A stretch of 64,000 nucleotides of DNA. Source: Ahniellaceae bacterium (GTDB taxonomy: Bacteria; Pseudomonadota; Gammaproteobacteria; Xanthomonadales; Ahniellaceae). Positions 1-64,000 of this stretch are shown here, one piece after another; the first letter of the stretch is position 1, and the number at the start of each line of letters is the position of its first letter. Location of the stretch: positions 43,256 to 107,255 of the forward strand of contig JBGAPI010000013.1 in NCBI GenBank assembly GCA_044221335.1, in the 5' to 3' direction. Made by a program: the position numbers and the translations under genes. The notes beneath the pieces were generated by a model. The model did no database searches. It saw only the letters and a list, made by a program, of their open reading frames with translations, and was not told where the DNA came from.

Positions 1-319
1 GCATGCCCGCACCGGTCAGCTCCAGGCGACTGCGCGGCTCGCGGCTGCCGACCGCGTCGGGTCCTTCGAAGTCATCGATGCCGAACGCCGACAGCTGGGC
101 CGGATCGTCGAGCTGCAGCTGCCACACCACCTGGCCACCGGCGCCGGGCGTGCAGGACAGCTGCAAAAGCGCGGTGCCCATGCGGTCGCCGGCTTCCCAG
201 GTGCCGCTGCCGACGACGCTGCGCAGGCCGTTGTCGTCGACGCCGGCGTCCCAGGCATGGGCCGACGGAGCGAGGGCGAGGAGGGCGGCAAGACTGGCGG
301 CGAGGGTGCAACGGCGCAT
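1..319 (-). CDS. Secreted protein, N-terminal fragment; continues beyond the left edge of the window
   Basis: ATG is the reverse complement of 317-319. Translation MRRCTLAASLAALLALAPSAHA-WDAGVDD... has a classic Sec signal peptide with AHA-W cleavage site. Frame stays open to position 1. High GC3. Absent from the ORF track because there is no in-window stop. Confidence 0.55.
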   Translation of the reverse strand, partial: MRRCTLAASLAALLALAPSAHAWDAGVDDNGLRSVVGSGTWEAGDRMGTALLQLSCTPGAGGQVVWQLQLDDPAQLSAFGIDDFEGPDAVGSREPRSRLELTGAGM

Positions 320-617
320 GGTGGGGCTCGGGAATTCGTGGGGGCGGAATCCTAGCGGATCGGCTGTTGCAGGCGCGCCGACGTCGGAGCGGGAGAGGCG
401 ACCGTCGCGCGGGCGCGTCGGCCCGGGCAGCAGGGCTGGAGTGCCCCCCATTGCGCCCTTGCAACCTCCGAGACAAAACCGGTCTCTGATGCCCGGTCGC
501 CGCCCACCGTTGCGCCTGACCTTCGACACCCCCTGACCTTTCCCACGGGGAGCGATCGCCGCTCAGCGACTAGGGTGCGCGCGCCGTCGTCCCCGCCGCA
601 TCCACCGGAGCTTCCGC

Positions 618-1496
618 ATGCTGTCGATCGAGAATCTGTCCAAGACCTACGCCAACGGCGTGCGTGCGCTGACGAACGTCAGCCTCACGATCCCGCGCGG
701 CCTGTTCGGCCTGCTCGGCCCGAACGGCGCCGGCAAGTCGACGCTGATGCGCACGATCGCGACCCTGCAGGACGCCGACGGCGGCAGCATCCGCTTCGAC
801 GGCATCGACGTGCTCGCCGACAAGGACGCGCTGCGCCGCACCCTGGGCTACCTGCCGCAGGACTTCGGCGTCTACCCCAAGGTCAGCGCCGAGGAGCTGC
901 TCAACCACCTCGCGATGCTGAAGGGCGTGGTGAACCGCGGCGAGCGCCGCGACACCGTCGAGGCACTGCTGCGCCAGACCAACCTGTGGGAGGTCCGGAA
1001 GCGCAAGCTCGGTACCTACTCGGGCGGCATGCGCCAGCGCTTCGGCATCGCGCAGGCGCTGATCGGCAACCCGAAGCTCGTGATCGTGGACGAGCCGACC
1101 GCCGGCCTCGACCCGGAGGAGCGCAACCGCTTTCACAACCTGCTGGCCGAGATCGGCGAGAACGTCGTGGTCATCCTGTCGACCCACATCGTCGACGACG
1201 TCACGGAGCTTTGTCCGACGATGGCGATGATCTGCGCCGGCCGCGTGCTGCTGTCGGGCAAGCCGGCGGACGCGATCGAGGCGCTGGGATCGAAGGTCTG
1301 GCGCGCGCGGATCCGGCGCGCCGAACTCGCCGAGGCCGGACAGAAGTACGTCGTGCTGCAGTCCAGGATGATCGGCGGCGAGCCGGTGATCCACGTGTAC
1401 AGCGAGACCCGGCCGGAGCCGCGCTTCGAGCCGATCGCCGCGGACCTCGAGGACGTCTACTTCCACCAGTTGCGCCAGCACCGGGCGGCGGCCTGA
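618..1496 (+). CDS. ABC transporter ATP-binding protein
   Basis: Walker A GPNGAGKST, ABC signature LSGGMRQR, Walker B VIVDEPTAGLD, H-loop STHIV. 292 aa. Confidence 0.9.
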   Translation: MLSIENLSKTYANGVRALTNVSLTIPRGLFGLLGPNGAGKSTLMRTIATLQDADGGSIRFDGIDVLADKDALRRTLGYLPQDFGVYPKVSAEELLNHLAMLKGVVNRGERRDTVEALLRQTNLWEVRKRKLGTYSGGMRQRFGIAQALIGNPKLVIVDEPTAGLDPEERNRFHNLLAEIGENVVVILSTHIVDDVTELCPTMAMICAGRVLLSGKPADAIEALGSKVWRARIRRAELAEAGQKYVVLQSRMIGGEPVIHVYSETRPEPRFEPIAADLEDVYFHQLRQHRAAA

Positions 1497-1499
1497 GCC

Positions 1500-4400
1500 A
1501 TGCGCCTGTTCCGGGAATTCTTCCGTTTCGAACTCGGCTTCCAGCTGCGCACGCCGCTGCTGTGGATCGTCACCGTGGCGCTGTCGGCGCTGGCGATGAC
1601 GGCGATCGCCACCGACCTCGTCACCGTCGGCAGCGCGATCGGCAACGTGCATCGCAACGCGCCGTCGGTCATCCTGAACTTCCTCGGCACCTTCTCGGCG
1701 CTGGGCATGTTCGTCGTGGTCAGCTTCGTCGCCAGCGGCCTGCTGCGCGACCACGAGCTCGGTACCGCGGAGCTGTTCTTCGCGACACCGATGAACAAGC
1801 GCGACTACCTGTTCGGCCGGATGGCGGGCGGCCTCGCCGCCTGCCTGGTGATCTTCCTCGGCATCGCGATCGGCATGTCCTTCGGCCAGACCCTGCCGGG
1901 CGTCGAGGCCGAGCGCCTCGGTCCCTATCCGCTGGCGGCCTACGGCTGGGGCTTCGCGTTCATCGTGATCCCCAATCTCCTGTTCATGACCGCGTTGATG
2001 GGCCTGCTCGCCGCGACCACCCGCAGCCTGCTGGTCACCTATCTCGGCGTGATCGGATTCTTCGTGTTGTGGTCGGTCAGCGGCGCGATCACCCGCGACC
2101 TCGACAACGTCTGGGTCGCGACGCTGATCGAGCCCTTCGGGCTGCGCGCGCTGTCCCGGACCATGCGCTACTGGTCGGCCGAGGAGCGCAACACCGGGCT
2201 GCCGGCGCTGTCGGGCTACCTGCTCGCCAACCGCGGACTCTGGCTCGCGATCTCGATCGCCCTGCTGGCCGCGACCTACGCGCGCTTCCAGCCGATGCGC
2301 GCCGACAGCGGCAGCGCGGCCAAGGGCAAGACCGCCGCACCGACCGCGCCTGCCGCGGTCGCCGCCGTGGCGACGACGACGCCGGCCGCGGTGCCCGCGG
2401 TGAACGCCCGTTCCGACCGCGGCGCCCGGCTCGCGCAGCTCGCGCACCTCGCCCGCAGCGAGACGATGGCCGTCCTCGCCGGCATCCCGTTCCGGGTGAT
2501 GCTCGCGTTCGGCGTGATGAACCTCGTCGGCAGCGCCTCGTTCTCCGACGTGCTGTTCGGCACCAAGGTGTTTCCGGTCACCCACCTGATGCTGGACACG
2601 CTGTCCGGCACCTACAACTTCCTGCTCTGGATCATCCTCACCTTCTACGCGGGCGAACTCGTGTTCCGCGAACGCGCGGCGAAGCTGGGCGAGGTGATCG
2701 ACGCGACGCCGATCCCGAACTGGCTGCCGCTGGCGGCGAAGTACATCGCGCTCACCGCCGTGATCGGCTGCTTCCTCGCGGTCGGCGCGGTCACCTGCAT
2801 GCTGTTCCAGCTGGCGAAGGGCTATACCTTCCTGGAACCGGCCGTCTACCTGGAGTCGCTCGCGCTCGATGCCTGGGTGTTCGCGCTGTACGCCGCGCTG
2901 GCGCTCGCCATCCAGGTGTTCTGCAACAACAAGTTCCTCGGCTACGCGGTGGTGATCGGCGTGCTGATCGTGCAGGCCGTGCTGCCGGTGCTGCACCTCG
3001 AGCACAACCTGCTGTTCTACGCGAGCTCGCCGCCGGCGCCGTACTCGGACATGAACGGCTTCGGCCACTTCCTTGCCGGCAAGCTGTGGTTCGACCTGCA
3101 CTGGACGCTGCTGGCCGCGATCCTGCTGGTCCTGGCGGCGCTGTTCTGGGTGCGCGGCAGCGACCCGTCGCGGCAGGACCGCAGCCGCGAGGCGCGCCGT
3201 CGCCTCACCGGCCTGCCGCGCCTCGCGCTCGCGGTCGCGGGGCTGGCCTTCGTCGCCAGCGCCGGCTGGATCTACTACAACACCTGCGTCCGGAACGACT
3301 TCGCCTCCAGCAGTCGGCGGCTCGACGACCAGGCCGACTACGAGAGGTCCTACGCCCGCTACGCCGGACTGGCGCAGCCCAGGATCACCGCGGTCAGCGC
3401 CGACGTCGACCTGCATCCCCATGAACGCCGCGCCGAGATCCGCGCGCGCTGGCACCTGGTGAACAAGTCGGGGCAGTCGATCGGCGCGTTCCACCTGACG
3501 CTGCCGGCCGAGGTCAAGGTCGATCGTCTCGACTTCGCGCCGCACCAGGACACCCTGATCGACGAGCGCCTGCAGTACCGCATCTACACGCTGGACACGC
3601 CGATGGCGCCGGGCGCGGAAATGGACATGGCGCTCGACCTGCACATCGCCAACGTCGGCTTCGGCAACGACTTGGGCTCGACGGCGCTGGTCGACAACGG
3701 CAGCTTCTTCAACAGCGGGCAGTCCTTCCCGGCGTTCGGCTACCAGCCGCGCTTCGAGATCGACGATCGCAACGAGCGCCGCAAGCGCGGCCTCGGCGAG
3801 CCGCGCCGGATGCCGAAGCTCGAGGACGTGGCGGCGCGCGCGAACCACTACATCGCCCGCGACGCCGACTGGATCGACTTCGAGACCACGGTGTCGACCG
3901 AGCCGGACCAGATCGCGCTGGCACCGGGATATCTGATCCGCGAGTGGAGCGAGAACGGTCGCCGCTACTTCCACTACAAGATGGACCGCCCGATGCTGCC
4001 GTTCTTCGCCTACCTGTCCGCGCACTGGGAAGTGAAGCGCGATCGCTGGCACGACCTCCCGATCGAGATCTACTACGACGCCAAGCATCCCTACAACGTC
4101 GACCGGATGATCGAAGGCGTGAAGGATTCGCTCGACTACACCGCGGCGAACTTCACCCCCTACCAGCACAGGCAGGTGCGGATCGTCGAATTCCCGCGCT
4201 ACGAGCGCTTCGCGCAGAGCTTCGCCAACACCATCCCGTTCTCCGAGTCGATCGGCTTCATCGCCGACCTGCGCGATCCGGAGCAGGTGGACTACGTCTA
4301 CTACGTGACCGCCCACGAGGTCGCCCACCAGTGGTGGGCGCACCAGGTGATCGGCGCGAACCTGCAGGGCGCCACCGTGATGAGCGAATCGCTGGCGCAG

Positions 4401-5108
4401 TACACCGCGCAGCAGGTGATGGCCCACCACTACGGCCCCGGGCAGATGCGCAAGTTCCTGAAGTACGAGCTCGACAACTACCTGTCCAGCCGCGGCGCCG
4501 AGCGGGTCGAGGAGCTGCCGCTGCTCCGGGTCGAGAACCAGCCCTACATCCACTACCGCAAAGGCTCGCTGGTGTTCTACCGCCTGGCGGACGAGATCGG
4601 CGAGGACCGGCTCAACCGCGCCCTGAAGCGCTACCTCGAGGACAAGGGCTTCCAGCAGCCGCCCTACACGACCTCGCAGGAGCTCGTCGACTACATCCGC
4701 GCCGAGGCGCCGGCGGACAAGCAGGCCCTGATCACCGACCTGTTCGAGAAGATCGCGTTCTACGACAACCGGGTCACCGCGGCGACGGCGAAGAAGCGCC
4801 CGGACGGAAAGTACGACGTCGAGATGAGCCTGCACGTCGACAAGGTCTACGCGGACGGCCGCGGCGTGGAGTCCGCCGGGACGGTCGACGACGACATCGA
4901 GATCGGCGCCTTCGCCCGCGCGCCTGGCGCCGGCGAGTCGACGGAGAAGGTGCTGTCGCTCGCGCGGCGGCACTTCGACGCCCGCGGCGATTCGACGCTC
5001 ACGCTGACCGTCGACGAGCTGCCCTACGAGGTCGGCATCGATCCGTACAACAAGTTCATCGATCGGGTGTCGACGGACAACCGCAAGCGGGTGACGCTGG
5101 TGCAGTAG
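1500..5108 (+). CDS. ABC-2 type permease fused to M1-family (aminopeptidase N-like) zinc metallopeptidase domain
   Basis: About 12 predicted TM helices in the first ~560 aa. C-terminal half carries the gluzincin motif HEVAHQWW...(18 aa)...SE (HEXXH-X18-E) and a GAMEN-like region. Start codon 4 nt after the ABC ATPase stop, so the two genes form an operon. Confidence 0.8.
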   Translation: MRLFREFFRFELGFQLRTPLLWIVTVALSALAMTAIATDLVTVGSAIGNVHRNAPSVILNFLGTFSALGMFVVVSFVASGLLRDHELGTAELFFATPMNKRDYLFGRMAGGLAACLVIFLGIAIGMSFGQTLPGVEAERLGPYPLAAYGWGFAFIVIPNLLFMTALMGLLAATTRSLLVTYLGVIGFFVLWSVSGAITRDLDNVWVATLIEPFGLRALSRTMRYWSAEERNTGLPALSGYLLANRGLWLAISIALLAATYARFQPMRADSGSAAKGKTAAPTAPAAVAAVATTTPAAVPAVNARSDRGARLAQLAHLARSETMAVLAGIPFRVMLAFGVMNLVGSASFSDVLFGTKVFPVTHLMLDTLSGTYNFLLWIILTFYAGELVFRERAAKLGEVIDATPIPNWLPLAAKYIALTAVIGCFLAVGAVTCMLFQLAKGYTFLEPAVYLESLALDAWVFALYAALALAIQVFCNNKFLGYAVVIGVLIVQAVLPVLHLEHNLLFYASSPPAPYSDMNGFGHFLAGKLWFDLHWTLLAAILLVLAALFWVRGSDPSRQDRSREARRRLTGLPRLALAVAGLAFVASAGWIYYNTCVRNDFASSSRRLDDQADYERSYARYAGLAQPRITAVSADVDLHPHERRAEIRARWHLVNKSGQSIGAFHLTLPAEVKVDRLDFAPHQDTLIDERLQYRIYTLDTPMAPGAEMDMALDLHIANVGFGNDLGSTALVDNGSFFNSGQSFPAFGYQPRFEIDDRNERRKRGLGEPRRMPKLEDVAARANHYIARDADWIDFETTVSTEPDQIALAPGYLIREWSENGRRYFHYKMDRPMLPFFAYLSAHWEVKRDRWHDLPIEIYYDAKHPYNVDRMIEGVKDSLDYTAANFTPYQHRQVRIVEFPRYERFAQSFANTIPFSESIGFIADLRDPEQVDYVYYVTAHEVAHQWWAHQVIGANLQGATVMSESLAQYTAQQVMAHHYGPGQMRKFLKYELDNYLSSRGAERVEELPLLRVENQPYIHYRKGSLVFYRLADEIGEDRLNRALKRYLEDKGFQQPPYTTSQELVDYIRAEAPADKQALITDLFEKIAFYDNRVTAATAKKRPDGKYDVEMSLHVDKVYADGRGVESAGTVDDDIEIGAFARAPGAGESTEKVLSLARRHFDARGDSTLTLTVDELPYEVGIDPYNKFIDRVSTDNRKRVTLVQ

Positions 5109-5211
5109 GCCTCGCGCCGCTCCGACGGGAGGCGAGGTGCCTGCCGGAAGTCACCACTTTCGGCGGAACGCTTGTCGCCACCGCTCTCGCGGCCGACACT
5201 AGTTCGCATCG

Positions 5212-6396
5212 GTGTCGTCGCGGAGCGGTGCGGTGGAACAGGCGGTGCGTCGGACCCATTGGCTTTCGCCGCTGTCGATTGCCGGCTATGTGACCTGGGC
5301 GACGATGACCTGGGCGGTGTGGCGCTCCTCGCCGGTCGCGACCTTCCTCCCTGCCGAGACCGCCCGTGCCGTCGCGCTCGGCGGCTGTGCTCTGTTCCTG
5401 CTGGCCTATCTCGGGCTGATCGTCGTCGGCTTGAGGCCACGCAACTGCGCGCCCTGGCTCGCGACCCAGGGCGTCGCGCTGCTGCTGATCGCGCTCGGCA
5501 CCCGCAATGGCGCGGCCGGCGTGCTGGCGATCATGCTGGCCGCGGAACTCGCCGCGATCTGCACGGTGCGCGAACTGCTGGTGAGCCTCGCGGTGCTCAA
5601 TCTCGGCCTGCTCGCGATCACCGTGCGGATCGTCGGCTGGGAGGACGCGCTGATCGGCTGGGCGTCGTTCGTCGCCTTCCAGGGCTTCTCGGCACTGTCC
5701 TCGCGCTACGCGCACCAGGCCGAGGTGGCGGCCGCGAGGCTCGCCGAGGCCAACGCGGAGCTCCTGGCGACCCGCGCACTGCTGGTCGAGAGCGCGCGCG
5801 ACCAGGAGAGGCTGTCGCTGTCGCGCGAGCTGCACGACGTCGCCGGTCACAAGCTGACGGCGCTGAAGCTGAACCTCGCGGCACTCGCGCGCGACCCGCT
5901 GCTGGCCGGACGCGAGCAGGTCACGCTGTCGGCGCAGCTGGCCGACGAACTGCTCGCCGACATCCGCGGCGTGGTCCGGCAGATGCGCGACCGCGCCGGC
6001 ATGGACCTCGCCGCCGCGATCACACGCCTCGCCTCGCCCTTCCCGCGGCCCGAGGTCCACATCGAGATCGCGGAGGATGCCCGCGTCGACCATGCGCTGA
6101 AGGCCGAGGCGCTGCTGCGCACCGCGCAGGAGGCGCTGACCAATGCCGCGCGCCACGCCGACGCCGACCACGTCTGGCTGGTGCTGCGCCGCCACCAGGA
6201 CCGGATCGAACTCGCCGTGCGCGACGACGGCCGCGGCGCTGCCCGGTCCGGCGGCGCCGGCAAAGCGAGCGGCGCGGGCAGCGGTCTCGCCGGAATGCGC
6301 GAGCGGCTGGAGGCCCTCGGCGGCGGCCTCGACATCGTGCCGACCGGCGCGCGCGGCTTCGCGCTCTCCGCGTGGCTGCCGGCGGGAGCGACATGA
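5212..6396 (+). CDS. Sensor histidine kinase, DesK/NarX-like (HisKA_3 plus HATPase_c)
   Basis: N-terminal TM segments. H-box ELHDVAGHKLTALKL. N, G1 and G2 boxes (TNAARHADADHVWL, RDDGRG, GSGLAGMRERLEALGG). Confidence 0.85.
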   Translation: MSSRSGAVEQAVRRTHWLSPLSIAGYVTWATMTWAVWRSSPVATFLPAETARAVALGGCALFLLAYLGLIVVGLRPRNCAPWLATQGVALLLIALGTRNGAAGVLAIMLAAELAAICTVRELLVSLAVLNLGLLAITVRIVGWEDALIGWASFVAFQGFSALSSRYAHQAEVAAARLAEANAELLATRALLVESARDQERLSLSRELHDVAGHKLTALKLNLAALARDPLLAGREQVTLSAQLADELLADIRGVVRQMRDRAGMDLAAAITRLASPFPRPEVHIEIAEDARVDHALKAEALLRTAQEALTNAARHADADHVWLVLRRHQDRIELAVRDDGRGAARSGGAGKASGAGSGLAGMRERLEALGGGLDIVPTGARGFALSAWLPAGAT

Positions 6397-7058
6397 GCAC
6401 GCCGGTGCGGATCGCCTTGGCCGACGACCAGGCGCTGGTGCGCCGGGGCCTGACCGCGCTGATCGCGAGCCTCGGGGGGATCGAGATCGCGATCGAGGCC
6501 GAGGATGGCAGTGGCCTCGTCGCGGCACTCGCGGCGACGCCGGTCGACGTGGTGGTGAGCGACATCCGGATGCCGGGCATGACCGGCATCGAGGCGCTGC
6601 TGGCGCTGCGCGAACGCGGCGACCGCACGCCCGTGATCCTGCTCACCACCTTCGACGACAGCGACCTGCTGCTCGCCGCGGTCGACGCCGGCGCGCAGGG
6701 ATTCCTGCTGAAGGACGCCTCGCCCGAGGACCTGCGCGACGCGATCCTGCGCGTCGCCGCCGGCGAGACCCTGCTGCAGCCGGTGTCGACCGAGCCGGTG
6801 CGTGCCCGGCTGCGCTACCGCGACCCGAAACAGCCGGCGGCCGCTGCGCCGGGCCAGATCGCGCCGTCGGATCTCACGGAGCGGGAACTCGCGATCCTGC
6901 GACTCATTGCCGGCGGCTATTCGAACAAGGAGATCGCCCGTACCCTGTTCCTGGCCGAGGGCACGGTGAAGAACTACGTCTCCGACCTGCTGCTGAAGCT
7001 CGACTGCCGTGACCGGACGCGGGCGGTACTGAAGGCGATCACACTGCGCCTCATCTAG
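6393..7058 (+). CDS. Response regulator, NarL/FixJ (LuxR-HTH) family
   Basis: ATG overlaps the kinase stop (ATGA). REC domain: DDQALVRRGL...VVVSDIRMPGMTG. C-terminal LuxR helix-turn-helix: LTERELAILRLIAGGYSNKEIARTLFLAEGTVKNYVSDLLLKL. Confidence 0.85.
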   Translation: MSTPVRIALADDQALVRRGLTALIASLGGIEIAIEAEDGSGLVAALAATPVDVVVSDIRMPGMTGIEALLALRERGDRTPVILLTTFDDSDLLLAAVDAGAQGFLLKDASPEDLRDAILRVAAGETLLQPVSTEPVRARLRYRDPKQPAAAAPGQIAPSDLTERELAILRLIAGGYSNKEIARTLFLAEGTVKNYVSDLLLKLDCRDRTRAVLKAITLRLI

Positions 7059-7065
7059 CCCCTGT

Positions 7066-7181
7066 TCCGTCATTGCGAGCGCAGCGAAGCAATCCAGCGC
7101 CTTCGCTCTGGTTCTGGCGTGACGAACAGCGAAGGCACTGGATTGCTTCGTCGGAGCTGCGCTCCTCCTCGCAATGACGGG
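7066..7181. repeat. REP1 palindromic element: about 110 bp with terminal inverted repeats cgtcattgcgagcgcagcgaagcaatccagcgcc / ggcgctggattgcttcgctgcgctcgcaatgacgg
   Basis: Near-identical copies occur at 8 loci in the window. This copy sits directly after the response-regulator stop codon. Confidence 0.85.
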
Positions 7182-7713
7182 CGTTGTCGGTCCGCCCGCG
7201 GCGCTGCGCGATAATGCCCCGGTGGACGCCTTCTTCGACCGCGACTACCCCCGCTACCCGGACCGTGCGACGGCCCGCGAATGGCTCCGACCGTGGAAGC
7301 TCTTCACCTTCGCGGTCGCGATGGCCTTGCTGCTCTACGGCGCCACCCACTACGAGATCGCGGACTGGGACGTCGGCGTGACCTGGTGGATGGGCGTGCT
7401 GACCTACCTGTCGGCACCGTGGGCAGTGCGGATGCTCGGCGGTGCGCTGCGCTACCGCCCGCCCGGCTGGTGGTGGCAGGCGCTGCTGGCGCTGGCCGCG
7501 GCGGTGTTCGTGGTCGACACCGTCTACGTCGCCTACCACCGCTCGGTCGGCAACACGATGTACCGCGAGGAGAATTTCCGCGCGTCGCTGCCGATCTACC
7601 TGATGGCCGGGGTGTTCTGGCTGTACCGCGGCAGCCTTGCCGAACTCCTCCGCGACCTCCGCGCATCGCTCCGCGGCCGCGACGCTTCCGGGCCGCCCGT
7701 CGACGGACCCTGA
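7174..7713 (+). CDS. Hypothetical Trp-rich integral membrane protein
   Basis: 179-aa ORF with strong GC3 bias and 4 predicted TM helices. No recognisable domain. The annotated start overlaps the REP1 arm, so the true start may lie downstream. Confidence 0.5.
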   Translation: MTGVVGPPAALRDNAPVDAFFDRDYPRYPDRATAREWLRPWKLFTFAVAMALLLYGATHYEIADWDVGVTWWMGVLTYLSAPWAVRMLGGALRYRPPGWWWQALLALAAAVFVVDTVYVAYHRSVGNTMYREENFRASLPIYLMAGVFWLYRGSLAELLRDLRASLRGRDASGPPVDGP

Positions 7714-7944
7714 TCCCCCGCCCGAAGGATTTTTCGTCGCGCGTGGCGGACTTGGCGATCGAACGGCGTCTCCTTGTCCTGATCGGGGGGTCGAACGCGC
7801 GCGCGACGGCGCCGACGAGTCCTCCGAAGTGTGGGCGAGTCGACGCTTTCGGGTGTTCGAGCCGCCCAGCATCCGCGTTTATCACATGGCGTTACGGTGC
7901 CGTGCGGCAAGGTCCGTGCGGGTCTTTGCGACAGGGGACAATTC

Positions 7945-9831
7945 ATGCAGACAAGTCGAATCCGATCCGCCGGAGTTGCGGTCGCCGTGGCGCTCGCACT
8001 TTCCGCGGGCAGCGCCCAGGCGCAATCGCACGCGATCGATGCGGGCTTCAGCGACGGCCTGGAGGACGGCCCCGGCAGTCGCGCCGACGCCGCGCGCTTC
8101 CTCGCCCAGGCGACCTTCGGGGCGACCGATGCCGACATTACCGAGGTGATGCAGCTCGGCTACGCCGGCTGGCTCGCCAAGCAGTATGCGGCGCCGGTCA
8201 GCTCGCAGCTCGCCTATTACAACTGGGTCACCGGCCCCCTGGCGGAGAACTACGGCTCGTCGGTGTTCCGGGAGGGCTGGTTCCTCGCCGCCCTCGGCGG
8301 CCCGGATCCGCGGACCCAGGCACCGATTCCACCGAACCACACCGACCAGCTGCGCCAGCGCGTCGCCTTCGCGCTGTCCGAGATCTTCGTGGTCTCCGAC
8401 AAGAACACGCTGCTCGACCAGCACCCCGACAGCTTCGCGCACATCTACGACATCTTCGCCAACAACGCGTTCGGCAACTACCGCACGCTCCTGGACCAGG
8501 TGACGCTGTCGCCGGCGATGGGCGTGTACCTCAACATGATGACCAATCATCGTGCCAATCTCGCCGTGAATCTGCATCCGGACGAGAACTACGCGCGCGA
8601 GATCAACCAGCTGTTCTCCGTCGGGCTCGTCATGCTCAATCCGGACGGCACGGTGCAGACCTCCGGCGGCCAGCCGGTGCCGACCTACAACCAGGCGGTC
8701 ATCACCAACTTCGCCCACGTGTTCACCGGCTGGACCTGGTCCGGCTGCACCACCGCCGCCGTGTTCGATTCCTGCGGCCCGGACAACAGCGCGGTTGCCG
8801 CGCGCACGCCGATGATCCCGATCGCGGCGCAGCACGACAACGGCACCGACGTCACCAACGACATCCTTTCGAAGCAGCTGCTGTCCTACGGCAGTGCGGC
8901 CTCCGGTGGCGTGGTGCCCAACGGCGGCACGCCGGCCCAGGACCTGGCCTTCGCGCTCGACAACATCTTCAACCATCCCAACGTCGGCCCCTTCATCGGC
9001 AAGCAGCTGATCCAGCGCCTGGTCACCTCGAACCCGAGCCCGGCCTACGTCGCGCGCGTCACCGCGGTGTTCAACAACAACGGCAGCGGGGTTCGCGGCG
9101 ACCTCAAGGCCGTCGTGCAGGCGATCCTGCTCGACCCCGAGGCGCGCTATGGCCATCTCGCCAACCCGAGCACCTACGGCAAGCTGCGCGAGCCGCTGCT
9201 GCGCATCACCCACCTGTGGCGGGCGATGAGCGCGCGCCATGCCTGCGGCAGCGACACCGCTTCCGGCAACACCATCCGCCACTACGGCAACATGCCCTAC
9301 CGCTACGCGGGCTATGCCACCGCCTACGCCACCGACGACACCATCTACGAGAGCGGCGTCGGCCAGGCCCCGCTCGATTCCGACACCGTGTTCAATTTTT
9401 TCAAGCCGAGCTTCAAGCCGCCGGGCGAGATGTCCACGGCGGGACTCGTCGGCCCGGAGTTCCAGATCAACACCGACGTGCTGAACATCAATTCGACCAA
9501 CAGCATGATGTACAAGGCCTTCGGCTACGACCTCACTGACACCTGCGACAACAGCGAGTTGGAGCTGGGCGAGGTGAAGATCAACACCACCCAGGACCTC
9601 GGCCTCGCTGGCCTCACCAATGGGCAGGGCGCGGATACCGCCGACCGGCTGATCGATGCCTACAACGTGCGCTTCATGTCGGGTCAGATGTCGGCGTTCA
9701 TGCGCAAGACCCTGCTCGACAACCTCAATGCGGTCAACGTCAACAGCTTCGGCGCTGACTGGAAACGCGAACGCGTAAGTCGCGCGCTGTACCTGATCCT
9801 GACCTCGCCCGAATACATGGTGCAGAAATGA
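7945..9831 (+). CDS. DUF1800 family secreted protein
   Basis: Signal peptide MQTSRIRSAGVAVAVALALSAGSAQA. Sequence architecture typical of DUF1800. Translationally coupled (ATGA) to a DUF1501 gene, which is the canonical DUF1800/DUF1501 pair. Confidence 0.8.
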   Translation: MQTSRIRSAGVAVAVALALSAGSAQAQSHAIDAGFSDGLEDGPGSRADAARFLAQATFGATDADITEVMQLGYAGWLAKQYAAPVSSQLAYYNWVTGPLAENYGSSVFREGWFLAALGGPDPRTQAPIPPNHTDQLRQRVAFALSEIFVVSDKNTLLDQHPDSFAHIYDIFANNAFGNYRTLLDQVTLSPAMGVYLNMMTNHRANLAVNLHPDENYAREINQLFSVGLVMLNPDGTVQTSGGQPVPTYNQAVITNFAHVFTGWTWSGCTTAAVFDSCGPDNSAVAARTPMIPIAAQHDNGTDVTNDILSKQLLSYGSAASGGVVPNGGTPAQDLAFALDNIFNHPNVGPFIGKQLIQRLVTSNPSPAYVARVTAVFNNNGSGVRGDLKAVVQAILLDPEARYGHLANPSTYGKLREPLLRITHLWRAMSARHACGSDTASGNTIRHYGNMPYRYAGYATAYATDDTIYESGVGQAPLDSDTVFNFFKPSFKPPGEMSTAGLVGPEFQINTDVLNINSTNSMMYKAFGYDLTDTCDNSELELGEVKINTTQDLGLAGLTNGQGADTADRLIDAYNVRFMSGQMSAFMRKTLLDNLNAVNVNSFGADWKRERVSRALYLILTSPEYMVQK

Positions 9832-11408
9832 ACCGTCGCAACGTCTTCCACGCCGATCGCCGCCGCTTCCTCAACCAGACCGTGCGCGCCGCGCTCGGTG
9901 GCGCAAGTCTCTACTCCGCGCTCGGCAACCTGCAGCTGGTCAATGCCGCGACCCGCCAGGCCAAGTACAGCTTCACCGACTACAAGGCGCTGGTCTGCGT
10001 GTTCCTGTACGGCGGCAACGATGGCTTCAACACCGTCGTGCCCTACACCCAGGCCAACTACAACGCCTTCTTCGGTGCCGGCGGCGTGCGGCCGCTGCTC
10101 AACCTGCCGCGTGCCAACCTGCGCCCGCTGAACATGACCGCCACCTCGGGCGACGGCATCCAGTACGCGCTGCACCCGCAGATGCCGGAGCTGGCCACGC
10201 TGTTCAACCAGGCCTCGAGCCCGCTTGCGATCCTCGCCAACGTCGGGACCCTGGTCGGTCCGGTCACCCAGAACCAGTACCTCAATTCCAATCCGGCACT
10301 CCCACCGCAGCTGTATTCGCATTCGGACCAGGCGGCCTATTGGCAGTCGTCGCCGCCGTCCAACACGCCGACCACCGGTTGGGGCGGTAAAATCTGCGAT
10401 CTGCTGAGCTCGGTGAATCCCGCCGGGGTGCCGATCATCACGTCGTTGTCGGGGCAGGATGCCTTCATCCGCGGCGACGTGGTCGACGGCTACATCATGA
10501 ACTCGCACGGAGCACTCACGCTCAATCGCCCCAACGATTCGGTCCCCAATCCGGGGAAGGACCTGACGGCCTCGTACAACGCGCTGGCGGGTAACAACAG
10601 CCAGGCGAACATGCTGGAGCGCACCTATGCGCGGACGGTGAATCACGCGATTTCCACGTCCCAGCTGATCAACGGCGCCCTGCCGGAGTTCACTCCGAAC
10701 CAGGGTTACCCCGACCTCTCCGGATTCTTCACCAACCATGCGAACAACGGCGACCTCGATCGCCAGCTGCTGACCGTTGCCCAGTTGATCTGGGCCGGAG
10801 CCACCAACAACGCCTCTGGCCTGACCGGCTCCAAGCGCCAGATCTTCTTCGTCAATGCCGGCGGCTACGACACGCACAGCGATCAGCTGAACCAGCAGGG
10901 CGGCGGTGGCAGCGTCGGGCGCGGCCTGTTGACCGCTTTGTCGCAGGCGCTGGACGGCTTCTACAAGGCCATGATCGATCGGGGATTGCAGAACAACGTC
11001 ACCCTGTTCACCGCGTCGGACTTCGGCCGCTCGATGACCAACAACTCCGACGGCACCGACCACGGCTGGTCCTCGCACCACTTCATCCTCGGTGGTGCGG
11101 TGCAGGGCGGCAAGTTCTACGGCAACGGCTGCGGCTTCAGCCCGGCGGCGAACTTCGGCACGGTGATGCCGAGCCTGACCAACCCGACGCCGTCGTCCTA
11201 CGGCGTGCCCTCGCCCAACAAGAACGACCCCGGCGACGGCAACGGCCGCCTGATCCCGACGACCTCGGTCGACCAGTACGGCGCGACGCTGGCCAACTGG
11301 TTCGGCCTGTCGGGTCCGGACATCGCGACGATCTTCCCGAACCTCAACCAGTTCTCGGCGTCGAGCGGCTACGACCCGGCGGCGGGGTATCTGAAGTTCC
11401 TGGCGTAG
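9828..11408 (+). CDS. DUF1501 family protein (sulfatase-like fold) with twin-arginine signal
   Basis: N-terminus MNRRNVFHADRRRFLNQTVRAALGGASLYSALG is a Tat motif (RRRFL). Conserved DUF1501 blocks GGNDGFNTVVP and GTDHGW. Confidence 0.8.
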   Translation: MNRRNVFHADRRRFLNQTVRAALGGASLYSALGNLQLVNAATRQAKYSFTDYKALVCVFLYGGNDGFNTVVPYTQANYNAFFGAGGVRPLLNLPRANLRPLNMTATSGDGIQYALHPQMPELATLFNQASSPLAILANVGTLVGPVTQNQYLNSNPALPPQLYSHSDQAAYWQSSPPSNTPTTGWGGKICDLLSSVNPAGVPIITSLSGQDAFIRGDVVDGYIMNSHGALTLNRPNDSVPNPGKDLTASYNALAGNNSQANMLERTYARTVNHAISTSQLINGALPEFTPNQGYPDLSGFFTNHANNGDLDRQLLTVAQLIWAGATNNASGLTGSKRQIFFVNAGGYDTHSDQLNQQGGGGSVGRGLLTALSQALDGFYKAMIDRGLQNNVTLFTASDFGRSMTNNSDGTDHGWSSHHFILGGAVQGGKFYGNGCGFSPAANFGTVMPSLTNPTPSSYGVPSPNKNDPGDGNGRLIPTTSVDQYGATLANWFGLSGPDIATIFPNLNQFSASSGYDPAAGYLKFLA

Positions 11409-11411
11409 GGT

Positions 11412-11518
11412 GCGCTTGCTCTTGTGGGAGGGGCGCAAGCCCCGATCGCGGCGCATCGATTCGCGCCGAAGCTCTGGGCTTGCGCCCCTCCCACATCGCG
11501 GCTTGCGCCGCTCCCACA
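11412..11518. repeat. REP2 cluster: units of tgtgggag(g/c)ggcgcaagcc(c/g)cgatcg in alternating orientation
   Basis: Three units. Same family at 16573-16745 and degenerate copies at 48233-48325 and 44395-44420. Confidence 0.8.
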
Positions 11519-11523
11519 ATCGC

Positions 11524-13146
11524 CTACGGCTCGTCGTCGCCACTCGCCGCCCGCTTGCCCGCCAGCCACACCGACGCCTTCCACAGCGCGACCTGCCGCT
11601 GCCGGAACGGCTGCGCGATCAGCGGGCCGGCGTCGCCGGCGGGCAGGTCGCCGCGCGGGTATTCGACCAGCAGGCCGTCGGGATTGGCCTCGGCCCAGGC
11701 CTCGACGCCGTCGCGCGGCAGCGCCTGAACCGGCGACGTGAGTCGACCGAGGAACTGGAACTGCCCCTCGTAGGTGCCGACGTGAGCGACCGGATGGCCG
11801 GCGCGCTGCGCATCGGCGATCGCCGTCGCGATCGCGGAGAGGTCGAAGCCGCGGTAGCCGCGTACGCTGAAGGCGGCGTGGGCGAAGGCGGTCGCGACAG
11901 TGGCGGCGCAGGCGATCGCGACGACCTGACGCGACAACGGCCGCGCGCGCCAGAGCGCGAGCGCGGACAGCGTCGTGGCGATGCCGTACCAGCGCGGCGC
12001 GACGGCCATGTCGTTCAGCCAGAGGAGCTTCGACGGCCAGCGCGCCAGCAGTTCCGGCAGGAAGGCGAGGCCGAGGCCGAGCACGAGCAGGGCGAGGCCG
12101 ACCAGCCAGGCCGGTCGCGCGTCGTCCCCGGGCCGTGCGACGAGCAGGCCGGCGAGCAGCACCGCGAAGCCGGCGAACTCCGGCAGCAGGTAGTAGACCT
12201 GCTTGCCGCTGACCACCGAGAACACGAGGAAGGTTGCCGCCAGCCAGACGACGCAGAAGCGGCTGCCGTCGTCGAGCGCGCCGCGCAGCTTCGCCAGCGC
12301 GGCGAGCGCCGGGCGCCAGTACAGCCAAGGGAACAGCAGCACCGGCAGTACCGGCACGACGTACCACCACAGCGGCCGCGCGTGGTCGAAGCTCTGCACC
12401 ACCCGGCCCGCGGTCTGCGTCCACAGCAGCATGTGGCGGTACTCGGGGCCGCCAAAGACCACCGCCGGCACGACCCACAGCGCGAACAACCCGGCGCCGG
12501 CGACGAGCGCGATCGCGCCATTGCGGTACCAGCGCAGCCGATCCTCCCGCGCGGCGGCGGCCCACCACGGCCCGGCGATCAGCGCCGGCGCGACGTGCAG
12601 CAGCATCACCGGGCCCTTGGTCAGCAGCCCGAGGGCGACCGCGACCGCGAAGCCGCGCCAGCTCGGCCGCGCCCCCGGGCGCTCGCCGCGTGCCATTGCC
12701 ACCAGCGCGCCGAGCACGCAGGCGGTCAGCAGGATCTCGTACATCAGCTGCAGCGCGAACAGGAAGTAGTAGGCGCCGCCGGCGAGGATCCACGGCGCCA
12801 GCCGGGCCGCGAGTGGCCGGTCCGGATACAGCGCACTGGCGAGCCGGCCGGCCAGCGCGAGCGTCGTCGCGCCGATCAGCACCTCGAGCGCGCGCGGCCA
12901 CAGATCGGACGGACCGGTGACGGCCCAGCCGGCGTGGATCAGCCAGTACAGCAGCGGCGTCTTGTGGCTGTAGGGCGCGCCGTTGAGGTAGGGCACCAGG
13001 AAGTCGCCGCGGATCCACATCTCCCAGGCCGCCGACAGCGTGCGGGTCGAATACAGCGGCTGCGGGCCGTGCAGGAAGATCGACACCCCGGCGACGGCGA
13101 GCCAGAACAGGCACCACAGCGGGACGCGTCGCGGGTCGAGGCTCAT
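11524..13146 (-). CDS. Glycosyltransferase family 39 (ArnT/PMT-like undecaprenyl-phosphate sugar transferase)
   Basis: Start MSLDPRRVPLWCLFWLAVAGVSIF. Multi-TM N-terminal region with ArnT-like loop motifs (DEPRY-like region FLVPYLNGAPYSHKTPLLYWL). The ATG overlaps the stop of the upstream gene (ATGA). Confidence 0.75.
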   Translation of the reverse strand: MSLDPRRVPLWCLFWLAVAGVSIFLHGPQPLYSTRTLSAAWEMWIRGDFLVPYLNGAPYSHKTPLLYWLIHAGWAVTGPSDLWPRALEVLIGATTLALAGRLASALYPDRPLAARLAPWILAGGAYYFLFALQLMYEILLTACVLGALVAMARGERPGARPSWRGFAVAVALGLLTKGPVMLLHVAPALIAGPWWAAAAREDRLRWYRNGAIALVAGAGLFALWVVPAVVFGGPEYRHMLLWTQTAGRVVQSFDHARPLWWYVVPVLPVLLFPWLYWRPALAALAKLRGALDDGSRFCVVWLAATFLVFSVVSGKQVYYLLPEFAGFAVLLAGLLVARPGDDARPAWLVGLALLVLGLGLAFLPELLARWPSKLLWLNDMAVAPRWYGIATTLSALALWRARPLSRQVVAIACAATVATAFAHAAFSVRGYRGFDLSAIATAIADAQRAGHPVAHVGTYEGQFQFLGRLTSPVQALPRDGVEAWAEANPDGLLVEYPRGDLPAGDAGPLIAQPFRQRQVALWKASVWLAGKRAASGDDEP

Positions 13147-14210
13147 GGCTTCCAGTATCCCAGCTTCGCCCGCATCTCCAGGCGGCGCCACAGGTTGAGC
13201 GGCTTTGGGCGAAGGCCGCTGCGGCCGTCGGCGAGAAACGCATCGACCGCGGCCAGCACGCGTTCGCTGGCGCGACCGTCGCGCTCGGGATGGATCGCGT
13301 CGGCGTTGGCGGCGAGGGCGGCGCGGAGCGTCTCGTCGGGCGACAGCGCGCGCGACAGCGCCGCCGGCAGCTCCGCGACCTCGCGCACGTCGAGCATGTA
13401 GGGCTTCGGTGCACGGTTGCGGAAGGTCACCACCGGCCGGCCCTGCACCGCGAACTCCGGAAGGATCGACGAGGTGTCGGCGAGCAGCACCTCGGCGGCG
13501 GCGAGCATCGCCACCAGCTGTTCGGTCTCGACGAACGCCGCGTTGCGGCCGGCCAGTGCGCGGTAGCGCTCGGTCAGCTCGCGCGGACATTTCGGGTGCA
13601 GCGTGAGCAGCCAGAAATGCTCGCCGCGGGCGATCTCGGCGGCCAGCCAGTCGAACAGCAGGGGCGCACAGGACAGACGCTCGGTGAAGGTCGAGCCGAA
13701 CGCCAGCACCCGCCGCCCCGCCGCCGGGGCACGCAGTCCGGCGATCGTGGCGGCGTCGGGACGGAACAGCGGATCGAGCTTCGGCCAGCCGGTCTCGGCG
13801 ACGCGGAAATGCGGGTCGCGCGCGGCGATCGCCTGGAACGGCGCCGTGGTCGCCGGTCCCTGGGTGCAATACAGGTCGAACAGGCCGCGGATGCGGAAGT
13901 GGCCCTTGGCCTCGGAGCGCTTCTCGACGTTGAAGCCGTGGAAGACCTGCACCTTGATCCCGGGGAAGAACCCGGGAATCCAGTTGCTCGCCGCGAGCGA
14001 GGCCTCGGCGTCGAAGCGGCGCACCGCGTCGACGCTGTCGAGCAGCCGGCCGAGGTGCTCCTCGTGGATCGACCGGTCCGGCAGGTCGAAGCCATGCAGG
14101 AACCAGGCGACCTCGTCGCCACGCGCCCGCGCGGCGCGCGCCAGCGGGGCCAGGATCGGAATGGCGTAGCGCTCGGCGCCGAACAGCAGCAGGCGGCGGC
14201 CGGAACTCAT
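13143..14210 (-). CDS. CDP-glycerol glycerophosphotransferase (TagB/TagF)-like family protein
   Basis: 355 aa. Conserved blocks VQVFHGFNVEKR and KGHF, characteristic of the Glyphos_transf fold. Operonic with the GT39 and hexapeptide genes. Confidence 0.55.
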   Translation of the reverse strand: MSSGRRLLLFGAERYAIPILAPLARAARARGDEVAWFLHGFDLPDRSIHEEHLGRLLDSVDAVRRFDAEASLAASNWIPGFFPGIKVQVFHGFNVEKRSEAKGHFRIRGLFDLYCTQGPATTAPFQAIAARDPHFRVAETGWPKLDPLFRPDAATIAGLRAPAAGRRVLAFGSTFTERLSCAPLLFDWLAAEIARGEHFWLLTLHPKCPRELTERYRALAGRNAAFVETEQLVAMLAAAEVLLADTSSILPEFAVQGRPVVTFRNRAPKPYMLDVREVAELPAALSRALSPDETLRAALAANADAIHPERDGRASERVLAAVDAFLADGRSGLRPKPLNLWRRLEMRAKLGYWKP

Positions 14211-14249
14211 CGGCTGGCCCTCGTCACCACGTGGCGGCGCCGGATCGCT

Positions 14250-14777
14250 TCAACCGAGATACTCGTTCTTCAGGCGCACGTAGTGCATCGCGGAATACTG
14301 CAGCTGCTCGATCTGGGTGTCGGTCAGCCGCCGCACCAGCCGTGCCGGATTGCCGAGCCACAGCTCGCCGCTGCCGACGACCTTGCCCGGCGACACCACC
14401 GCGCCGGCACCGACGAAGGCATGCTTCTTCACGACCGCGCCGTCGAGCACGGTCGCGTGCATTCCGATGAGGCAGCAGTCCTCGAGCGTGCAGGCGTGGA
14501 TCACCGCCGCATGGCCGATGGTGACGTCGTCGCCGATCAGCGTCGGAAAGCCCTCGGGCGTGTAGGTACCGTCGTGGGTGACGTGGACGATGGTGCCGTC
14601 CTGGATGTTGGTCCGCTTCCCGATGCGGATGTGCATGACGTCGCCGCGCACCACCGTGCCCGGCCAGATCGAGGAGTCGTCGCCGATCTCGACGTCGCCG
14701 ATCACGGTCGCGGCGGGATCGACGTAGACGCCCGCGCCGAGCTTCGGCAGGCGGCCTTTGTAGGGACGGATGTTCAT
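14250..14777 (-). CDS. Gamma-class carbonic anhydrase / left-handed beta-helix (hexapeptide) family protein
   Basis: MNIRPYKGRLPKLGAGVYVDPAATVIGDVEIGDDSSIWPGTVVRGD with hexapeptide repeats. Resembles the YrdA/PaaY/CaiE family. An alternative upstream start lies at 14810. Confidence 0.8.
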   Translation of the reverse strand: MNIRPYKGRLPKLGAGVYVDPAATVIGDVEIGDDSSIWPGTVVRGDVMHIRIGKRTNIQDGTIVHVTHDGTYTPEGFPTLIGDDVTIGHAAVIHACTLEDCCLIGMHATVLDGAVVKKHAFVGAGAVVSPGKVVGSGELWLGNPARLVRRLTDTQIEQLQYSAMHYVRLKNEYLG

Positions 14778-14879
14778 GGTCGGGCGTCGGTGGGCGAATG
14801 GGCCGGACATTGTGCCATCGGTCGCCCTGCCCCGAGGTCACGGATTGAGCCGTGGCCGCGCTTTTGGCACTCTGCCGGG

Positions 14880-15719
14880 ATGCTCACCGACGAAGCGCTC
14901 CGCCACTTCCACGAGCACGGCTACGTCACCTTGCCGGGCTTCAAGTCCGCCGCCGAGATCGCGGCGCTGCGGGCACGCGCCGACGAGATCGTCGAGGCCT
15001 TCGACGCCGACCGCCATCGCAGCATCTTCACCACCCGCGACCAGGCGCTCGCCACCGACCGCTATTTCCTCGACTCGGCCGACGCGGTGTGCTGCTTCTT
15101 CGAGGAGGAAGCCTTCGCCGAGGACGGCACGCTGCGCCAGGCCAAGGCGCTGTCGATCAACAAGATCGGCCACGCGCTGCACGATCGCGACCCGGTGTTC
15201 GACGCCTTCTCGCGCGGCCCCGCGCTGGACGCGATCGCTCGAGCCCTGGGTCTGGTCGAGCCCCTGATCTGGCAGTCGATGTACATCTTCAAGCAGCCCG
15301 GCATCGGCGGCGAGGTCGGCTGGCACCAGGACGCGACCTTCTTCGACACCGTGCCGACCAGCGTGACGACGTTCTGGTTCGCGCTGGAGGACGCCAGCCT
15401 CGCCAACGGCTGCCTGTGGGTCGAGCCCGGCGGCCACCGCGGCCCCTTGCGGCAGCGCTTCGTGCGCGACGGCGACCGCGTCGAGATGCACGCGCTCGAC
15501 CCGACGCCCTGGCCCGGTCCCGACGGCGCGCGCCCCCTCGAAGTGCCGGCCGGGACGCTGGTCTGCTTCCACGGCCTGCTGCCGCACTACAGCGCGCCGA
15601 ACCGCTCGGCGATCTCGCGCCACGCCTACACCCTGCATGTCACCGACGCGCGCTGTCATTACGCCGAATCGAACTGGCTCCGGCGCGAAGCGTCATTTCC
15701 GGTGCGCGGCTTCGTGTAG
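14880..15719 (+). CDS. Phytanoyl-CoA dioxygenase (PhyH) family Fe(II)/2-oxoglutarate oxygenase
   Basis: Conserved WHQD...H facial triad region (GWHQDATFF ... FHGLLPHYSAPN). 279 aa, divergent from the hexapeptide gene. Confidence 0.8.
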   Translation: MLTDEALRHFHEHGYVTLPGFKSAAEIAALRARADEIVEAFDADRHRSIFTTRDQALATDRYFLDSADAVCCFFEEEAFAEDGTLRQAKALSINKIGHALHDRDPVFDAFSRGPALDAIARALGLVEPLIWQSMYIFKQPGIGGEVGWHQDATFFDTVPTSVTTFWFALEDASLANGCLWVEPGGHRGPLRQRFVRDGDRVEMHALDPTPWPGPDGARPLEVPAGTLVCFHGLLPHYSAPNRSAISRHAYTLHVTDARCHYAESNWLRREASFPVRGFV

Positions 15720-15740
15720 GGCGCGCACTGCGCGCCATCG
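15703..15740. repeat. REP3 unit (gtagggcgcgcactgcgcgccatcgcg)
   Basis: Palindromic stem gcgcgcactgcgcgc. Same family at 27418-27462, 35646-35750 and 46912-47151. Confidence 0.75.
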
Positions 15741-15834
15741 CGAAACCCCCGCGGACTCGCGTCGATCCCCCGATCGCCATCGCAGCGCATCCATCCGAGC
15801 CCGTCGCGACGGCACGCAGGGCGCGCGCTGCGAA

Positions 15835-16283
15835 CTACGGCCGGAACTTGTCCCGCCGGTCGCGCTGCAGCTTCTGCTCCGTGAAGATCTTCGTGATCAG
15901 GCCCTTCGCGGTCTGCGCCTTGAACCAGGCCCACAGGATTGCGGGCAGATTCATGATCGGAACCAGGAAGGCGAGCAGGAAGAACAGCTGCACCGAGGCC
16001 GTGATCCGCGCGCCCATGTATTTCCCGATGCCCTCATAGCGACTGTCGGCGAGGGCCAGATCGAGCTGGCGGTAGACCATCAGGAAGCCGACGATGCCGA
16101 AGGCCGCGGCGATCACCCACGCCAGGCCCATGAAGGTCTTGTTGAACAGCGGCAGCGTCGGCATCGCCAGGCGGATCAGGTAGGGCGACTCGGCGACGAA
16201 GGCGATGAACAGGACCCACTGGGCGAAGCTGAGATTGCGCTTCAGGCGTTCGTAGGCGGCGTTCTCGCGAAGCTGGCTCATCG
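15835..16283 (-). CDS. Small integral membrane protein (hypothetical)
   Basis: MSQLRENAAYERLKRNLSFAQWVLFIAFVAE... with 3-4 TM helices. 149 aa, good GC3. Confidence 0.55.
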
Positions 16284-16387
16284 GGGTGGAGACGGCAGTG
16301 AATGGGCCGCGAATCGTAGCGAAAGACCTTGGGGCGGGCACGGCCTGCGGTGGCCGCGGCGCATCGCGATGGCGGGCCGGACCCGTC

Positions 16388-16576
16388 CTACGAATCGGCG
16401 ATGGCGTCGATCGCGACCAGCCCGTTCTCGTCGCACTCGACCACCAGCAGCATCGGCTTGCAGCACACGCTGCAGTCCTCCACGTAGCGCTGCCGCTCGA
16501 CCGAGCCGTCGATCTCGACCTCGATCTCTTCGCCGCAGTAGGGGCAACTGATCTGGGCGAATTCGAGCGACGACAT
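16388..16576 (-). CDS. CPXCG-motif cysteine-rich zinc-ribbon protein
   Basis: MSSLEFAQISCPYCGEEIEVEIDGSVERQRYVEDCSVCCKPMLLVVECDENG. Two Cys pairs (CPYCG ... CSVCC). 62 aa. Confidence 0.7.
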   Translation of the reverse strand: MSSLEFAQISCPYCGEEIEVEIDGSVERQRYVEDCSVCCKPMLLVVECDENGLVAIDAIADS

Positions 16577-16745
16577 GGCCAATCCTTGTGGGAGCGGCGC
16601 GAGCCGCGATGTTTGAGGGGCGCGAGCCCCGATCGTAACGCCAGTCCGAAGCGTCGCGATCGGGGCTTGCGCCCCTCCCACAAAGGCATCGGGGCTCGCG
16701 CCCCCTCCCACAAGAGCATCGGGGCTTGCGCCGCTCCTGCGACAG
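16573..16745. repeat. REP2 cluster (5 units, alternating orientation)
   Basis: gtgggagcggcgcgagccgcgatg ... cgatcggggcttgcgcccctcccacaa ... repeated. Confidence 0.8.
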
Positions 16746-16750
16746 TCGAG

Positions 16751-18094
16751 CTAGAACGAGTACTTCGCGACCAGGTGCACCCGGTTCTCGTCGCCGTCCG
16801 CACCGCTTTCGAGCTCCCGTCGCGCGTGGATGAACTCGACGCCGACGTCGACCTTCGGGGCCGGGGTGTAGAACAGGTTGGCGTGCAGGCTGGACGAGGA
16901 CTTCGAGGCGTTGGCGCCGCCGGTGGCGAGGTCGTTGTCGTAGCGCTCGGCGGCGTAGAACAGGTTGCCGCGCACGGTGTCGTTGAACAGGTGGCGGTAG
17001 CCGACGAAACCGGCCCAGCCGCGCAGCGCGTCGAGATTGCCGGAGGCGTCGACGACCGCGTCGTTGGCGAAGTTGAGGGCGACGTAGCGGCCGAAGCCGC
17101 GGCCACCGGTCAGGCCCCAGCGCAGGTCATCCTTGCCGACCATGTACTTGCCGGTGAAGCTCGCCGCGGCTCCGACCACGCTGTCGTCGATCGCAGTGCT
17201 GCCGACCGTCTGGTAGCGGATCTGCCGGAGCAGGCCGCCGAGCGACATCGAGCCCCAGTCGCCCTTCCAGGTGTACTTCGCGGTGAGGTCGGGAAGGTTG
17301 TTGTCGTCGGAGGAGATCCTTGTTCCGCCGTGGAAGGGCGTGATCGTGCTCTCCGGATTCTCCAGCGAGAACGACCAGGGGCCGTGGGTGTAGCGCACCT
17401 GCGGCTGCCGCACGAACACGGTGCCGTCGGTCGGACCGATCAGGTCGGCGGACTCGGTCAGCGCGTTCACGTCCATGAAGTTCGACCAGGTCTGGCCGAC
17501 CAGCCAGTGGTCCCAGTAGGCATAGGCATGGCGCAGCGTCGCGCCGTAGGTATTGGTCGCGCGCTGGTCGCCGAGCGAGGCGCCGAAGAAGTCGAACTCG
17601 ACGTGCGCGCCGGCCTTGCCGCCGGACGCGGTCGGGCTGTTCACCTCGAACCACAGCCGCGAGAACTGCGCGTGGCCGTTGAGGTCGGTGCCTTCGCTCT
17701 TCGCGCCGACCGGGATCAGTCCCGGGATGTAGAGGTCGCGCGCCGTCGAACTGTCGGCGATCTCGCCGTCGCTGGTCTTGGTGTACAGACCTTCCAGCTT
17801 GACGAAGCCGCCGAAGGTGAACTTGGTGCCGGCGGCGGCACCCGGCGTGATCGTCGTGTCCTGGATCGGCGCCGGCGCGCCGGGCTTGGCGGGCGCCGCG
17901 GCGACGGCCGGGGCCGCCGGCGCGCTCCTCTGCGCCTTCAGTTCGGCGAGTACCGCCTGCAGCTGCTTCTCCAGTTCGGTCACGCGCGCCTCGAGCTGGA
18001 CCTCCTTCGCGCTGTCGGCATAGGCGAAGTCGGCACCGAGGGAGGAGGCCGCCAGCAGGGCGGTCAACACGAGGTAACGGGGCAGTGGGGTCAT
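16751..18094 (-). CDS. DcaP-like outer-membrane porin (N-terminal coiled coil plus beta-barrel)
   Basis: Signal peptide MTPLPRYLVLTALLAASSLGADFAYA. Coiled-coil segment LEARVTELEKQLQAVLAELKAQ. Long beta-strand-rich region ending in a C-terminal aromatic residue (KYSF). Divergent from acs. Confidence 0.75.
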   Translation of the reverse strand: MTPLPRYLVLTALLAASSLGADFAYADSAKEVQLEARVTELEKQLQAVLAELKAQRSAPAAPAVAAAPAKPGAPAPIQDTTITPGAAAGTKFTFGGFVKLEGLYTKTSDGEIADSSTARDLYIPGLIPVGAKSEGTDLNGHAQFSRLWFEVNSPTASGGKAGAHVEFDFFGASLGDQRATNTYGATLRHAYAYWDHWLVGQTWSNFMDVNALTESADLIGPTDGTVFVRQPQVRYTHGPWSFSLENPESTITPFHGGTRISSDDNNLPDLTAKYTWKGDWGSMSLGGLLRQIRYQTVGSTAIDDSVVGAAASFTGKYMVGKDDLRWGLTGGRGFGRYVALNFANDAVVDASGNLDALRGWAGFVGYRHLFNDTVRGNLFYAAERYDNDLATGGANASKSSSSLHANLFYTPAPKVDVGVEFIHARRELESGADGDENRVHLVAKYSF

Positions 18095-18118
18095 CGGGAT
18101 CGCTCCATCCGAAGTCTG

Positions 18119-18134
18119 GGAACAGTGTTGTTCC
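18119..18134. promoter_or_regulatory. Perfect palindrome GGAACA-gtgt-TGTTCC in the porin/acs divergent intergenic region
   Basis: 6-4-6 inverted repeat, 25 bp upstream of the porin ATG and 232 bp upstream of acs. A related TGTTCG-a-CGAACG palindrome lies at 25060-25074 between crbS and DUF485-actP. Confidence 0.4.
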
Positions 18135-18365
18135 GTGGGCCCGCGGGGTTCTTGTCCCAGGTCAGGTCGGCGCTGGATTCCCGCGATGAACCGGCGGCGG
18201 GCGATCCACGTTCCTCCCCGAGCGTGGCGGCGACCGCACGATGCGCGCCGCAGCCGGAGGCGGCCATACGCCTTTGGTCGAATTCGCCGCGGAATCCGAC
18301 TAAGGTCTAGTGCCCAGCGCGCGTGTTGCGGCGCAAGGTGACGTCCTCGAAACCGGAGCATCGCG

Positions 18366-20306
<1,941 letters not shown>

Positions 20307-20345
20307 ACCGTCTTCGGCGCGCCGTTCGCCCGGCGCGCGACTCTC

Positions 20346-20446
20346 CCGTCATTGCGAGCGCAGCGAAGCAATCCAGCGCCTTGCTCTGGCACTGGAGTGT
20401 CGAAACGCGAAGGCTCTGGACTGCTTCGCTGCGCCCGCAATGACGA
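20346..20446. repeat. REP1 element
   Basis: cccgtcattgcgagcgcagcgaagcaatccagcgcc ... ctgcttcgctgcgcccgcaatgacg. Confidence 0.85.
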
Positions 20447-20480
20447 TTCCGTGTTTCCTGATCGCCGAACGCCGACCCTG

Positions 20481-21146
20481 ATGCCTGCCATCCTCCTCGC
20501 CGACGACCATCCACTGTTCCGCGACGCCCTCACCGGCGCCGTTCGGCTGGCTGTGGACGGAGCGCAGGTGTTCAGTGCGGCGGACGTCGGCACCCTGCTC
20601 GCGCTGATCGAGCAGCATCCGGATGCCGACCTCTTGCTGCTCGATCTCAACATGCCCGGTGCCAACGGCTTCTCGGCGCTGGTGCACGTGCGCGCGTCCT
20701 GGCCCGGGCTGCCGGTCGTGGTGGTGTCGGCGCGCGAGGATGCGTCGACGATGCGTCGCGCTCTGGCGCACGGCGCTGCCGGCTTCATCCCGAAATCCGC
20801 CGACGCCACGATCCTGGTCACTGCACTGTCGACCGTGCTCGACGGCGGCACCTGGGCGCCGGTCGAGGCGCGGCAGCCCAGCGCGCTGGCGCCCGAAGAA
20901 GCGGCCCTCGCGCGCCGGCTGTCCGAACTGACCCCGGCGCAGTTCCGGGTGCTCGGCATGGTCGCCAACGGCCTGCTCAACAAGCAGATCGCCTTCGAGC
21001 TGGAGGTCTCCGAGGCCACCGTGAAGGCCCACATGACGGCGGTGATGCGCAAGCTCGGGGTGCACACGCGGACCCAGGCGGTGATGCTGGTCGGCAAGCT
21101 GGCATTGGACCAGGCGGATGTGCGGTTGCCGGTGGAAGAGGGCTGA
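20481..21146 (+). CDS. LuxR-family response regulator, CrbR-like (acetate-switch regulator)
   Basis: REC domain (LLADDHPLFRDAL ... LLLLDLNMPGANG) plus LuxR HTH (LTPAQFRVLGMVANGLLNKQIAFELEVSEATVKAHMTAVMRKL). Located between acs and an SSF-fused hybrid kinase. Confidence 0.8.
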   Translation: MPAILLADDHPLFRDALTGAVRLAVDGAQVFSAADVGTLLALIEQHPDADLLLLDLNMPGANGFSALVHVRASWPGLPVVVVSAREDASTMRRALAHGAAGFIPKSADATILVTALSTVLDGGTWAPVEARQPSALAPEEAALARRLSELTPAQFRVLGMVANGLLNKQIAFELEVSEATVKAHMTAVMRKLGVHTRTQAVMLVGKLALDQADVRLPVEEG

Positions 21147-21204
21147 ACCTGGGTGCGTCTTGGACGCAGCAGCCCGCCAACGCCTCGCACGCGCGGCGGA
21201 CGAT

Positions 21205-21376
21205 CCGTCATTGCGGGGGATCGCTTCGACGACGACGCAATCCTAGCCCTTGCTGTTCGCCTCGGGAGCGGGCTGACGAAGGCGCTGGACTGCTTCGCTG
21301 CGCTCGCAATGACGGAAGTGTTGCTTCACTGCGCTCGCCATGGCGAGGGTGCTGGTCGCGGCGCTCGCAGTGACGA
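21205..21376. repeat. REP1 element (full copy 21205-21316) plus degenerate half-copies
   Basis: ccgtcattgcggg ... ggcgctggactgcttcgctgcgctcgcaatgacgg, followed by cactgcgctcgccatggcgag and gcgctcgcagtgacgag. Confidence 0.75.
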
Positions 21377-21486
21377 GAGTGCCGCGTCGCTGACCAGGCA
21401 CTGCACGCCCCGGCGTGGCAAGGCCGGTGCACCGCGGCGCAGCCCTCGACGATCGCGCGGGCGACAACGGCGGAGGGCCGCAGCGC

Positions 21487-24400
21487 CTATTCCTGCCGCG
21501 GCGCCTTCCGTGCAGCGATCGCCGCCAGCAGCGCCCGCAATGCCGCCGGTTTCACCGGCTTGCGCAACAACGGATAGCCGCGGCGGCGGGCGTCCGCCGC
21601 GACCTCGTCGCTGGCGTCGGCCGTGATCAGCGCCCCGGCGGGAACCGCGCCCGCGGCGCCGGCGCGCAGTTCGTCCAGCGCGTCGAGGCCCTCCAGCCGA
21701 TCCTGCAGATGGTAGTCGGCGAGCACGGCGTCGCAGCGGGTGTGCGCGAGGATCTCGCGGGCCGCATCGATCCGGGCGGCAGTCAGCACCACGAGACCCC
21801 AGCGCGCGAGCAGCAGTCTCATGCCGTCGAGGATGGCCGGATCGTTGTCGAGGCACAGCACGGTCAGCCCGGCGATCTCCGACGGCGGCTCCGCCGCGGG
21901 AGTCGCCGCGAGCGGCTGCGCTTCGGCACGCGCAGCCTCGACGACGAAGCGCGACCCGCGACCCGGCACCGACGCGAGCCGCAGCGGGTGATCGAGCAGC
22001 CGGGCGATGCGGTCGCAGATCGACAGGCCGAGTCCCAGGCCCTTCTCGCCCCAGGGCGAGTGCAGCGCGAGGCGCTGGAACTCCTCGAAGATCCGCTGGC
22101 GATGCTCGACCTCGATGCCCGGGCCGGTGTCGAGCACTTCGATCGACACCCGCGCACCGTGGCGGCGACAGCCGAGCAGCACGCCGCCGGTCGAGGTGTA
22201 GCGCAGCGCGTTGCTGACCAGGTTCTGCAGCACCCGCCGCAGCAGGCGACGGTCGCTCGCGATCCACAGCCGCGTCGGCACCACGGCGAAGGACAGGCCG
22301 CGCTGTTCCGCGAGCGGCGCGAACTGGGCGGCCAGCGCCGCGAACAGTTCCCCGAGCGGCATCGGTGCGACCTCCGCCCGCATCGTCCCGGAGTCGAGCC
22401 GCGAGATCTCCAGCAACGCGTCGAGCAGATCCTCGGCGGCGCGCAGCGCGGTATCGACCCGCTCGGCGAGCTGCGCCGACTCGGCGTCGGCCACCGGCCG
22501 CATCCTGAGCGCCGAGGTGAACAGCCGTGCGGCATTGAGCGGCTGCAGCAGGTCGTGGCTGGCGGCCGCGACGAAGCGCGACTTCGACAGGTTGGCCGCC
22601 TCCGCCTCCTGCTTCGCCAGCCGCTGGGCGATCAACGCCTCCTCCAGTTCCCCGGTGCGCAGGGCGACCCGCTGCTCGAGCAGCTCGGTCGCCTCGCGCA
22701 GCTCCGCCTCGACCCGCTTGTAGTCGCTGACGTCGGCATAGGTCGTGACGAAGCCGCCGCCCGGCATCGGCTGGCCACGCATCTCGATCACGGTGCCATC
22801 GCTGCGGGTGCGCTGGAACAGGTAGGGTGTGCCGCGACGGAGATGCTCCAGGCGCTTGTCGACCTGCTCCTCGACTTCGCCGTCGCCCCAGAGGCCACGG
22901 CCGGCGTTGTAGCGGATCAGGTCCTCGACCCGGGCGCCGACCTGCACCATCCCGTCGGGATAGGGGAACAGCTCGAGGTAGCGACGGTTCCAGGCGACGA
23001 GGCGGAACTCCTGGTCGACCACGCTGATCCCCTGGCTGACATTCTCCATCGTCGCCTCGAGCAGCTCGCGGTTGAAGCGCAGCTCCTGGCTGGTCTCGTC
23101 GAGCAGCGCGGCGACCTCGTCGACCTCGAGGCCGGTGCCGGAGAGCGCGCCGGACAGCACCAGGCGCGCCGAGGTCGCGCCGATCGCCGCCGCCAGCGAG
23201 CGCTCGCAGGCCTGCAGCAGGCCGCGGTCGGCCGGAGCGTCGCGCCCGAGCGGCTTCGCGCGGGCGCCATTGACCTCCGCCAGCATGCGGGCCGCGGCCT
23301 CGGCGCCGAGCACGCGCTCGGCGAGGTCGACCAGATCGCCGACCCGGAGATTCGCGGCGGCGGCCGCAGCCCCGAGGTCGGCGCGGCCGCCGGTCTCGAG
23401 GCTGAGGAAGGTACGCGACAGGCGGCGCTCGTCGATGCCGGCCGGTCGCCACGCCGAGACCACCGCCAGCAGCCCGATATTGAGCGCCCAAGCCCACAGC
23501 GTGCCGTGGGTGATCGGATCGAGACCCTCGATCCCGAACAGGGCGTGCGGGCGGAGCCCGGCGATGCCGGCGGGCCCGAGCGCGAGCCAGGCGCTGGGCA
23601 GGAAGCCGGCGCCGGACAGCGTCGGCAGGAACAGCGTGTAGATCCACACCGCGAAGCCGCCGACCAGCCCGGCGGTGACGGCCGCGCGCGACACCGAGCG
23701 GAACAGGAAGCCGGCGACGATGGCCGGCATGAACTGCGCCACCGCGGAGAACGCCAGCAGGCCGACCGAGGCGAGGTTCGGAAACTCGGCGCTGAGCCGG
23801 TAGTAGGCGAACGCCGTGGCGGCGAGCGCCAGGATCGCGGCGCGGCGCACCCACAGCACGAGTGCGGACAGGTCCGCGTCCCGGCGCGACAGCAGCCCGA
23901 GGCGCGACAGCGCCGGCAGCACCAGCTCGTTCGAGACCATGGTCGCGAGCGCGACACTGGCGACGATCACCATGCCGGTCGCCGCGGAGAAGCCGCCGAG
24001 GAAGGCGAGCATCGACAGCGCCGTGCTGCCGTGCGCCTGCGGCAGCCACAGCACGAAGCTGTCGGGATGCACCGACGCCGGCGGCGCGCTGCGGACGCCG
24101 GCCAATGCGATCGGCAGTACCAGCGCGCTGAACGCCGCGAGATAGAGCGGGAAGGCCCAGCGCGCGGTAGCGACGTCGGACAGATCCTCGCACTCGACGA
24201 CCCCGACCTGGAACTGCCGCGGCAGGCAGACGATCGCGCAGAACGCGAGCAGGGTCTGGGTGGCGAAGCCGAGCGAGCCCAGCGTCGCCGGCGACAGCGG
24301 CAACTCGGCCGCCGGCAGCGCCAGCGCGCCCGGCGTGCCGAGCAGGTTCCAGGCGTAGAGTCCGACCGCGGCGAAGGCGACGAGCTTCACCAACGACTCC

Positions 24401-24987
24401 AGCGCGATCGCGAGCATCAGGCCGCGATGGTGCTCGGTGGCGTCGACCTCGCGGGTGCCGAACAGGATCGCAAACACCGCGAGCAGCGCGGCGACGTAGA
24501 ACGCGGCATCGGCGAACCACGCGCCGGCGGCGCGACCACCACCGCCGGCGAGCACGTCGATGCTCATCCCGACGGCCTTGAACTGCAGTGCCAGGTAGGG
24601 GATCGCGGCGGTGATCGCGATCAGCGTGACCAGCACGGCGAGGCGCTGGCTGCGGCCGTAGCGCGACGCGATGAAGTCCGCGATCGAGGTCGACGAACGC
24701 AGCTGCGCGACCGCGACCAGCCGCCCGAAGCGCGCGCCGAACAGCAGGAACAGCAGCGCAGGTCCGAGGTAGATCGGCAGGTAGGAGAAGCCGCCGGCGA
24801 CCGCGCTGCCGACCGCGCCGTAGAAGGTCCAGGAGGTGCAGTACACCGCGAGCGCGAGGCTGTAGACCAGCGTGCGCAGCCACGGCCGCCCGGGTAGCAC
24901 CGCGCGGCGATCGCCGAGCCAGGCGACGCCGAACAGCGCGGCGAGGTAGACCAGCGCCAGCAGCAGCAACAACCAGGCAGAAATCAT
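21487..24987 (-). CDS. Hybrid sensor kinase, CrbS/CbrA-like: sodium:solute symporter (SSF) domain, PAS, HisKA, HATPase and C-terminal receiver
   Basis: About 13 TM helices with SSF motifs in the first ~500 aa. PAS region ENVSQGISVVDQEFRLVAWNRRYLELF. H-box ASHDLLQPLNAARLF. N/G boxes. C-terminal REC (VLCLDNDPAILDGMRLLL ... DYHLQD). An alternative TTG start lies at 25014. Confidence 0.85.
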   Translation of the reverse strand: MISAWLLLLLALVYLAALFGVAWLGDRRAVLPGRPWLRTLVYSLALAVYCTSWTFYGAVGSAVAGGFSYLPIYLGPALLFLLFGARFGRLVAVAQLRSSTSIADFIASRYGRSQRLAVLVTLIAITAAIPYLALQFKAVGMSIDVLAGGGGRAAGAWFADAAFYVAALLAVFAILFGTREVDATEHHRGLMLAIALESLVKLVAFAAVGLYAWNLLGTPGALALPAAELPLSPATLGSLGFATQTLLAFCAIVCLPRQFQVGVVECEDLSDVATARWAFPLYLAAFSALVLPIALAGVRSAPPASVHPDSFVLWLPQAHGSTALSMLAFLGGFSAATGMVIVASVALATMVSNELVLPALSRLGLLSRRDADLSALVLWVRRAAILALAATAFAYYRLSAEFPNLASVGLLAFSAVAQFMPAIVAGFLFRSVSRAAVTAGLVGGFAVWIYTLFLPTLSGAGFLPSAWLALGPAGIAGLRPHALFGIEGLDPITHGTLWAWALNIGLLAVVSAWRPAGIDERRLSRTFLSLETGGRADLGAAAAAANLRVGDLVDLAERVLGAEAAARMLAEVNGARAKPLGRDAPADRGLLQACERSLAAAIGATSARLVLSGALSGTGLEVDEVAALLDETSQELRFNRELLEATMENVSQGISVVDQEFRLVAWNRRYLELFPYPDGMVQVGARVEDLIRYNAGRGLWGDGEVEEQVDKRLEHLRRGTPYLFQRTRSDGTVIEMRGQPMPGGGFVTTYADVSDYKRVEAELREATELLEQRVALRTGELEEALIAQRLAKQEAEAANLSKSRFVAAASHDLLQPLNAARLFTSALRMRPVADAESAQLAERVDTALRAAEDLLDALLEISRLDSGTMRAEVAPMPLGELFAALAAQFAPLAEQRGLSFAVVPTRLWIASDRRLLRRVLQNLVSNALRYTSTGGVLLGCRRHGARVSIEVLDTGPGIEVEHRQRIFEEFQRLALHSPWGEKGLGLGLSICDRIARLLDHPLRLASVPGRGSRFVVEAARAEAQPLAATPAAEPPSEIAGLTVLCLDNDPAILDGMRLLLARWGLVVLTAARIDAAREILAHTRCDAVLADYHLQDRLEGLDALDELRAGAAGAVPAGALITADASDEVAADARRRGYPLLRKPVKPAALRALLAAIAARKAPRQE

Positions 24988-25162
24988 CGACCGAATTCCC
25001 CGCCGACCCTGCAACCCGGGCGAGGGTCCAAAATTGCGGGCGGATGCGCAAGCAGCCGCCTGTTCGACGAACGGCTAATTGCCTCCGCTGCGACGAGGCC
25101 CCAGCATCCCGACCGGTGAATCCGCGCCCGCCGTCCGGCCGCGTGCGGCGATTCCGGGGAGG

Positions 25163-25495
25163 ATGACGATGAGCGACAAGGCGATGGACTGGGCCGCGAT
25201 CGATCGCGACCCGCGCTTCGTGGAACTGCATCGGCGCAAGTCGCGGTTCCTGTGGAGCCTGATGGCGATCTCGGTGGTCTACTACTTCGCGCTGCCGATC
25301 GGCGCCGCGTACTTCCAGGAACTGTTCCGGATCAAGGTCTGGGGGCCGATCAACGTCGGCCTGGTGTTCGCGCTGTCCGAGTTCATCGTCGCCTGGGGCA
25401 TCGCGTGGATCTACGCGCGCCGCGCGAACAGCGAATTCGACGCGCTGGCGTCCGAGATCATCGCCAAGGCCGCGTCGATGGGAGAGTCCACATGA
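25163..25495 (+). CDS. DUF485 (YjcH-like) inner-membrane protein
   Basis: MTMSDKAMDWAAIDRDPRFVELHRRKSRFLW... with two TM helices. Overlaps the actP start (ATGA). Canonical yjcH-actP arrangement. Confidence 0.85.
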   Translation: MTMSDKAMDWAAIDRDPRFVELHRRKSRFLWSLMAISVVYYFALPIGAAYFQELFRIKVWGPINVGLVFALSEFIVAWGIAWIYARRANSEFDALASEIIAKAASMGEST

Positions 25496-27390
25496 GCCGC
25501 CTCCAGCTCCGCGCCTTCGCCGCCGCCGTCGCGCTGCTGCCGCTGTCCGCCTGGGCCGACGGCGCGGTCAAGGCCGAGTACAAGGGCCTCACCTTCGGCG
25601 TGTTCGGCCTGATCATCGCGCTGACGATGTTCGTCACCTACCTTGCCGCGCGGCGGGTGAAGAGCGCCTCGCAATTCTATGCCGCCGGCCGCTCGGTCAG
25701 CGGCATCCAGAACGGCTGGGCGATCGCCGGCGACTACCTTTCCGCCGCGTCCTTCCTCGGCATCGCCGGCCTGATCTCGCTGTACGGCTACGACGGCTTC
25801 ATGTACTCGGTCGGCTGGCTGGTCGCCTACATCACGGTGCTGCTGGTGATCGCGGAGCCCTGCCGCAACATCGGCAAGTACACGCTGGGCGACGTGCTCG
25901 CGTTCCGCAACGACCCGAAGAAGGCGAAGACGGTCGCGGCGGTGTCGACGATCACCGTGTCGACCTTCTACCTGACCGCGCAGATGGTCGGCGGCGGCGT
26001 CCTGGTGAAGACCCTGATCGGCATCGACTACGAGGTCTCGGTGATCACCGTCGGGGTGCTGATGCTGGCCTACGTGGTGTTCGGCGGCATGGTCGCGACC
26101 ACCTGGGTGCAGATCATCAAGGCGGTGCTGCTGGTGACCGCGTCGGTGATCCTGGTGTTCTTCACCTGGGCACCCTACGGCTTCTCGCTGCCGGGATTCC
26201 TGAACGCCGTGGTGGCCGATCCGAAGGTCGTCGCGCAGGTGACGAAGCTGGTCGGCGACCCCGCGGCGCAGATGAGCGCCGCCGACCTCGGCCAGCGCTT
26301 CCTCGAGCCCGGCCTGTACCTGAAGAACCCGATCGACCAGATCTCGCTCGGCATGGCCCTGGTGCTCGGCACCGCCGGAATGCCGCACATCCTGATGCGC
26401 TTCTTCACCGTGCCGACCGCGCAGGACGCGCGCAAGTCGGTGATCTGGGCGATGGGCATCATCGGCGGCTTCTACGTGCTGACCCTGTTCCTCGGCATGG
26501 GCGCGGCGATCAACGTCGGCGCGGCGAAGATCAGCGCGATCGACGCCGGCGGCAACATGGCCGGCCCCCTGCTGGCGCAGTTCGTGGGCGGCGGCGAGGA
26601 TTCCTGGGTCGGCAATCTCTTCCTCGCCTTCGTGGCCGCGGTCGCGTTCGCCACCATCGTCGCGGTGGTCGCCGGCCTAGTGCTGGCCTCGGCCTCGGCG
26701 ATGAGCCATGACATCTGGGTCGGCGTGGTGAAGGGCGAGCACGCGACACAGGAGGAGGAGGTGCGGGCGGCGCGGATCAGCTCGGTGATCGTCGGCCTGC
26801 TCGCGATCGTGATCGGCATCCTGGCCAAGGGCCAGAACGTGGCGCACCTGGTGGCACTCGCCTTCGCGGTCGCGGCCTCGTCGAACCTGCCGGCGGTGCT
26901 GCTGACGCTGTACTGGAAGCGCTGCAACACCGGCGGCGTGGTGCTCGGCATGCTGGTCGGCGCCTTCGCCGCGATCGCGCTCGTCATGGTGTCGCCGAAC
27001 ATGACCTACCCGAAGGCGGTGAAGGAGGCCGCGCAGAAGATCGTGGACGCCGCGCCGGCGAAGATCGATGCCGCCACCGCCGCCGTCGCCGCCGCGGTCG
27101 ACGATGCGGCCAAGGCCGCGGCGCAGAAGGCACTCGACAAGCTCAACGCCGATCTCAAGGGCGCGCAGGGCAAGCTGGAGCAGTTCCGCGACACCAACAC
27201 CAGCATCGTCGGCCTCGAGGCCCCGCTGATCACGCTGAAGAATCCCGGCATCTTCTCGATCCCGCTCGGCTTCCTCTGCGTGTTCCTGGGTTCGATCTTC
27301 TACCGCGACAAGCGCTCGGAGGAGATGTGGGACGAGCTCTACGTCCGGCAGAACACCGGCATCCACGCCGAGGCCGCGAGCGCTCACTGA
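25492..27390 (+). CDS. actP: Cation/acetate symporter ActP (SSF family)
   Basis: SSF motifs (YAAGRSVSGIQNGWAIAGDYLSAASFLGIAGL ...). Sits downstream of DUF485 and beside the acs/crb genes. Confidence 0.85.
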   Translation: MSRLQLRAFAAAVALLPLSAWADGAVKAEYKGLTFGVFGLIIALTMFVTYLAARRVKSASQFYAAGRSVSGIQNGWAIAGDYLSAASFLGIAGLISLYGYDGFMYSVGWLVAYITVLLVIAEPCRNIGKYTLGDVLAFRNDPKKAKTVAAVSTITVSTFYLTAQMVGGGVLVKTLIGIDYEVSVITVGVLMLAYVVFGGMVATTWVQIIKAVLLVTASVILVFFTWAPYGFSLPGFLNAVVADPKVVAQVTKLVGDPAAQMSAADLGQRFLEPGLYLKNPIDQISLGMALVLGTAGMPHILMRFFTVPTAQDARKSVIWAMGIIGGFYVLTLFLGMGAAINVGAAKISAIDAGGNMAGPLLAQFVGGGEDSWVGNLFLAFVAAVAFATIVAVVAGLVLASASAMSHDIWVGVVKGEHATQEEEVRAARISSVIVGLLAIVIGILAKGQNVAHLVALAFAVAASSNLPAVLLTLYWKRCNTGGVVLGMLVGAFAAIALVMVSPNMTYPKAVKEAAQKIVDAAPAKIDAATAAVAAAVDDAAKAAAQKALDKLNADLKGAQGKLEQFRDTNTSIVGLEAPLITLKNPGIFSIPLGFLCVFLGSIFYRDKRSEEMWDELYVRQNTGIHAEAASAH

Positions 27391-27417
27391 TCGGAGGGCG
27401 CGGTGCGCGCCATCGCG

Positions 27418-27462
27418 AGGCGTCGGAACCATGGCGGGCCATGCCCGCCCTACAGGCTCCCG
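27418..27462. repeat. REP3 unit
   Basis: ccatggcgggccatgcccgccctacaggc. Confidence 0.7.
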
Positions 27463-27490
27463 ATCGGCATGGCTCCGCCGATCTCTTCAC

Positions 27491-27520
27491 CCCGGCCTCG
27501 CGCCGGGGTTTTCTTTGTCA
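27491..27520 (+). terminator. Rho-independent terminator after actP
   Basis: accccggcctcgcgccggggttttctttgtc. GC hairpin followed by a T-run. Confidence 0.7.
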
Positions 27521-27594
27521 GACCGATCCCGAAGAGCGGCGCGCGGGCCGCTCGCGGCGGGCCCCGGGGAGCGGCGGATCCGGTCCGCCCTCCG

Positions 27595-28746
27595 TCAGCC
27601 GCGCAGGCCGCGGATCAGCGCGTCCGCGATGCGCGCCGGGTCGGCGCCGATCAACGTCTCGTTGACCTTGAGGCCGAAGGCATCGCCGCCGGCCGCGGGC
27701 AGGTCGACGCCGTGCGCGGCGACCCGCGCCCGGTACGTCGACACCTCCACGCCGGTCGGCGTCAGGAAGAACAGGCTTGTGCCGTTCGGAACCCGACGCA
27801 CCGCGAGTCGCGGCTCGTCGGCGAGGCGCCGGATCACCTCCTCGCCGACCGCGATCGCCGCGCGCAGTCGTCGTTCCACGCCGGGCAGATGATGGTGCGC
27901 CACCGCCGCGTAGACCCAGCCACCCCAGAGGTTGCCGCCGAACATCCGGCGCGGGTGGTAGAGATCCTTCAGCAGCGCCGCGGGTCCGGCGAGGATCGCG
28001 CCACCGGCCGCGTGGAAGCACTTCCACAGTGACACGTAGACCGTGTCGAACAGCGCGGCGTAGTCGCGCACGTCGCGGCCGGCGTAGGCGGCGGCGACGT
28101 GCAGGCGGGCACCGTCGAGGTGCAGGGCGATGCCGCGGCTCCGGGCTTCGCCGCAGAGCGTCTTCATCGTGTCGAAGTCGACCGCCGCGAGACTGGCGCG
28201 GCGCACGGGCGTCTCGATCGAGATCGCGCCGATCTCGGTGCGCACGCGGCCGCCGGCGGCGCGCTCCAGCTGTGCCGCGACCTCGTTCCAGTCGAACTCG
28301 GACTTCCCCGCGCCCAGCGGCACCAGGTTCAGCTGCGACAGCTGCTCGGCGCCGTCGCCGGTGTCGCAGTAGAGATGACTCTGGTCCTGCACCAGCACCC
28401 GGCGTTTCGGACCGGCCAGCGTGCGCACCGCGAGGTGGTTGGCGAGCGTGCCGCTCGGCAGGAACACCGCCGCCTCCTTGCCGAGCGCCGCGGCGAAGTC
28501 GCGTTCCAGCGCTTCGACCGCACCCCCGCGGCAGTACTCGTCGGCCGTGAATCCCTGCTCCGCGACGAGACGCGACAGCAGCGCACTGTAGTCGCTCGGC
28601 GTGTACGAAATGCCGTCGTGGCCGAAGTCGACGCGGGCCACGCGCTCGCCCCTGCTCGGCTTCGCCGACGCGGGCGGGGAGGCCAGCGTGGCGCCGAGAC
28701 TGCCGGAGGCGCCGAGTGCGAGAAACGTGCGGCGCGTCGTCTGCAT
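27595..28746 (-). CDS. Low-specificity threonine aldolase / beta-eliminating lyase family PLP enzyme with Tat signal
   Basis: N-terminus [28 protein letters not shown] (RRxFL Tat motif). Body matches the threonine aldolase fold ([10 protein letters not shown] ... [14 protein letters not shown]). Confidence 0.7.
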
Positions 28747-28941
28747 GGGGTCTCCTCGTTGGCTGGGAAAGAGGATTCGGAGACTGCGCCGGGCGGCACG
28801 AAACGACAACGGCCATCCCTTGCATGCCCTCGATGCGCCATCATCTTCATCGCCCCAGGGGAGCGACGGAAGTCGCGGCCTCCAGGCCGCCAACGGCCGC
28901 GGCTTCCGCCGCTCCCACGATGTATCCGGAGGAAATTCGCC

Positions 28942-29931
28942 ATGCAGACCCGCCGCCTCGGCCGCACCGGCCCCACCGTTTCCGCCCTCGGCCTGGGCTG
29001 CATGGGGATGAGCGAGTTCTATTCGGGACGCGACGATGCCGAGTCGCTGGCGACGATCGCCCACGCGCTCGAGCGCGGCATCACCTTGTTCGACACCGCC
29101 GACATGTACGGCCCCTACATCAACGAGGAACTGGTCGGGCGTGCGCTCGCGGGACGGCACGACGTCACCCTCGCGACCAAGTTCGGTTTCGTGCGCGATG
29201 CGGCCGATCCGACCCGGCGGGTGATCTGCGGCCGCCCCGACTATGTCCGCCAGGCCTGCGACGCCAGCCTCGCAAGGCTCGGGGTCGAGCGCATCGGCCT
29301 GTACTACCTGCACCGCTGGGACAAGACCGTGCCGATCGAGGAGACCGTCGGCGCGATGGCGGATCTCGTCCGTGCCGGCAAGGTCGCGCACCTCGGCCTC
29401 TCGGAGGTCGGCGCGGCAACGTTGCGCCGCGCCGCCGCCGTGCATCCGATCGCGGCGCTGCAGAGCGAGTACTCGCTGTGGTCCCGCGACGTCGAGCGCA
29501 ACGGCGTGCTCGCCGCATGCCGCGAGCTCGGCATCGGCTTCGTGCCCTATTCGCCGCTGGGGCGCGGTTTCCTCACCGGCGCGATCGCGAAGCCCGCGGA
29601 CCTCGCGGCCGACGACTACCGGCTCACCAATCCGCGCTTCCAGGGCGACAACTTCGACCGCAACGTCGCGCTCGCCGGCGAGGTCCGCTCGCTCGCGACG
29701 GCCAGGGGCATCACGCCCGCGCAGCTGGCGCTCGCCTGGGTGCTGGCACAGGGCGAGGACATCGTGCCGATTCCGGGCACCAAGCGGCGGCGCTATCTCG
29801 ACGACAACCTCGGCGCGGTCGGCGTGAGCTTCTCCGCCGACGAGCTCGCCCGACTCGATGCGCGATTCGCGCCGGGCACGGCGGCGGGTGAGCGCTACCC
29901 CGAGCGGATGATGCAGCTGGTGGACCGCTAG
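28942..29931 (+). CDS. Aldo/keto reductase (Tas/YajO-like)
   Basis: [24 protein letters not shown] ... LFDTADMYG ... [16 protein letters not shown]. Classic AKR motifs. Confidence 0.9.
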
Positions 29932-29979
29932 GGGGTGCCTCGGCGCACCGGCCGCACGACCAACGGTCGTCCGAAACGA

Positions 29980-30083
29980 CCCGTCATTGCAAGCGCAGCG
30001 AAGCAATCCAGCGCCTTCGCTCTGGATCTGGCGCGATGAAGAGCAAAGGCGCTGGATTGCTTCGCTGCGCTCGCAATGACGGG
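29980..30083. repeat. REP1 element
   Basis: cccgtcattgcaagcgcagcgaagcaatccagcgcc ... ggcgctggattgcttcgctgcgctcgcaatgacggg. Confidence 0.85.
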
Positions 30084-30132
30084 ATCTTGCCGACGGGATC
30101 TTGCCGACGGGATCTTTGCGACGGGATTTTTC
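30077..30132. repeat. Short tandem repeat, 4 x 14 bp (gacgggatcttgcc)
   Basis: gacgggatcttgcc gacgggatcttgcc gacgggatctttgc gacgggattttt. Begins inside the REP1 arm. Confidence 0.8.
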
Positions 30133-30281
30133 TGGGTCCTGGGCCCCGTACGCCGAATCGAGCCTCACCGATGGTGCGTTCAACCGGCACGCAACGGTCA
30201 GCCCTCAGCCCATACCCGGAGCCCGGCCCGCGGAAGCTTGCGTTCACGCGCCTTGCGCCGACCGGTTCGCCGAGGCGCACC

Positions 30282-30878
30282 CTACGACAGCAACAGCCAG
30301 CACAGTCCGGTCGCCACCGCGTCGCCCAGGGCGTCGTGGCGGCCGACGACCGGCACGCCGAGGTCCGCGGCGATCGCGTCGAACGACAGTCCCGGAGGCT
30401 CCCGCTCCGGATGGCGCCCGCGCCAGACCCGCTCGTAGGCGTGGCCAAGGTCGATGCGGCGGTTCGGCAGGCGGAAGCCGAACTCGCGGCCGAGGTCGCG
30501 ATCGAGCACGGCGAGGTCGAAGTCGACGCAGTAGCCGAGCAGCGGGCGGTTGCCGACGAACACGAGCCACTGTTCCAGCGCCTCGGCGAGCGGCACGCCG
30601 GCGGCGAGGTCGTCCGCGCGGAGCCGGTGGTGTCGCATCGAGTCGAGCTCGATCCGCTGCGTGCCGCGCACGGTGAGCGCCAGCGCCGACGACACCCGCA
30701 CGCGACGGCCCTGCACCGGCACCGCCGCGATGCTGAGGATCTCCGCGCCGGCCGGGTCGAGGCCGGTGGTCTCGAGGTCGAGCGCGATCACGTCGTCGCC
30801 GCGGTAGGTCTCGAACAGCGCCCGCCAGCGCGGATCGGCGAGCCGGCGACGCTGCCACCAGCGCGCGATCGGGTTCAT
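30282..30878 (-). CDS. DEDDh 3'-5' exonuclease domain protein (DnaQ/PolIII epsilon-like)
   Basis: Exo I motif IALDLETTGLDP, Exo II LLGYCVDFDLAVL, Exo III HDALGDAVATG. 198 aa. Confidence 0.85.
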   Translation of the reverse strand: MNPIARWWQRRRLADPRWRALFETYRGDDVIALDLETTGLDPAGAEILSIAAVPVQGRRVRVSSALALTVRGTQRIELDSMRHHRLRADDLAAGVPLAEALEQWLVFVGNRPLLGYCVDFDLAVLDRDLGREFGFRLPNRRIDLGHAYERVWRGRHPEREPPGLSFDAIAADLGVPVVGRHDALGDAVATGLCWLLLS

Positions 30879-30888
30879 CCCGGCGCGC

Positions 30889-32697
30889 TCAGTCGAGGCC
30901 GTAGCGCTGGGTGAGCCAGCGCTTGAAGTCGTTGACGACGCGCAGCGCGTCGCGCAGCAGGTCGCGGTCGAGCCGGCGCAATTCAGCGGCGTCGACGCGG
31001 TCGTCCGGCACCCGCCCGGCGCGCAGTGCCGCGAGCTGCGCGCCGACCCGGAGCCGCAGCAGCACCGCCAGCGCCTGGCTGAGGTCGCGGCCGCTGCGCT
31101 GCTCCAGTACGCCCGCGGCGATCAGCGCCTCCACCCGCTCGAAGCTGTTGGTGACGGCGATCCGTCCTTCCAGGGCCAGCGTTCTCAGCCCGTGCACCAG
31201 TGGAAAGATCCCGCCCTTCTTGAGGTCGGTGCCGCGCTCGTCGCCGGCGAGGCGGCCGAACAGGGTCAGCGGCGTGTTGAAGTCGACCGCCTTCTGCGCG
31301 AAGGCGCGCAGCGCGGCGGGCCGCGTCGAGATCGCGCCGAGGCGTTCGCGCAGCGGGTCCAGCCGGGCGCGATCGCCGGCGACGACGCTGGCGTCGAACG
31401 CGATCGCGGCACACATCATCGCCTCCGGGTCCGGTCGCGCCAGCCAGCCGTCGATCCGGTCGAGCCAGGCGGAGCGGGTGCCGCGCCAGTCGGGATTCGA
31501 CACCATGATCGCGCCCGGGCAGGGGGGATAGCCGAGGGCGACCAGCTCCTCGGAGAAGCGCGCCGCGGGGCGATCGAACGCGGCCGGATCGACGCCGTCG
31601 TCGAACACCAGCGCGTTGTCCTGGTCCGTCTTCAGGATCTGTTCGTGGCGACCCTCGCTGCCCAGTGCCAGCAGGGTCGCATGCTCGCGGAGTTCCGCCG
31701 GCACGGTGAGCTCGAACACCTTGGCGAGCAGGCGCTGGTTGAGCGCGCTGGTCAGCGTCGTCAGGTGGCGCATCGCCGCGCCCTGGGACAGCAGGGTGCG
31801 GACCAGCGCCGTGAATTCGCCGGCAAGGGTCGACAGCTCCTCGAGACTCGTCGCCCGCGCGAGGCGGAAGCTCAGCACGTGGCTGCTGCCGGAGAAGTGC
31901 GACAGCACTTCCATCAGCCCGAGCGTGCCCGGCGGCCGCTCGCCCCGCGTCACCACGATCCGCTGGATGTGGCGGCCGGTCATCAGCACCAGCGCCTGGA
32001 ACACCAGCTCCTCCTGGTCCAGCGCCAGCGCGGGGAAGCTCGCATGGGTGCCCACCGCAGCGGTCGCCGCGACGCCGCGCAGCGCCAGTGCATCGAGCAG
32101 GTCGCTGCGGGTGGCGATGCCGAGGCGCCCGCCGTCCGCCACCAGCACCGCGTCGGTGTGGCCGTCGCGCATCGCCGCCACCGCCGTCGCGATCGGCGTT
32201 TCCGGGGCGACGATCACCGCGTCGAGCACCAGCGCGTCGCGGATCCGCGTCAGCAGCAGCTCCGCGAGATCGGAGGGCTGGTCGCGTTCGGCGAGCAGGC
32301 GCCGCTTCACCGCGAGCGACTCGTGGAAATAGGCGCGAAAACGCGGGTTGGCCTCGGTCAGCTCGAGGAACAGTGCGGCCGGCAGCGCATGGCACAGCGT
32401 GTCGACCAGCGCCTCGTAGCGGTGCCGCGCGCGACCGACGATCGCGGCAAAGGCACCGAACAGCTCGCCGGCGTCGTAGTCGGCGAAGTGCTGGGGGCGG
32501 CCGGCGTGCTGGTCGGTCGCACGGACGCGGCCCTTCAGGATCACGTACACCGCCGACGATGGCGCGCCGGCCTCGATGATCGTCTCGCCGCGACGGAACA
32601 GCACGATGTCGGCGGCCGCACCGAGCCGGGCGACCTCGGCCGCGGTCAGCAGGTCGAACGGAGGGGCGGTGAGATCGAGGCCGGAAGCTGCGCTCAT
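30889..32697 (-). CDS. cNMP-binding / tandem CBS / DUF294 putative nucleotidyltransferase signal-transduction protein
   Basis: N-terminal cyclic-nucleotide-binding-like region (GETIIEAGAPSSAVYVILKGRV). CBS pair. DUF294 nucleotidyltransferase core (LLALGSEGRHEQILKTDQDNALVF) and DUF294_C. Start chosen at MSAASGLD, downstream of the REP1 overlap. Stop 11 nt before the exonuclease start. Confidence 0.8.
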   Translation of the reverse strand: MSAASGLDLTAPPFDLLTAAEVARLGAAADIVLFRRGETIIEAGAPSSAVYVILKGRVRATDQHAGRPQHFADYDAGELFGAFAAIVGRARHRYEALVDTLCHALPAALFLELTEANPRFRAYFHESLAVKRRLLAERDQPSDLAELLLTRIRDALVLDAVIVAPETPIATAVAAMRDGHTDAVLVADGGRLGIATRSDLLDALALRGVAATAAVGTHASFPALALDQEELVFQALVLMTGRHIQRIVVTRGERPPGTLGLMEVLSHFSGSSHVLSFRLARATSLEELSTLAGEFTALVRTLLSQGAAMRHLTTLTSALNQRLLAKVFELTVPAELREHATLLALGSEGRHEQILKTDQDNALVFDDGVDPAAFDRPAARFSEELVALGYPPCPGAIMVSNPDWRGTRSAWLDRIDGWLARPDPEAMMCAAIAFDASVVAGDRARLDPLRERLGAISTRPAALRAFAQKAVDFNTPLTLFGRLAGDERGTDLKKGGIFPLVHGLRTLALEGRIAVTNSFERVEALIAAGVLEQRSGRDLSQALAVLLRLRVGAQLAALRAGRVPDDRVDAAELRRLDRDLLRDALRVVNDFKRWLTQRYGLD

Positions 32698-32776
32698 GCC
32701 GTGGCCATTGTGCGCCGGCGGCGGGGCGACGGCGATTCGACCTTGGTCGTGGACGAGGGCAGGGACCACGGGTCGA

Positions 32777-32878
32777 GAAAGCGACCCGTCATGGCGAGTG
32801 CAGCGAAGCCATCCAGCGCCTTCGCTCTTCATTTCGCCCGAGCAGAGCCAAGGCGCTGGATGGCTTCGCTGCGCTCGC
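32777..32878. repeat. REP1 element (variant with catggcgag arms)
   Basis: cccgtcatggcgagtgcagcgaagccatccagcgcc ... ggcgctggatggcttcgctgcgctcgccatgacggg. Confidence 0.8.
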
Positions 32879-32906
32879 CATGACGGGGGTTGTCGCGAAC
32901 TCCGGT

Positions 32907-33806
32907 CTAGGGCAGCGCCCGCGCGATCTGCGCCCCGACCCGCACGTTGTTCAAGGCCAGCGCCCGGTTCGCCCGCACCGAGGCCCCGCCGGTGACCTGG
33001 GCGAGTTCGGCCAGCAGGAAGGGCGTCAGCGCCTTCCCGCCGATGCCGCGGACGTGGGCGCTGGCGAGCGCCTGGTCGATCGCACCGTGGATGTCGCCGA
33101 CCGGCAGCTCCGCGTCCTCCGGGATCGGATTCGCGACCAGCACGCCACCCTGACCGAGTGCCCAGCGCGCGGCGAGGATCGCCGCGACCTCGTCGGCGTG
33201 GTCGCAGCGGTGTTCCAGCGGCAGACCCGATCGGCGGGTATAGAAGGCCGGGAATTCGCTGGTGCCAAAGCCCAGCACCAGCACGCCGAGGGTCTCCAGC
33301 ACCTCGAGGGTGCGCGGCAGGTCGAGAATGGCCTTGGCGCCGGCGGAGATCACCGCGAGCGGTGTTCGCGCCAGCGTCGTGAGGTCGGAGGACACGTCGA
33401 GCGCGTCGCCGCGATGCACGCCGCCGATGCCGCCGGTCGCGAACACCCGGATGCCGGCCTGGGCGGCCAGCACCGCGGTGGCCGACACCGTGGTCGCCGC
33501 ATTCCGCTGCCGCGCCATCGCGACCGGCAGGTCTGCGGCGCCCGCCTTGACGAAGCCGTGAGCCTCGCGCGCGAGCCGCTCGAGCTCGGCCTCGGAAAGA
33601 CCGATCCGCGCAGCGCCATCGATCACCGCGATCGTCGCCGGCACCACGCCGTGATCACGTGCCATCTGCTCCAGCGCTCGGCCAATTGCCAGGTTGTCCG
33701 GCCAGGGCAGACCGTGGGCGACGATGGTCGACTCCAGCGCCAGCACCGGCACGCCTTCGGCCAGGGCGACGCGGACTTCGTCGGAAAGAGCCAGTTGCAG
33801 GTTCAT
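32907..33806 (-). CDS. psuG: Pseudouridine-5'-phosphate glycosidase
   Basis: MNLQLALSDEVRVALAEGVPVLALESTIVAHGLPWPDN ... GGIGGVHRG. Strong match to the PsuG/YeiN family. 299 aa. Confidence 0.85.
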   Translation of the reverse strand: MNLQLALSDEVRVALAEGVPVLALESTIVAHGLPWPDNLAIGRALEQMARDHGVVPATIAVIDGAARIGLSEAELERLAREAHGFVKAGAADLPVAMARQRNAATTVSATAVLAAQAGIRVFATGGIGGVHRGDALDVSSDLTTLARTPLAVISAGAKAILDLPRTLEVLETLGVLVLGFGTSEFPAFYTRRSGLPLEHRCDHADEVAAILAARWALGQGGVLVANPIPEDAELPVGDIHGAIDQALASAHVRGIGGKALTPFLLAELAQVTGGASVRANRALALNNVRVGAQIARALP

Positions 33807-33990
33807 CGGTGGTGTTCCGGTTCCATCCGCGAATCGTCGCACGAGCCGCGCTGTATGGATGCGCGCCGGCGCGCTGCAGTTACCGCCGGGGGCGCTCTTC
33901 GTCCAGGGTTCGACGCTCCGAATGCTTCGCCGTTCACCTGCGATGGCCCGACTTGCCGCAGACTGTCTTCCCCGACCGCGCCAGACGCCG

Positions 33991-34908
33991 ATGATCCGAC
34001 CTCCGATCCCGTGCTTCGCGCTGACACTGCTCCTCGCGATGAGCGTGGACGTTGCCATCGCGGCAACGCCGTCCCACGGTCCGGCGCCGTCCGAGCCCGA
34101 AGCGACACCGCACCGGCTGGCGATCCTGGAAGCACTTCCCGGCCTCGACGACCACCACTGGGCCGGCACCTACGGCGACGGCATGCATATCGTCAGTGTC
34201 GCGCCGGGACTCGGCGTCAGTGCGTTTTCCCATGGCTGCCTCGGCGTCTATGGCCAGGGCGAGGGCGAGGCGCTGGAGCAGCCGGACGGCAGCATCAAGT
34301 TGCGCTACGACGACCCGGTGTTCGCGAACGAGCAGGGATTTCCTGGGCATCTGGTCCCGGTGCGCTGGGGCGAACGCCATTACCTGTTGTCCGCGGACAA
34401 GCTCCTCGACTTCGTCGACGAGATCCAGTTCGGCGGCGAGCCGCGGAGCGGCGGCGATGGCGCGCTGCTGCGTATCGGCGACGAGTGCCGGCGAGCGGCC
34501 GGCCTGCCGACGCTGCCGATGGAGTACGCGGGACTGCTCCGGACCGAGCGCGGCGAGTTCCCGATCCGGGCGGTCACGGAAGTCGCGCGCAGCGGTGCAC
34601 TGGACTGCCGGCTCACGCAGCGCATCGACTTCGATCCGCGCGGCGACACTCGTCTGCGGACCGGGATGAAGCTGAAGGTGCTCGGTACCGGCCACTACGA
34701 TCAGGTCCGGATCGTCGAGGTCGGCGCGCATCACGCCGTCGCGCTGCGCGAGGAGCCGATGTCGCACGACTGTGCCGACGTGTCGGCGACACCACGGCCG
34801 GGGATGCTGCTGGTCGCGGAGGCGATGAACGTCGATCGCGAACTCGACTGGCACTGCGAGGATCCGAACTACATCAGGCGCTACCGGCTGCCGACGCCGT
34901 CACGGTAG
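33991..34908 (+). CDS. Hypothetical secreted protein
   Basis: Signal peptide MIRPPIPCFALTLLLAMSVDVAIAA. 305 aa, good GC3, no recognised domain. Confidence 0.55.
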   Translation: MIRPPIPCFALTLLLAMSVDVAIAATPSHGPAPSEPEATPHRLAILEALPGLDDHHWAGTYGDGMHIVSVAPGLGVSAFSHGCLGVYGQGEGEALEQPDGSIKLRYDDPVFANEQGFPGHLVPVRWGERHYLLSADKLLDFVDEIQFGGEPRSGGDGALLRIGDECRRAAGLPTLPMEYAGLLRTERGEFPIRAVTEVARSGALDCRLTQRIDFDPRGDTRLRTGMKLKVLGTGHYDQVRIVEVGAHHAVALREEPMSHDCADVSATPRPGMLLVAEAMNVDRELDWHCEDPNYIRRYRLPTPSR

Positions 34909-34937
34909 AGCGGCACTCGTGCCGCTTCGGTGCAGCG

Positions 34938-35639
34938 TCATTGGCAGCGGGCCAAGGCCCGCTCCACGGCCACCTCGCAGTGGATGCGAGTGGTGTCGAA
35001 CACCGGCAGCACCGAGTCGGCCTGGCCGATCAGCAGCGTGATTTCGGTGCAGCCGAGGATCACGCCCTCGGCGCCGCGCTCGGCGAGGCCGCGGATGATG
35101 TCGGCGTAGGCCCGACGCGACTCCGCGCGGATCACGCCGCGGCAGAGCTCGTCGTAGATCACCCGGTGCACCAACGCGCGCTCGTCCGCTTCCGGCACCC
35201 GCACGTCGAGCCCGTAGCGCTCGGCGAGGCGGCCGCGGTAGAAGTCCTGTTCCATCGTGAAGGCCGTGCCGAGCAGCGCGATCCGGGTGACACCGGCGGC
35301 GCGGATGCGTTCGCCGGTCGCGTCGGCGAGGTGCAGGAAGGGCAGCGAGGTCTGCGCGGTCATCGCGTCGAACAGCTTGTGCATCGTGTTCGTGCAGAGC
35401 AGGGCGAAGTCGCAGCCGGCGCCTTCGAGCCGCTTCGCGGCTCCGATCAGGATCGCGGCCGCCGCGTCCCAGTCGCCGTCGTGCTGCGCGCGCTTCACCG
35501 GCTCGAAGTCGATGCTCGCCAGCACCAGCTCGGCCGAATGGTGGCCGCCGAGCTTCTCTCCGACGAGGCGGTTCAGAACGCGGTAGTACTCGGCGCTGGA
35601 CTCCCAGCTCATGCCGCCGATCAGGCCGATGGTCTTCAT
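34938..35639 (-). CDS. Aspartate/glutamate racemase family protein
   Basis: MKTIGLIGGMSWESSAEYY ... GVILGCTEI. The two catalytic Cys regions of Asp racemase are present. Confidence 0.85.
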   Translation of the reverse strand: MKTIGLIGGMSWESSAEYYRVLNRLVGEKLGGHHSAELVLASIDFEPVKRAQHDGDWDAAAAILIGAAKRLEGAGCDFALLCTNTMHKLFDAMTAQTSLPFLHLADATGERIRAAGVTRIALLGTAFTMEQDFYRGRLAERYGLDVRVPEADERALVHRVIYDELCRGVIRAESRRAYADIIRGLAERGAEGVILGCTEITLLIGQADSVLPVFDTTRIHCEVAVERALARCQ

Positions 35640-35645
35640 CCGGCG

Positions 35646-35750
35646 ATTGTAGGGCGGGCACTGCCCGCCGTTGCCACGGCGCCTCGCCATGGCGGGCTCT
35701 GCCCGCTATGGCCATGACGGCTCGCGATGGCGGGCACTGCCCGCCCTACC
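35646..35750. repeat. REP3 BIME-like cluster (3 units in alternating orientation)
   Basis: ttgtagggcgggcactgcccgccgttgcc / cgccatggcgggctctgcccgctatggc / gcgatggcgggcactgcccgccctacc. The last unit overlaps the lipoprotein stop codon. Confidence 0.8.
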
Positions 35751-36201
35751 TCGGACGCCGATCCATCGTGCTCCAGACATAGACCCACGGCTCGCCGTTC
35801 GCGACCGCGATGAACTCCCGCGGTTCGCCGTCGCCGTAAGGGCAGCGGTAGAACATCATCCTGCTGCCGCTCAGCACCTCGTCGCTCGGCCACCAGGATT
35901 TCGACAGTGTCGGCCGGACGACGCCGGCGAGGTCGGTGACGTCGCAGTAGTAGGGAATGACCAGTACGTCCGGCGAGCGGAAGATCAGCAGACTCTCCCG
36001 CGACGCGGTGTCATGCGCCTCGACGAGCTCGGTTGCTCCGTCCGGCACCCAACTCGGGATGAGGCCACGCAGGCGGGCATCCTGTGCCTCCGGGCTGTTC
36101 GCGCGCTCGTAGCGGTTCTCCAGCTTTTCGGGCGGCGCGGTATCGCAGCCGGGCAGCAGGAGCACGAGCACGGGGAGCACGGCGAGCAGACGTCGGTTCA
36201 T
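35746..36201 (-). CDS. Hypothetical lipoprotein
   Basis: MNRRLLAVLPVLVLLLPGCD carries an LPGC lipobox. 151 aa. Confidence 0.6.
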   Translation of the reverse strand: MNRRLLAVLPVLVLLLPGCDTAPPEKLENRYERANSPEAQDARLRGLIPSWVPDGATELVEAHDTASRESLLIFRSPDVLVIPYYCDVTDLAGVVRPTLSKSWWPSDEVLSGSRMMFYRCPYGDGEPREFIAVANGEPWVYVWSTMDRRPR

Positions 36202-36282
36202 GGTCCTGGCAACGTGGTCGGCGGCTAAGACCGTACATCATCGGTGCGCCGGAGGGCGGGCGCGACGACAGATCGAGAGCCG

Positions 36283-36320
36283 GCGCGCTGGATTGCTTCG
36301 CTACGCTCGCAACGACGGGC
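36283..36320. repeat. REP1 half-element (right arm only)
   Basis: ggcgcgctggattgcttcgctacgctcgcaacgacggg. Confidence 0.7.
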
Positions 36321-36345
36321 TGGGAGGGGCCGTCGCTGCCGGCGG

Positions 36346-36648
36346 TCATTCTGCGATCAGCCCCGGATAGAGGTCGTTCCAGTACGGATTCTGTGCCTCG
36401 ATCAGCGCCAGCTTGCGGTCGCGGCTTCCGCCCTTCAGCTGCTTTTCGCGCGTGACTGCGGACTCCATCGAGCCGTGGACCTCGAACCACACGAGCACCT
36501 TGCAGCGGTGTCGCTTCGTGTATCCGGGAACAACCGATTCGCGGTGCTGGTACACGCGCAGCACGAGGTTGCTGGTGACACCGAGATACAGCGTGCCATT
36601 GCGGCGGCTGGCCATCAGGTAGACACAGGGGATTCGTTCGCGAGGCAT
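36346..36648 (-). CDS. GIY-YIG nuclease superfamily small protein (UPF0213-like)
   Basis: VYLMASRRNGTLYLGVTSNLVLRVYQHR...KRHR matches the GIY-YIG core (YxxG...R...E...N). 100 aa. Flanked on both sides by REP1 copies. Confidence 0.75.
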   Translation of the reverse strand: MPRERIPCVYLMASRRNGTLYLGVTSNLVLRVYQHRESVVPGYTKRHRCKVLVWFEVHGSMESAVTREKQLKGGSRDRKLALIEAQNPYWNDLYPGLIAE

Positions 36649-36713
36649 GGAGCGAGGCTATTCTCGTGACGATCTCGCAAGGGGATACGTAGGGTTCGGT
36701 TCCGGCATGGAAC

Positions 36714-36960
36714 CGCCATTGCGAGGAGGCCGCAGGCCGACGTTGCAGTCCAGCGACTTCGCGTTTCACGACAGCAGATCAAGTGCAGAGGCGCTGGATT
36801 GCTTCGCTGCGCTCGCAATGACGGGACCTGTGGGCGGAGCGAACCTCACTGTCATTGCGAGGAGGCCGCAGGCCGACGAAGCAATCCAGCGACTTCGCGT
36901 CGCACGACAGCAGATCAGGAGCAGAGGCGCTGGATTGCTTCGCTGCGCTCGCAATGACGG
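36714..36960. repeat. Two tandem REP1 elements (36714-36824 and 36849-36960)
   Basis: ccattgcgaggaggccgcaggccgacg ... ggcgctggattgcttcgctgcgctcgcaatgacggg, present twice. Internal variant gaggaggccgcaggccgacgaagcaatccagcgac. Confidence 0.85.
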
Positions 36961-36990
36961 GACATGGGGTACCGGCGTTCGCTGGCCGAT

Positions 36991-38061
36991 CTAGCCGACC
37001 TCCACCCGATCCCTCCCCGCCGCCTTCGCCCGATACAAGGCCTCGTCCGCGCGCTTCACCAGCCCGTGCCAGTCGTCGTCGCCGCGCGACACGGCGAGTC
37101 CGATGCTGATGCTGATCTCGAGGTCGGGCGGCGCGGCGGCGACCCCGCGGACGGCCGCCAGCATCCGTCGCGCGATCTCGAGCGCGGTGACCTCCCGCGC
37201 GCCGTGCAGCACGGCGAGGAACTCCTCGCCGCCCCAGCGGCCGACCGGATCGGAGCCGCGCAGCTGCGCGCGCAGGACCTCGCCGACCGACCGCAGGATC
37301 GCATCGCCGGCATCGTGGCCGTGGCGGTCGTTGATCTGCTTGAAGTGGTCGAGGTCGATCATCATCACCGTGAGCGGCGCGTCGTCGCGGCGGCGCGCCT
37401 GTTCCAGCGCGCGGCGGCCGAACTCGTCGATCTGGCGGCGGTTGGACAGGCCGGTCAGCGCATCGGTGCGTGCGTCCTCGGCGTGGCGAAGCTCCTGCAC
37501 GAAGGCGCGCAGCTGCTGGTGGTAGAGCACCCGGCCGGCGTTGGAGCCGACCCAGATCATCACCGCGTCCATCATCGCGAAGTTGGCCTGCTGTGGCGTC
37601 GGAACCCCAAGCACCCAGGCAAGAACGAGGATCAGCGCCAGCGCGATCAGGTTCAGCGCGAAGTAGAACGACACCGGGATCGAGTAGAAGGCCAGCACCA
37701 CCGGGAAGGCCAGGGTGCCGCCGGCGCCCCAGAGGAAGCCGTCGGTGAGCATCATGCTGGCCGCCGCGACACCGATGAAGCCGACCAGGAACACGCTGCC
37801 GTGGACGTACTTGGCGCGGCCGTCGGAGACCCCGCGGGACAGCACGACGTAGCTCGGCAGCAGGGCCAGCGCGGTGCCGATCCTCACCCAAAGAGCGTAT
37901 TCCGCGTGCTCGGGGTCGAGCCAGCGGTCCCACAGCGCGAAGCCGAGGATGCCGAGCGCGAACAGCAGGACGGGCTTCGGCGATGCGTGCGCGAGGACGC
38001 GTTCGCGGCGTTGCGCGAACTGCAGCAGCACCTCGGCACTCGGGCGCTCTCGGTGGGCCAT
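36991..38061 (-). CDS. Diguanylate cyclase (GGDEF) with N-terminal multi-TM sensor region
   Basis: About 5 TM helices, then a GGDEF domain with RTDALTGLSNRR, GGEEF signature (WGGEEFLAVL) and I-site RxxD (RGSD). Confidence 0.85.
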   Translation of the reverse strand: MAHRERPSAEVLLQFAQRRERVLAHASPKPVLLFALGILGFALWDRWLDPEHAEYALWVRIGTALALLPSYVVLSRGVSDGRAKYVHGSVFLVGFIGVAAASMMLTDGFLWGAGGTLAFPVVLAFYSIPVSFYFALNLIALALILVLAWVLGVPTPQQANFAMMDAVMIWVGSNAGRVLYHQQLRAFVQELRHAEDARTDALTGLSNRRQIDEFGRRALEQARRRDDAPLTVMMIDLDHFKQINDRHGHDAGDAILRSVGEVLRAQLRGSDPVGRWGGEEFLAVLHGAREVTALEIARRMLAAVRGVAAAPPDLEISISIGLAVSRGDDDWHGLVKRADEALYRAKAAGRDRVEVG

Positions 38062-38179
38062 GCCGAACGCTACCCCAAATCGATGCGCTTGCAGCGCGTC
38101 GATCAGCAGGAAACGGAGGTGTTTCCTGTAGAGCCCTCGCGAAGACCGAAGGCTTGGAAAACCATGTTCAGCTGTTCAC

Positions 38180-38505
38180 TCATGCCGCCGCGGAAGCGGC
38201 GGCATCGGCATCGGGTTCTTCGAAGACCTGATGGAGGCCGAAGGCGAACAAGGCCTGGGCAGTGGGCAGGTCGATGTCGAGCGACCCGACGTCCCAGTCG
38301 AGGCGGATGTGGCCCGGGTCCAGGCAGACGCCGACTTCGGAGGTCTGCAGCACGAAGTCGATCGAATTGCCGGCATTGATGTGCACGGAGTTGCGGCGGA
38401 GCGCGACCGAGACCGGCCCCTCGCGCCACACCACCACATCCGCGTCGACGGCGGAAAGGCGCGCGTGCCAGGAAGCCGCCAACGCCATGCCTTGTGTCAT
38501 GCCCA
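38180..38505 (-). CDS. Hypothetical protein (possible PilZ-like, unconfirmed)
   Basis: About 108-aa ORF with good GC3, starting at MGMTQGM. PilZ motifs are not convincingly present. The ORF could extend upstream to 38623. Confidence 0.35.
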
Positions 38506-38621
38506 TGACCGCTCCAGAAGGTTCGTCCCTGTACACAACGTGTAACACGACACCGGGCGAACCCCGATGTTCCGCGGATGTGCGGCGGTGGTGCACCGAC
38601 TGTCGGCTCGTCCGCAGCCAC

Positions 38622-38645
38622 AAAGTGTGACGCCGCTCACACTTT
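38622..38645. promoter_or_regulatory. Perfect CRP/Clp-type palindrome AAAGTGTGA-cgccgc-TCACACTTT
   Basis: TGTGA-N6-TCACA core with extended 9-bp arms. Located in the divergent region between the 38180-38505 ORF / GGDEF gene and the GT39 gene at 38796. Confidence 0.55.
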
Positions 38646-38795
38646 TGTAACGATGCAGAGGCACATTTCTCTCCTCGGCGTCAAAGGCCGGCGGCGCCAG
38701 ATGTCGACTCGGTCACGATTTCGGCCCCTCGCGGCGGCCGCGAAGCCGACCCGCAACGGTCGTACACTGCCGCGCTTTCGCACGCGGCGCCTGTC

Positions 38796-40529
38796 ATGAC
38801 CCCGAATTCGTCGATCGCCCTCGCCCCGGAGCAGCGTCGCCAGCTCATCACCTTCCTGCTGCTGGCGACCGTGGTCCTCGCCGCCGGCATCGGGCTGCGC
38901 GATCCCTGGCCGTCGGACGAGCCGCGCTTCACGCTGGTCGCACGGCAGATGGTCGAATCCGGCGACTGGCTGTTCCCGCACCGCGGCACCGAGCTCTATT
39001 CGGACAAGCCGCCGCTGCTCATGTGGCTGGAGGCGGCCTGTTTCACGGTGACCGGCAACTGGCGCCTCGCCTTCCTGCTGCCGTCGCTGTTCGCCGCGCT
39101 GCTGACGCTCGGCTGCACCTACGACCTCGGCCGCCGGCTGTGGTCGCACCGCGCCGGCCTGATCGCCGCCGCCGCGATGCTGATCAACGTGCAGTTCGTC
39201 TACCAGATGAAGCGCGCCCAGATCGACCCGCTGGTCACCGGCTGGATCACCCTCGCCAACTGGGGCCTGCTGCTGCATTTCCTGCGCGGGCCGGACTGGA
39301 GGAAGTACTGGCTCGGCTGCTTCGCCGCCGGCCTTGGAGTGATCAGCAAGGGCGTCGGCGTGCTGGCGCTGCTGCTGTTCCTGCCCTACCTCGTCGCCCG
39401 CTGGCAGAAGTGGGACGGAGTGACGATCACGCGCGCGAGCGCCGGCAAGTGGTTGTTGGGCGGCGTCGCCTTCCTCGCGGCGATCGCGATCTGGCTGGTG
39501 CCGATGCTGATCGCCGCGAAGACCCGCGCCAATCCGGAGTACGACGCCTACGTCAACGACCTGCTGTTCCGTCAGACCGCCAAGCGCTACTCCGAGTCCT
39601 GGTCGCACATGCAGCCGCCCTGGTACTTCGCGAGCGTCATGCTGTTCAACTGGCTGCCGTTCTCGCTGCTGTACTTCGGCGCCCTGCCGGGCTGGTGGGC
39701 CGCCTTCAAGGCGCGCGAGCCGCGGGTGGTGCTGCCGCTGGTCTGGGTCGCGATCATCGTGCTGTTCTTCTCGATCCCGGCGGGCAAGCGCGACGTCTAC
39801 GTGATGCCGGCGCTGCCGATGATCGTGCTGGCGATGGCGCCGGCGCTCGAGGCGATGCTGGCGGCGGCCTGGCTGCGCACGCTCGGCTTCGTGTTCGCGC
39901 TGGCCGCGGGCGTGGGCCTCAGCGGCTACGCCGGCTGGGCGCTGGCGAAGAAGCCGCAGTCGGTGCTGGACCTGATCGCCCGCAAGATCACCGAGGAGGA
40001 CCCGCTGCCGGTCCTGCAGATGGGTCTCGCGATGGGCCTCGTCTGCCTCGCCGCCGCCGCCTGGTTCCGCTGGCGCCGCGGCGGCCAGGCTCTCTGGTTC
40101 GCGATGGCCGGGATGTTCGTGATCTACGGCCTCGTCGGCTACCCGCTCGCCAACGACGGCAGCTCCAGCCTCCGGGTGATGCGCCGCGCCGGCGAGATCG
40201 TCGGACCGGAGGGCGAGATCGGCCTCGTCGCCTGGAAGGAACAGAACATGCTGATGGCAGACCGCAAGGTCGCCGACTTCGGCTTCAAGAAGCCCTGGAA
40301 CGAGCAGTTCGTGGCGGCCCGCACCTGGCAGGCCGCAAAGCCCGCGTCGCGCTGGATCTTCCTCAACGAGAAGGCGATCACCGCCTGCGTCGACCGCGAC
40401 AAGGCCGTCCTTGCCGGCGCCTCCAACCGCCGCAAGTGGTACCTGCTGCCCGCCGCCGCGGTGAAGCCCGACTGCGACCCCGGCGCCGATGACGACACGG
40501 CCGAGGCGAACGAGGCGGCGGATCCCTAG
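38796..40529 (+). CDS. Glycosyltransferase family 39 (ArnT-like) membrane protein, second copy
   Basis: LRDPWPSDEPRFTLVARQMVESGDWLFP ... YSDKPPLLMWL. 577 aa, multi-TM. Confidence 0.8.
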   Translation: MTPNSSIALAPEQRRQLITFLLLATVVLAAGIGLRDPWPSDEPRFTLVARQMVESGDWLFPHRGTELYSDKPPLLMWLEAACFTVTGNWRLAFLLPSLFAALLTLGCTYDLGRRLWSHRAGLIAAAAMLINVQFVYQMKRAQIDPLVTGWITLANWGLLLHFLRGPDWRKYWLGCFAAGLGVISKGVGVLALLLFLPYLVARWQKWDGVTITRASAGKWLLGGVAFLAAIAIWLVPMLIAAKTRANPEYDAYVNDLLFRQTAKRYSESWSHMQPPWYFASVMLFNWLPFSLLYFGALPGWWAAFKAREPRVVLPLVWVAIIVLFFSIPAGKRDVYVMPALPMIVLAMAPALEAMLAAAWLRTLGFVFALAAGVGLSGYAGWALAKKPQSVLDLIARKITEEDPLPVLQMGLAMGLVCLAAAAWFRWRRGGQALWFAMAGMFVIYGLVGYPLANDGSSSLRVMRRAGEIVGPEGEIGLVAWKEQNMLMADRKVADFGFKKPWNEQFVAARTWQAAKPASRWIFLNEKAITACVDRDKAVLAGASNRRKWYLLPAAAVKPDCDPGADDDTAEANEAADP

Positions 40530-40539
40530 CGGGTCCCGG

Positions 40540-41829
40540 TCAGCGGCCGAGCGCCCACCCCGCCAGCGCCGCCCCCGCCACCACCCATGCCACCGGCATC
40601 CGCCGCCACAGCGCGACCGCGGCCGCCACCGCGATCAGCAGCGCGCGGAGGTCGACGCTCGCGGGGTCGGGCAGCAGCAGGCGCCCGGCGCCGCCGAGGT
40701 CCAGCGTGATCTGACCGCGGAACAGCACGTGGAAGGAGAACCACAGCGCCAGCTGGGCGATCACGCCGAGTACCGCGGCGCGGATCGCGGTCAGCGCGGC
40801 ACGGAGGCCGGCGTGATGGCGCAGACGCTCGGCGTGCGCCGCACCGGCGAAGATCCAGACGAAGGACGGCACGAAGGTGCACCAGGTCGCGAGCGCGGCT
40901 CCGGCGAGCGCCGTGCCCCAGTCGGCCGCGGCGTGGAATCCGGCGACCTGACCGACGAACTGGTTGACCAGCACCAGCGGGCCCGGCGTGGTCTCGGCGA
41001 GCCCGAGGCCGTCGATCATCTGGCCCGCCGCGAGCCAGCCCTCCACCTCGACCGCCTGCTGCTGCAGGTAGGCGAGCAGCGCATAGGCGCCGCCGAAGCT
41101 GACCACCGCCATCCGGCTGAACAGCACGGCGATGCGGAACAGCACGTGATCCGGATCCCAGGCGGCGAGCAGCGCGATGGGCAGGATCCACGCGCCCGCC
41201 ATCGTCAATGTCGCGCGCCAGGGACTGCGCGGTTCGGGCCGCGCGATGCCGGCGCCGTCACCGGTGGCTGCCGGCTCGCCGGCCTCGCCGCGCCACGCGC
41301 CGATCAGCGCCGCCAGCGCGATCAGCAGGGGGAACGGGACCTGCCAGAGCGCCAGGGCCAGCACGGTCATCAGCGCGACGAAGTGATCGCTGCGCCGGCG
41401 CAGCGCACGGCGGGCGAGCCGGAGACCGGCCTCGGCGATCAGGGCCAGCACCGCGGCCTTGATCCCGAGGAACAGTGCCGCGACGGCGGGGAGCTGGCCG
41501 AAGGCGAGATACAAGCTGGTGAGCGCCAGCACCACCAAGGCGCCGGGCAGCACGAACAGCGTGCCGGCGATCAACCCGCCGCGGACACCCTGGAGCAGCC
41601 AGCCGACATAGATCGCCAATTGCTGCGCCTCGGGGCCCGGCAGCACCATGCAGTAGTTGAGGGCATGCAGGAAGCGCGGCTCGTCGATCCAGCGGCGCTC
41701 GTCGACGTAGATCCGGTGCATCAGCGCGATCTGCCCGACCGGCCCGCCGAAGCCGAGCAGGCCGATGCGCAGGCTCTCGCGGGCGAGGTCGCCGAGGGAC
41801 ACGTCGGCGGTGGCGGCTTTGGTCGTCAT
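40540..41829 (-). CDS. chrA: Chromate transporter ChrA (long, two-domain form)
   Basis: LGFGGPVGQIALMHR ... and a duplicated second half VVSFGGAYALLAYLQ. Matches the CHR family. 429 aa. Confidence 0.85.
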   Translation of the reverse strand: MTTKAATADVSLGDLARESLRIGLLGFGGPVGQIALMHRIYVDERRWIDEPRFLHALNYCMVLPGPEAQQLAIYVGWLLQGVRGGLIAGTLFVLPGALVVLALTSLYLAFGQLPAVAALFLGIKAAVLALIAEAGLRLARRALRRRSDHFVALMTVLALALWQVPFPLLIALAALIGAWRGEAGEPAATGDGAGIARPEPRSPWRATLTMAGAWILPIALLAAWDPDHVLFRIAVLFSRMAVVSFGGAYALLAYLQQQAVEVEGWLAAGQMIDGLGLAETTPGPLVLVNQFVGQVAGFHAAADWGTALAGAALATWCTFVPSFVWIFAGAAHAERLRHHAGLRAALTAIRAAVLGVIAQLALWFSFHVLFRGQITLDLGGAGRLLLPDPASVDLRALLIAVAAAVALWRRMPVAWVVAGAALAGWALGR

Positions 41830-41883
41830 GGGTCGGGGATCGTAGAGCGGCGCTCGCGCCGCTGCCCGTCGGCCGATTCGACG

Positions 41884-42894
41884 TCAGGGTGTAGCAAAGT
41901 CGAACCTCGGCGCGGCCGCATCGTTCGCCCGTTCGAACGCCGCGGCCGCGCATGCCACGTCCTCTAGCGCGCTGCCGGTCGAATCGAACACGACGATCGT
42001 GTCCTCGCTGACGCGCCCCGGACGATCGCCGGCAACCACCGCCGCCAGCTCCGCGTAGTCCTCGTCGGTACGCCGCCTCCCGGCCGCGATCGCGTGGCGC
42101 AGGTCCCCCATCGCCAGGCACTGCGCGATCGAATCGACCACCACGTCCGCCGCAGCCATCAGCTCCGCGGCAATCTCGTTCTTCTGCGGATGGTCGGCGC
42201 CGACCGCGGCGACGAAGCTGCCCGGCGTCACCATCGAGGCATCGAGGAAGGGCGTCCGTGCCGGTGTCAGCGTCACGATCAGGTCGCTGTCACGCGCCGC
42301 GGCGGCGAGGTCGGTGCGGGTGTCGACGGCGATACCGTGGCGCTCGCGCATTCGCGCCGCAAATGCCTCGGCCCGGGCGCTGTCGAGGTCGACGGCGCGG
42401 ACGGCCGCGAGGGACCGGACCGCGCCGAGCGCCAGCAGATGGTCCTCGGCCTGAGCACCGCAGCCGACCAGCAGCAGGCGCGAGGCATCGGCGCGCGCCA
42501 GGCGGTCGGCGGCCAGAGCGCTGGTGGCGGCGGTGCGGAGCGTCGTCAGCGCGATCGAATCCAGCAGTGCGAGCAGGCGACCGTCGTTGGCGTCGGCCAG
42601 CACCGCCACGCCCTGGATCGTCGGCAAGCCGTGACGCTCGGGATTGCCGGGGAAGTTCCCATTGAGCTTCAGCGCGAAGTAGTCGCGCCCGCCTCTGAGG
42701 AGTCGCGCGGCCTTGGCGTGGAAGCCGCCGTGAGCCAGCGCGACGTGCAGCGGCAGCGGGCTCTCGGCGTCGCCGTTGCGCGACGCGCTGAGCGCCGCGG
42801 CGATCGCGCCCCGGGCCACTGCCGGCGCCAGCAGGCGCCGCAGCGCAGCACCGTCGAGCAGCGCACACGCACCGGTGGCGCTCACGGCGTCCAC
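41884..42894 (-). CDS. Ornithine cyclodeaminase / mu-crystallin family protein
   Basis: Rossmann motif LLLVGCGAQAEDHLLAL. Overall OCD_Mu_crystallin architecture. 336 aa. Confidence 0.75.
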   Translation of the reverse strand: MDAVSATGACALLDGAALRRLLAPAVARGAIAAALSASRNGDAESPLPLHVALAHGGFHAKAARLLRGGRDYFALKLNGNFPGNPERHGLPTIQGVAVLADANDGRLLALLDSIALTTLRTAATSALAADRLARADASRLLLVGCGAQAEDHLLALGAVRSLAAVRAVDLDSARAEAFAARMRERHGIAVDTRTDLAAAARDSDLIVTLTPARTPFLDASMVTPGSFVAAVGADHPQKNEIAAELMAAADVVVDSIAQCLAMGDLRHAIAAGRRRTDEDYAELAAVVAGDRPGRVSEDTIVVFDSTGSALEDVACAAAAFERANDAAAPRFDFATP

Positions 42895-43391
42895 CGGTGC
42901 GCCGAGGCGGCGCCGCGCTCGAGGTAGGCGAAGAGGGCGTCGTACACCGCCATTCCGGCCCGGAGCAGTTCCTGGTCGTCGTCATGAAGTTTCGCGAGCC
43001 CCAGTGCGATCGCGTGCAGGCCCGCGCTCTCCGGCGCGAGGTCGTGCCGGTCGGTGTCGGCACCGCGGACGATCACCGCGAGTCGGTCGAGCGTCGGCGT
43101 CCGCAGCGCGAGCGCGTCGAGCAGGGCGTCGAAACTGCAGCGCTCGCCGACGTGGCTGATCGGCGCGCCGGGCAGGTCGAACGCGACGGCCCCTTCGGCC
43201 GCTGCGACGGCGAACACCTCGGCGGCCGGTACGTAGTGCACGATCGCATCCGGATCCGCGAACCGTCGGACCAGCCAAGGGCAGGCGATGCGGTCGATCT
43301 TCGGGCGCGCGCGGGTGACCCAGCGGGTCGGGCGGGTCCGGCCGCAGAGTCGTTCCAGCGCGGTCGCGGTGGTCGCCAACGCTTGGTCCAT
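42882..43391 (-). CDS. Chromate resistance protein, ChrB C-terminal-domain family
   Basis: WVTRARPKIDRIACPWLVRRFADPDAIVHYVP matches the conserved ChrB_C block. 169 aa. Overlaps the OCD start by 13 nt. Confidence 0.7.
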   Translation of the reverse strand: MDQALATTATALERLCGRTRPTRWVTRARPKIDRIACPWLVRRFADPDAIVHYVPAAEVFAVAAAEGAVAFDLPGAPISHVGERCSFDALLDALALRTPTLDRLAVIVRGADTDRHDLAPESAGLHAIALGLAKLHDDDQELLRAGMAVYDALFAYLERGAASAHRWTP

Positions 43392-43467
43392 GCTTGTCTC
43401 CCCGATCGATGCGCTTCATGCTGTCCCGGCCACAGGCGGCATGCAAACGCAACGATTTCACGTATCC

Positions 43468-44391
43468 ATGAAATCGATTCATGTTGTGCCCTCCCGACCC
43501 TGGCGCCCGCCGGCCCTTGCGGCGCTGCGAGCGCTGGAGGCGAGCGCGCGCCTCGGCAGCTTCACCCGCGCCGCCACGGAGCTCAGCGTCAGCCAGAGCG
43601 CGGTCAGCCATGCGATCGCCGGGCTGGAGCGCCACCTCGGCCACGCCCTGTTCGACCGTGTTCCCGGCGGCCTCGAGCTCACCGCGGCCGGCCGTCGCTA
43701 TCTGGCGCACGTGGTCGACGCGCTGGCCAGCCTGCGGGCCGCCGAGCAGGCGCTCCGTCCCGCGCGCGGGCGGGAGCGTCAGCTCACGGTCAGCGTGTCG
43801 CCGAGCTTTGCCGCCAAGTGGCTGGCGCCGCGGCTGTCGGCCTTCGCGACGGCGAATCCCGATCTCGATCTCAGGATCAGCGCCAACCCGCAGCACATCG
43901 ACTTCGACGACGGCGAGGTCGATCTCGCGGTCCGTCATGGCGACGGCCACTGGCCCGGGCTCGAGGCCGTCCGACTGGCCGAGGAGACGCTGTTCCCGGC
44001 CTGCGCGCCGGAGCTCGCGCGGCGACTGAAACTGCGCTCGCCGCGCGATCTCGCCGCGGCGCCGCTCCTGCATCATCGCGACATCGACGCCTGGCGGGCC
44101 TGGTTCGTCGCCGCCGGTCTCCGCTCCGCGGCCCGGCGACTGGCCGGAGCGCAATTCAACGAGATGAGTCTCGTCATCGACGCGGCCGTCGCCGGCCAGG
44201 GCGTCGCCCTGGTCCGCAGCGCTCTCGCCGCCCGCGACCTCGCCAGCGGCCGCCTGGTGCGCCCGCTGCCCCTGTCGATCGCGGCGCCGTACGCGTATTG
44301 GATCGTATGCCCGCCGGGCAACTCGACGCTGGCCAAGGTGCGCCGGTTTCGCGAGTGGCTGGCAGCCGAAGCGGCAGCCGATCGCATGTAG
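43468..44391 (+). CDS. LysR-family transcriptional regulator
   Basis: HTH: LAALRALEASARLGSFTRAATELSVSQSAVSHAIAGLE. LysR substrate-binding domain follows. Divergent from the chr operon. Confidence 0.85.
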   Translation: MKSIHVVPSRPWRPPALAALRALEASARLGSFTRAATELSVSQSAVSHAIAGLERHLGHALFDRVPGGLELTAAGRRYLAHVVDALASLRAAEQALRPARGRERQLTVSVSPSFAAKWLAPRLSAFATANPDLDLRISANPQHIDFDDGEVDLAVRHGDGHWPGLEAVRLAEETLFPACAPELARRLKLRSPRDLAAAPLLHHRDIDAWRAWFVAAGLRSAARRLAGAQFNEMSLVIDAAVAGQGVALVRSALAARDLASGRLVRPLPLSIAAPYAYWIVCPPGNSTLAKVRRFREWLAAEAAADRM

Positions 44392-44419
44392 GCGCGGCGC
44401 AAGCCGCGATGTCCGAAGC

Positions 44420-44455
44420 AAAAAAAGAGCCGCGCGGCGTCCTGCCGCGCGGCTC
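44420..44455 (-). terminator. Rho-independent terminator (minus strand) downstream of the SPFH gene
   Basis: On the minus strand: gagccgcgcggcaggacgccgcgcggctc followed by ttttttt. A second GC hairpin ccctctcccccgacgagtcgggggagaggg lies at 44493-44524. Confidence 0.65.
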
Positions 44456-44578
44456 GAATGTTCGCGGTGCGGCATTCCCCCGCACCCCTGACCCTCTCCC
44501 CCGACGAGTCGGGGGAGAGGGGGAGTGGGGGTCACGCTGCGCGCGACTCGCACTCAGAGCTAGCGCGGCGATGCCGCC

Positions 44579-45739
44579 CTAGGCACTGATCTTCACCAGA
44601 TCCTTCAGCACACCGTCGAGTCCGCCGAAGACGGTGAGCTTGTCGATCTTGTCGGTGACCTTCTCCAGGGTCTCCAGTTCCTTCAGGCGCAGCAGCACCG
44701 GGCTGTCTTCCATCAGCTTCGCGGTGTTGAGCAGCGACCGGGTCGCCGCGGTCTCCTCGCGCCGACGGATCACGTTCGCCTGCGCCGCCTTCTCGGCCTG
44801 GACCACCTGGTTCAGGATCTCCTTCATCTCGCCGGGCAGGATCAGGTCCTTCACGCCCGCGCCGACGAGTTCGATGCCGTAGTCCGCCAGCTTTTCCGAC
44901 GCGACCTCGAACACGGCCGCGTCGAGCTCGCCCTTGTTGCCGAGCAGGGTGTCGAGCAGCCGGGTGCCGATCGCCTGGCGCAGGCCGAACTGCAGCTCGC
45001 GGTACAGCGCGTCCTTGAAGTCGCCGAGCCGGGAACGCACCCGCACCGGGTCGACGATGCGGTAGCTCGCCGACAGGTTGGCACGCAGGCTGACCTTGTC
45101 CTTGGTCAGGATTTCCTGGCCGGAGACCTCGATCGCCTGGACGCGCAGGTCGACAAGCTCGATCGCGACGTTGCGGCCGAACTTCCAGTAGCCGTAGACA
45201 CCCGGCTCCAGGACGCGCTCGATGCGGCCGTTGACCGTCAGCAGGCCGACGCTCGCGACCGGCACCTCGCGGGACACCACCGCCGCCTGCACTTCCCGGA
45301 CCAGCGCCGGCGCGGTGCCCGCCACCGGCGTCGCCAGCACCCGGAGCACCGGCTCCGGCACGGCGTAGCCGAGGCCGAGGTCGACCCGCTTGACCTCGAC
45401 CGCCACCAGGCCCTTCCAGTAGACCTGGCGCGCGCCCGGGGCGAGCAGCGCCGCGAGCCGGCCGTCCTTGTAGACGAGACCGACCTCGTCGGCGCCGATC
45501 GCGACGAGCTCGAGGAAGCCCTCGACCAGCGACGGGTTCTCGCGCACGTAGGCCTCCGCGTTGGCGAAGCGCGCCTCCGGCACCGCGATATCCTCGGTGA
45601 CGATGCTGCTGCGGCCGGACTTCCAGTAGACGCCCGGAACCAGGATGGCGACCAGGCGTCCGTCGCGGAACTCGAGGCCGCGCTGGTACTGGGCGATGAC
45701 GACACGCTTGAAGCCGAACATGACACGCTCTCCTTGCAC
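44579..45739 (-). CDS. SPFH/band-7 (slipin-like) domain protein
   Basis: Band-7 core region (QEILTKDKVSLRANLSASYRIVDPVR...) and C-terminal coiled coil. 386 aa. Confidence 0.75.
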   Translation of the reverse strand: MQGERVMFGFKRVVIAQYQRGLEFRDGRLVAILVPGVYWKSGRSSIVTEDIAVPEARFANAEAYVRENPSLVEGFLELVAIGADEVGLVYKDGRLAALLAPGARQVYWKGLVAVEVKRVDLGLGYAVPEPVLRVLATPVAGTAPALVREVQAAVVSREVPVASVGLLTVNGRIERVLEPGVYGYWKFGRNVAIELVDLRVQAIEVSGQEILTKDKVSLRANLSASYRIVDPVRVRSRLGDFKDALYRELQFGLRQAIGTRLLDTLLGNKGELDAAVFEVASEKLADYGIELVGAGVKDLILPGEMKEILNQVVQAEKAAQANVIRRREETAATRSLLNTAKLMEDSPVLLRLKELETLEKVTDKIDKLTVFGGLDGVLKDLVKISA

Positions 45740-46142
45740 CTCGACTGGGTTGTCGCGTCCACGCGGGACGCCGCGCGCCGGAGGCTCGGCGCGCCGCTTT
45801 CATGGCGCTGCCGGCGCGTCGCGCCGGCAGCGGATCCTTCGAGAGGTCGGGCCCGTCCCACGCCGCCGCGCGGAAGACGACTCCGCAGGTCCGGCGACGA
45901 TGAGGTTCGGCAGGGTGCCGACGCCGCAGTCGCGCGATCCGGAGACCGCTCGACCGGGGACGTCCCACCATGCCGGCGCCCATCGCCGGCGAGCCCGCGA
46001 CCGATCGTCCGCAAGGCGCGTCGACGCCGTGCCGCATCCGGGCGCCGGCGGACCGGAGTCCGACGCCGCTGGGACCGCACCGGGAGGAAGCCCGATGGAG
46101 GATGTCGCCACCCTCCGGTGTCGCCTAACGCAGCTTTCCAAG

Positions 46143-46216
46143 CTGTTGGAGTGGGATTCGAACCCACGACTGCTGGAGTACAAGTCCAGTGCTCTAACCG
46201 ACTGAGCTATCCATGG
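46143..46216 (-). tRNA. tRNA-Thr(TGT)-like; the acceptor stem does not pair in its outer three positions
   Basis: On the minus strand: CCATGGA-TA-GCTC-AGTCGGTTA-GAGC-A-CTGGA-CTTGTAC-TCCAG-CAGTC-GTGGG-TTCGAAT-CCCAC-TCCAACA-G. D-arm, anticodon arm (anticodon TGT) and T-arm are canonical. Only 4 of 7 acceptor base pairs form: positions 1-3 read CCA where TGT would be needed. Confidence 0.6.
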
Positions 46217-46217
46217 G

Positions 46218-46290
46218 CGTCCCCGGATGGAATCGAACCACCGACCCCCGGCTCCGCGAGCCGGTGCTCTCTCCGCTGAGCCACGGGGAC
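46218..46290 (-). tRNA. tRNA with anticodon loop TCGCGGA (formal anticodon GCG, Arg; C33 is atypical). Isotype uncertain
   Basis: GTCCCCG-TG-GCTC-AGCGGAGA-GAGC-A-CCGGC-TCGCGGA-GCCGG-GGGTC-GGTGG-TTCGATT-CCATC-CGGGGAC-G. Perfect 7-bp acceptor stem. Only 1 nt separates it from the neighbouring tRNA. Confidence 0.7.
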
Positions 46291-46594
46291 GTACTGCATG
46301 CCGCCTTCCGCCACCGGTACGCGGCCACCCAGCGGGCACCGCGCCAGACGGCCCGGGTTTCCCCAAGACCGTTATCGCTGGCGAACGAAAGGACAGACCT
46401 GCCCGTCGACGCGATTAATTGCGCCTTGATTGGTTTAATTAGTTCGGCCGCTCGCCGAATTACGGCGAGGCCCTCGCCCGGCCCGGGCACCGCAACGTTC
46501 GCGCGAAGACCACGCATGTCGTGGCACGACGCGACGGCCCTCCGTCACGTCATCGCTGCGGTGCCCGGGCATCGTCGACCCGACGACGCGCTTT

Positions 46595-46826
46595 CGGCGC
46601 GCCGGAAAAGCAAAACCCCCGGAGACTCTCGCCTCCAGGGGTCTTGTACCCTCGGGAGGCCTGCTCGCGCAGGCCTCGTTCGCACGTGGCCTACGTCATT
46701 CCGGCAAGCTCGACAGCATGCCGGCGCGCGTTTGCGGCGCGGCGTTCCGGCGGCTGTCCTGCACGTGGAGGAAGTAAGTATTCACGTCGTTGTTCCCGAA
46801 TTCCGTAATGACTGCCGTTCGGCAGG
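46595..46826 (-). ncRNA. Candidate small RNA (about 230 nt) bounded by a sigma70-like promoter and an intrinsic terminator
   Basis: Minus-strand promoter: TTGACG (+46855-46860), 16-bp spacer, TATAGT (+46833-46838). Transcript contains hairpins ctgccgaacggcag and aggcctgcgcgagcaggcct plus a CUUCCUCC stretch. Terminator: 9-bp GC stem and UUUUGCUUUU (+46594-46636). No plausible ORF. Confidence 0.35.
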
Positions 46827-46832
46827 GCGCGA

Positions 46833-46860
46833 ACTATACGCCCGAATTCCGGCGCGTCAA
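46833..46860 (-). promoter_or_regulatory. Sigma70-type promoter (-35 TTGACG / 16 bp / -10 TATAGT) on the minus strand
   Basis: Reverse complement of 46833-46860 reads TTGACGcgccggaattcgggcgTATAGT. Lies in an unusually AT-rich noncoding stretch. Confidence 0.5.
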
Positions 46861-46911
46861 TAGTTTCGTCGCGGTTCCGACCGGCGGTAATTTATCCGGC
46901 GATGAACGCAT

Positions 46912-47151
46912 GCGTATGGAGCGTAGGGCGCGCACTGCGCGCCGTCGCCCCGGTCCCGCGGTCGATCGGCGCCAGGCCGATGGGTTTCGCGATGGCGGGC
47001 AAGGCCCGCGCTACTCGTCACCCGACAGCCACGCGTATGGAGCGTAGGGCGCGCACTGCGCGCCGTCGCCCCAGTCCTGCGGTCGATCGGCGCCAGGCCG
47101 ATGGGTTTCGCGATGGCGGGCAAGGCCCGCGCTACTCGTCACCCGACAGCA
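46912..47151. repeat. Tandem direct duplication, 2 x 120 bp (about 97% identity), containing REP3 units and the last 6 codons of the adjacent gene
   Basis: Unit gcgtatggagcgtagggcgcgcactgcgcgccgtcgcccc(g/a)gtcc(c/t)gcggtcgatcggcgccaggccgatgggtttcgcgatggcgggcaaggcccgcgctactcgtcacccgacagc. The second copy overlaps the 3' end of the AIM24 gene. Confidence 0.85.
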
Positions 47152-48130
47152 GGGTGCCGATGCCGAAGCCGCCGAGCACCGAGCCCTCGTCCTTGCTGCC
47201 GCCCGGGCGTGCGGCCTGCAGCATGCGCCCGGCCATTCGCGAGAACGGCAGCGACTGCAGCCAGACGTGGCCGGGACCCGTGAGCTCGGCGAAGAACACG
47301 CCCTCGCCGGCGAACAGCATCGACTTCACGTTGCCGACCGCCTTCACGTCGAAGCCGACGGTCTGCGACAGCGCGACGACGCAGCCGGTGTCAACGTGCA
47401 GGATCTCGCCGGCGGCGAGGTCACGCTGCACGATGGTGCCGCCGGCGTGGACGAACACCTGACCGTCGCCCTCGAGCTTCTGCATGATGAAGCCCTCGCC
47501 GCCGAACAGGCCGGTCAGGATCTTCTTCTGGAAGTAGATGCCGATCGCGACGCCCTTGGCGGCGCACAGGAAGGCATCCTTCTGGCAGATGATGCGGCCG
47601 CCGTACTCGGAGAGCTTCAGCGGGATGATGGTGCCGGGATAGGGCGCGGCGAACGCGGCGCGGGCCTTGCCCGCCCCCTTGTGGGTGAACACCGTGGTGA
47701 ACAGCGATTCGCCGGTCAGCAGGCGCTTGCCGGCGCCGACCAGCTTGTCGAAGAAGCCGCCGCCCTGGCTCTGCGCGGAGCCGTCGCCGAACACCGCGTC
47801 CATGCCGATGGCGGCGTCCTTGTACATCATCGCGCCGGCCTCGGCGACGACCGACTCGCCCGGATCGAGCTCGATCTCGACGAACTGCATGTCGGAGCCG
47901 ATCACCTTGAAGTCGATCACGTCGGCCATGCCCGGCGCGACCGACGGCGGCGGCATCGTGGGCGCCATCGGGCTGCCCATCAGCTCGTTGCAGCTGCCGA
48001 TCGCGATCCACTCGGCGAAGCCGTTGCGCCAGCAGTGGCCGTTCGGATTGGCCTTGGCCTGCGCGCGGGCCTGCGCATCGTCCAGCGGACCCATCTGCTG
48101 ACCACCGTAGGACAAGAACCACTGCGCCAT
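47132..48130 (-). CDS. AIM24/TIGR00266 (DUF124) family protein with N-terminal DUF4339 (GYF-like) domain
   Basis: N-terminus MAQWFLSYGGQQMGPLDDAQARAQAKANPNGHCWRNGFAEWIAIGSCNEL is a DUF4339-type motif. Body (VIDFKVIGSDMQFVEIELDPGESVVAEAGAMMYKD ...) matches the TIGR00266 fold. Confidence 0.7.
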   Translation of the reverse strand: MAQWFLSYGGQQMGPLDDAQARAQAKANPNGHCWRNGFAEWIAIGSCNELMGSPMAPTMPPPSVAPGMADVIDFKVIGSDMQFVEIELDPGESVVAEAGAMMYKDAAIGMDAVFGDGSAQSQGGGFFDKLVGAGKRLLTGESLFTTVFTHKGAGKARAAFAAPYPGTIIPLKLSEYGGRIICQKDAFLCAAKGVAIGIYFQKKILTGLFGGEGFIMQKLEGDGQVFVHAGGTIVQRDLAAGEILHVDTGCVVALSQTVGFDVKAVGNVKSMLFAGEGVFFAELTGPGHVWLQSLPFSRMAGRMLQAARPGGSKDEGSVLGGFGIGTLLSGDE

Positions 48131-48232
48131 GACGCGAACTCCGGTTGGGAAAGCTCGCAAGATGGTGCGAGCGCCTCCGGAACGCAAGTGGTGACCAACA
48201 GGCTATGGCTTCGGAGACAGGAGCGACGTAGG

Positions 48233-48325
48233 CCGCGATGTCCGAGCGGCGGAAGCCGCGACCCGAGACGCCTCGTACCCGGGGCTCACGCCCCTCGGAC
48301 ATCGCGGCCTGCGCCGCTCCTGCCC
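48233..48325. repeat. Degenerate REP2-like inverted repeat
   Basis: gccgcgatgtccgagcggcggaagccgcga ... cggacatcgcggcctgcgccgctcc. Confidence 0.55.
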
Positions 48326-48331
48326 GGGTTG

Positions 48332-48362
48332 CATGTCCGCTTTCCCCCGGCATTCCCGTCCC
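48332..48362 (+). promoter_or_regulatory. Copy C of the conserved TTTCCC-N4-5-ATTCC-N2-TCC upstream motif (shared with 52739 and 53458)
   Basis: catgtccgcTTTCCCCCGGCATTCCCGTCCC, 32 bp upstream of the beta-helix protein ATG. Confidence 0.35.
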
Positions 48363-48393
48363 TTACGGCAATCCCCACCTCGGACCTGCCGCC

Positions 48394-49458
48394 ATGCTCC
48401 GTCGCCTCGCTCTCGCCACCGCCCTTGCCGCCGCTGCCAGTCCGGCGTGCCACGCGGAAGTGCTGTGCATCAGCACGGCCGCGCAGCTGCGCAACGCGCT
48501 GATCGCCGCGGCGAGCAGCGCCTCGGCAACCGAGATCCGCCTGCACCCGGGCTTCTACTCGGTGCCCGCGGCGAGCGGCAGCGCGGTGTCGCTCAGCTAC
48601 TCGGCGAATTCCGATCTCAGCATCAGCGGCGGCTGGCGCGACGTCGGCGGCTCCTGCTCCACGCAGGGCGGCTCCCCCGACGACACCGTGATCAGCGCCG
48701 GCGGTGTCGGCCAGCTGTTCAGCGTGTTCCTGCAGACCGGCGCCGCGACCCGCTTCGAGATCAACAACGTCAGCCTGCGCCAGGGCGATCTGTCCGCCGG
48801 CGGCGGCCCCTCCGCCTGCCTCGCGATCGAGACCGACGGCAGTTCCGACGCCACCATCCTGATCGACCGCAACGAGTTCCGCCTGTGCAACCGCATCGGC
48901 GGCAGCGGCAGCGCGTTGGCGCTGACCGCGCGCAGCGCCACCGTTTACGTCCGCGGCAACGTGTTCGCCGACAACGGCAACACCGCGGGGGCGGTGTTCC
49001 TGAAGTCGCTCGGCGGTTCGATCAGCTATGTCAGCAACAACACCATCGCCAACAATCCGCAGTTCGGCGCCGGCGGCGGCCCGGGCGGCCTGCAGATCAC
49101 CGGGCTCGCCGGCGACTTCTTCTGGGTCACCAACAACGTGCTGTGGAACAACGGCACCGGCAACGGCTACGACCTGCTGGCGAACGCTCCGGCGGAGGCG
49201 CTGCTCAACAACCTGATCGGCCAGCGCGCGCCGCTGCCGGCCGGCGCCGCGGACATCAACAACCTCAGCGTCGACCCGGGGTTCACCAGCATCGTCGACT
49301 TCCGTCCGCGCACCGACTCGCCGCTGCGCAACACCGGCGTCAGCCCCAGCGGCAGCATCGTGGAGGTGGACTTCGACAACCTGCCGCGGGTGGCGGGCAG
49401 CAAGATCGATCGTGGCGCCTACGAGTACGACGAGGCCTTCGCCAACGGCTTCGAGTAG
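48394..49458 (+). CDS. Secreted right-handed beta-helix protein (choice-of-anchor Q / pectin-lyase-fold-like)
   Basis: Signal peptide MLRRLALATALAAAASPACHA. Repetitive Gly/Asn-rich beta-helix repeats (NNTIANN, VTNNVLWNNGTGNG). Ends IDRGAYEYDE, typical of choice-of-anchor Q domains. Confidence 0.65.
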   Translation: MLRRLALATALAAAASPACHAEVLCISTAAQLRNALIAAASSASATEIRLHPGFYSVPAASGSAVSLSYSANSDLSISGGWRDVGGSCSTQGGSPDDTVISAGGVGQLFSVFLQTGAATRFEINNVSLRQGDLSAGGGPSACLAIETDGSSDATILIDRNEFRLCNRIGGSGSALALTARSATVYVRGNVFADNGNTAGAVFLKSLGGSISYVSNNTIANNPQFGAGGGPGGLQITGLAGDFFWVTNNVLWNNGTGNGYDLLANAPAEALLNNLIGQRAPLPAGAADINNLSVDPGFTSIVDFRPRTDSPLRNTGVSPSGSIVEVDFDNLPRVAGSKIDRGAYEYDEAFANGFE

Positions 49459-49617
49459 GGGCGGCCGCGGCGCGGATCTTCCGGCGAAGCCGGCGCCCGG
49501 ATCGCCGCCGAGGCCGGCGGCGCGCATCCACCCTCCGGCACGGGAGAGCGCGGGCGGAGGCCCTGCTAAAATCGGGCGATCCGAGGCGGCATCGTCGCCG
49601 CCGTACCGCGCATCGCC

Positions 49618-50217
49618 GTGATCGAACGCCTGCCTCGCAGCGACCACTTCACCGTCCTCCTCGACCGTTGGCGCTCCGGCGACCGCGACGCCGAGCGCGC
49701 GCTGGTGCAGGAGTGCTACCCGCTGATGAAGGAGATCGCGGCGGGGCAGCTGCGCCGGACCCGCGGGCTGGCGCTGCAGACCACCGAGCTTGCGAACGAG
49801 GCCTACCTCCGGCTGACTGGCATCCAGGACGTCGACTGGCGCGACCGCCGCCACTTCATGGCGATCGTCGCGACCGTGATCCGCCGGCTGCTGGTCGACC
49901 TGGTGCGTGAAGGGGGCGCGCAGAAGCGCGGTGGCGCGTCCTACGTCGTGTCGCTGGACGACGCCGAGGGCGGTGCCCAGGCGCCAGCGAGTGCGGAGGG
50001 CTTCGTCGACTGGAGCATGATCGAACGGGCACTGACGGCACTCGAACGCGAGGACGCCGAGTCGGCCCAGGTGGCCGAACTGAAGGTCCTGGTCGGACTG
50101 TCGGTGCAGGACATCGCCGACGAGATGGGCAGCTCGGTCGCCACCGTCGGGCGCCAGTGGCGCTTCGCCAAGTCCTTCCTCGCGGACCATCTGCGCGACA
50201 GCGCCCCCGACGCCTGA
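49618..50217 (+). CDS. ECF-type sigma factor (planctomycete-type / TIGR02999-like, usually paired with a Ser/Thr kinase)
   Basis: GTG start. LLDRWRSGDRDAERALVQECYPLMKEIAAGQLRR matches the N-terminal signature of this ECF group. Sigma region 2 and region 4 (VQDIADEMGSSVATVGRQWRFAKSFL) are present. Confidence 0.8.
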   Translation: MIERLPRSDHFTVLLDRWRSGDRDAERALVQECYPLMKEIAAGQLRRTRGLALQTTELANEAYLRLTGIQDVDWRDRRHFMAIVATVIRRLLVDLVREGGAQKRGGASYVVSLDDAEGGAQAPASAEGFVDWSMIERALTALEREDAESAQVAELKVLVGLSVQDIADEMGSSVATVGRQWRFAKSFLADHLRDSAPDA

Positions 50218-50220
50218 GCG

Positions 50221-52734
50221 ATGGCGAGCGTCCGGTCGATCTTCGAGGCCGCGCTGGCGCGGCCGGCCGCCGAGCGCGAGGCGCTGGTGCGGGAGCTGGC
50301 GGACGGGGACCTGGCCCTGGCCGCGCGGGTCCAGCGACTGCTTGCGCTGGACGCCGCCGGCGTCCACACCGGGGACGTCAGTCCGGCCGCGGATCGCGCC
50401 GCCGCGCTGCTCGAGGAGCACGCACTGGTCGGCGTCGCGCTGGATCGCTACCGCATCGTCGCGCCGCTCGGCGCCGGCGGCATGGGCCGGGTCTTCGTGG
50501 GCGAGCGCATCGACGGCCAGTTCGAGCAGCGCGTCGCGGTGAAGTTCATCGAGGTCGCCGGCCTCGCCCCGGCCGCGCGCGCGCGCCTGGTCGAGGAGCG
50601 TCGCCATCTCGGCGTGCTGCGGCATCCCTACATCTGCCGGATCCTCGACGCCGGCCTCGGCCCGCAGGACCGCCCTTACGTCGTGATGGAACTGGTCGAG
50701 GGCCAGCCGCTCGTCGACTATTGCGATCAGCAGCGGCTCGGCATCGACGCCCGCCTGGCGGTGTTCCGCCGGGTCCTCGCGGCCGTGCGGCACGCGCACG
50801 CGGCGCTGATCGTGCACTGCGATCTCAAGTCCTCGAACATCCTGGTCGATCGGGCCGGCCTGCCGAAGCTGCTCGACTTCGGCATCGCGCGGCCCCTGCG
50901 CCAGCCGGACCCGAGTGCGGACGAACCGCGGTTCCTGTCGCCCGCGAGCGCCGCGCCGGAGCAGTTCCGCGGCGAGGCGGTGTCGGTGGCGACCGACATC
51001 TACGCACTCGGTCTGCTGCTGTACCGGCTCCTGGCGGGACGCGAGCCGTTCGAGCTCCTCGGTCTCGACGTCGCGGCGATCGAGGCGCTGACCCTCGAGG
51101 CCGCCCCCCCGCCGATGGCGCAGCGCGCGGACGACGATCCGTCCGCGGCGGCACGGCTCGGACTGCGGCCCGGCGCCTGGAAGCGACGCCTCGCCGGCGA
51201 CCTCGAGGCGATCGTGCAGCAGTGCCTCGAGAAGGACCCGGCCCGGCGCTACGCCAGCGTCGACCAGCTCGATGCCGATCTGGCCGCGGTGCTGGCGCAC
51301 CAGCCGATCGCGGCGCGCGCGGACCAGCGCGGCTACCGCCTGCGCTGCTTCCTGCGGCGCCATCGCAGCAGCGTCGCCTTCGCCGCCACCCTGGTGCTCG
51401 GCCTGACGACGACGGTCGTCGTGCTCTGGCGGCAGCAGCTCGAAGTCAGCGCGCAGCGCAACCAGGCGCTGCTCGAGCGCGATCGGGCGGAGGCTGCGCT
51501 CGGCATCCTCGAGGACGCCTTCCTCGCGGCCGATCCCTCGGAGTCGCTCGGCGTCGACACCCGCATCGGCGACGTGCTCGGGGCGGCCGAGCCCGCGATC
51601 GACGCTGTCGCCGAGCGCCAGCCGGACATCGCGGCGTCGCTGTACCGGACGCTGGCCGAGATCCATTCGGGCCTGCGCTCGGACGGCCGCGCCGCGGCAT
51701 TGGCGCACGCCGCGCGCACCCACGCCGAACTCGCCCATACCGGTCCGGTGCTGGTGCCGTACTGGATCCTGGAGGCGCGGACGCTGATCGACAATGGCCG
51801 CTTCGACGCTGCCGAGGGCCTGCTGACGCGCGCGGCCGCGGAAACGCCGGCGCTGCCGCCGGAGTGGTACATCGCCCGGGCGCGGCTGGTCAGCTTCCGC
51901 AACTCCTCCGCGGACGCGATCGCCGACGCCGAACGCGCCGTCGCGATGACCGAGGCCCGCGGCCCGACCGACCGGATCGCGACCGCCGCGCAGTGGCAGC
52001 TGGCGGAGGCGCAGCGCTCCGCCAAGGACCCGCGCGCGGCCCTCGCGACCCTCGATCGGATGCTGGAATGGCAGCGCCAGGCCGACGGCGAGCATCCACG
52101 CGCCCTGATCACCCGGCTGCGACGACTGGTCGCGCTGGAACAGGCCGGCGAGCTCGCGAAGGCCTCCGTCGACGCGGTCACCCTGATCGCCGCCGTCGAC
52201 GCCCGCTTCGGCGCGCACAGCGTGTTCGCCGCGACCGCACGCACCGCGCACGGCCGCGTGCTGCGCAAGCTCGGTGCGCTCGGACCGGCCCTGGCGCGGC
52301 TCGACGAAGCGCTGGCGATCCAGCGCGACCTGCTCGGTCCTCGCCATCCGACCACGGTCATGTCGGAATACAACCTGGCGGTGGCGCAATGGGCGGACAG
52401 CGGTCGCGCCGCCTCCACCGAGGAGCACCTGCGCAACGCGTTCACCAACGGCCTGCGGACCTTCGGCGCCAGCAGCAATATCGCGATGCTGTACCGGACC
52501 GCCCTGGCCCAGTTCCTCAACGACGCCGGGCGCGGCGATGCCGCCCTGGCCGTGCTGCTGGAGCCCGACCCGCGATCGGGATACGGCCAGTCGACCCCGG
52601 GCAATCAGGCGCGTTTCCGCGAGCAGCTCGCGATCGCCCACCGCGGCGCCGACTGCGCGAAACGACCGCGCCCGTCCTGCGGGGAAGCTGCCGCGCTGCT
52701 CGAGCAGACGTCGCCCCCGGGCGCCCCTCCGTGA
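50221..52734 (+). CDS. Membrane-anchored Hanks-type Ser/Thr protein kinase with extracytoplasmic TPR-like domain
   Basis: Kinase subdomains: GAGGMGRVF, VAVKFI, HCDLKSSNILV, DFGIAR, APEQ. One TM segment (VAFAATLVLGLTTTVVVLW). About 430-aa alpha-helical TPR-like C-terminus. Start 4 nt after the ECF sigma stop. Confidence 0.85.
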   Translation: MASVRSIFEAALARPAAEREALVRELADGDLALAARVQRLLALDAAGVHTGDVSPAADRAAALLEEHALVGVALDRYRIVAPLGAGGMGRVFVGERIDGQFEQRVAVKFIEVAGLAPAARARLVEERRHLGVLRHPYICRILDAGLGPQDRPYVVMELVEGQPLVDYCDQQRLGIDARLAVFRRVLAAVRHAHAALIVHCDLKSSNILVDRAGLPKLLDFGIARPLRQPDPSADEPRFLSPASAAPEQFRGEAVSVATDIYALGLLLYRLLAGREPFELLGLDVAAIEALTLEAAPPPMAQRADDDPSAAARLGLRPGAWKRRLAGDLEAIVQQCLEKDPARRYASVDQLDADLAAVLAHQPIAARADQRGYRLRCFLRRHRSSVAFAATLVLGLTTTVVVLWRQQLEVSAQRNQALLERDRAEAALGILEDAFLAADPSESLGVDTRIGDVLGAAEPAIDAVAERQPDIAASLYRTLAEIHSGLRSDGRAAALAHAARTHAELAHTGPVLVPYWILEARTLIDNGRFDAAEGLLTRAAAETPALPPEWYIARARLVSFRNSSADAIADAERAVAMTEARGPTDRIATAAQWQLAEAQRSAKDPRAALATLDRMLEWQRQADGEHPRALITRLRRLVALEQAGELAKASVDAVTLIAAVDARFGAHSVFAATARTAHGRVLRKLGALGPALARLDEALAIQRDLLGPRHPTTVMSEYNLAVAQWADSGRAASTEEHLRNAFTNGLRTFGASSNIAMLYRTALAQFLNDAGRGDAALAVLLEPDPRSGYGQSTPGNQARFREQLAIAHRGADCAKRPRPSCGEAAALLEQTSPPGAPP

Positions 52735-52738
52735 GAAA

Positions 52739-52784
52739 CTGATCGACTTTTCCCGCCGATTCCGATTCCTGCAGCGCGACGTCC
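52739..52784 (+). promoter_or_regulatory. Copy A of the conserved upstream motif ctgatcgaCTTTTCCCGCCGATTCCGATTCC ... CGTC
   Basis: 26/31 identity with copy B at 53458-53489, including an identical ctgatcga prefix. 50 bp upstream of the Cys-rich secreted protein ATG. Confidence 0.5.
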
Positions 52785-52833
52785 CGCCTCGGCGATCGTC
52801 GACGCCCCCCATTCATTGCCACGGAACCTGCCC

Positions 52834-53349
52834 ATGAACCGCATCCACCCTTCGCGCTGCGCCGCTGTCGCCGTCGCCGCCCTTGCCGCCGGCTCCGCCC
52901 TCGCGTCCGGCCCGCCGCCGACCTGCCCCGACCTGCAGCAGGTTCCGCCCGAGCAGTGTCCCGAGACACAGAAGTTCTCCGCGATGACGCCACTCGATTT
53001 CGTCACCGCCGCCCAGCCGGACGACTGCACCATCGAGCGGCCGGGCAAGATCGGGCCGTGGCTGCGCCATTGCGAGCCGCGGATCAACCCGCCGCCGCAG
53101 CAGCAGCTCGACTGCTCCGAGGGACTCGGCACCGCGACCTGCGAGGCCTATCCGCAGGGCGCGGAGATCCGCTACACCTGGAGCTTCAGCGGCGGCGTTT
53201 CCGGCACGCCGATCGCGAACACCACGCAGTCGATGTTCACGGTCAACTGCCTGCCGCCGAACTACGTCGGCCGGATCTACGTGACGCTGATCGGTCCGAA
53301 CAACTTGTCGAGCTCGACCTCCATGCTCGTGAGCTGCCCCCCGCAGTGA
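52834..53349 (+). CDS. Small Cys-rich secreted protein (hypothetical)
   Basis: Signal peptide MNRIHPSRCAAVAVAALAAGSALASG. 8 Cys in the mature part. 171 aa. Confidence 0.55.
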   Translation: MNRIHPSRCAAVAVAALAAGSALASGPPPTCPDLQQVPPEQCPETQKFSAMTPLDFVTAAQPDDCTIERPGKIGPWLRHCEPRINPPPQQQLDCSEGLGTATCEAYPQGAEIRYTWSFSGGVSGTPIANTTQSMFTVNCLPPNYVGRIYVTLIGPNNLSSSTSMLVSCPPQ

Positions 53350-53457
53350 GGCACGAACCGCGGTGACTCGCCGACGTCACTCGCGACGCCCGGATGGCGG
53401 TTTCCCCGCCTCCGGGCGTCGTCGTTTGTGGGCCTGCCCACCGCGCGACATCGGCCG

Positions 53458-53502
53458 CTGATCGATCTTTCCCGCGCCTTCCGATTCCCTGCCCAAGCCG
53501 TC
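53458..53502 (+). promoter_or_regulatory. Copy B of the conserved upstream motif ctgatcgaTCTTTCCCGCGCCTTCCGATTCCC ... CGTC
   Basis: 67 bp upstream of the RHS gene ATG. Confidence 0.5.
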
Positions 53503-53568
53503 GATACGGAGGGCCGCGCTGCAACCGCACGCGGCTCGACGACGGTGCCACGCAACCATGGAATCGAC

Positions 53569-56500
53569 ATGAAGACGCAACTCACCGCCCTCGCGGCGGC
53601 GATCACGCTCGTCTGGTCGGCCGCTTCCCACGCCCAGGTCGAATGGGGCCAGGAGTACGGCAACCGGATCAAGTCCCGGCAGACGATCAGCGCGCTGGGC
53701 CCCGACCTGTTCGGCGAGCAGGTGAACCTGTTCGACGGCACGACCTCGTTCTCCGCCACCGACATCGACCTGCCGGGCAACAACGCGCTGCCGGTCGCGG
53801 TGAAGCGCAAGCTCGCCGTCGGCTCGACCAGCAATGCCGGGCAGCAGGCACTGTTCGGCGACTGGGACCTCGACCTGCCGTATCTGTCCAACATCTCGAC
53901 GACCAGCAGCGGCTGGAACGCGCCGGCCGATCCGAACTTCTACTGGCGGGTCGTCGGCGGCTCCGCCGCGCGCTGCAGCGCGCCGCAGCAGGCCGGCGAC
54001 GTGGTGACCCCGGACATCGCCAACAGCCTCAACGGCGCCGCCGGCGGCGGCGGCGAGATGCTGCTGCTGACCGCATCCACCTCGAGCAAGCTGGTCCGTC
54101 CGACGCTGCCCGGCACGCGCTGGGTCACCAAGGGCCTGTGGTACCTCGGCTGTGTGCCGACGCTGGCCAGCGGCCACGCCGGCGAGGGCTTCTGGGCGGT
54201 CGACCCGCAGGGCAACAAGTACACCTTCGACTGGATGGTGCCGTTCACCTATCCGGGCTTTTCCACGCCGGCGATCAAGGCCGGCTCCGAGATCGTGCAG
54301 AACCGCTCCGAGCTGCGCCTCTATCCGACCAAGGTGGAGGACCGCTTCGGCAACTGGGTCAAGTACCGCTGGCAGGGCCGCAAACTGCTCGACATCACCG
54401 CCAGCGACGGCCGCCGCATCGACCTCACCTACGGTGCCGACGATCAGATCGTCAGCGCGACCGCCCACGGCAAGACCTGGAACTACGCCTACGTCGACTA
54501 CCCGCAGGCCAATGTCGGCGGCCATCTGACCGGGGTCACGCTGCCGGACGGCTCGGCGTGGAGCTACGGCCAGAATCCCGGACCGTACGTCGCCTACGAG
54601 CAGCACTATGAGACCCGCTACTCCTCGACGCCCGGCGGCTCGCCGATGCAGATCCAGGTCGAAGTCCTGGAGAAGGTCGCGTTCTGCTCCTACGACCACT
54701 ACCTGTCGCCGGCGGTGGTGCCGTTCGAGATGCGTCATCCCTCGGGCGCCCGCGGGGTCTTCAACTTCAAGACGATGCGCCATGGCCGCACCAACACCCC
54801 GGGCGAGTGCGCGTTCAGCTGGGACACCCACGACACGTCGAACCGCGAGGCCCAGAACAACCACAACCTCTATCCGGCCTTCAAGGACGTCTGGTCGCTG
54901 ACCGGCAAGACGCTGTCGGGCCCGGGCATGCCCGATGGCACCTGGACCTACGCCTACGACAACCTGCAGGCCTGCATCGACAGGACCTGCGCGAACAGCG
55001 GCACGCCGGTCACCAAGACCGTCACCGTCACCGAGCCGGACGGTTCGAGCACGGTCAGCACCTTCGGCAAGAACTACGGCATCGACGAGGGTCAGCTGCT
55101 CGCGGTCGAGACCCGCCAGGGCGCGACCGTGCTGTCGCGCACGAGCTACAGCTACGTCTCCAACACCGAGGCGCCGAACCAGCCGTTTCCGGATCTTGTC
55201 GGCGTGACAGCCACCGAATACGGCGATCCGTGGGCGAGTACCGCGCTGCGACCGCAGAAGGCGACGTCCACGGTCCGTGGCGGCGTCACCTTCAGCTCGG
55301 TCATCGACAGCTTCGACGCCTTCGCGCACCCGACCCGCACGACGCGTGGCAACAGCCAGGGCAACGCCCGCACCGACGTCATCGACTACTTCCACGACCT
55401 CGGGCGCTGGGTGATCGGGCAGGTGGCGAGGACCACCAACGTCGACACCGGCATGGTGGAGTCCGAGACCGGCTATACCGCGCTGGCACAGCCGCAATGG
55501 ACGAAGAAGTTCGGCAAGCTGCAGCAGACGCTGGCCTACAACCCCGACGGCACCCTCGCGAGCGTGACCGACGGGCGCGGCAACGTCACCTCGCTGTCGA
55601 ACTGGAAGCGCGGCATTCCGGGAACGATCGGCTACCCGGCGACCGCGGAAGCACCCACCGGGAGCAGCAAGTCCGCCACGGTCAATGATCTCGGCTGGAT
55701 CACCGCCCTGACCGACGAGACGGGCAGCAAGACCTGCTACGGCTACGACAATGTCGGCCGGATCAACCTGGTGACCTATCCGTCGGCGAGCACGCCCGGC
55801 ATCTGCGATGCCAGTCGCTGGAATCCCACGGTCATGGACCTGCAGTTCGTCGCCAGCGCCGAGCACGGCATCGCCGGTGGCCACTGGCGCGCCAGCAACC
55901 ACACCGGATCGGGCTACTCGACGCTGTACTACGACGCCCTGCTGCGCCCGGTGCTGGAAGAGAAGTACGACGCCGGCGACGTGGCCGGTTCGCTGTCGCA
56001 GGTGGTGAAGCGCTACGACAGCAAGGGCCAGCTGCTGTTCACCTCGTATCCGACCCGCGATGTCGGCGACATCGCCACGGTGACCCAGGGCACGCGGACT
56101 GTGTACGACGCCCTCGGCCGTCCGACCCGCAGCGAGCAGGACAGCGAGCTCGGCGTGCTGGCCACCGTCACCGAGTACACCACCGGCCTCGAGACGCGGA
56201 TCACCAATCCGCGCGGCGCGGCGACCACGACGCGATTCCTCGCGTGGGACACGCCGAACTTCGACCTGCCGGTGCAGAGCCTGCAGCCGGAAGGCAAGGT
56301 CGTCGAAGTCGCCCGCCATCCGCGGTTCGGCTGGCCGCTGGCGATGACCCAGCGCGCCGCCGACAACAGCGTCTCGCAGCAGCGCCGCTACGTCTACGAC
56401 GGCAACGCTCAGCTGTGCAAGACGATCGAGCCGGAGACCGGCGTCACGGTGACCGGCTACGACGCGGCCAACAATCCGGCCTGGATGGCCGCGGGACTGT

Positions 56501-58416
56501 CCGGCAGCGACGCGAGCTTCAACTCCACCACGGACTGCAGCTACGCCGCCGCCTATGGTTCCGGTCGTCGCGTGGACCGCAGCTTCGACGCCCGCAACCG
56601 CCTCCTCACTCTGGCCTTCCCCGATGGTCGCGGCGACCAGTCCTGGACCTACGAGAAGGATGGTCTGTCGAATGCGATCACGACGTGGAATGGCGCCGGC
56701 CGGACCCAGCCGGTGGTCAACAGCTACGCCTACGACGTCCGCCGCCTGCTGCAGACGGAGTCGATCGCGCAGACCGGCTGGTACACCTGGAGCGTCGGCC
56801 ACAGCTATGACGCCAACGGCTTCGAGCGCTGGTTGAGCTATCCGACCGGCCTCGTTCTCGACTTCGCTCCGAATGCGCTCGGCCAGGTGACCCAGGTGCG
56901 CGACCAGAACAACGTCGCCTACGCCAGCAATGCCAGCTATCACCCGAACGGCACGCTGAAGCAGTTCACCTACGGCAACGGCATCGTCCACACGATGACG
57001 CAGAACGCCCGCCAGCTTCCGGCCCGGGTCCGCGACGGTGCGGCGATGGACTACGAGTACTCCTATGACGCCAACGGCAACTTCGCGTCCATCTGGGACC
57101 ACGCCCGCGACAGCGGGAACGGCATGTTCGGTCGCTGGATGACCTACGACAACCTCGACCGCCTGACCTCGACCGGTTCCTGCACCTTCGGTGGCGACTG
57201 CTGGCACCGCTACAGCTACGACGCGCTCGACAACCTCCGCTCGTGGACGCTGACCGGGGTCAAGGACTACTCGAACTATGTCTACGACGCCAACAACCGC
57301 CTGACGGCGATCCGCAACACGGCGGGGACCACGCTGGTCAGCCTCGGGTACGACGCCCAGGGCAACCTCAGCTCGAAGAACGGCCAGGCCTTCTCCTTCG
57401 ACTTCGGCAACCGGCTGCGCGGCGCCCTCGGCAGCGAGACCTACCGCTACGACGGCCGCGGTCGCCGCGTCCAGCAGAGCAAGCCGGGCAGCGACGCGCT
57501 GTCGTTCTACAGCAGCGCCGGACAGATCCTCTTCAGCTACGACAAGTCCGGTGGCGAGAAGACGCACGAGAACATCTACCTCAACGGCAGCGTCATCGCG
57601 GAGGTCGATCACGACTGGCCGAGCAACGCGGTGCTCGCGGTGAAGTATCAGCACACCGACGCGCTGGGGAGCCCGGTCGCCGTGACCGGCAGCAACGGGC
57701 AGCTGATCGAGCGCAACGACTACGAGCCCTACGGTGCGGTGATCGGCAAGCCCGCGTTCACCGGCATCGGCTACACCGGCCACGTGATGGACGGCGGTAC
57801 CGGCCTCACCTACATGCAGCAGCGCTACTACGATGCGTCGATCGGGCGGTTCCTGTCCGTCGATCCGGTGGTCGCGGACCCGGCGAAGGCGTCCGGATTC
57901 AGCCGCTACTGGTATGCCAACGGCAATCCGTATCGCTACACGGACCCGGATGGCCGCGAAGTCGTCATCCACATCTCGCGCGATACCTATTCGGATTCGA
58001 CCGTGACGTCGCGGATCACGGTGACCAGCGATCGCACCGATGAGCATTTCGAGGGTTACACCCTCGAGACCCAGCATGCGGGTCAGAACGGCGACAAGAA
58101 GCCCTTGCAGGAGGGAACCTACAGCGGCAAGGTGCGCACGGACGGCCCGAAGGGCTTTCGGATCGAGCTGCAGAACACCCCGAAGTTCCGCAACATCCAG
58201 ATCCACTCCGGCAACACCAAGAAGGACGTGAAGGGCTGCTTCGCCGCGGGGACGACGCGCTCGGGAGACAGCGTCGGGAACAGCCGGTCGGCGATGTCGC
58301 AGATCCAGCAGGTCGTCAATGCCGATGGAACCGGGAAGATTCGCGTGGTGGTCGACGGCCCCAGCGATCCCCCGAAGCCGAACGTCGACGAATCGCGCAA
58401 ACCGAAGTCGCAATGA
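53569..58416 (+). CDS. Sec-signal RHS/YD-repeat polymorphic toxin with L,D-transpeptidase-like C-terminal domain
   Basis: Signal peptide MKTQLTALAAAITLVWSAASHAQ. Dozens of YD repeats (GRxxxxxYDxxG). RHS core YEPYGAV ... RYYDASIGRFLSVDP ... NPYRYTDPDGRE (DPxG autoproteolysis motif). About 150-aa C-terminal domain containing IQIHSGN...KGCFAAG (His...Gly-Cys as in the YkuD/LDT fold). Confidence 0.85.
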   Translation: MKTQLTALAAAITLVWSAASHAQVEWGQEYGNRIKSRQTISALGPDLFGEQVNLFDGTTSFSATDIDLPGNNALPVAVKRKLAVGSTSNAGQQALFGDWDLDLPYLSNISTTSSGWNAPADPNFYWRVVGGSAARCSAPQQAGDVVTPDIANSLNGAAGGGGEMLLLTASTSSKLVRPTLPGTRWVTKGLWYLGCVPTLASGHAGEGFWAVDPQGNKYTFDWMVPFTYPGFSTPAIKAGSEIVQNRSELRLYPTKVEDRFGNWVKYRWQGRKLLDITASDGRRIDLTYGADDQIVSATAHGKTWNYAYVDYPQANVGGHLTGVTLPDGSAWSYGQNPGPYVAYEQHYETRYSSTPGGSPMQIQVEVLEKVAFCSYDHYLSPAVVPFEMRHPSGARGVFNFKTMRHGRTNTPGECAFSWDTHDTSNREAQNNHNLYPAFKDVWSLTGKTLSGPGMPDGTWTYAYDNLQACIDRTCANSGTPVTKTVTVTEPDGSSTVSTFGKNYGIDEGQLLAVETRQGATVLSRTSYSYVSNTEAPNQPFPDLVGVTATEYGDPWASTALRPQKATSTVRGGVTFSSVIDSFDAFAHPTRTTRGNSQGNARTDVIDYFHDLGRWVIGQVARTTNVDTGMVESETGYTALAQPQWTKKFGKLQQTLAYNPDGTLASVTDGRGNVTSLSNWKRGIPGTIGYPATAEAPTGSSKSATVNDLGWITALTDETGSKTCYGYDNVGRINLVTYPSASTPGICDASRWNPTVMDLQFVASAEHGIAGGHWRASNHTGSGYSTLYYDALLRPVLEEKYDAGDVAGSLSQVVKRYDSKGQLLFTSYPTRDVGDIATVTQGTRTVYDALGRPTRSEQDSELGVLATVTEYTTGLETRITNPRGAATTTRFLAWDTPNFDLPVQSLQPEGKVVEVARHPRFGWPLAMTQRAADNSVSQQRRYVYDGNAQLCKTIEPETGVTVTGYDAANNPAWMAAGLSGSDASFNSTTDCSYAAAYGSGRRVDRSFDARNRLLTLAFPDGRGDQSWTYEKDGLSNAITTWNGAGRTQPVVNSYAYDVRRLLQTESIAQTGWYTWSVGHSYDANGFERWLSYPTGLVLDFAPNALGQVTQVRDQNNVAYASNASYHPNGTLKQFTYGNGIVHTMTQNARQLPARVRDGAAMDYEYSYDANGNFASIWDHARDSGNGMFGRWMTYDNLDRLTSTGSCTFGGDCWHRYSYDALDNLRSWTLTGVKDYSNYVYDANNRLTAIRNTAGTTLVSLGYDAQGNLSSKNGQAFSFDFGNRLRGALGSETYRYDGRGRRVQQSKPGSDALSFYSSAGQILFSYDKSGGEKTHENIYLNGSVIAEVDHDWPSNAVLAVKYQHTDALGSPVAVTGSNGQLIERNDYEPYGAVIGKPAFTGIGYTGHVMDGGTGLTYMQQRYYDASIGRFLSVDPVVADPAKASGFSRYWYANGNPYRYTDPDGREVVIHISRDTYSDSTVTSRITVTSDRTDEHFEGYTLETQHAGQNGDKKPLQEGTYSGKVRTDGPKGFRIELQNTPKFRNIQIHSGNTKKDVKGCFAAGTTRSGDSVGNSRSAMSQIQQVVNADGTGKIRVVVDGPSDPPKPNVDESRKPKSQ

Positions 58417-58478
58417 GCGTCGGATGGCCCGCGCGCGGTCGCGCGCGGGCCATCCCCGGGCTCCCCCCGAATCGGAAG

Positions 58479-59375
58479 TCAGTTCGATCGTGACGCGGCG
58501 AAGTGCGCGATGACCGGATCCTCGATCCTGGACAGCACGCCCGCCGCCAGGTCATGCCCCATCCCCTCCACCATCACCAGCCGCGCGCCGGGAATCTTGC
58601 GCGCGGTGTCGCGGCCGCCCGCCGGCGGCGCCAGCGGGTCGTGGGTGCCGTGGATCACCAGCGTCGGCGTGCGGATCGCGCGGATCTGCGCCGAGCGGTC
58701 GCCCGACGCGATGATCGCCAGCAGCTGGCGCGCGCTGCCGGCCGGGTCGTAGCTGCGCCTGATGCCGCGGCGGATGCGCTCGCGCAGTTCCTCCGGCGGT
58801 GTCGGGAAGCCCGGACTGCCGATCGCCTGGAACAGCCGCACGTAGCGCTCGACGATCTCCGCCTCGGCCGCATCCACCGGCGGCTTCGACAGCATCAGCC
58901 GCGCGATCTTCGGGCTCGGCGGCGGCAGCCAGCGGCTGCCGGTGGTCGACATGATCGAGGTCAGCGTCAACAGCCGGGTCGGATGCTCGGCCGCCATCAC
59001 TTGCCCGATCATCCCACCCATCGACACGCCGACCACGTGGGCGGCGTCGATCCTCAGCGCATCGAGCACGCCGACGCTGTCGGCGGCCATCTCCGACAGC
59101 GTGTAGGGCGCCCGCACCGGCAGGTGCATCCAGTAGCGCAGCAGCGCCGCGCCGATCCGCACCGGCGTTCGCGCCGTGATCCGCGAGGACAGCCCGATGT
59201 CGCGGTTGTCGAAACGGATCACGAAGTAGCCGGCCGCGACCAGCCGCTGGCAGAACGCCTCCGGCCACGCGATCAGCTGCATGCCGAGCCCCATCACCAG
59301 CAGCACCGCCGGCCGCGCCGGATCGCCGAAGGTCTCGACCTCGATCTGGATTCCGTTCGCTGCGACCTGGGTCAT
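58479..59375 (-). CDS. Alpha/beta hydrolase fold protein
   Basis: Nucleophile elbow GVSMGG. Catalytic His near the C-terminus (MGHDL). 298 aa. Confidence 0.8.
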   Translation of the reverse strand: MTQVAANGIQIEVETFGDPARPAVLLVMGLGMQLIAWPEAFCQRLVAAGYFVIRFDNRDIGLSSRITARTPVRIGAALLRYWMHLPVRAPYTLSEMAADSVGVLDALRIDAAHVVGVSMGGMIGQVMAAEHPTRLLTLTSIMSTTGSRWLPPPSPKIARLMLSKPPVDAAEAEIVERYVRLFQAIGSPGFPTPPEELRERIRRGIRRSYDPAGSARQLLAIIASGDRSAQIRAIRTPTLVIHGTHDPLAPPAGGRDTARKIPGARLVMVEGMGHDLAAGVLSRIEDPVIAHFAASRSN

Positions 59376-59764
59376 CGCCGCATTGTAGGAGCCCCCACCC
59401 CATCCATGGCGTGGCGCGGTCGGCAGCCAACGAAGCCGCTGCGCCAGCCCCCAGGAGTCACCGCGCGCCGGGAGCACGCGCGACCCGCGAAGTTGTCCCG
59501 AAAGGCGGCCGGCGGGAATACCCGCCGTCAGCAGGCGACCCGGTACGCGGTACCGGGCGAGGGTCGTTGGTGCAATGCACCGACTTCGAAGCCCGGGAGA
59601 TGAGGCTCCATCAAGCGTCCCGTTGGATGGAAGCGGCGGAAGTCGCGACCGTCACCGATCACGATGGTCGAGGATCGTCGTCACGCCGCCGAAAGCACAC
59701 CCCGAGCACCCCGCCTCGCTAGACTCCCGTCGAACGACGCACACCACGGCACCCGCACCCACCC

Positions 59765-60175
59765 TTGAAGCCGCTCCCCGCTCCCGGCCCGCACATCGCC
59801 CGCTCCGACTCCCGCGGCGATTACCTGCGCATCGAGATCGCCGGCCACCGCGGCGACTTCGAGTCCGGGATCGCCGTCTGGCGCGCGATCGGCGAGCTGA
59901 CCCGCAGCCGCGGCGCGAAACGCCTGCTGGTCGTCAGCAGGCTCACCGGCCCCCTGCCCAGCGCCGAGGAACAGCGCACCCTGATGCGCGCGCTGATCGG
60001 CAGCGGCTTCGAGGGCGTGCGCACCGCACTCGTGGTCTCCGACTCGCGCCGCCTCGCCGATCTCGAGCACGGCGAGATGGAAGCCCGCGAACTGGGCCAG
60101 GAATCCCGCGTGTTCAGCTCCGAGAAGCAGGCCGAGGTCTGGCTGCACTACGGCGAGTCGGGTCGCATCGGCTGA
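59765..60175 (+). CDS. Hypothetical protein
   Basis: 136-aa ORF with strong GC3 bias. Flanked by 16-bp direct repeats cgcctcgctagactcc (59711-59726 and 60226-60241). Confidence 0.45.
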   Translation: MKPLPAPGPHIARSDSRGDYLRIEIAGHRGDFESGIAVWRAIGELTRSRGAKRLLVVSRLTGPLPSAEEQRTLMRALIGSGFEGVRTALVVSDSRRLADLEHGEMEARELGQESRVFSSEKQAEVWLHYGESGRIG

Positions 60176-60253
60176 CGACATCGACGTCGACACCCGCAAG
60201 TCGCGGCGTGCTGACGCTGAACCGCGCGCCTCGCTAGACTCCGCGCCAGCAAC

Positions 60254-60330
60254 GCGTCCGTAGCTCAGTTGGATAGAGCACCAGGCTTCGAACCTGGTGG
60301 TCGGGGGTTCGAGTCCCTCCGGGCGCGCCA
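60254..60330 (+). tRNA. tRNA-Arg (anticodon TCG)
   Basis: GCGTCCG-TA-GCTC-AGTTGGATA-GAGC-A-CCAGG-CTTCGAA-CCTGG-TGGTC-GGGGG-TTCGAGT-CCCTC-CGGGCGC-G-CCA. Full cloverleaf with encoded CCA. Confidence 0.85.
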
Positions 60331-60339
60331 CTTCTTCCT

Positions 60340-60400
60340 CTTGCAGATCAATCGGTTGTGAGATCGCTAGTCGCGATTTCTTGAAACGACCTGAAGTCCG
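60340..60400. promoter_or_regulatory. Three helically phased direct repeats of tgtgccca immediately 3' of tRNA-Arg (candidate arm-type/regulator sites)
   Basis: gtgcccatcc tgtgcccatgtc tgtgcccacgac, in a lower-GC spacer between the tRNA and hsdM. Confidence 0.4.
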
Positions 60401-60624
60401 TGCCCATCCTGTGCCCATGTCTGTGCCCACGACTCCGGGCTAGGTCGGCCTCATGACCACTAGGCCGTGCCTCAACGATGCGAGCGGCTAAGCGTCACGC
60501 CTGACGATCTGGCGGAGGGATGCAGCGCTATCGATCGGCCTCGCCCTCGATCCAGAAGCGCGCTCGTCGATAACTCAGCGCAGCTGCGATCCGACAGAAT
60601 AGGCGCCCATAAAGGAAACGATAC

Positions 60625-62652
60625 ATGGCGGACCACACCTATTTCTCGAACCTGATCTGGCAGATCGCCGACCTCCTGCGCGGGCCCTATCGTCCGCCCC
60701 AGTACGAGCGGGTGATGCTGCCGATGACGGTGCTGCGGCGCTTCGACTGCGTGCTCGCGCCGACGCGGGACACGGTGGTCGCCGAGTACGCGCGTGCCAA
60801 GGGCGGCAAGCTCACCGGCGACGCCCTCGACACCAAGCTCAACAAGGTCGCCGGTCAGCACTTCCACAACCACTCGGCGCTCGACTTCGCGAAGCTGAAG
60901 GGTGATCCGGACAACATCAATAAGCACCTGGTGAGCTACCTCAAGGGGTTCTCAGCCAACGTTCGCCGGATCTTCGACTACTTCGAGTTCGAGGCCGAGA
61001 TCGAGCGGATGCACGAGGCCAACATTCTATTTCTCGTGGTGTCGAAGTTCGCCGACGTCGATCTGCACCCCTCGATCGTGCCGAACGAGCAGATGGGACT
61101 GATCTTCGAGAACCTCATCCGCCGCTTCAACGAGCTCGCGAACGAGACGGCTGGCGATCACTTCACGCCCCGCGAAGTGATCCGACTCATGGTCAACCTG
61201 CTGTTCATCCACGACGACGAGCTTCTGGCGACGGCGGGCACGGTGCGCAAACTGCTCGACCCGGCGTGCGGTACCGGCGGCATGCTGGCCGAGGCGCAAC
61301 GCTATCTGCGCGAGCACAACGGCGAGGCCCGGCTCTACGGCTACGGTCAGGACTACAACAAGCGCGCCTTCGCGACGGCGGCCTCCGACATGCTGATGAA
61401 GGAGGTCAGCCATAATGGCGGCGGCGACAACGTGCGATTCGGCGACATCTTCACCGACGACCAGTTCCCGGCCGAAACCTTCGACTACTTCCTGAGCAAC
61501 CCGCCGTTCGGCGTCGACTGGAAGAAGCAACAGAAGGAGGTGGTGAAGGAGCACGAGAAGCTGGGCTTCGACGGCCGGTTCGGCGCCGGCCTGCCGCGGG
61601 TGAACGATGGCGCGCTGCTGTTCCTGCAGCACATGTGGAGCAAGCGCGAAGACGTGAAGCCGAAGGAACACAAGGAGGGCTCGCGGCTCGCGATCGTCTT
61701 CTCCGGCTCGCCCATGTTCACGGGCGGTGCCGGCTCGGGCGAGAGCGAGATCCGTCGCTGGCTCCTCGAGAACGACTGGCTCGAGGCCATCGTCGCGCTG
61801 CCGGAGTCGATGTTCTACAACACCGGCATCGGCACCTATGTCTGGGTCGTCACCAACCGCAAGGAGAAGCGGCGCAAGGGCAAGGTGCAGCTCCTCGACG
61901 CGCGCGATGTGTGGACCGCGGGCGGCAGCGAGGACAGCAAGCGCAGCCTCGGCGACAAGCGGCGGCACATGACCATCGCGCAGATCGACGAGGTCGTGCG
62001 CCTCTACGGCAAGTTCGAAGAGGGCCCGCGCTCCAAGATCTTCGACAACGCCGACTTCGGCTATACCCGCGTCACCATCGAGCGCCCGCTGCGCCTGCGC
62101 TACCAGATGACGACGGACGACAAGGCGCGCTTCCTCGACGCCTGCCCACACCTGCTCGACGACGTGCAGGCCATCGACAAGGCGCTCGGCCGCGAGCCGC
62201 GCCTGGACTGGCCCGCGACGTGGGACGAGATCGAGGCGCTGCTGAAGAAGCGCGGGAGCCGCTGGAAGGCGACCGAGCAGAAGCTGTTTCGCTCCGTGTT
62301 CACGCAGCGCGAGGCGATGGCCGAGGCCGTCCCGGCCGGAGGGCGTGGGTCGGGCTTCGAGGCCGACGCCGACCTGCGTGACTTCGAGAATGTGCCGCTG
62401 AAGGAGGACATCGCTGTCTACTTCGAACGTGAGGTGAAGCCGCACGTCCCCGACGCGTGGATGCCGGGCATCGGCGTTGAGGATGGCAAGGCGGTCGTGA
62501 TCGACGAGAGCAAGGCCAAGCCGGGCTACGAGATCAGCTTCAATCGCTACTTCTTCACCTTCACACCACCTCGGTCGCTGCACGACATCGACACCGACCT
62601 TCAGAGAGCCGAAGACGAGGTGCTCCGTCTGCTTCGCGAGGTGGTCGCGTGA
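60625..62652 (+). CDS. hsdM: Type I restriction-modification system DNA methyltransferase subunit HsdM
   Basis: N6-adenine MTase motifs: LDPACGTGGML (motif I) and NPPFG (motif IV). 675 aa. RBS aaaggaaac upstream. Confidence 0.9.
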   Translation: MADHTYFSNLIWQIADLLRGPYRPPQYERVMLPMTVLRRFDCVLAPTRDTVVAEYARAKGGKLTGDALDTKLNKVAGQHFHNHSALDFAKLKGDPDNINKHLVSYLKGFSANVRRIFDYFEFEAEIERMHEANILFLVVSKFADVDLHPSIVPNEQMGLIFENLIRRFNELANETAGDHFTPREVIRLMVNLLFIHDDELLATAGTVRKLLDPACGTGGMLAEAQRYLREHNGEARLYGYGQDYNKRAFATAASDMLMKEVSHNGGGDNVRFGDIFTDDQFPAETFDYFLSNPPFGVDWKKQQKEVVKEHEKLGFDGRFGAGLPRVNDGALLFLQHMWSKREDVKPKEHKEGSRLAIVFSGSPMFTGGAGSGESEIRRWLLENDWLEAIVALPESMFYNTGIGTYVWVVTNRKEKRRKGKVQLLDARDVWTAGGSEDSKRSLGDKRRHMTIAQIDEVVRLYGKFEEGPRSKIFDNADFGYTRVTIERPLRLRYQMTTDDKARFLDACPHLLDDVQAIDKALGREPRLDWPATWDEIEALLKKRGSRWKATEQKLFRSVFTQREAMAEAVPAGGRGSGFEADADLRDFENVPLKEDIAVYFEREVKPHVPDAWMPGIGVEDGKAVVIDESKAKPGYEISFNRYFFTFTPPRSLHDIDTDLQRAEDEVLRLLREVVA

Positions 62653-63872
62653 TGTTCATCGACCAGTGGACCAAGATCGCGCCGAAGCACTGGTCGCGGA
62701 AGAAGCTGAAGCACGTCGCATCACTTCGGAGCGGCGAGTCCATCACCGCTGACTCGATCATGGACGAAGGCGACTTCCCCGTTTACGGCGGGAACGGCCT
62801 ACGGGGGTACACCGGCGATTACACGCATGAGGGCGAGTTCGTGCTCATCGGTCGTCAGGGAGCGCTCTGCGGCAACGTAAACTACGCGAAGGACCGCTTC
62901 TGGGCCTCCGAACACGCGGTCGTCGTCACGAGGCTTGGTAACGTCGACCTGACTTGGCTAGGTGAATTGCTCCGGTACCTCAATCTCAATCGACTCAGCC
63001 AGTCGGCCGCCCAGCCGGGCATCTCTGCTGAGGAGGTAAGCAATGTCCTGCTCGCAGTTCCTCCGCTTGAGGAGCAGCGCGCGATCTCCGCGTACCTCAA
63101 GAGCGAGACTGCGCGGCTCGATGCACTGGTTGCTGCGAAGCAACGACTAATCGACCTGCTCGCCGAGAAGCGCAAGGCCATCATCGCCACCGCCGTCACG
63201 CGCGGGCTCGATCCAAAGGTGAAGCTGCGGGATTCCGGTGTGCCGTGGATGGGTGAGATCCCGGCGCATTGGGAAACCAAGCGTCTTAAGTATCTCGGAC
63301 AAGCCATCATTGGGCTGACCTACGCGCCAGCCGACGCAGTGATGGATGGCTCTGGCGTCCTCGTACTTCGAGCGTCTAACGTGCAGGAACGACGGATTGT
63401 CCTTGATGACAACGTCTTCGTAACTACTGCCATTCCTCCCGAGCTTATGACTCGTCGCGGCGACATTCTCATCTGTTCCCGAAGCGGGAGTCGGGCGCTC
63501 ATCGGAAAGTGCGCCCTGATCGACGCTGAATCAGAAGCAATGACTTTTGGCGCGTTTATGACTGTGTTCAGGGGCAAGTACAACTCGTACCTGTTTCACG
63601 TTTTCAATTCGCCTCTGTTTGAGTACCAAGCTGGCGCTTTTGGGACGTCTACCATTAACCAACTCACAGTCGAAACCCTTAGCAATATGGAAGTCCCGCT
63701 TCCGCCTGACGGTGAGCGTCAGGCAATTGTCGAGCACATCGCGCGCTCGACCGCGAAGCTCGACTCAGTGCGTGCGGCGATCGAGCGCACAATCGCGCTG
63801 CTCACTGAGCGCCGCTCCGCACTCATCGCCGCCGCGGTGACCGGCCGGCTCGACGTGGGGGCGGCAGCATGA
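62649..63872 (+). CDS. hsdS: Type I restriction-modification specificity subunit HsdS
   Basis: Two target-recognition domains separated by conserved coiled-coil repeats (LPPLEEQRAISAYL ... and LPPDGERQAIVEHI ...). Overlaps the hsdM stop (ATGA). Confidence 0.85.
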   Translation: MMFIDQWTKIAPKHWSRKKLKHVASLRSGESITADSIMDEGDFPVYGGNGLRGYTGDYTHEGEFVLIGRQGALCGNVNYAKDRFWASEHAVVVTRLGNVDLTWLGELLRYLNLNRLSQSAAQPGISAEEVSNVLLAVPPLEEQRAISAYLKSETARLDALVAAKQRLIDLLAEKRKAIIATAVTRGLDPKVKLRDSGVPWMGEIPAHWETKRLKYLGQAIIGLTYAPADAVMDGSGVLVLRASNVQERRIVLDDNVFVTTAIPPELMTRRGDILICSRSGSRALIGKCALIDAESEAMTFGAFMTVFRGKYNSYLFHVFNSPLFEYQAGAFGTSTINQLTVETLSNMEVPLPPDGERQAIVEHIARSTAKLDSVRAAIERTIALLTERRSALIAAAVTGRLDVGAAA

Positions 63873-64000
63873 AGGTCCGCGAGCTCACGGTCACCAACTT
63901 TCGTGGGTTCGCCGGTGAGCGGCGCTTCCAGTTGTCCAATCGCTTCACCGTGATCGCTGGAATCAACGGGCGTGGGAAGAGTTCGCTGCTCGATGGTCTT
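63869..64000 (+). CDS. AAA/SMC-like ATPase (RecF/OLD-family N-terminus), partial; embedded in the type I R-M locus
   Basis: MKVRELTVTNFRGFAGERRFQLSNRFTVIAGINGRGKSSLLDGL with Walker A GINGRGKSS. Overlaps the hsdS stop. Truncated by the window edge. Confidence 0.6.
   Translation, partial: MKVRELTVTNFRGFAGERRFQLSNRFTVIAGINGRGKSSLLDGL

Follow-up and report, generated by a model that had tools for sequence, protein, structure and literature searches.

A conserved leader unit, and candidate uORF-dependent attenuator, upstream of tRNA-like and Band-7 genes in an Ahniellaceae bacterium

We analyzed a 64,000-nucleotide stretch of DNA from an Ahniellaceae bacterium (hereafter, the window). Its segment 46860-46606, on the minus strand, is best explained as the promoter-proximal leader of an operon-like block that includes a structured RNA, a tRNA/tRNA-like pair, and a gene for a Band-7 (slipin) protein. 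Judging from its sequence, the leader is a genuine, conserved, and self-contained unit, predicted to be transcribed from its own promoter and to end at an intrinsic terminator. We propose, with a probability of roughly one half, that it is a transcription attenuator that depends on a short upstream ORF (uORF), in which case the small RNA (sRNA) that was originally predicted at this site would be the terminated leader. The parts of the leader, their order, the two pairing schemes, and the linkage to the Band-7 gene are conserved.

Promoter, terminator, and conservation of the leader unit

The sigma70-type promoter of the original prediction is exactly as described: a -35 hexamer TTGACG (46855-46860, minus strand), a 16-nt spacer, and a -10 hexamer TATAGT (46833-46838, minus strand), with 10 of 12 positions matching the consensus. 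The -35 hexamer is unchanged in all Lysobacterales-type homologs and is TTGACT in L041, and the -10 hexamer is kept as TATAGT or TATATT in the homologs. From the spacing alone, transcription is predicted to start near 46826. A 5'-proximal hairpin (CUGCCGAACGGCAG) lies at 46812-46825 (minus strand), and a hairpin close to the start, of differing sequence, is present in each homolog. When the whole window is dinucleotide-shuffled, 22% of the shuffles contain a match of at least 10/12, so the hexamers alone are modest evidence; what probably beats chance is their position within the 840-bp gap between genes (~0.23 x 840/64000). The leader promoter is the sole site with a match of at least 9/12 (from a scanner that covered 60 kb and a separate scan of the whole window), and it is the sole sigma70-like promoter in the 1.2-1.8 kb gap before the tRNA(-like) and Band-7 genes. 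A non-sigma70 promoter after the terminator may also drive the tRNA and Band-7 genes. A candidate sigma54-type promoter ahead of the tRNA, in CTGGCGCGG.GCCCG, was rejected, as the spacing does not fit and the substitutions, judged by eye, compensate each other as in a helix.

The intrinsic terminator (46606-46641, minus strand; S4:S5) is formed by a hairpin at 46641-46616 (CCCCUGGAGGC-GAGA-GUCUCCGGGGG, extendable to 16 bp) and by UUUUGCUUUU at 46615-46606. It had been placed at 46594-46636, a range that was off by about 5-12 nt. A standard scanner missed it because the stem extends into the U tract. In our own scan, the window has six T-rich 10-mers, three of which come after a strong hairpin; at -29.3 kcal/mol, the leader terminator is the second best among three strong sites in the window. 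In the family alignment, 100% of its cells are paired, with two compensatory pairs and three one-sided pairs. Upstream of it is hairpin 1 (S2:S3; GAGGCCUGC-GCGA-GCAGGCCUC; 46656-46677, minus strand), for which 95.7% of cells are paired and a U-A pair is compensated by C-G. In L041, the stem sequence of hairpin 1 is wholly different. The terminator state has 98% of its cells paired and three compensatory pairs.

The two perfect hairpins quoted in the original prediction are both exact, and the promoter and terminator together predict a transcript of ~220 nt, close to the ~230 nt expected. A 233-nt RNA folds at -113 kcal/mol (z = -4.3 relative to shuffles), and the strong terminator is present in the full-length minimum-energy fold in every case. 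The hairpin/terminator module at the 3' end is the best-conserved portion of the leader, and the middle of the RNA, where the seed site of an sRNA would be expected, is the least conserved. The CUUCCUCC stretch that had been pointed out in the transcript is present, but among the relatives it is shared with L039 alone. The description of the gap as AT-rich was overstated, as its GC content is 0.62-0.69 versus 0.69 for the window.

We found relatives of the leader first with a DNA pattern and then by looking beside Band-7 homologs. The unit is present in at least seven further lineages, which are Lysobacterales-type contigs and one Candidatus Competibacter genome. It consists of the promoter, the 5' hairpin, an ORF of 29-34 codons whose stop codon lies within a segment (S1) that is complementary to the next hairpin, and the terminator. 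With a covariance model built from 4 sequences, the other members, including the window, scored 54-58 bits (E ~1e-15), and the Candidatus Competibacter locus scored 25.6 bits (E = 6e-6). The sequence is conserved outside this strain, and all of the relatives that we found have kept both hexamers, hairpin 1, and the terminator.

One lineage (lineage B; L010, L020, and L028) has lost the tRNAs, and its Band-7 gene is reduced to ~30 codons, yet it has kept the leader unit. The divergence within the unit is ~3.6% in this lineage (about 10 differences in 277 nt by our own count), as compared to 11% for the surrounding region. That the unit outlasted the tRNAs and most of the Band-7 gene argues for an autonomous function. 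Each of the unit's hairpins occurs once in the window. An origin of the unit from a repeat or a mobile element was rejected, given these single-copy hairpins and the fact that collections of phages and plasmids match the tRNA portion only.

A short ORF and alternative pairings around its stop codon

The gap had been said to contain no credible ORF, which is wrong for a 29-codon ORF with a GTG start and a TGA stop (46785-46696, minus strand; product MNTYFLHVQDSRRNAAPQTRAGMLSSLPE). The GC content at its three codon positions is 0.62, 0.48, and 0.86. (The original prediction instead highlighted GGAGGAAG and a TTG-start ORF on the plus strand, which are not conserved.) All of the homologs have an ORF 29-34 codons long, whose start (AUGAAC; GUGAAU in the window) and stop align, and GC3 > GC1 > GC2 holds in 7/7 Lysobacterales-type sequences. 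Between L029 and L032, whose tract is ~20% divergent, there are no indels in the ORF and several in the 5' UTR. An open frame of similar length arises by chance in ~50% of shuffles. No clear Shine-Dalgarno sequence was found ahead of the ORF. Its codons contain no run for a single amino acid and no regulatory codons, and no defined stalling peptide was found; the peptides are unalike across lineages. Comparing the codons, by eye, to the anticodons of the downstream tRNA-like genes gave no consistent match.

S1 (ACGUAGGCC; 46688-46696, minus strand) overlaps the stop codon of the ORF, and its sequence complements that of S2, which forms the 5' arm of hairpin 1. A conserved UAG sits 2 nt past the TGA of the ORF. 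Between hairpin 1 and the terminator is a linker (CCGAGGGUACAAGA; 46642-46655, minus strand), whose GGGU, along with the GCCUCC that closes hairpin 1 on its 3' side, can base-pair with the terminator's 5' arm, which would form an antiterminator (S3:S4). At L035, these segments show a three-way covariation (GGGC/GCCCC/GGGGC), which we read by eye from the sequences.

The S1:S2 duplex has a predicted energy of -16.5 kcal/mol in the window (p = 0.043 relative to shuffles), and it beats the shuffles in 9/9 sequences, with p <= 0.01 in five homologs. This direct test took the place of a test in which S1 was shuffled and the minimum-energy fold was examined, which was non-specific: with the 25 nt that include S1 shuffled, antiterminator-type pairing persists in 33-66% of the minimum-energy folds. 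Promiscuous pairing of GC-rich sequences inflates predictions of this type. For all nine sequences and for L041, the nascent RNA without S5 reaches its lowest energy in the fold that combines S1:S2 with S3:S4. This fold switches to hairpin 1 when the first 25 nt are blocked. Masking S1, which mimics a terminating ribosome, brings back hairpin 1 in the predicted fold and frees the terminator arm. In alignment A8, which was fitted to the structure being tested, 94% of cells are paired in the alternative state and there are eight compensatory pairs; lineages C and D carry a C.A mismatch in the outer S3:S4 helix. (MAFFT misaligned hairpin 1, so the alignments were refitted with a covariance model.) The leader is thus predicted to have a mutually exclusive antiterminator that forms via a segment that a ribosome could mask, subject to the non-specific shuffle control and to the fitting of A8 to the structure, and at all loci an intrinsic terminator lies between the leader ORF and the co-oriented genes.

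If the leader is an attenuator, then it might work as follows. The sigma70-type promoter would start an RNA that carries the 5' hairpin and the 29-codon ORF, whose stop codon is inside S1. If no ribosome occupies S1, then S1 would pair with S2, the 5' arm of hairpin 1, which would leave S3 and the linker free to pair with the terminator's 5' arm (S4). With this antiterminator in place, RNA polymerase would continue past the terminator site and transcribe the structured RNA, the tRNA-like genes, and the Band-7 gene. Conversely, if the ORF is translated efficiently up to its stop codon, the ribosome would mask S1, hairpin 1 (S2:S3) and the terminator (S4:S5) would form, and transcription would end at about 46606-46610, which would yield the ~220-nt RNA that the original prediction foresaw. 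Since translation to the stop codon would favor termination, the block would be turned on under conditions that impair translation. That the ORF is translated, that polymerase reads through, and that regulation runs in this direction are our inferences.

In the trpL/hisL/pheL-type attenuators and in the antibiotic-responsive uORF attenuators, the position of the ribosome on a short leader ORF selects which stem-loop forms. The leader resembles these in having a short ORF, mutually exclusive stem-loops over the end of the ORF, and a terminator before co-oriented genes. It differs in having five pairing segments instead of four, in that read-through is the predicted default in the absence of a ribosome, and in lacking a run of regulatory codons. 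Also, where biosynthetic operons are controlled by the known attenuators, the leader would control a structured RNA, tRNA/tRNA-like genes, and a Band-7 protein.

The downstream tRNA-like genes and Band-7 gene

In six lineages, the leader unit strictly precedes a structured RNA, tRNA or tRNA-like genes, and a PA4582-type Band-7 (slipin) gene, all in the same orientation. In the window, the terminator is followed by a structured domain (46390-46605, minus strand) with a 26-nt inverted repeat (46481-46506/46545-46570). By eye, the relatives have matching long-range helices of other sequence after their terminators, and the domain is kept in lineage B, which lost the tRNAs. Just before the tRNA pair, the alignment reveals a conserved structured element (46292-46385, minus strand; CAGCGAUA..CUGGCGCGG.GCCCG.UGGG..CCGCGUACCG); in L037 and L038, a G-C pair in this element seems, by eye, to be compensated by A-U.

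Of the "tRNA pair" in the original prediction, one member is called by ARAGORN as tRNA-Arg(GCG). This tRNA-Arg(GCG)-like gene (46214-46291, minus strand) has the anticodon loop UCGCGGA (C33, G37) and is followed by CCC rather than CCA; its sequence fits the description of a band-7-associated tRNA. Its partner is tRNA-like only: the abutting element (46147-46213, minus strand) has the anticodon UGU and a broken acceptor stem of 4 bp, it matches the Rfam tRNA model (59.4 bits) at positions 4-67 only, and it is not called by ARAGORN. The second tRNA-like element of the relatives is its homolog. A tRNA-like gene is adjacent to and co-oriented with the Band-7 gene in the window (46147-46291) and also at L029-L042. 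The site had been viewed as a tRNA integration hotspot, but the tRNAs are an integral, co-oriented part of the conserved block that also includes the leader unit, the structured RNA, and the Band-7 gene. As a separate observation, the anticodon loops of the tRNA/tRNA-like RNAs are hypervariable between strains that are otherwise 99.7% identical. Such variation is unusual at this level of identity and merits its own study.

The Band-7/SPFH (slipin) gene (44579-45721, minus strand) encodes 380 amino acids and matches Pfam PF01145 (E = 1e-29). In NCBIfam, the protein has only matches below threshold to HflK/HflC, and in PADLOC neither it nor the AIM24 protein has a match. Homologs of the Band-7 protein are named "slipin family protein," and one at 55% identity is named PA4582-like. 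The locus of this PA4582-like homolog (L042) encodes RtcB two genes downstream; RtcB was seen beside the block in L042 only and is absent from beside the block in the window. The block is closed by a strong terminator (44427-44455, minus strand; UCUUUUUUUG; -31 kcal/mol). In the window, the block is flanked by an AIM24-family gene upstream and a divergent LysR-family gene downstream, versus nadD and rsfS in the relatives. Because the window's copy lies away from holA-nadD/rsfS-rlmH, the block seems to have moved as a whole. Synteny through the upstream AIM24/TIGR00266 gene was a dead end, as its closest homologs (~75% identity) are in DUF533-AIM24 loci with no gap, tRNA, or regional similarity. 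We also note that current annotation either leaves out the leader, the structured RNA, and the tRNA-like genes or covers them with antisense ORF calls of 214-380 residues, which are probably spurious.

The "b7a-tRNA" concept appears in 10.1101/312249, which cites Burroughs & Aravind 2016; it is a bioinformatic prediction whose tRNA is reported never to have been validated experimentally, and an RtcB ligase is said to adjoin the Band-7/b7a-tRNA module "in certain bacteria." Like this module, the window's block has a PA4582-type Band-7 gene after a co-oriented tRNA-like gene. The rtcBA and rsr-yrlBA-rtcBA RNA-repair operons, which are regulated by RtcR, are functionally related to the b7a-tRNA module (PMC7790460). 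The common theme between these systems and the window's block would be a response to damaged RNAs of translation. In contrast, the RNA-repair operons rely on the sigma54 activator RtcR, while we propose attenuation for the leader. In the sources consulted, the descriptions of the b7a-tRNA and rtcBA systems do not include a leader with a promoter, a uORF, and a terminator.

Alternative readings and implications

Several elements of the original prediction of a novel sRNA stand, namely the promoter, the terminator, an RNA of ~220 nt, and the lack of an Rfam family, for a search of the leader against Rfam found none at threshold. The transcript also carries an ORF, however, its middle is variable, and the tRNAs belong to the block. 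As an autonomous trans-acting sRNA, perhaps with a dual function, the terminated transcript would be the product, the hairpin and the U-tailed terminator would be a module for stability or for binding a chaperone, and the proximity of the Band-7 gene would be co-localization. We consider this unlikely, even though the leader is bounded by a promoter of its own and a strong terminator, its most conserved portion is the 3' hairpin/terminator module, its fold has a z-score of -4.3, and it is well kept in lineage B, where the tRNAs and the Band-7 gene have been lost. An sRNA of this kind would be expected to have a conserved single-stranded seed, but the center of the leader is its most variable part, with CUUCCUCC in the window and L039 only. 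It also leaves unexplained the conserved frame and codon-position composition of the ORF, the pairing of S1:S2 and S3:S4 across the stop codon and the terminator arm, and the strict linkage and orientation to the Band-7 block in six lineages. A functional peptide of 29-34 residues, for instance one that partners with or regulates the Band-7 protein, with the hairpin and terminator as the 3' end of its gene, would account for the ORF in all homologs and for GC3 > GC1 > GC2 throughout. It would also fit the substitutions among L010, L020, and L028, where all three ORF changes are synonymous and at third positions, and in the L010/L037/L038 clade, where third positions are enriched (15/28 changes); and a public gene caller does predict the 34-residue ORF of L037. 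Nevertheless we doubt it. The peptides are barely alignable (MN.. and short patches are all that unites those of the window, L039, clade B, and clade C/D) and less conserved than the non-coding 3' module. In clades C and D, the great majority of changes are nonsynonymous and third positions are not enriched, and in the 3' half of the ORF the nucleotide sequence itself is conserved, with no synonymous changes. Certain "synonymous" changes double, by eye, as compensatory pairs of an RNA hairpin. Furthermore, a scan of three leader peptides against NCBIfam gave no match, and the ORF lacks a Shine-Dalgarno sequence. The anatomy of the leader suits a cis-acting uORF/attenuator at least as well as it suits a trans-acting sRNA.

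It is very improbable that the leader is a divergent member of the sX12 family (RF02231), which is a 78-nt sRNA from Xanthomonas (Schmidtke et al. 2012, PMC3300014). The sX12 model matches 46606-46677 along its full length (25.9 bits), with E = 0.011 in a search of 341 nt, E = 0.07 on 2.2 kb, and by extrapolation E ~ 2 at the scale of the whole window. Both RNAs have a GC-rich hairpin starting with GAGGCCUGC (followed in both by ...GCAGGCC), a CCCUGG...CCGGGG terminator, and CUUUU, and the leader's relatives belong to the same order (Lysobacterales/Xanthomonadales). Still, the gathering score for sX12 is 106 bits. True sX12 sequences, from 13 Xanthomonas species and 4 Luteimonas-type genomes, have a large conserved 24-nt loop with CCUCGUCGAA, which is absent from the leader: the first-hairpin loop CAUCCUCGUCGAAAGG is complete in 13/13 Xanthomonas species and its core CCUCGUCGA is kept in the 4 Luteimonas-type genomes, whereas the loop in the window has 4 nt. 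The sX12 promoter, GGAAC(T/C)TT-N15/16-GTCA, is directly before GAGGCC; the leader does not have it, and its own promoter is ~150 nt further upstream. sX12 also has no ORF, and its genomic context differs (it adjoins atpI in L022). Conversely, our family covariance model (R1) gives sX12 loci 10-19 bits, at noise level, versus 54-120 bits for members. In a 30-kb search, no sX12 match with E <= 1 was listed for L010, L029, L032, or L035, and the bases in common with sX12 vary inside the leader family (L037-L039, L041). By threshold, loop, promoter, and reciprocal model, membership in sX12 is effectively refuted. The YrlA Y RNA-like family (RF02553) has a tRNA-like domain and is tied to RNA-repair loci, but its weak matches (24 bits in the window and 33 bits in L035, versus a gathering score of 69) cover the neighboring tRNA pair and not the leader, and no Rsr/Ro60 gene was seen beside the block; we rejected it as well.

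Returning to the attenuator, a more speculative extension, which we think improbable as a whole, is that the leader directly senses translational capacity. Failure of ribosomes on the mini-ORF, for instance after damage to tRNAs by an anticodon nuclease or toxin, would turn on the module of tRNA/tRNA-like and Band-7 genes, which would be an RtcR-independent branch of the response to RNA damage that is controlled by attenuation. The variable tRNA-like RNAs could then be spare tRNAs, decoys, or sensors.

In front of the predicted b7a-tRNA module, the conserved leader supplies a concrete regulatory input. The points open to mutation are the ORF's start codon, the placement of its stop codon, and the pairings S1:S2 and S3:S4. 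If the leader is indeed an attenuator, then the Band-7 block would be induced when translation fails.

The leader and its relatives

The original prediction was of a candidate novel sRNA of about 230 nt on the minus strand (46594-46860). Its promoter (TTGACG at 46860-46855, a 16-nt spacer, and TATAGT at 46838-46833, minus strand) is exactly as described, as are the two hairpins that were quoted. The terminator is also present: a hairpin at 46641-46616 (minus strand), extendable to 16 bp, precedes UUUUGCUUUU at 46615-46606. The built-in terminator scan missed it because the stem continues into the U tract. A custom scan found only six T-rich 10-mers on both strands of the window, of which only three are preceded by a strong hairpin, and the leader terminator ranks second among these three. 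No other sigma70-like site in the window reaches 9 of 12 matches. Dinucleotide shuffling of the whole window gives a 10/12 site at some position in 22% of cases, so the hexamers alone are modest evidence. The fold of the 233-nt RNA has a z score of -4.3. The surrounding gap was described as AT-rich, but its GC content is only mildly lowered.

No Rfam family matched the element at threshold. The best sub-threshold match was sX12, an sRNA of Xanthomonas (RF02231; 25.9 bits against a gathering score of 106). We scanned contigs across genomes with a pattern common to sX12 and our element. The matches comprised 13 Xanthomonas species with true sX12, four Luteimonas or gammaproteobacterial genomes with sX12-like genes, three that are probably due to chance, and two Lysobacterales MAG contigs (L010 and L020) that are clearly homologous to our element and not to sX12. 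In sX12, the loop spans 24 nt and includes CCUCGUCGAA, and a GGAAC..GTCA promoter lies directly ahead of the RNA; our element has neither, and sX12 is found in a different genomic context. Furthermore, sX12 loci score just 10-19 bits (noise level) with a covariance model of the leader family, as compared to at least 54 bits for members. Given these differences in loop, promoter, score and context, we rejected membership in sX12, and a relationship to it is very improbable.

As for sX12 itself, a conserved GGAAC(T/C)TT-N15/16-GTCA motif, which resembles an extracytoplasmic-stress (sigmaE-type) promoter, lies just upstream of it in Xanthomonas (L006-L009, L011-L014, L018, L019, L022 and L024) and also in Luteimonas and gammaproteobacterial MAGs (L015, L017, L023 and L026). 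sX12 was originally reported only from xanthomonads with the hrp-T3SS, where it is induced by HrpX (PMC3300014); sX12-like genes occur outside Xanthomonas too, in Luteimonas.

When the window is aligned to L010 and L020, the promoter, hairpin 1 and the terminator are kept, and the middle has diverged. A second similarity to L010 is a remnant of the 3' end of a Band-7 gene, which links the leader to the downstream Band-7 (slipin/SPFH) gene of the window (44579-45721, minus strand). Contigs with homologs of this gene (63-73% identity) yielded five additional lineages with the leader. Their gene order is leuS-lptE-holA-nadD, a gap of 1.2-1.8 kb, Band-7, and rsfS-rlmH, which come directly after Band-7 or past one opposite-strand gene. 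In all five lineages the leader lies at the start of the gap, and its promoter is the only sigma70-like one between nadD and Band-7 in the relatives. A family covariance model built on four sequences gave 58.4 bits for the window (E about 1e-15) and 25.6 bits (E = 6e-6) for a Candidatus Competibacter locus (L041), whose unit has identical anatomy and almost entirely different sequence. We are confident that the leader is a real conserved transcription unit.

The window contains none of holA, nadD, rsfS or rlmH, so its block of leader, tRNA-like genes and Band-7 is at a different genomic location. Just upstream of the leader promoter is a 121-bp tandem duplication (46909-47029 and 47030-47150, 98% identical), which comprises the final 19 nt of an AIM24/TIGR00266 gene and the 102 nt downstream; this is a possible mark of the block's insertion junction. 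In the relatives, RsfS (ribosome silencing factor) can have a long Lys/Ala/Pro-rich N-terminal extension, with 182-254 residues instead of the usual 110 or so (L010 487-1506, minus strand; L037 5302-5880; L039 7010-7639).

A short ORF and two alternative folds

Every homolog has the same order of parts: a start-proximal hairpin of variable sequence, an ORF, its stop codon, hairpin 1, a short linker, and the terminator. The original prediction saw no credible ORF here, but the transcript strand has a 29-codon GTG ORF (46785-46696) with a GC3 of 0.86. In the homologs, the ORF has 29-34 codons, with an aligned AUGAAC start (GUGAAU in the window), and ends in UAG, 13-19 nt ahead of hairpin 1; the window has UGA, two bases earlier.

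Several observations suggest that the ORF may be translated: GC3 > GC1 > GC2 in all 7 Lysobacterales-type ORFs; the frame is kept through length classes of 29, 30 and 34 codons; there are no indels in the ORF where the L029 and L032 tracts differ by about 20%; and the only changes among the close relatives L010, L020 and L028 are synonymous. Against a functional peptide, there is hardly any conservation of its sequence from one lineage to another, nonsynonymous substitutions predominate in clades C and D, chance yields an open frame this long about half the time, and we found no Shine-Dalgarno sequence ahead of the ORF. Together, these patterns suggest that what matters is translation itself and not its product.

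The terminator-state structure (hairpin 1 and terminator) is 98% paired across the family, with three compensatory pairs, while slide controls reached at most 59%. We also predicted the fold of the nascent RNA, taking the stretch that begins 12 nt before the stop codon and runs through the whole 5' arm of the terminator. In 9 of 9 sequences, a segment that overlaps the stop codon (S1) pairs with the 5' arm of hairpin 1 (S2), and the released 3' arm and the linker pair with the entire 5' arm of the terminator. If the first 25 nt are barred from pairing, which mimics a terminating ribosome, hairpin 1 re-forms and the terminator arm is largely free. L041 shows both behaviors, and its S1:S2 duplex is 14 bp of unrelated sequence. 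The alternative structure is 94% paired, with eight compensatory pairs, in a model-fitted alignment that was itself fitted to that structure. Compared to 1,000 shuffles, the S1:S2 duplex had p ≤ 0.01 in five sequences and p = 0.04-0.11 in the remainder. By eye, L035 has a coordinated change at one position in the linker and in both arms of the terminator. However, when the S1 region is shuffled, the minimum-energy fold still has pairing of the antiterminator type in 33-66% of cases. Predicted folds call for caution in a sequence as GC-rich as this.

The tRNA-like genes and structured RNA ahead of Band-7

Past the terminator is a conserved structured domain, which in the window includes a 26-nt inverted repeat (46481-46506 and 46545-46570). 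Next are a conserved element and a tRNA with a tRNA-like element directly against it; additional conserved hairpins then lead up to the Band-7 gene. Just one member of the reported tRNA pair is a tRNA according to ARAGORN: Arg(GCG) at 46214-46291 (minus strand), whose anticodon loop carries C33 and G37 and which is followed by CCC, not CCA. The second (46147-46213, minus strand) is only tRNA-like; it was seen only by Rfam's tRNA model (positions 4-67), and its incomplete acceptor stem pairs only 4 bp. Neither looks like a standard decoding tRNA. (The window has a tRNA-Arg(UCG) elsewhere, at 60254-60330 on the plus strand.)

[quoted passage not shown] The arrangement in the window matches this description. 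It recurs in L041, with a tRNA upstream of Band-7, and in L042, with a tRNA ahead of a 55%-identical Band-7 homolog and RtcB two genes later. Thus, the pair is part of the predicted Band-7/b7a-tRNA module and not an integration hotspot. In L042, a dense array of 14 tRNA genes with an HNH gene (812-3676) also precedes the tRNA-Ile (4560-4633). An unknown gene separates Band-7 from RtcB there, HTH and Fic genes lie further on, and the locus resembles an island that is mobile or related to conflict.

The scaffold of the pair is common to the lineages (46147-46291 on the minus strand of the window; L029 3912-4062 and 4491-4635; L032 684-834; L035 4416-4565; L037 3449-3598; L038 3450-3600), and the anticodons change: Arg-ACG, Arg-GCG, Asp-GUC or Ile-GAU in the first gene and Ile-GAU, Leu-CAG, Thr-UGU, Lys-UUU or Thr-AGU in the second. 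L029 and L032, where the whole tRNA-containing module is in tandem duplicate, are 99.7% identical over 2.4 kb, and 3 of their nine differences lie in the second element, within its 7-nt anticodon loop (GAU to CAG).

By eye, structured RNA seems to fill the whole 0.9-1.5 kb from the leader terminator to the Band-7 start codon (45740-46146 and 46292-46605, minus strand, in the window; L029 3500-5000; L035 3985-5000; L037 3070-4000). Loops are kept and stems differ, as in the CGAGUG-loop hairpin of L029 and L032, and this interval has no match in Rfam. Public gene calls place antisense ORFs of 214-380 residues with no Pfam domain over the leader/tRNA-like region (L029 3231-4370, L030 460-1602, L035 3642-4493 and L038 2755-3399, all minus strand); GC-rich non-coding DNA has probably been miscalled as coding here.

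Proposed attenuation of the Band-7/b7a-tRNA block

The most economical reading, to which we give a probability of about one half, is that the leader is a uORF-dependent transcription attenuator that heads the Band-7/b7a-tRNA block. Translation of the ORF to its stop would favor termination, giving an RNA of ~220 nt, and translation that fails or stalls would favor read-through. The main counter-argument comes from lineage B (L010 1300-1400, minus strand; also L020 and L028), where deletion has removed the tRNA-like genes and nearly the whole Band-7 gene. Of the latter, about 30 C-terminal codons (TIDKPTVFGGLEGVL) remain, yet the leader and the post-terminator domain are intact, and the unit is better conserved than its surroundings. 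This would fit an autonomous sRNA or a small-protein gene, or control of the following rsfS-rlmH. We consider an autonomous sRNA unlikely, and a small-protein gene, which must also contend with the poorly kept peptide and the nonsynonymous changes in clades C and D, is similarly doubtful.

As an attenuator, the leader would be a known kind of device, with a leader ORF, alternative hairpins and a terminator. This family has no Rfam entry, and we found no description of it in the literature consulted. The variable anticodon loops of the neighboring tRNA-like genes are possibly more surprising than the leader. What would be unusual about the attenuator is its cargo, in which tRNA-like genes and a structured RNA are combined with a Band-7 protein that has a link to RNA repair.

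Follow-up and report, generated by a model that had tools for sequence, protein, structure and literature searches.

The ECF43 group is the main example of activation of sigma factors by phosphorylation, and only two of its members have been studied. According to the account of the EcfP/PknT pair of Vibrio parahaemolyticus given in PMC8999054, the sigma factor lacks the acidic patch of region sigma2.2 and is for that reason intrinsically inactive, and phosphorylation of a threonine by the adjacently encoded kinase activates it. The other, EcfK of Xanthomonas citri, is paired with a cognate Hanks kinase, PknS, a transmembrane protein with an extracytoplasmic domain (PMC13147305), and its output is a type VI secretion system (T6SS) protecting against amoebae. 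The ECF43 consensus at the sigma2.2 position is QTTA with a phospho-threonine, and Xanthomonadales account for 343 of the 1032 catalogued members of the group (PMC13147305). No published ECF43 promoter was found in the literature searched, which also gives no target promoter for either of the two studied sigma factors.

The locus described here lies in a 64,000-nucleotide stretch of DNA from an Ahniellaceae bacterium (the window, to whose numbering all positions refer). It comprises an ECF43-type sigma factor and kinase pair, two genes for secreted proteins and, in front of each of the latter, a copy of a bipartite motif that is probably the promoter read by the sigma factor. Its features are as follows.

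49564–49572, + strand: TGCTAAAAT, an extended -10-like sequence 5' of the sigma gene, kept in the window and in the related locus L007
49618–50217, + strand: sigma factor assigned to the ECF43 group, 199 aa, with QTTE at residues 54–57
50221–52734, + strand: membrane Hanks-type Ser/Thr kinase with a TPR-like C-terminal sensor half
52740–52767, + strand: candidate promoter PA (TGATCGA at 52740–52746, a 16-nt spacer, CGATT at 52763–52767)
52834–53349, + strand: small secreted Cys-rich protein, 171 aa, with eight conserved cysteines; homologs lie 3' of the kinase elsewhere
53382–53430, + strand: GC-rich hairpin with GUCGUUUGU on its 3' side, probably an intrinsic terminator that separates the small gene from PB
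53459–53486, + strand: candidate promoter PB (TGATCGA at 53459–53465, a 16-nt spacer, CGATT at 53482–53486)
53569–58416, + strand: RHS/YD-repeat protein of 1615 aa with a Sec signal, an Rhs core and, at the C-terminus, DUF5675

Domain searches confirmed the set of sigma factor, kinase, Cys-rich secreted protein and RHS gene as it was first described. The sigma factor matches PF07638 (E=4.7e-33, 115 bits against a cut-off of 21.1) and TIGR02999 (157.7 bits, above the curated cut-off of 126.15) and, by these profiles, is a member of the ECF43 group. Its sigma2.2 region reads LQTTELANEAY (residues 53–63), with Q-T-T-A-like residues in place of the acidic DAED-type motif, and T56 is invariant in 46 homologs. 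The nearest homologs come from Ahniella, Tahibacter, Silanimonas and Lysobacteraceae, and those listed from Xanthomonadales are at most 54% identical. The label of a planctomycete-type ECF factor in the preliminary description was not borne out by this assignment to ECF43, with closest homologs in Xanthomonadales-like gammaproteobacteria; the name echoes Pfam family history only.

The kinase begins 3 nt past the sigma stop codon. It matches Pkinase (E=6e-36) and TPR_12 in Pfam, and its catalytic motifs (GAGGMGRV, VAVK, HCDLKSSN, DFG and APE) are intact. A single transmembrane segment is present, the C-terminal half is TPR-like, and the protein aligns over its full length with kinases from related loci. 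A Pfam scan of the ORFs neighbouring the sigma gene returned no anti-sigma domain. The sequence TGCTAAAAT is common to the window and L007 amid otherwise diverged intergenic DNA and is a possible housekeeping promoter of the sigma–kinase operon; a matrix scan placed no copy of the motif 5' of the sigma gene in the window. The absence of the motif from the sigma operon in most loci fits post-translational control of the sigma factor, not an anti-sigma system with autoregulation.

The 171-aa protein encoded downstream of the kinase has no match in Pfam or NCBIfam. Its family comprises thirty clusters at 50% identity among 1.84e9 proteins, and in at least 20 loci a homolog comes after the kinase. 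Its gene is the module's conserved third member. An AF2 model built from a 31-sequence alignment reached a pLDDT of 87.8 (an earlier one from four sequences, with a pLDDT of 43, was unusable), and a fold search with it returned generic PKD, FN3 and Ig matches alone, at E around 3e-3. The model suggests that the C-terminal 90 or so residues form a PKD/FN3-like beta-sandwich.

The RHS protein has the features of its class, namely YD/RHS repeats, an Rhs-associated core (residues 1385–1462) and a variable C-terminal domain, here DUF5675 (phrog_1501, residues 1468–1583). Its N-terminus is a Sec signal peptide and is not linked to PAAR or VgrG. Orthologs lie 3' of the motif in L002 (46% identity) and L054 (38%), and the alignment to the L002 ortholog stops at residue 1463, beyond which the C-termini diverge. 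No immunity gene lies directly 3' on the + strand, so that calling the protein a toxin is an assumption. The first real gene past it encodes an alpha/beta hydrolase on the minus strand (58479–59477), and the + strand ORF overlapping that gene has no Pfam match and poorer codon statistics. An Rfam scan of 36–60 kb returned no known RNA besides tRNAs.

PA begins 5 nt past the stop codon of the kinase. Its end is separated by 66 nt from the ATG at 52834, and that of PB by 82 nt from the RHS ATG. The hairpin between the small gene and PB has a folding energy of -39.3 kcal/mol (z=-5.0) and is found again in L007, L010 and L011. A scan of 48–59 kb for consensus terminators and sigma70 promoters found nothing; it missed this hairpin because the T-run is short.

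The two motif copies were first described as A (52739–52784) and B (53458–53502); both are present exactly as quoted and are identical at 26 of 31 positions. By comparison with orthologous sites, the conserved elements within them are others than those first proposed. Neither GATTCC as the -35 nor CGTC as the -10 is conserved at these sites, and the family matrix has no conservation downstream of CGAGTA. It is the earlier "prefix" TGATCGA that is -35-like, with CGAT (CGAGTA in relatives) as the -10-like element 16 nt later. Two further matches within the window were considered as members:

48341–48362, + strand: copy C, unsupported as a member, without TGATCGA and of low matrix rank
38079–38105, - strand: a third, unconfirmed match to the core (TGATCGA-N15-TCGAT), located 18 nt 5' of the start codon (ATG) of a MASE8-GGDEF gene

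Copy C is present as quoted but ranks 122 to 1150 among 127,934 window positions under weight matrices derived from the sites of other organisms, and the membership of the beta-helix gene behind it, proposed at the outset, is unsupported. The site at the MASE8-GGDEF gene (36991–38061, minus strand) does not rise above background with the full matrix (9.3 bits), and no motif is present 5' of the 46–48% identical GGDEF orthologs, which have sigma70-like TTGACC...CAGTCT promoters instead.

That A and B are alike might in principle be due to chance in DNA of high GC content, or to duplication of a local segment, with the motif functionless. TGATCGA alone is indeed common as a result of codon usage, occurring 29 times in 64 kb, and loose patterns show a 3-nt-periodic background within coding DNA. 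The complete pattern behaves differently: TGATCGA-N15-YCGAT has three matches in the window and no exact match in 100 shuffles. Under two weight matrices made solely from sites of other organisms, A reaches 41.2 and 26.9 bits, B reaches 33.5 and 23.0 bits, and the next-best window positions reach 13.2 and 9.9 bits; the margin by which these independently derived matrices single out A and B exceeds 20 bits. The four-gene order of sigma factor, kinase, 8-Cys small secreted protein and Sec-signal RHS also occurs in four other lineages, and the pattern is kept at nine sites in five lineages (the window, L002, L007, L010 and L011) while the flanks have diverged. In every recurring cluster, the distance from TGATCGA to CGAT is exactly 16 nt. 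Duplication or chance is thus extremely improbable and is essentially refuted.

Comparison of the pair's neighbourhood across genomes, suggested in the preliminary description, showed that cluster and motif recur both in these related lineages and in distant loci. The distant set consisted of 80 loci (519 kb) picked solely for a sigma homolog of 41–53% identity. There, TGATCGA-N16-CGA[GT][TG] gave 28 matches at N=16 and between 0 and 8 at the other spacings from N=8 to N=25, a peak out of phase with the coding background; a looser form gave 34 matches, where 30 first-order Markov simulations averaged 6.1. At the corresponding position, distant ECF43/kinase loci have TGATCGA-N16-CGAGTA. The strict motif lies between -40 and +400 nt from the kinase stop codon in 11 of the 38 loci with a complete kinase, and in nine of these 11 the TGA stop of the kinase is the motif's own TGA. 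Of about 22 small-protein genes, at least 15 are preceded by the motif, and most of the exceptions have a TGAGCC-N17-CGCGTA variant at the same position. As a point against the promoter reading, the strict pattern is found in only about a third of the distant loci, the others having a variant or nothing recognisable (L043 and L047).

The motif might be a promoter read by a different alternative sigma factor of the organism, with the ECF43 pair a mere neighbour of the downstream genes. Paralogs do exist, and L002 has a second ECF/kinase pair immediately upstream. This explanation is nevertheless quite unlikely, given that in dozens of unrelated contigs the motif accompanies an ECF43/kinase pair, in most cases directly adjoining the stop codon of the kinase, and that it lies 5' of the ECF43 sigma gene itself in L028. 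The latter arrangement is also found in L016, and in both loci it suggests autoregulation. Moreover, the motif variants follow the ECF43 sigma tree: CGAT occurs in the clade of the window, TGAGCC/CGCGT in L030, L031 and L066, and CGAGT elsewhere, so that three variants correspond to three sigma clades, a correspondence that amounts to just two independent changes.

The motif might also serve as an operator for a DNA-binding repressor or activator that accompanies the small-protein gene. It counts against a cognate ECF43 promoter that the motif is associated with the entire three-gene module and not with the sigma factor alone; another factor that always regulated the small-protein gene would give a similar picture. 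In addition, the L002 site comes close to a palindrome (ATCGAC...TCGAT) and is matched on the reverse strand with a single mismatch. Against an operator stand the family consensus, TGATCGA-N16-CGAGTA, which has no dyad symmetry, and the strict 16-nt spacing, fixed orientation and position 17–290 nt before start codons, which suit a promoter. The motif points to the downstream genes, mostly genes of signal-peptide proteins. The module has no conserved regulator besides sigma factor and kinase, and an operator would have to accommodate the covariation of the variants with the sigma lineage and the presence of the motif 5' of the sigma gene in some loci. An operator is therefore unlikely.

From these comparisons we infer that the ECF43 sigma factor uses the motif as a promoter, and we consider it probable that TGATCGA-N16-CGAT is the cognate ECF43 promoter of a small, conserved regulon of secreted proteins and RHS proteins, controlled by an ECF43 signalling module. 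The core of the initial proposal, a dedicated ECF/kinase regulon with the motif as its candidate promoter, thus stands on comparative data, while its assignment of the promoter elements and its inclusion of copy C with the beta-helix gene do not. In the proposed mechanism, the sigma factor would be made in an inactive form, with QTTE in sigma2.2 replacing the acidic DAED-type patch through which RNA polymerase is bound. The co-transcribed membrane kinase would sense an extracytoplasmic signal through its TPR-like C-terminal half and phosphorylate the sigma factor, which would then bring RNA polymerase to TGATCGA (-35) and, after a 16-nt spacer, CGAT(T/G) (-10). PA would drive the gene of the 8-Cys, PKD-like small secreted protein; PB, past the hairpin terminator, would drive the Sec-signal RHS gene with its variable C-terminal domain, here DUF5675.

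A wider and more speculative interpretation, which we regard as possible but doubtful, concerns the module as a biological unit. It would be a conserved three-gene ECF43 module of Xanthomonadales-like bacteria with an undescribed 8-Cys PKD-like protein, whose promoter abuts or overlaps the kinase stop. This protein might be a periplasmic feedback partner of the TPR sensor or a helper of the RHS protein, and the latter might be a T6SS-independent, Sec-exported toxin, possibly directed against eukaryotic grazers. The anti-grazer role is suggested by analogy with EcfK.

A sharply defined recurring motif allows the prediction of ECF43 regulons directly from sequence, and PA and PB are ready-made reporter targets. 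If the wider interpretation is true, it would give ECF43 its first defined promoter code and make regulons predictable across hundreds of genomes.

Classical ECF promoters, such as the SigW-type TGAAAC-N16-CGTA, often have AAC in the -35 element. The motif described here resembles them in being bipartite, with a rigid spacer, a -10 element that starts with CG and occasional autoregulation, and its geometry is similar, with an offset of 23 nt from the T of TGA to the C of CGA. It differs in its -35 element, TGATCGA, whose lack of AAC speaks against the promoter reading, and in that the sigma operon is mostly without the motif.

The RHS protein shares YD repeats, an Rhs core ending in a DPxG-type motif and a variable C-terminus with T6SS Rhs effectors and the C subunits of Tc toxins. 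Unlike these, it carries a cleavable Sec signal, has no adjacent PAAR, VgrG or TcA/TcB-type partner and no immunity gene on its 3' side, and ends in DUF5675.

Among the ECF43 systems, EcfK/PknS comes from a related bacterial order and has the same sigma group and pairing of sigma factor and Hanks kinase as the present pair, both kinases being transmembrane proteins with an extracytoplasmic domain; the sigma2.2 motifs, QATE in EcfK and QTTE here, are both of the form Q-x-T-E, with one acidic residue kept (PMC13147305). The account of EcfP/PknT is the source of the mechanism proposed here (PMC8999054); EcfP has STTA in place of QTTE, and its output is polymyxin resistance. EcfK governs a T6SS, whereas a Pfam scan of 29 window ORFs revealed no T6SS gene, and the predicted targets are two secreted proteins, one small and Cys-rich, the other an RHS protein with a Sec signal peptide. 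The promoter consensus and the conserved third gene would be additions to a known kind of system, and the ECF43 outputs described to date, a T6SS and polymyxin resistance, are unlike the predicted set, which is made up of short Cys-rich peptides, Sec-signal RHS proteins and small disulfide-rich secreted proteins of a new family.

The window encodes, in order, a sigma factor, a Hanks kinase, a small secreted Cys-rich protein and an RHS protein, and these gene calls of the preliminary description are borne out:

49564-49572: TGCTAAAAT, an extended -10-like sequence 5' of the sigma gene, conserved with L007 (L numbers denote related sigma/kinase loci from other organisms)
49618-50217, + strand: ECF sigma factor by PF07638 (E=4.7e-33) and by TIGR02999, with which it scores 157.7 bits (cut-off 126)
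50221-52734, + strand: Hanks kinase with a single transmembrane segment, a C-terminal half that is TPR-like, and the motifs GAGGMGRV, VAVK, HCDLKSSN, DFG and APE
52834-53349, + strand: ORF for a 171-aa Cys-rich signal-peptide protein
53569-58416, + strand: RHS protein of 1615 aa with a signal peptide, YD repeats, an Rhs-associated core at residues 1385-1462 and DUF5675 at its C-terminus

The kinase ORF starts 3 nt past the sigma stop codon. The sigma factor had been called planctomycete-type, a label that does not hold: its closest homologs come from Ahniella, Tahibacter, Silanimonas and Lysobacteraceae metagenome-assembled genomes, with no planctomycetes among them. Its sigma2.2 region reads LQTTELANEAY, and the second Thr of the motif does not vary across 46 homologs. 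ECF43, a sigma-factor group switched on by phosphorylation, is marked by a QTTA consensus with a phospho-Thr and by a neighbouring Hanks kinase, and Xanthomonadales account for about a third of the members known (PMC13147305; PMC8999054). Judged by sequence, the window sigma factor carries all the traits of this group. No ECF43 motif was found 5' of its gene in the window scan; together with the conserved TGCTAAAAT, possibly the housekeeping promoter of the sigma-kinase operon, this is consistent with a sigma factor that is made constitutively but is inactive. In L002, a second, divergent ECF (PF07638) and Hanks kinase pair (6446-9865) lies directly upstream of the orthologous cluster, and modules of ECF and kinase thus exist as paralogs.

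Two near-identical elements, copy A (52739-52784) and copy B (53458-53502), contain the candidate promoters PA, before the small-protein gene, and PB, before the RHS gene. Their sequences are exactly as first described, with 26 of 31 positions in common. Related contigs were found via one 69%-identical sigma factor and four small-protein homologs, the only ones returned by a word-seeded search among 5.8 billion proteins. Four other lineages were recovered (L002/L003, L007-L009, L010 and L011), all with the order sigma, kinase, small protein and, where the contig extends far enough, RHS. The alignment of nine upstream sites from the five lineages, window included, gave [C/G/T]TGATCGA and YCGAT(T/G), separated by a spacer that is first T-rich and then CCGC. 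The gap between TGATCGA and YCGAT is exactly 15 nt in all nine sites and the flanks on both sides are divergent; chance or local duplication is excluded as the source of the likeness between A and B. CGTC, previously proposed as the -10, is kept in some sites and missing from L002, L010 site A and L011 site A, and such patchiness rules it out as the conserved -10 element. With weight matrices from which the window's own sites were left out, A scores 41.2 and B 33.5 bits (clade matrix; next-best window position 13.2) and 26.9 and 23.0 bits (family matrix; next-best 9.9).

A distant set was made up of 80 metagenome loci picked by sigma homology alone (41-53% identity), together with Ahniella affigens (L012) and one metagenome-assembled genome (L013). 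The same architecture recurs in this set, with CGAGTA as the -10-like element. In 519 kb, TGATCGA-N-CGA[GT][TG] has 28 matches with N=16 and 0-8 with each other spacing (N=8-25); a looser pattern has a codon-driven background with a 3-nt period, with which the N=16 peak is out of phase. Among the 38 loci whose kinase gene is complete, 11 have the strict motif at -40 to +400 nt from the kinase stop codon, and in nine of these 11 the stop TGA is the TGA of TGATCGA. The kinase stop codon provides the first three bases of a -35-like TGATCGA in L002 (13146-13148), L015, L023, L028, L033, L034, L040, L053, L054 and L082, so that coding and promoter sequence overlap there. In many distant loci the motif recurs 0.5-1.1 kb further downstream, in some a copy faces a divergent gene, and in L028 and L016 a copy stands 5' of the sigma gene itself. 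Several loci failing the strict pattern have TGAGCC-N17-CGCGTA or TGATCGA-N16-CGCGTA in the same place, and each of the three motif variants falls in a clade of its own when the sigma factors are placed on a neighbour-joining tree.

We consider it likely, from these sequence patterns, that the motif serves as the cognate promoter of ECF43 and that the locus forms a kinase-gated regulon for secreted proteins: the sigma factor would be made constitutively in inactive form, and the kinase would gate its reading of the motif. The motif could also be the operator of a transcription factor, which is less likely given its lack of dyad symmetry, its fixed orientation, the absence of a further conserved regulator and the covariation of its variants with the sigma factor. 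Use of the promoter by another sigma factor would not easily explain the autoregulatory copies or the same covariation with the ECF43 sigma.

Two further sites stand apart from these probable ECF43 promoters. Copy C (48341-48362), earlier counted as a weaker copy, lacks TGATCGA, and the weight matrices place it only 122nd to 1150th among 127,934 window positions; its membership is unsupported rather than disproved. The gene behind it encodes a beta-helix/choice-of-anchor-Q protein and adjoins the sigma gene in the closest relative too (91% identity). A third exact core match, TGATCGA-N15-TCGAT (38105-38079, - strand), lies 18 nt 5' of a MASE8-GGDEF diguanylate cyclase gene (36991-38061, - strand). 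It scores at background level with the full matrix, and the motif was not found upstream of the GGDEF orthologs (46-48% identical), which have sigma70-like promoters; the site is a candidate only.

A hairpin between the small gene and PB (-39 kcal/mol, z=-5, then a short U-run) is kept in L007, L010 and L011; given its strength and conservation, the two target genes are probably separate transcription units. PA starts 5 nt past the kinase stop codon; as no terminator separates the two, transcription of the sigma-kinase operon may read through. In the RHS 5' leader (window 53492-53571; L010 1992-2070) a hairpin, GGCCGCG...CGCGGC, is conserved (z=-2.2 and -2.8), and after it, right before the start codon, comes a near-identical stretch, CATGGAATCGACATG in the window and CATGGAATCAACATG in L010; this leader may have a regulatory role.

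The 52834-53349 protein has no match in Pfam or NCBIfam. The post-kinase gene represents one family, detected by a window-clade profile in L012, L013, L023, L033, L053, L054, L071 and L082 and by a broader profile in about 22 loci, at least 15 of which have the motif upstream. An exhaustive profile search of 1.84 billion proteins gave 30 clusters at 50% identity. Eight cysteines and a CE(A/V)WPQG...Y.WS.SG signature are conserved in the family. AlphaFold, run on 31 sequences, gave a confident model (pLDDT 87.8) in which the C-terminal ~90 residues are similar to PKD/FN3 beta-sandwiches (target-normalised TM-score 0.6-0.72, E ~3e-3), a likeness that points to a binding module, with no indication of an enzyme.

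ORFs downstream of motif copies overwhelmingly encode signal-peptide proteins. Behind second copies lie genes for 64-79-aa Cys-rich peptides (L013, L053) or orthologs of the window RHS protein (L002, 46% identity; L054, 38%). The signal-peptide peptides (L013 11236-11588; L053 9525 onward) have the pattern CxxC...WxCGG...C...C...C and form an undescribed small Cys-rich family that would be regulated together with the module. RHS proteins vary at the C-terminus: DUF5675, whose sole match is a phage family with no known function, is missing from the L002 protein. No immunity gene was found behind the window RHS gene.

Window GC is ~70%. Shortly upstream of the cluster, tRNA-Arg(gcg) and a second tRNA-like Rfam match (46147-46291, - strand, and 46912-47150) are followed by a 121-nt unit present twice (98% identity); this region may be a genomic-island border. 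Type I restriction-modification genes hsdM (N6_Mtase, HsdM_N) and hsdS (Methylase_S) lie at 60625-63872 (+ strand), where GC is 0.62-0.64 against ~0.70 elsewhere.

No published ECF43 promoter consensus was found in a literature search that did not cover the two primary papers; the value of the locus lies in the promoter code and the conserved third gene. The system would work in the manner of two studied ECF43 pairs, EcfK/PknS (Xanthomonas citri) and EcfP/PknT (Vibrio parahaemolyticus). Its predicted output differs from theirs, with an RHS protein that bears a Sec signal and has no immunity gene behind it, and no T6SS genes among the 29 window ORFs scanned.

Follow-up and report, generated by a model that had tools for sequence, protein, structure and literature searches.

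The window, i.e. the whole 64-kb stretch of DNA analyzed here, most plausibly encodes a Sec-exported RHS toxin that ends in a DUF5675 tip with a predicted YkuD fold, acts in the periplasm of target cells, and received this tip by a swap that brought no immunity gene. We put the probability of this explanation as a whole at roughly 75%. The features of the toxin gene are as follows.

53566-58416, + strand: RHS/YD-repeat polymorphic toxin gene, stop codon included (1616 aa; RHS_repeat and TIGR03696 matches).
53566-53634, + strand: Sec signal peptide MKTQLTALAAAITLVWSAASHA↓Q, 23 aa, recognized by inspection of the translation, no predictor being used.
57721-57960, + strand: RHS-associated core domain (TIGR03696), ending in the DPDGRE self-cleavage/recombination boundary (57943-57960).
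57961-58413, + strand: C-terminal toxin domain, DUF5675 family with a predicted YkuD-like fold, 151 aa; predicted catalytic His82 at 58204-58206 and Cys93 at 58237-58239.

The carrier is an RHS protein with a Sec-type N terminus

The product of the RHS gene, whose ORF has a GC3 of 0.92, is 100% identical to database protein P0266. It matches the Pfam RHS_repeat model (E 2e-16) and, over residues 1386-1463, the RHS-associated core TIGR03696 (E 3e-19), with DPDGRE next and PDGRE↓V read at 57946-57963. Relatives are common in Xanthomonadales, with 38-64% identity over typically ∼90% of the query, which corresponds to everything except the tip, and many different tip families are found among them. 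When a genome collection was scanned with the RHS N terminus, one Lysobacteraceae MAG was matched; a plasmid collection contained no match to the RHS gene. Two further long ORFs, one of 1508 aa at 48286-52812 (− strand) and one of 1678 aa antisense to the RHS gene, were dismissed as high-GC artifacts.

The preliminary description of this locus had stated that the protein has a Sec signal peptide rather than PAAR or VgrG features. This is borne out by the N terminus, which is typical of Sec substrates and has an AxA↓Q site kept in four relatives (L026, L004, L029, and L030), and by a scan of the RHS protein and ∼30 real genes of the window, in which no PAAR, VgrG, Hcp, or T6SS core gene was detected. 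The gene product is thus in all likelihood a Sec-exported RHS (YD-shell) polymorphic toxin, belonging to a family common in Xanthomonadales, that would cross the outer membrane by a presumptive route. The XadM-type RHS adhesins of Xanthomonas are possibly related to this protein.

The tip is a DUF5675 domain predicted to adopt a YkuD-like fold

The tail that follows the RHS core motif, previously put at ∼150 aa, is 151 aa long, with the TIGR03696 match ending at residue 1463 and the stop codon (58414-58416) right after the tip. It matches Pfam family DUF5675 (PF18925) with an E value of 2.8e-19 and 69.5 bits, against a gathering cut-off of 26.7 bits, and this match spans profile positions 1-112 of 114, i.e. 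the whole tip. No other family was found by a Pfam search of the tail at E ≤ 1, including YkuD (PF03734), YkuD_2, and DUF2778 (PF10908). Across 72 homologues, a set that takes in stand-alone proteins of 127-145 aa, sized like phage copies, seven residues do not vary (E36, G52, Y54, H82, G84, G92, and C93), and the tip has every one of them. Among 96 RHS-type tails, Cys93 is conserved in 100% and His82 in 97%. In addition, the GC3 of the tip is 0.86, and every near-invariant residue is retained. His82 and Cys93 are probably the catalytic pair.

The likeness to the YkuD active site that had been drawn from an IHSGN-x7-KGCF arrangement holds in part. The His and Cys are present, and the DUF5675 match and the invariant residues indicate that this is not due to chance. 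On the other hand, the motif is in fact IHSGN-x6-KGCF with a His-Cys spacing of 11, whereas 14-17 residues intervene in the classical motif, H-x-x(14-17)-[S/T]-H-G-C-h. DUF5675 tails conserve the His and the Gly-Cys pair with its hydrophobic neighbor, and have Lys/Glu, not [S/T]-H, ahead of Gly-Cys.

Searches against known structures returned little. A profile search of all PDB sequences identified no L,D-transpeptidase, a sequence search of PDB chains no relatives, and Foldseek against the PDB no match for the tip. The sole match obtained with hhalign against Escherichia coli Ldt domains is weak (E 0.096, with a 5-residue gap); it pairs IH of the tip with the catalytic IHG, and GC with HGC, which places His82 and Cys93 on the catalytic His and Cys. 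A single-sequence structure model of the tip was set aside (pLDDT 48), and the 72-sequence alignment was used instead; the tip is predicted to have the β-rich catalytic fold of YkuD. A 2026 preprint describes DUF5675 as C82-like from predicted structures, giving its function as unknown, and homologues in crAss-like phages carry the annotation "transpeptidase catalytic domain." As modeled, the tip is a sequence-distinct, compact branch of the YkuD (L,D-transpeptidase, MEROPS C82) fold, and, judging from the family searches, it belongs to neither the Tlde1/DUF2778 nor the YkuD sequence family. The earlier proposal of an L,D-transpeptidase (Tlde1-like) fold is supported as a relationship by fold.

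In the periplasm of the target cell, the tip would most likely be a thiol L,D-peptidase that attacks the stem peptides of peptidoglycan, a chemistry and a substrate that we infer. Possible reactions would be L,D-carboxypeptidase or endopeptidase cleavage, or D-amino acid exchange as in Tlde1.

DUF5675 tips are widespread and accompanied by a putative immunity family

DUF5675 tips are common on RHS proteins, with 660 hits in an exhaustive representative search, most of which sit directly after the DPxGL/DPDGR end of the core. Their carriers are mostly RHS proteins with a signal peptide and without PAAR or VgrG; six other full-length DUF5675 RHS proteins show hydrophobic, signal peptide-like N termini and no PAAR/VgrG. 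Stand-alone DUF5675 proteins are located in phage virion or lysis regions. With the tail alone, a word-indexed homologue search found nothing, and a scan of the genome collection found no close relative.

Of the other distinct loci, 13 have readable sequence downstream of the tip, and in all 13 the next gene on the same strand belongs to one conserved family. Its members carry signal peptides or lipoboxes, which suggests that the target of the tip is periplasmic. No Pfam model, including those of Imm16 and Imm57, matches any of the 13 linked proteins. From these sequence features, the downstream genes define a new, previously unannotated family of predicted periplasmic immunity proteins.

The immunity gene is absent at the window locus

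Two features were mapped downstream of the RHS gene.

58422-58455, no strand assigned: perfect GC-rich hairpin (16 + 16-nt inverted repeat) within the 62-bp gap, with no U tract.
58479-59477, − strand: convergent α/β-hydrolase gene (Abhydrolase_1, E 1e-23), outside the toxin system.

That an immunity gene is missing here had been noted before, and the absence is now firmer than first claimed: exactly 62 bp (58417-58478) separate the RHS stop codon from the convergent gene, and the family that is adjacent in all the other readable loci is absent from the window. Indeed, when the immunity profile was run against 818 six-frame fragments of the 64-kb window, no member was found (best E 0.37). A search for an immunity ORF overlapping the gap region gave none with coding-type GC3 or a signal peptide, and the overlapping ORFs at 58319-58513 (+), 58316-58555 (−), and 58119-58400 (−) were rejected on both counts. 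Also rejected was a small ORF at 59765-60175: its product, for which Pfam gave no match, is cytoplasmic and is kept in a sister strain (L026) that has a different tip. Of the window RHS family, besides the one in L026, the downstream region of three other members was covered, and all three have an adjacent same-strand small ORF there. A second DUF5675 locus without an immunity gene (L015) has an insertion sequence and a contig end as the simpler explanation.

The hairpin has a folding energy of −44.4 kcal/mol (z −4.0) and is unique in the window. It is not called by a consensus terminator scan; lying between convergent genes, it is likely to be a bidirectional transcription stop.

The tip appears to have been exchanged as a defined segment

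Homology to three relatives, L004 and the sister strain among them, stops exactly at the DPDGRE boundary. The L004 protein is 60% identical to the window RHS protein up to residue 1464 and then unrelated, and that of the sister strain is 87% identical up to residue 1465 (nucleotide 57956) and then unrelated. Nucleotide homology to the sister strain resumes at 58535, at 93.8%. The last ∼18 hydrolase codons (to about 58535) are therefore part of the segment that differs between the two strains, and the two hydrolase proteins show ∼10 aligned differences before their last ∼18 aa diverge. At the same locus, the sister strain has an unrelated tip, likewise without an immunity gene. Because the exchanged segment ends inside a conserved hydrolase gene, these findings suggest that the exchange was allelic and took place between genomes in which the RHS and hydrolase genes were already arranged in this way. 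The tip would have come in on a swapped segment that starts at the DPDGR codons, extends as far as the hydrolase 3′ end, and lacks an immunity gene.

A small secreted protein is encoded upstream

Three features lie upstream of the RHS gene.

52739-52769, + strand: 31-nt element, copy 1, ending 64 nt before the start codon of the gene for the 171-aa protein.
52834-53349, + strand: small secreted Cys-rich protein, 171 aa (GC3 0.92), with a signal peptide-like N terminus.
53458-53488, + strand: 31-nt element, copy 2, ending 77 nt before the RHS start codon.

The only Pfam match of the 171-aa protein, to PKD, is nonsignificant (E 0.089), no homologue was found in any fetched locus, and there is no similarity to the immunity family. 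The two copies of the 31-nt element form a direct repeat with 84% identity, with two matches in the window versus zero expected, and copy 2 has a partly conserved counterpart ahead of the RHS gene in the sister strain. The 171-aa protein is possibly co-regulated with the RHS gene, and, speculatively, it is a candidate accessory or substitute immunity protein.

Discussion

If the tip arrived without an immunity gene, the producer has to be protected by something encoded elsewhere in its genome, by an unrelated protein, or by being intrinsically insensitive. Without immunity, an intact cell wall toxin that is exported would be expected to damage sibling cells, so the absence of the immunity gene also casts some doubt on toxicity or expression. 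It could be, although we hold it at somewhat less than even odds, that this is a normal toxin-immunity system with the immunity gene elsewhere in the genome, as an orphan or in a cluster, so that its absence here is a matter of gene order. Indeed, the contig is at least 107 kb long, of which the window takes up 64 kb, other genomes (e.g. L001) contain arrays of orphan tip-immunity cassettes, and the tip looks intact and under selection, judging from its near-invariant residues and GC3. Against this stand an immunity gene that is immediately adjacent in every other readable locus, the adjacent small ORFs of the three other RHS family members, and the lack of a match in 64 kb. Moreover, as the sister strain with its different tip also lacks an immunity gene, orphaning would have had to happen twice. 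Those two alleles at a syntenic locus, with unrelated tips and no immunity gene beside either, speak for a producer that needs no immunity, i.e. an intrinsically insensitive cell with an inter-species, predatory-type weapon and a locus that swaps tips freely. The tip may be enclosed in the RHS shell during export, there may be no receptor for re-entry, or the peptidoglycan of the producer may be a poor substrate. The exchanged segment ending inside the hydrolase gene is in line with this, and the relatives are named Lysobacter-group bacteria by their sources. We nevertheless find it unlikely, since the same type of tip keeps its immunity gene at all other readable loci, including the long RHS genes L021 and L024, and the insertion sequence and contig end better account for the exception, L015. 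It is similarly doubtful that the locus is an immunity-free polymorphic toxin site at which tips, a peptidoglycan-attacking DUF5675 domain among them, are exchanged by allelic recombination, from the DPDGR codons to the hydrolase gene, with no cognate immunity anywhere in the genome; the producer would then owe its protection to the RHS shell around the tip, to receptor-restricted uptake, or to the chemistry of its own cell wall.

Two other explanations appear improbable. The 171-aa Cys-rich protein might be a non-homologous replacement immunity protein, or an accessory, for the RHS gene. It is encoded on the same strand 216 bp upstream, its signal peptide puts it in the right compartment, and the 31-nt element is common to both genes and occurs nowhere else in the window. 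Yet RHS systems have their immunity genes on the downstream side, the protein neither resembles the cognate family nor has a homologue beside other fetched RHS genes, and the sister-strain contig begins too late to cover the position of its gene. There is also the view that the domain serves here as a wall-remodeling or lysin-type module, like its stand-alone phage relatives, rather than as an antibacterial toxin, or is part of a silent or decaying gene, so that no immunity is required. This would fit the phage location of stand-alone DUF5675 proteins. Against it, the RHS architecture, the polymorphic tip, and the conserved immunity family next to this type of tip at other loci are all typical of toxins, and all 1616 codons are intact, with coding-type GC3 and all conserved residues. 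The preferred reading is the exported RHS toxin with a swapped-in DUF5675 tip.

For DUF5675, this reading supplies a well-supported predicted fold, a predicted active-site pair, a probable compartment, and a role at the tip of RHS toxins, where it is widespread. The unannotated immunity family could be used to find and neutralize toxins with DUF5675 tips. A genome with no immunity gene at all would go against the rule that a polymorphic toxin is accompanied by its antidote and, if true, would hint that a class of toxins considered to need immunity can be used in a predatory way between species. Enzymes that attack the L,D-linkages of peptidoglycan are possibly of interest as antibacterial leads.

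Several known systems invite comparison. Stand-alone phage DUF5675 proteins (LysPd160 and the crAss-like "transpeptidase catalytic domain protein") share the Pfam family and the invariant residues, but are single domains of 127-145 aa in virion/lysis regions, with no RHS carrier. Classical YkuD enzymes, which include the L,D-transpeptidases Ldtfm, LdtMt2, and YcbB, and the L,D-carboxypeptidases/amidases Csd6, Pgp2, Bd1075, and DpaA, show no significant sequence similarity to the tip and have the wider His-Cys gap (14-17 intervening residues, against 11). Unlike these, the DUF5675 domain is small (∼130 aa), has no accessory domains, and is a toxin tip rather than a housekeeping enzyme. Tlde1/Tae5 (DUF2778) is a Salmonella T6SS L,D-carboxypeptidase/transpeptidase effector with a periplasmic immunity protein, Tldi1. 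In contrast, the window protein has no DUF2778 match, carries a Sec signal, and has no T6SS association, its tip is predicted to resemble classical L,D-transpeptidases and Csd6/Pgp2 more closely in structure than it does Tlde1a, and the DUF5675-linked immunity family is unrelated to Tldi1 and absent at the window locus. RHS toxins tipped with an L,D-peptidase were already predicted and catalogued by Zhang et al. 2012 (PMC3482391). Although the immunity proteins listed for these Tox-LD-peptidase toxins are Imm16 and Imm57, whereas the family found next to DUF5675 tips matches no Pfam model, both have a tip of the L,D-peptidase fold on RHS repeats (signal peptide, or "T2SS," forms included) and linked immunity proteins, and both are predicted to attack the cross-links of peptidoglycan.

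An intact RHS gene ends in a DUF5675 tip

The RHS/YD-repeat gene is a single intact ORF of 1616 codons whose GC content by codon position (GC3 0.92) is that of genuine genes in a genome of ∼70% GC. It lies among the following features.

Features of the RHS locus and its surroundings
48238-49458, 406-aa protein gene with a weak beta-helix match (real gene upstream)
50221-52734, Ser/Thr protein kinase gene with TPR repeats (real gene upstream)
52834-53349 (+), gene for a 171-aa secreted protein with a signal-peptide-like N terminus, eight further cysteines and clear coding-type composition
53566-58416 (+), RHS/YD-repeat gene
57961-58413 (+), RHS tail of 151 aa; stop codon at 58414-58416
58417-58478, gap of exactly 62 bp
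58479-59477 (−), convergent alpha/beta-hydrolase gene (Abhydrolase_1, E 1e-23)
59765-60175 (+), small ORF of up to 136 aa, GC3 0.93
60254-60330, tRNA-Arg(TCG) gene
60625-62652 and 62649-63872, hsdM and hsdS of a type I restriction-modification system

The long ORFs 48286-52812 (−; 1508 aa) and 53377-58413 (−; 1678 aa) are high-GC artefacts opposite real genes. The kinase gene may start earlier, near 49600.

The RHS protein matches RHS_repeat (E 2e-16), and its residues 1386-1463 match the TIGR03696 Rhs-associated core (E 3e-19), the C-terminal end of which reads NPYRYTDPDGRE. As the preliminary description had proposed, a toxin tail follows the core motif (PDGRE/V, 57946-57963), the N terminus (MKTQLTALAAAITLVWSAASHA/Q) resembles a Sec signal, a feature that recurs in relatives together with its cleavage context, and 62 bp separate the RHS stop from the convergent hydrolase gene. 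Its remark that PAAR/VgrG features are lacking was likewise borne out, since no PAAR, VgrG, Hcp or other secretion-system genes were found in the RHS protein or in the ∼30 real window genes scanned. The N termini of six other full-length DUF5675 RHS proteins are hydrophobic and signal-peptide-like; some of these proteins carry DUF6531 or surface-repeat domains, and none (0/6) carries PAAR. Together with the window protein, they match the signal-peptide ("T2SS") class of polymorphic toxins of Zhang et al. 2012 (PMC3482391).

From end to end, the tail corresponds to Pfam DUF5675 (PF18925; E 2.8e-19, 69.5 bits against a cut-off of 26.7 bits). Among 1.84 billion representative proteins, searched exhaustively, 660 are related to it at E ≤ 1e-3, of which 122 reach E ≤ 1e-10, and the closest are ∼50% identical. 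In most, DUF5675 starts directly after the RHS core end (e.g. NNPYRYxDPDGR or DPxGL); the remainder are stand-alone (127-145 aa) or lie behind other carrier regions. Numbered within the tip, Cys93 is conserved in 100% and His82 in 97% of RHS-type tails (n = 96), and E36, G52, Y54, H82, G84, G92 and C93 are invariant in 72 sequences including distant stand-alone forms. Every near-invariant residue is kept in the window protein. In the database proteins P0089, P0096, P0099, P0105, P0107 and P0114, the domain follows acidic linkers in which a QRQ motif recurs, not an RHS core, an architecture that suggests a second delivery context. The start of P0089 resembles sequence typical of DUF4157-type toxin carriers.

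The tip is predicted to be a thiol L,D-peptidase

Foldseek of the tip against the PDB gave no match, sequence and profile searches found no relatives among PDB chains, and the tail has no YkuD or DUF2778 Pfam match at E ≤ 1. The kinship of DUF5675 with YkuD is thus visible at the level of structure only.

Fold comparison of the tip (structure, score)
Pgp2 (L,D-carboxypeptidase), 10.1
Csd6 (L,D-carboxypeptidase), 10.0
Ldtfm (L,D-transpeptidase), 9.5
LdtMt2, 9.2
LdtMt5, 8.9
YcbB-type L,D-transpeptidase (V. cholerae LdtA, 7aj9), 8.3
DpaA (amidase), 8.1
Bd1075, 8.1
Tlde1a, 7.1
Next, unrelated structure, 4.3

Compared as profiles, the tip and the catalytic domains of E. coli LdtA-E and DpaA share one weak local match (E 0.096), which falls exactly on the active-site motif, pairing I81-H82 with the catalytic IHG and G92-C93 with HGC across a five-residue deletion. 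Whereas 14-17 residues intervene between His and Cys in the classical L,D-transpeptidase motif, the distance in the tip is 11 residues, close to that in Tlde1 (H121/C131) and in DpaA. A 2026 preprint terms DUF5675 "C82-like" from predicted structures, while calling its function unknown, and DUF5675 homologues of crAss-like phages, in virion-gene regions, are annotated "transpeptidase catalytic domain protein." Both of these independent sources agree with the predicted fold. In one such phage (cr10_1; locus L027, 3372-3791), the homologue has hypothetical genes and virion structural genes as neighbours, and a putative holin precedes it by a few genes.

The tip had been likened to Tlde1; the L,D-transpeptidase-type fold is supported, but the family is DUF5675, not Tlde1. 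We consider it probable (roughly 75%) that the tip acts in the periplasm as a thiol L,D-peptidase on peptidoglycan.

An immunity family linked to the tip elsewhere is missing from the window

In five loci found by exact look-up (L001/L002, L003 from Acidiphilium, L005/L006, L007 and L008), the next same-strand gene, overlapping the toxin stop by 4 nt or lying within ∼180 nt, encodes related proteins of 136-208 aa (BLASTP links 2e-38 to 4e-5). Ten further loci (L016-L025) came from a scan of metagenomes, all with a family member directly downstream (10/10; HMM E 7e-33 to 6.5e-16), also behind tips on long RHS ORFs (L021, L024). With near-duplicates merged and L015 left out, the family adjoins the tip in 13/13 distinct loci other than the window. 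These proteins start with signal peptides or lipoprotein boxes, share the motifs LDGG(D/E)LED and MLPLSxVD, and have no match in Pfam (including Imm16 and Imm57) or among PDB sequences. That the immunity protein is exported implies toxin action outside the cytoplasm, which fits a peptidoglycan target. On metagenome contig ERZ27253762 (L001, 4415-8402), orphan RHS tip-immunity cassettes form an array: in order, an RHS fragment paired to a HEAT-repeat protein, the DUF5675 tip paired to its immunity protein, and a further tip paired to a multi-pass membrane protein.

The window has no such gene; its absence next to the toxin had already been described. Its 62-bp gap is filled by a hairpin (perfect 16+16 nt, 58422-58455; −44.4 kcal/mol, z −4.0), and ORFs overlapping the gap have neither coding-type composition nor signal peptides. 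When the 64-kb window was translated in six frames (818 fragments of ≥30 aa), a profile of 13 immunity proteins scored no better than E 0.37, and a search with five members no better than E 0.69; no substitute could be recognised either. The lack of an adjacent immunity gene is unusual for the RHS family itself. A small same-strand ORF lies at the RHS stop codon in a Lysobacteraceae MAG (L004; 60% identical up to residue 1464, Sel1-repeat ORF), in an RHS relative 63% identical (L029) and in Lysobacter gummosus (L030; ORF with a signal peptide). L015, the sole other full-length Sec-type DUF5675 RHS gene with an inspectable downstream region, also lacks the family, but is uninformative because, at 5193-5946, a 34-aa ORF is followed by an IS3-family transposase gene ∼250 bp after the RHS stop and the contig ends soon after.

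The leading explanation, still a tentative one, is an immunity copy elsewhere in the genome. That the producer is intrinsically insensitive to the tip ranks second and seems rather unlikely. More speculatively, the upstream 171-aa secreted protein could stand in for immunity, which we regard as improbable. Its gene and the RHS gene are each preceded, at a distance of 64-77 nt, by a 31-nt element, CTGATCGAnnTTnCCCGCnnnTTCCGATTCC (52739-52769 and 53458-53488; 84% identity between copies), which matches the window twice where 0 matches are expected. The element, partly conserved upstream of the RHS gene of the sister strain L026 and absent from all other loci, may be a common promoter or operator. 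The protein itself is without homologues in the loci fetched, and its Pfam match (PKD, E 0.089) falls short of significance. It is equally doubtful that the RHS gene is silent or that the tip serves a role other than a toxin's.

A sister strain points to exchange of the tip

L026 (run DRR438477) has the same locus. Its nucleotide identity to the window, beginning ahead of the start codon, is 86.8% as far as 57956 (DPDGR codons), is nil over the tip and the intergenic region, and is 93.8% from 58535, within the hydrolase gene 3' end. The hydrolase proteins differ at ∼10 aligned positions, and their last ∼18 residues are homologous but diverged. The L026 tip (∼180 aa) is unrelated to that of the window and has no Pfam match, and the 173 bp between it and the hydrolase hold no gene; adjacent immunity is thus missing from both alleles. 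From these breakpoints, the exchanged unit is tip, spacer and hydrolase 3' end, which suggests allelic recombination between genomes already having the RHS-hydrolase arrangement.

The small ORF at 59765-60175, which the preliminary description does not mention, is 88% identical to L026 in nucleotides, with no Pfam match or signal peptide. In L026, it is followed by a sigma-54-type regulator gene in place of the tRNA-Arg/restriction-modification region. In the window, GC falls to 0.55-0.65 after the tRNA and the restriction-modification system follows; this region (60254-64000) has the look of a genomic island that entered at the tRNA gene. About 18 kb from the toxin gene lies a gene of the Asp/Glu racemase family (34938-35690, −; E 9e-46). 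It deserves mention only because exchange of D-amino acids is a reaction of Tlde1-type enzymes; its own role is probably housekeeping, in D-amino-acid metabolism.

Comparison with known systems

No experimental characterisation of DUF5675 was found in the literature searched, where just three papers name the family. New relative to that literature are DUF5675 as a major RHS tip, its own linked, unannotated periplasmic immunity family, and a locus, that of the window, where the tip lacks this immunity family. L,D-peptidase tips on RHS toxins, with immunity families Imm16 and Imm57, were predicted in 2012 (PMC3482391), and Tlde1/DUF2778, some members of which are fused to RHS proteins, was later shown to be a periplasm-acting L,D-carboxypeptidase/transpeptidase. 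The DUF5675 tip would act like both, yet its sequence family is distinct from DUF2778 and probably also from the toxins predicted in 2012.
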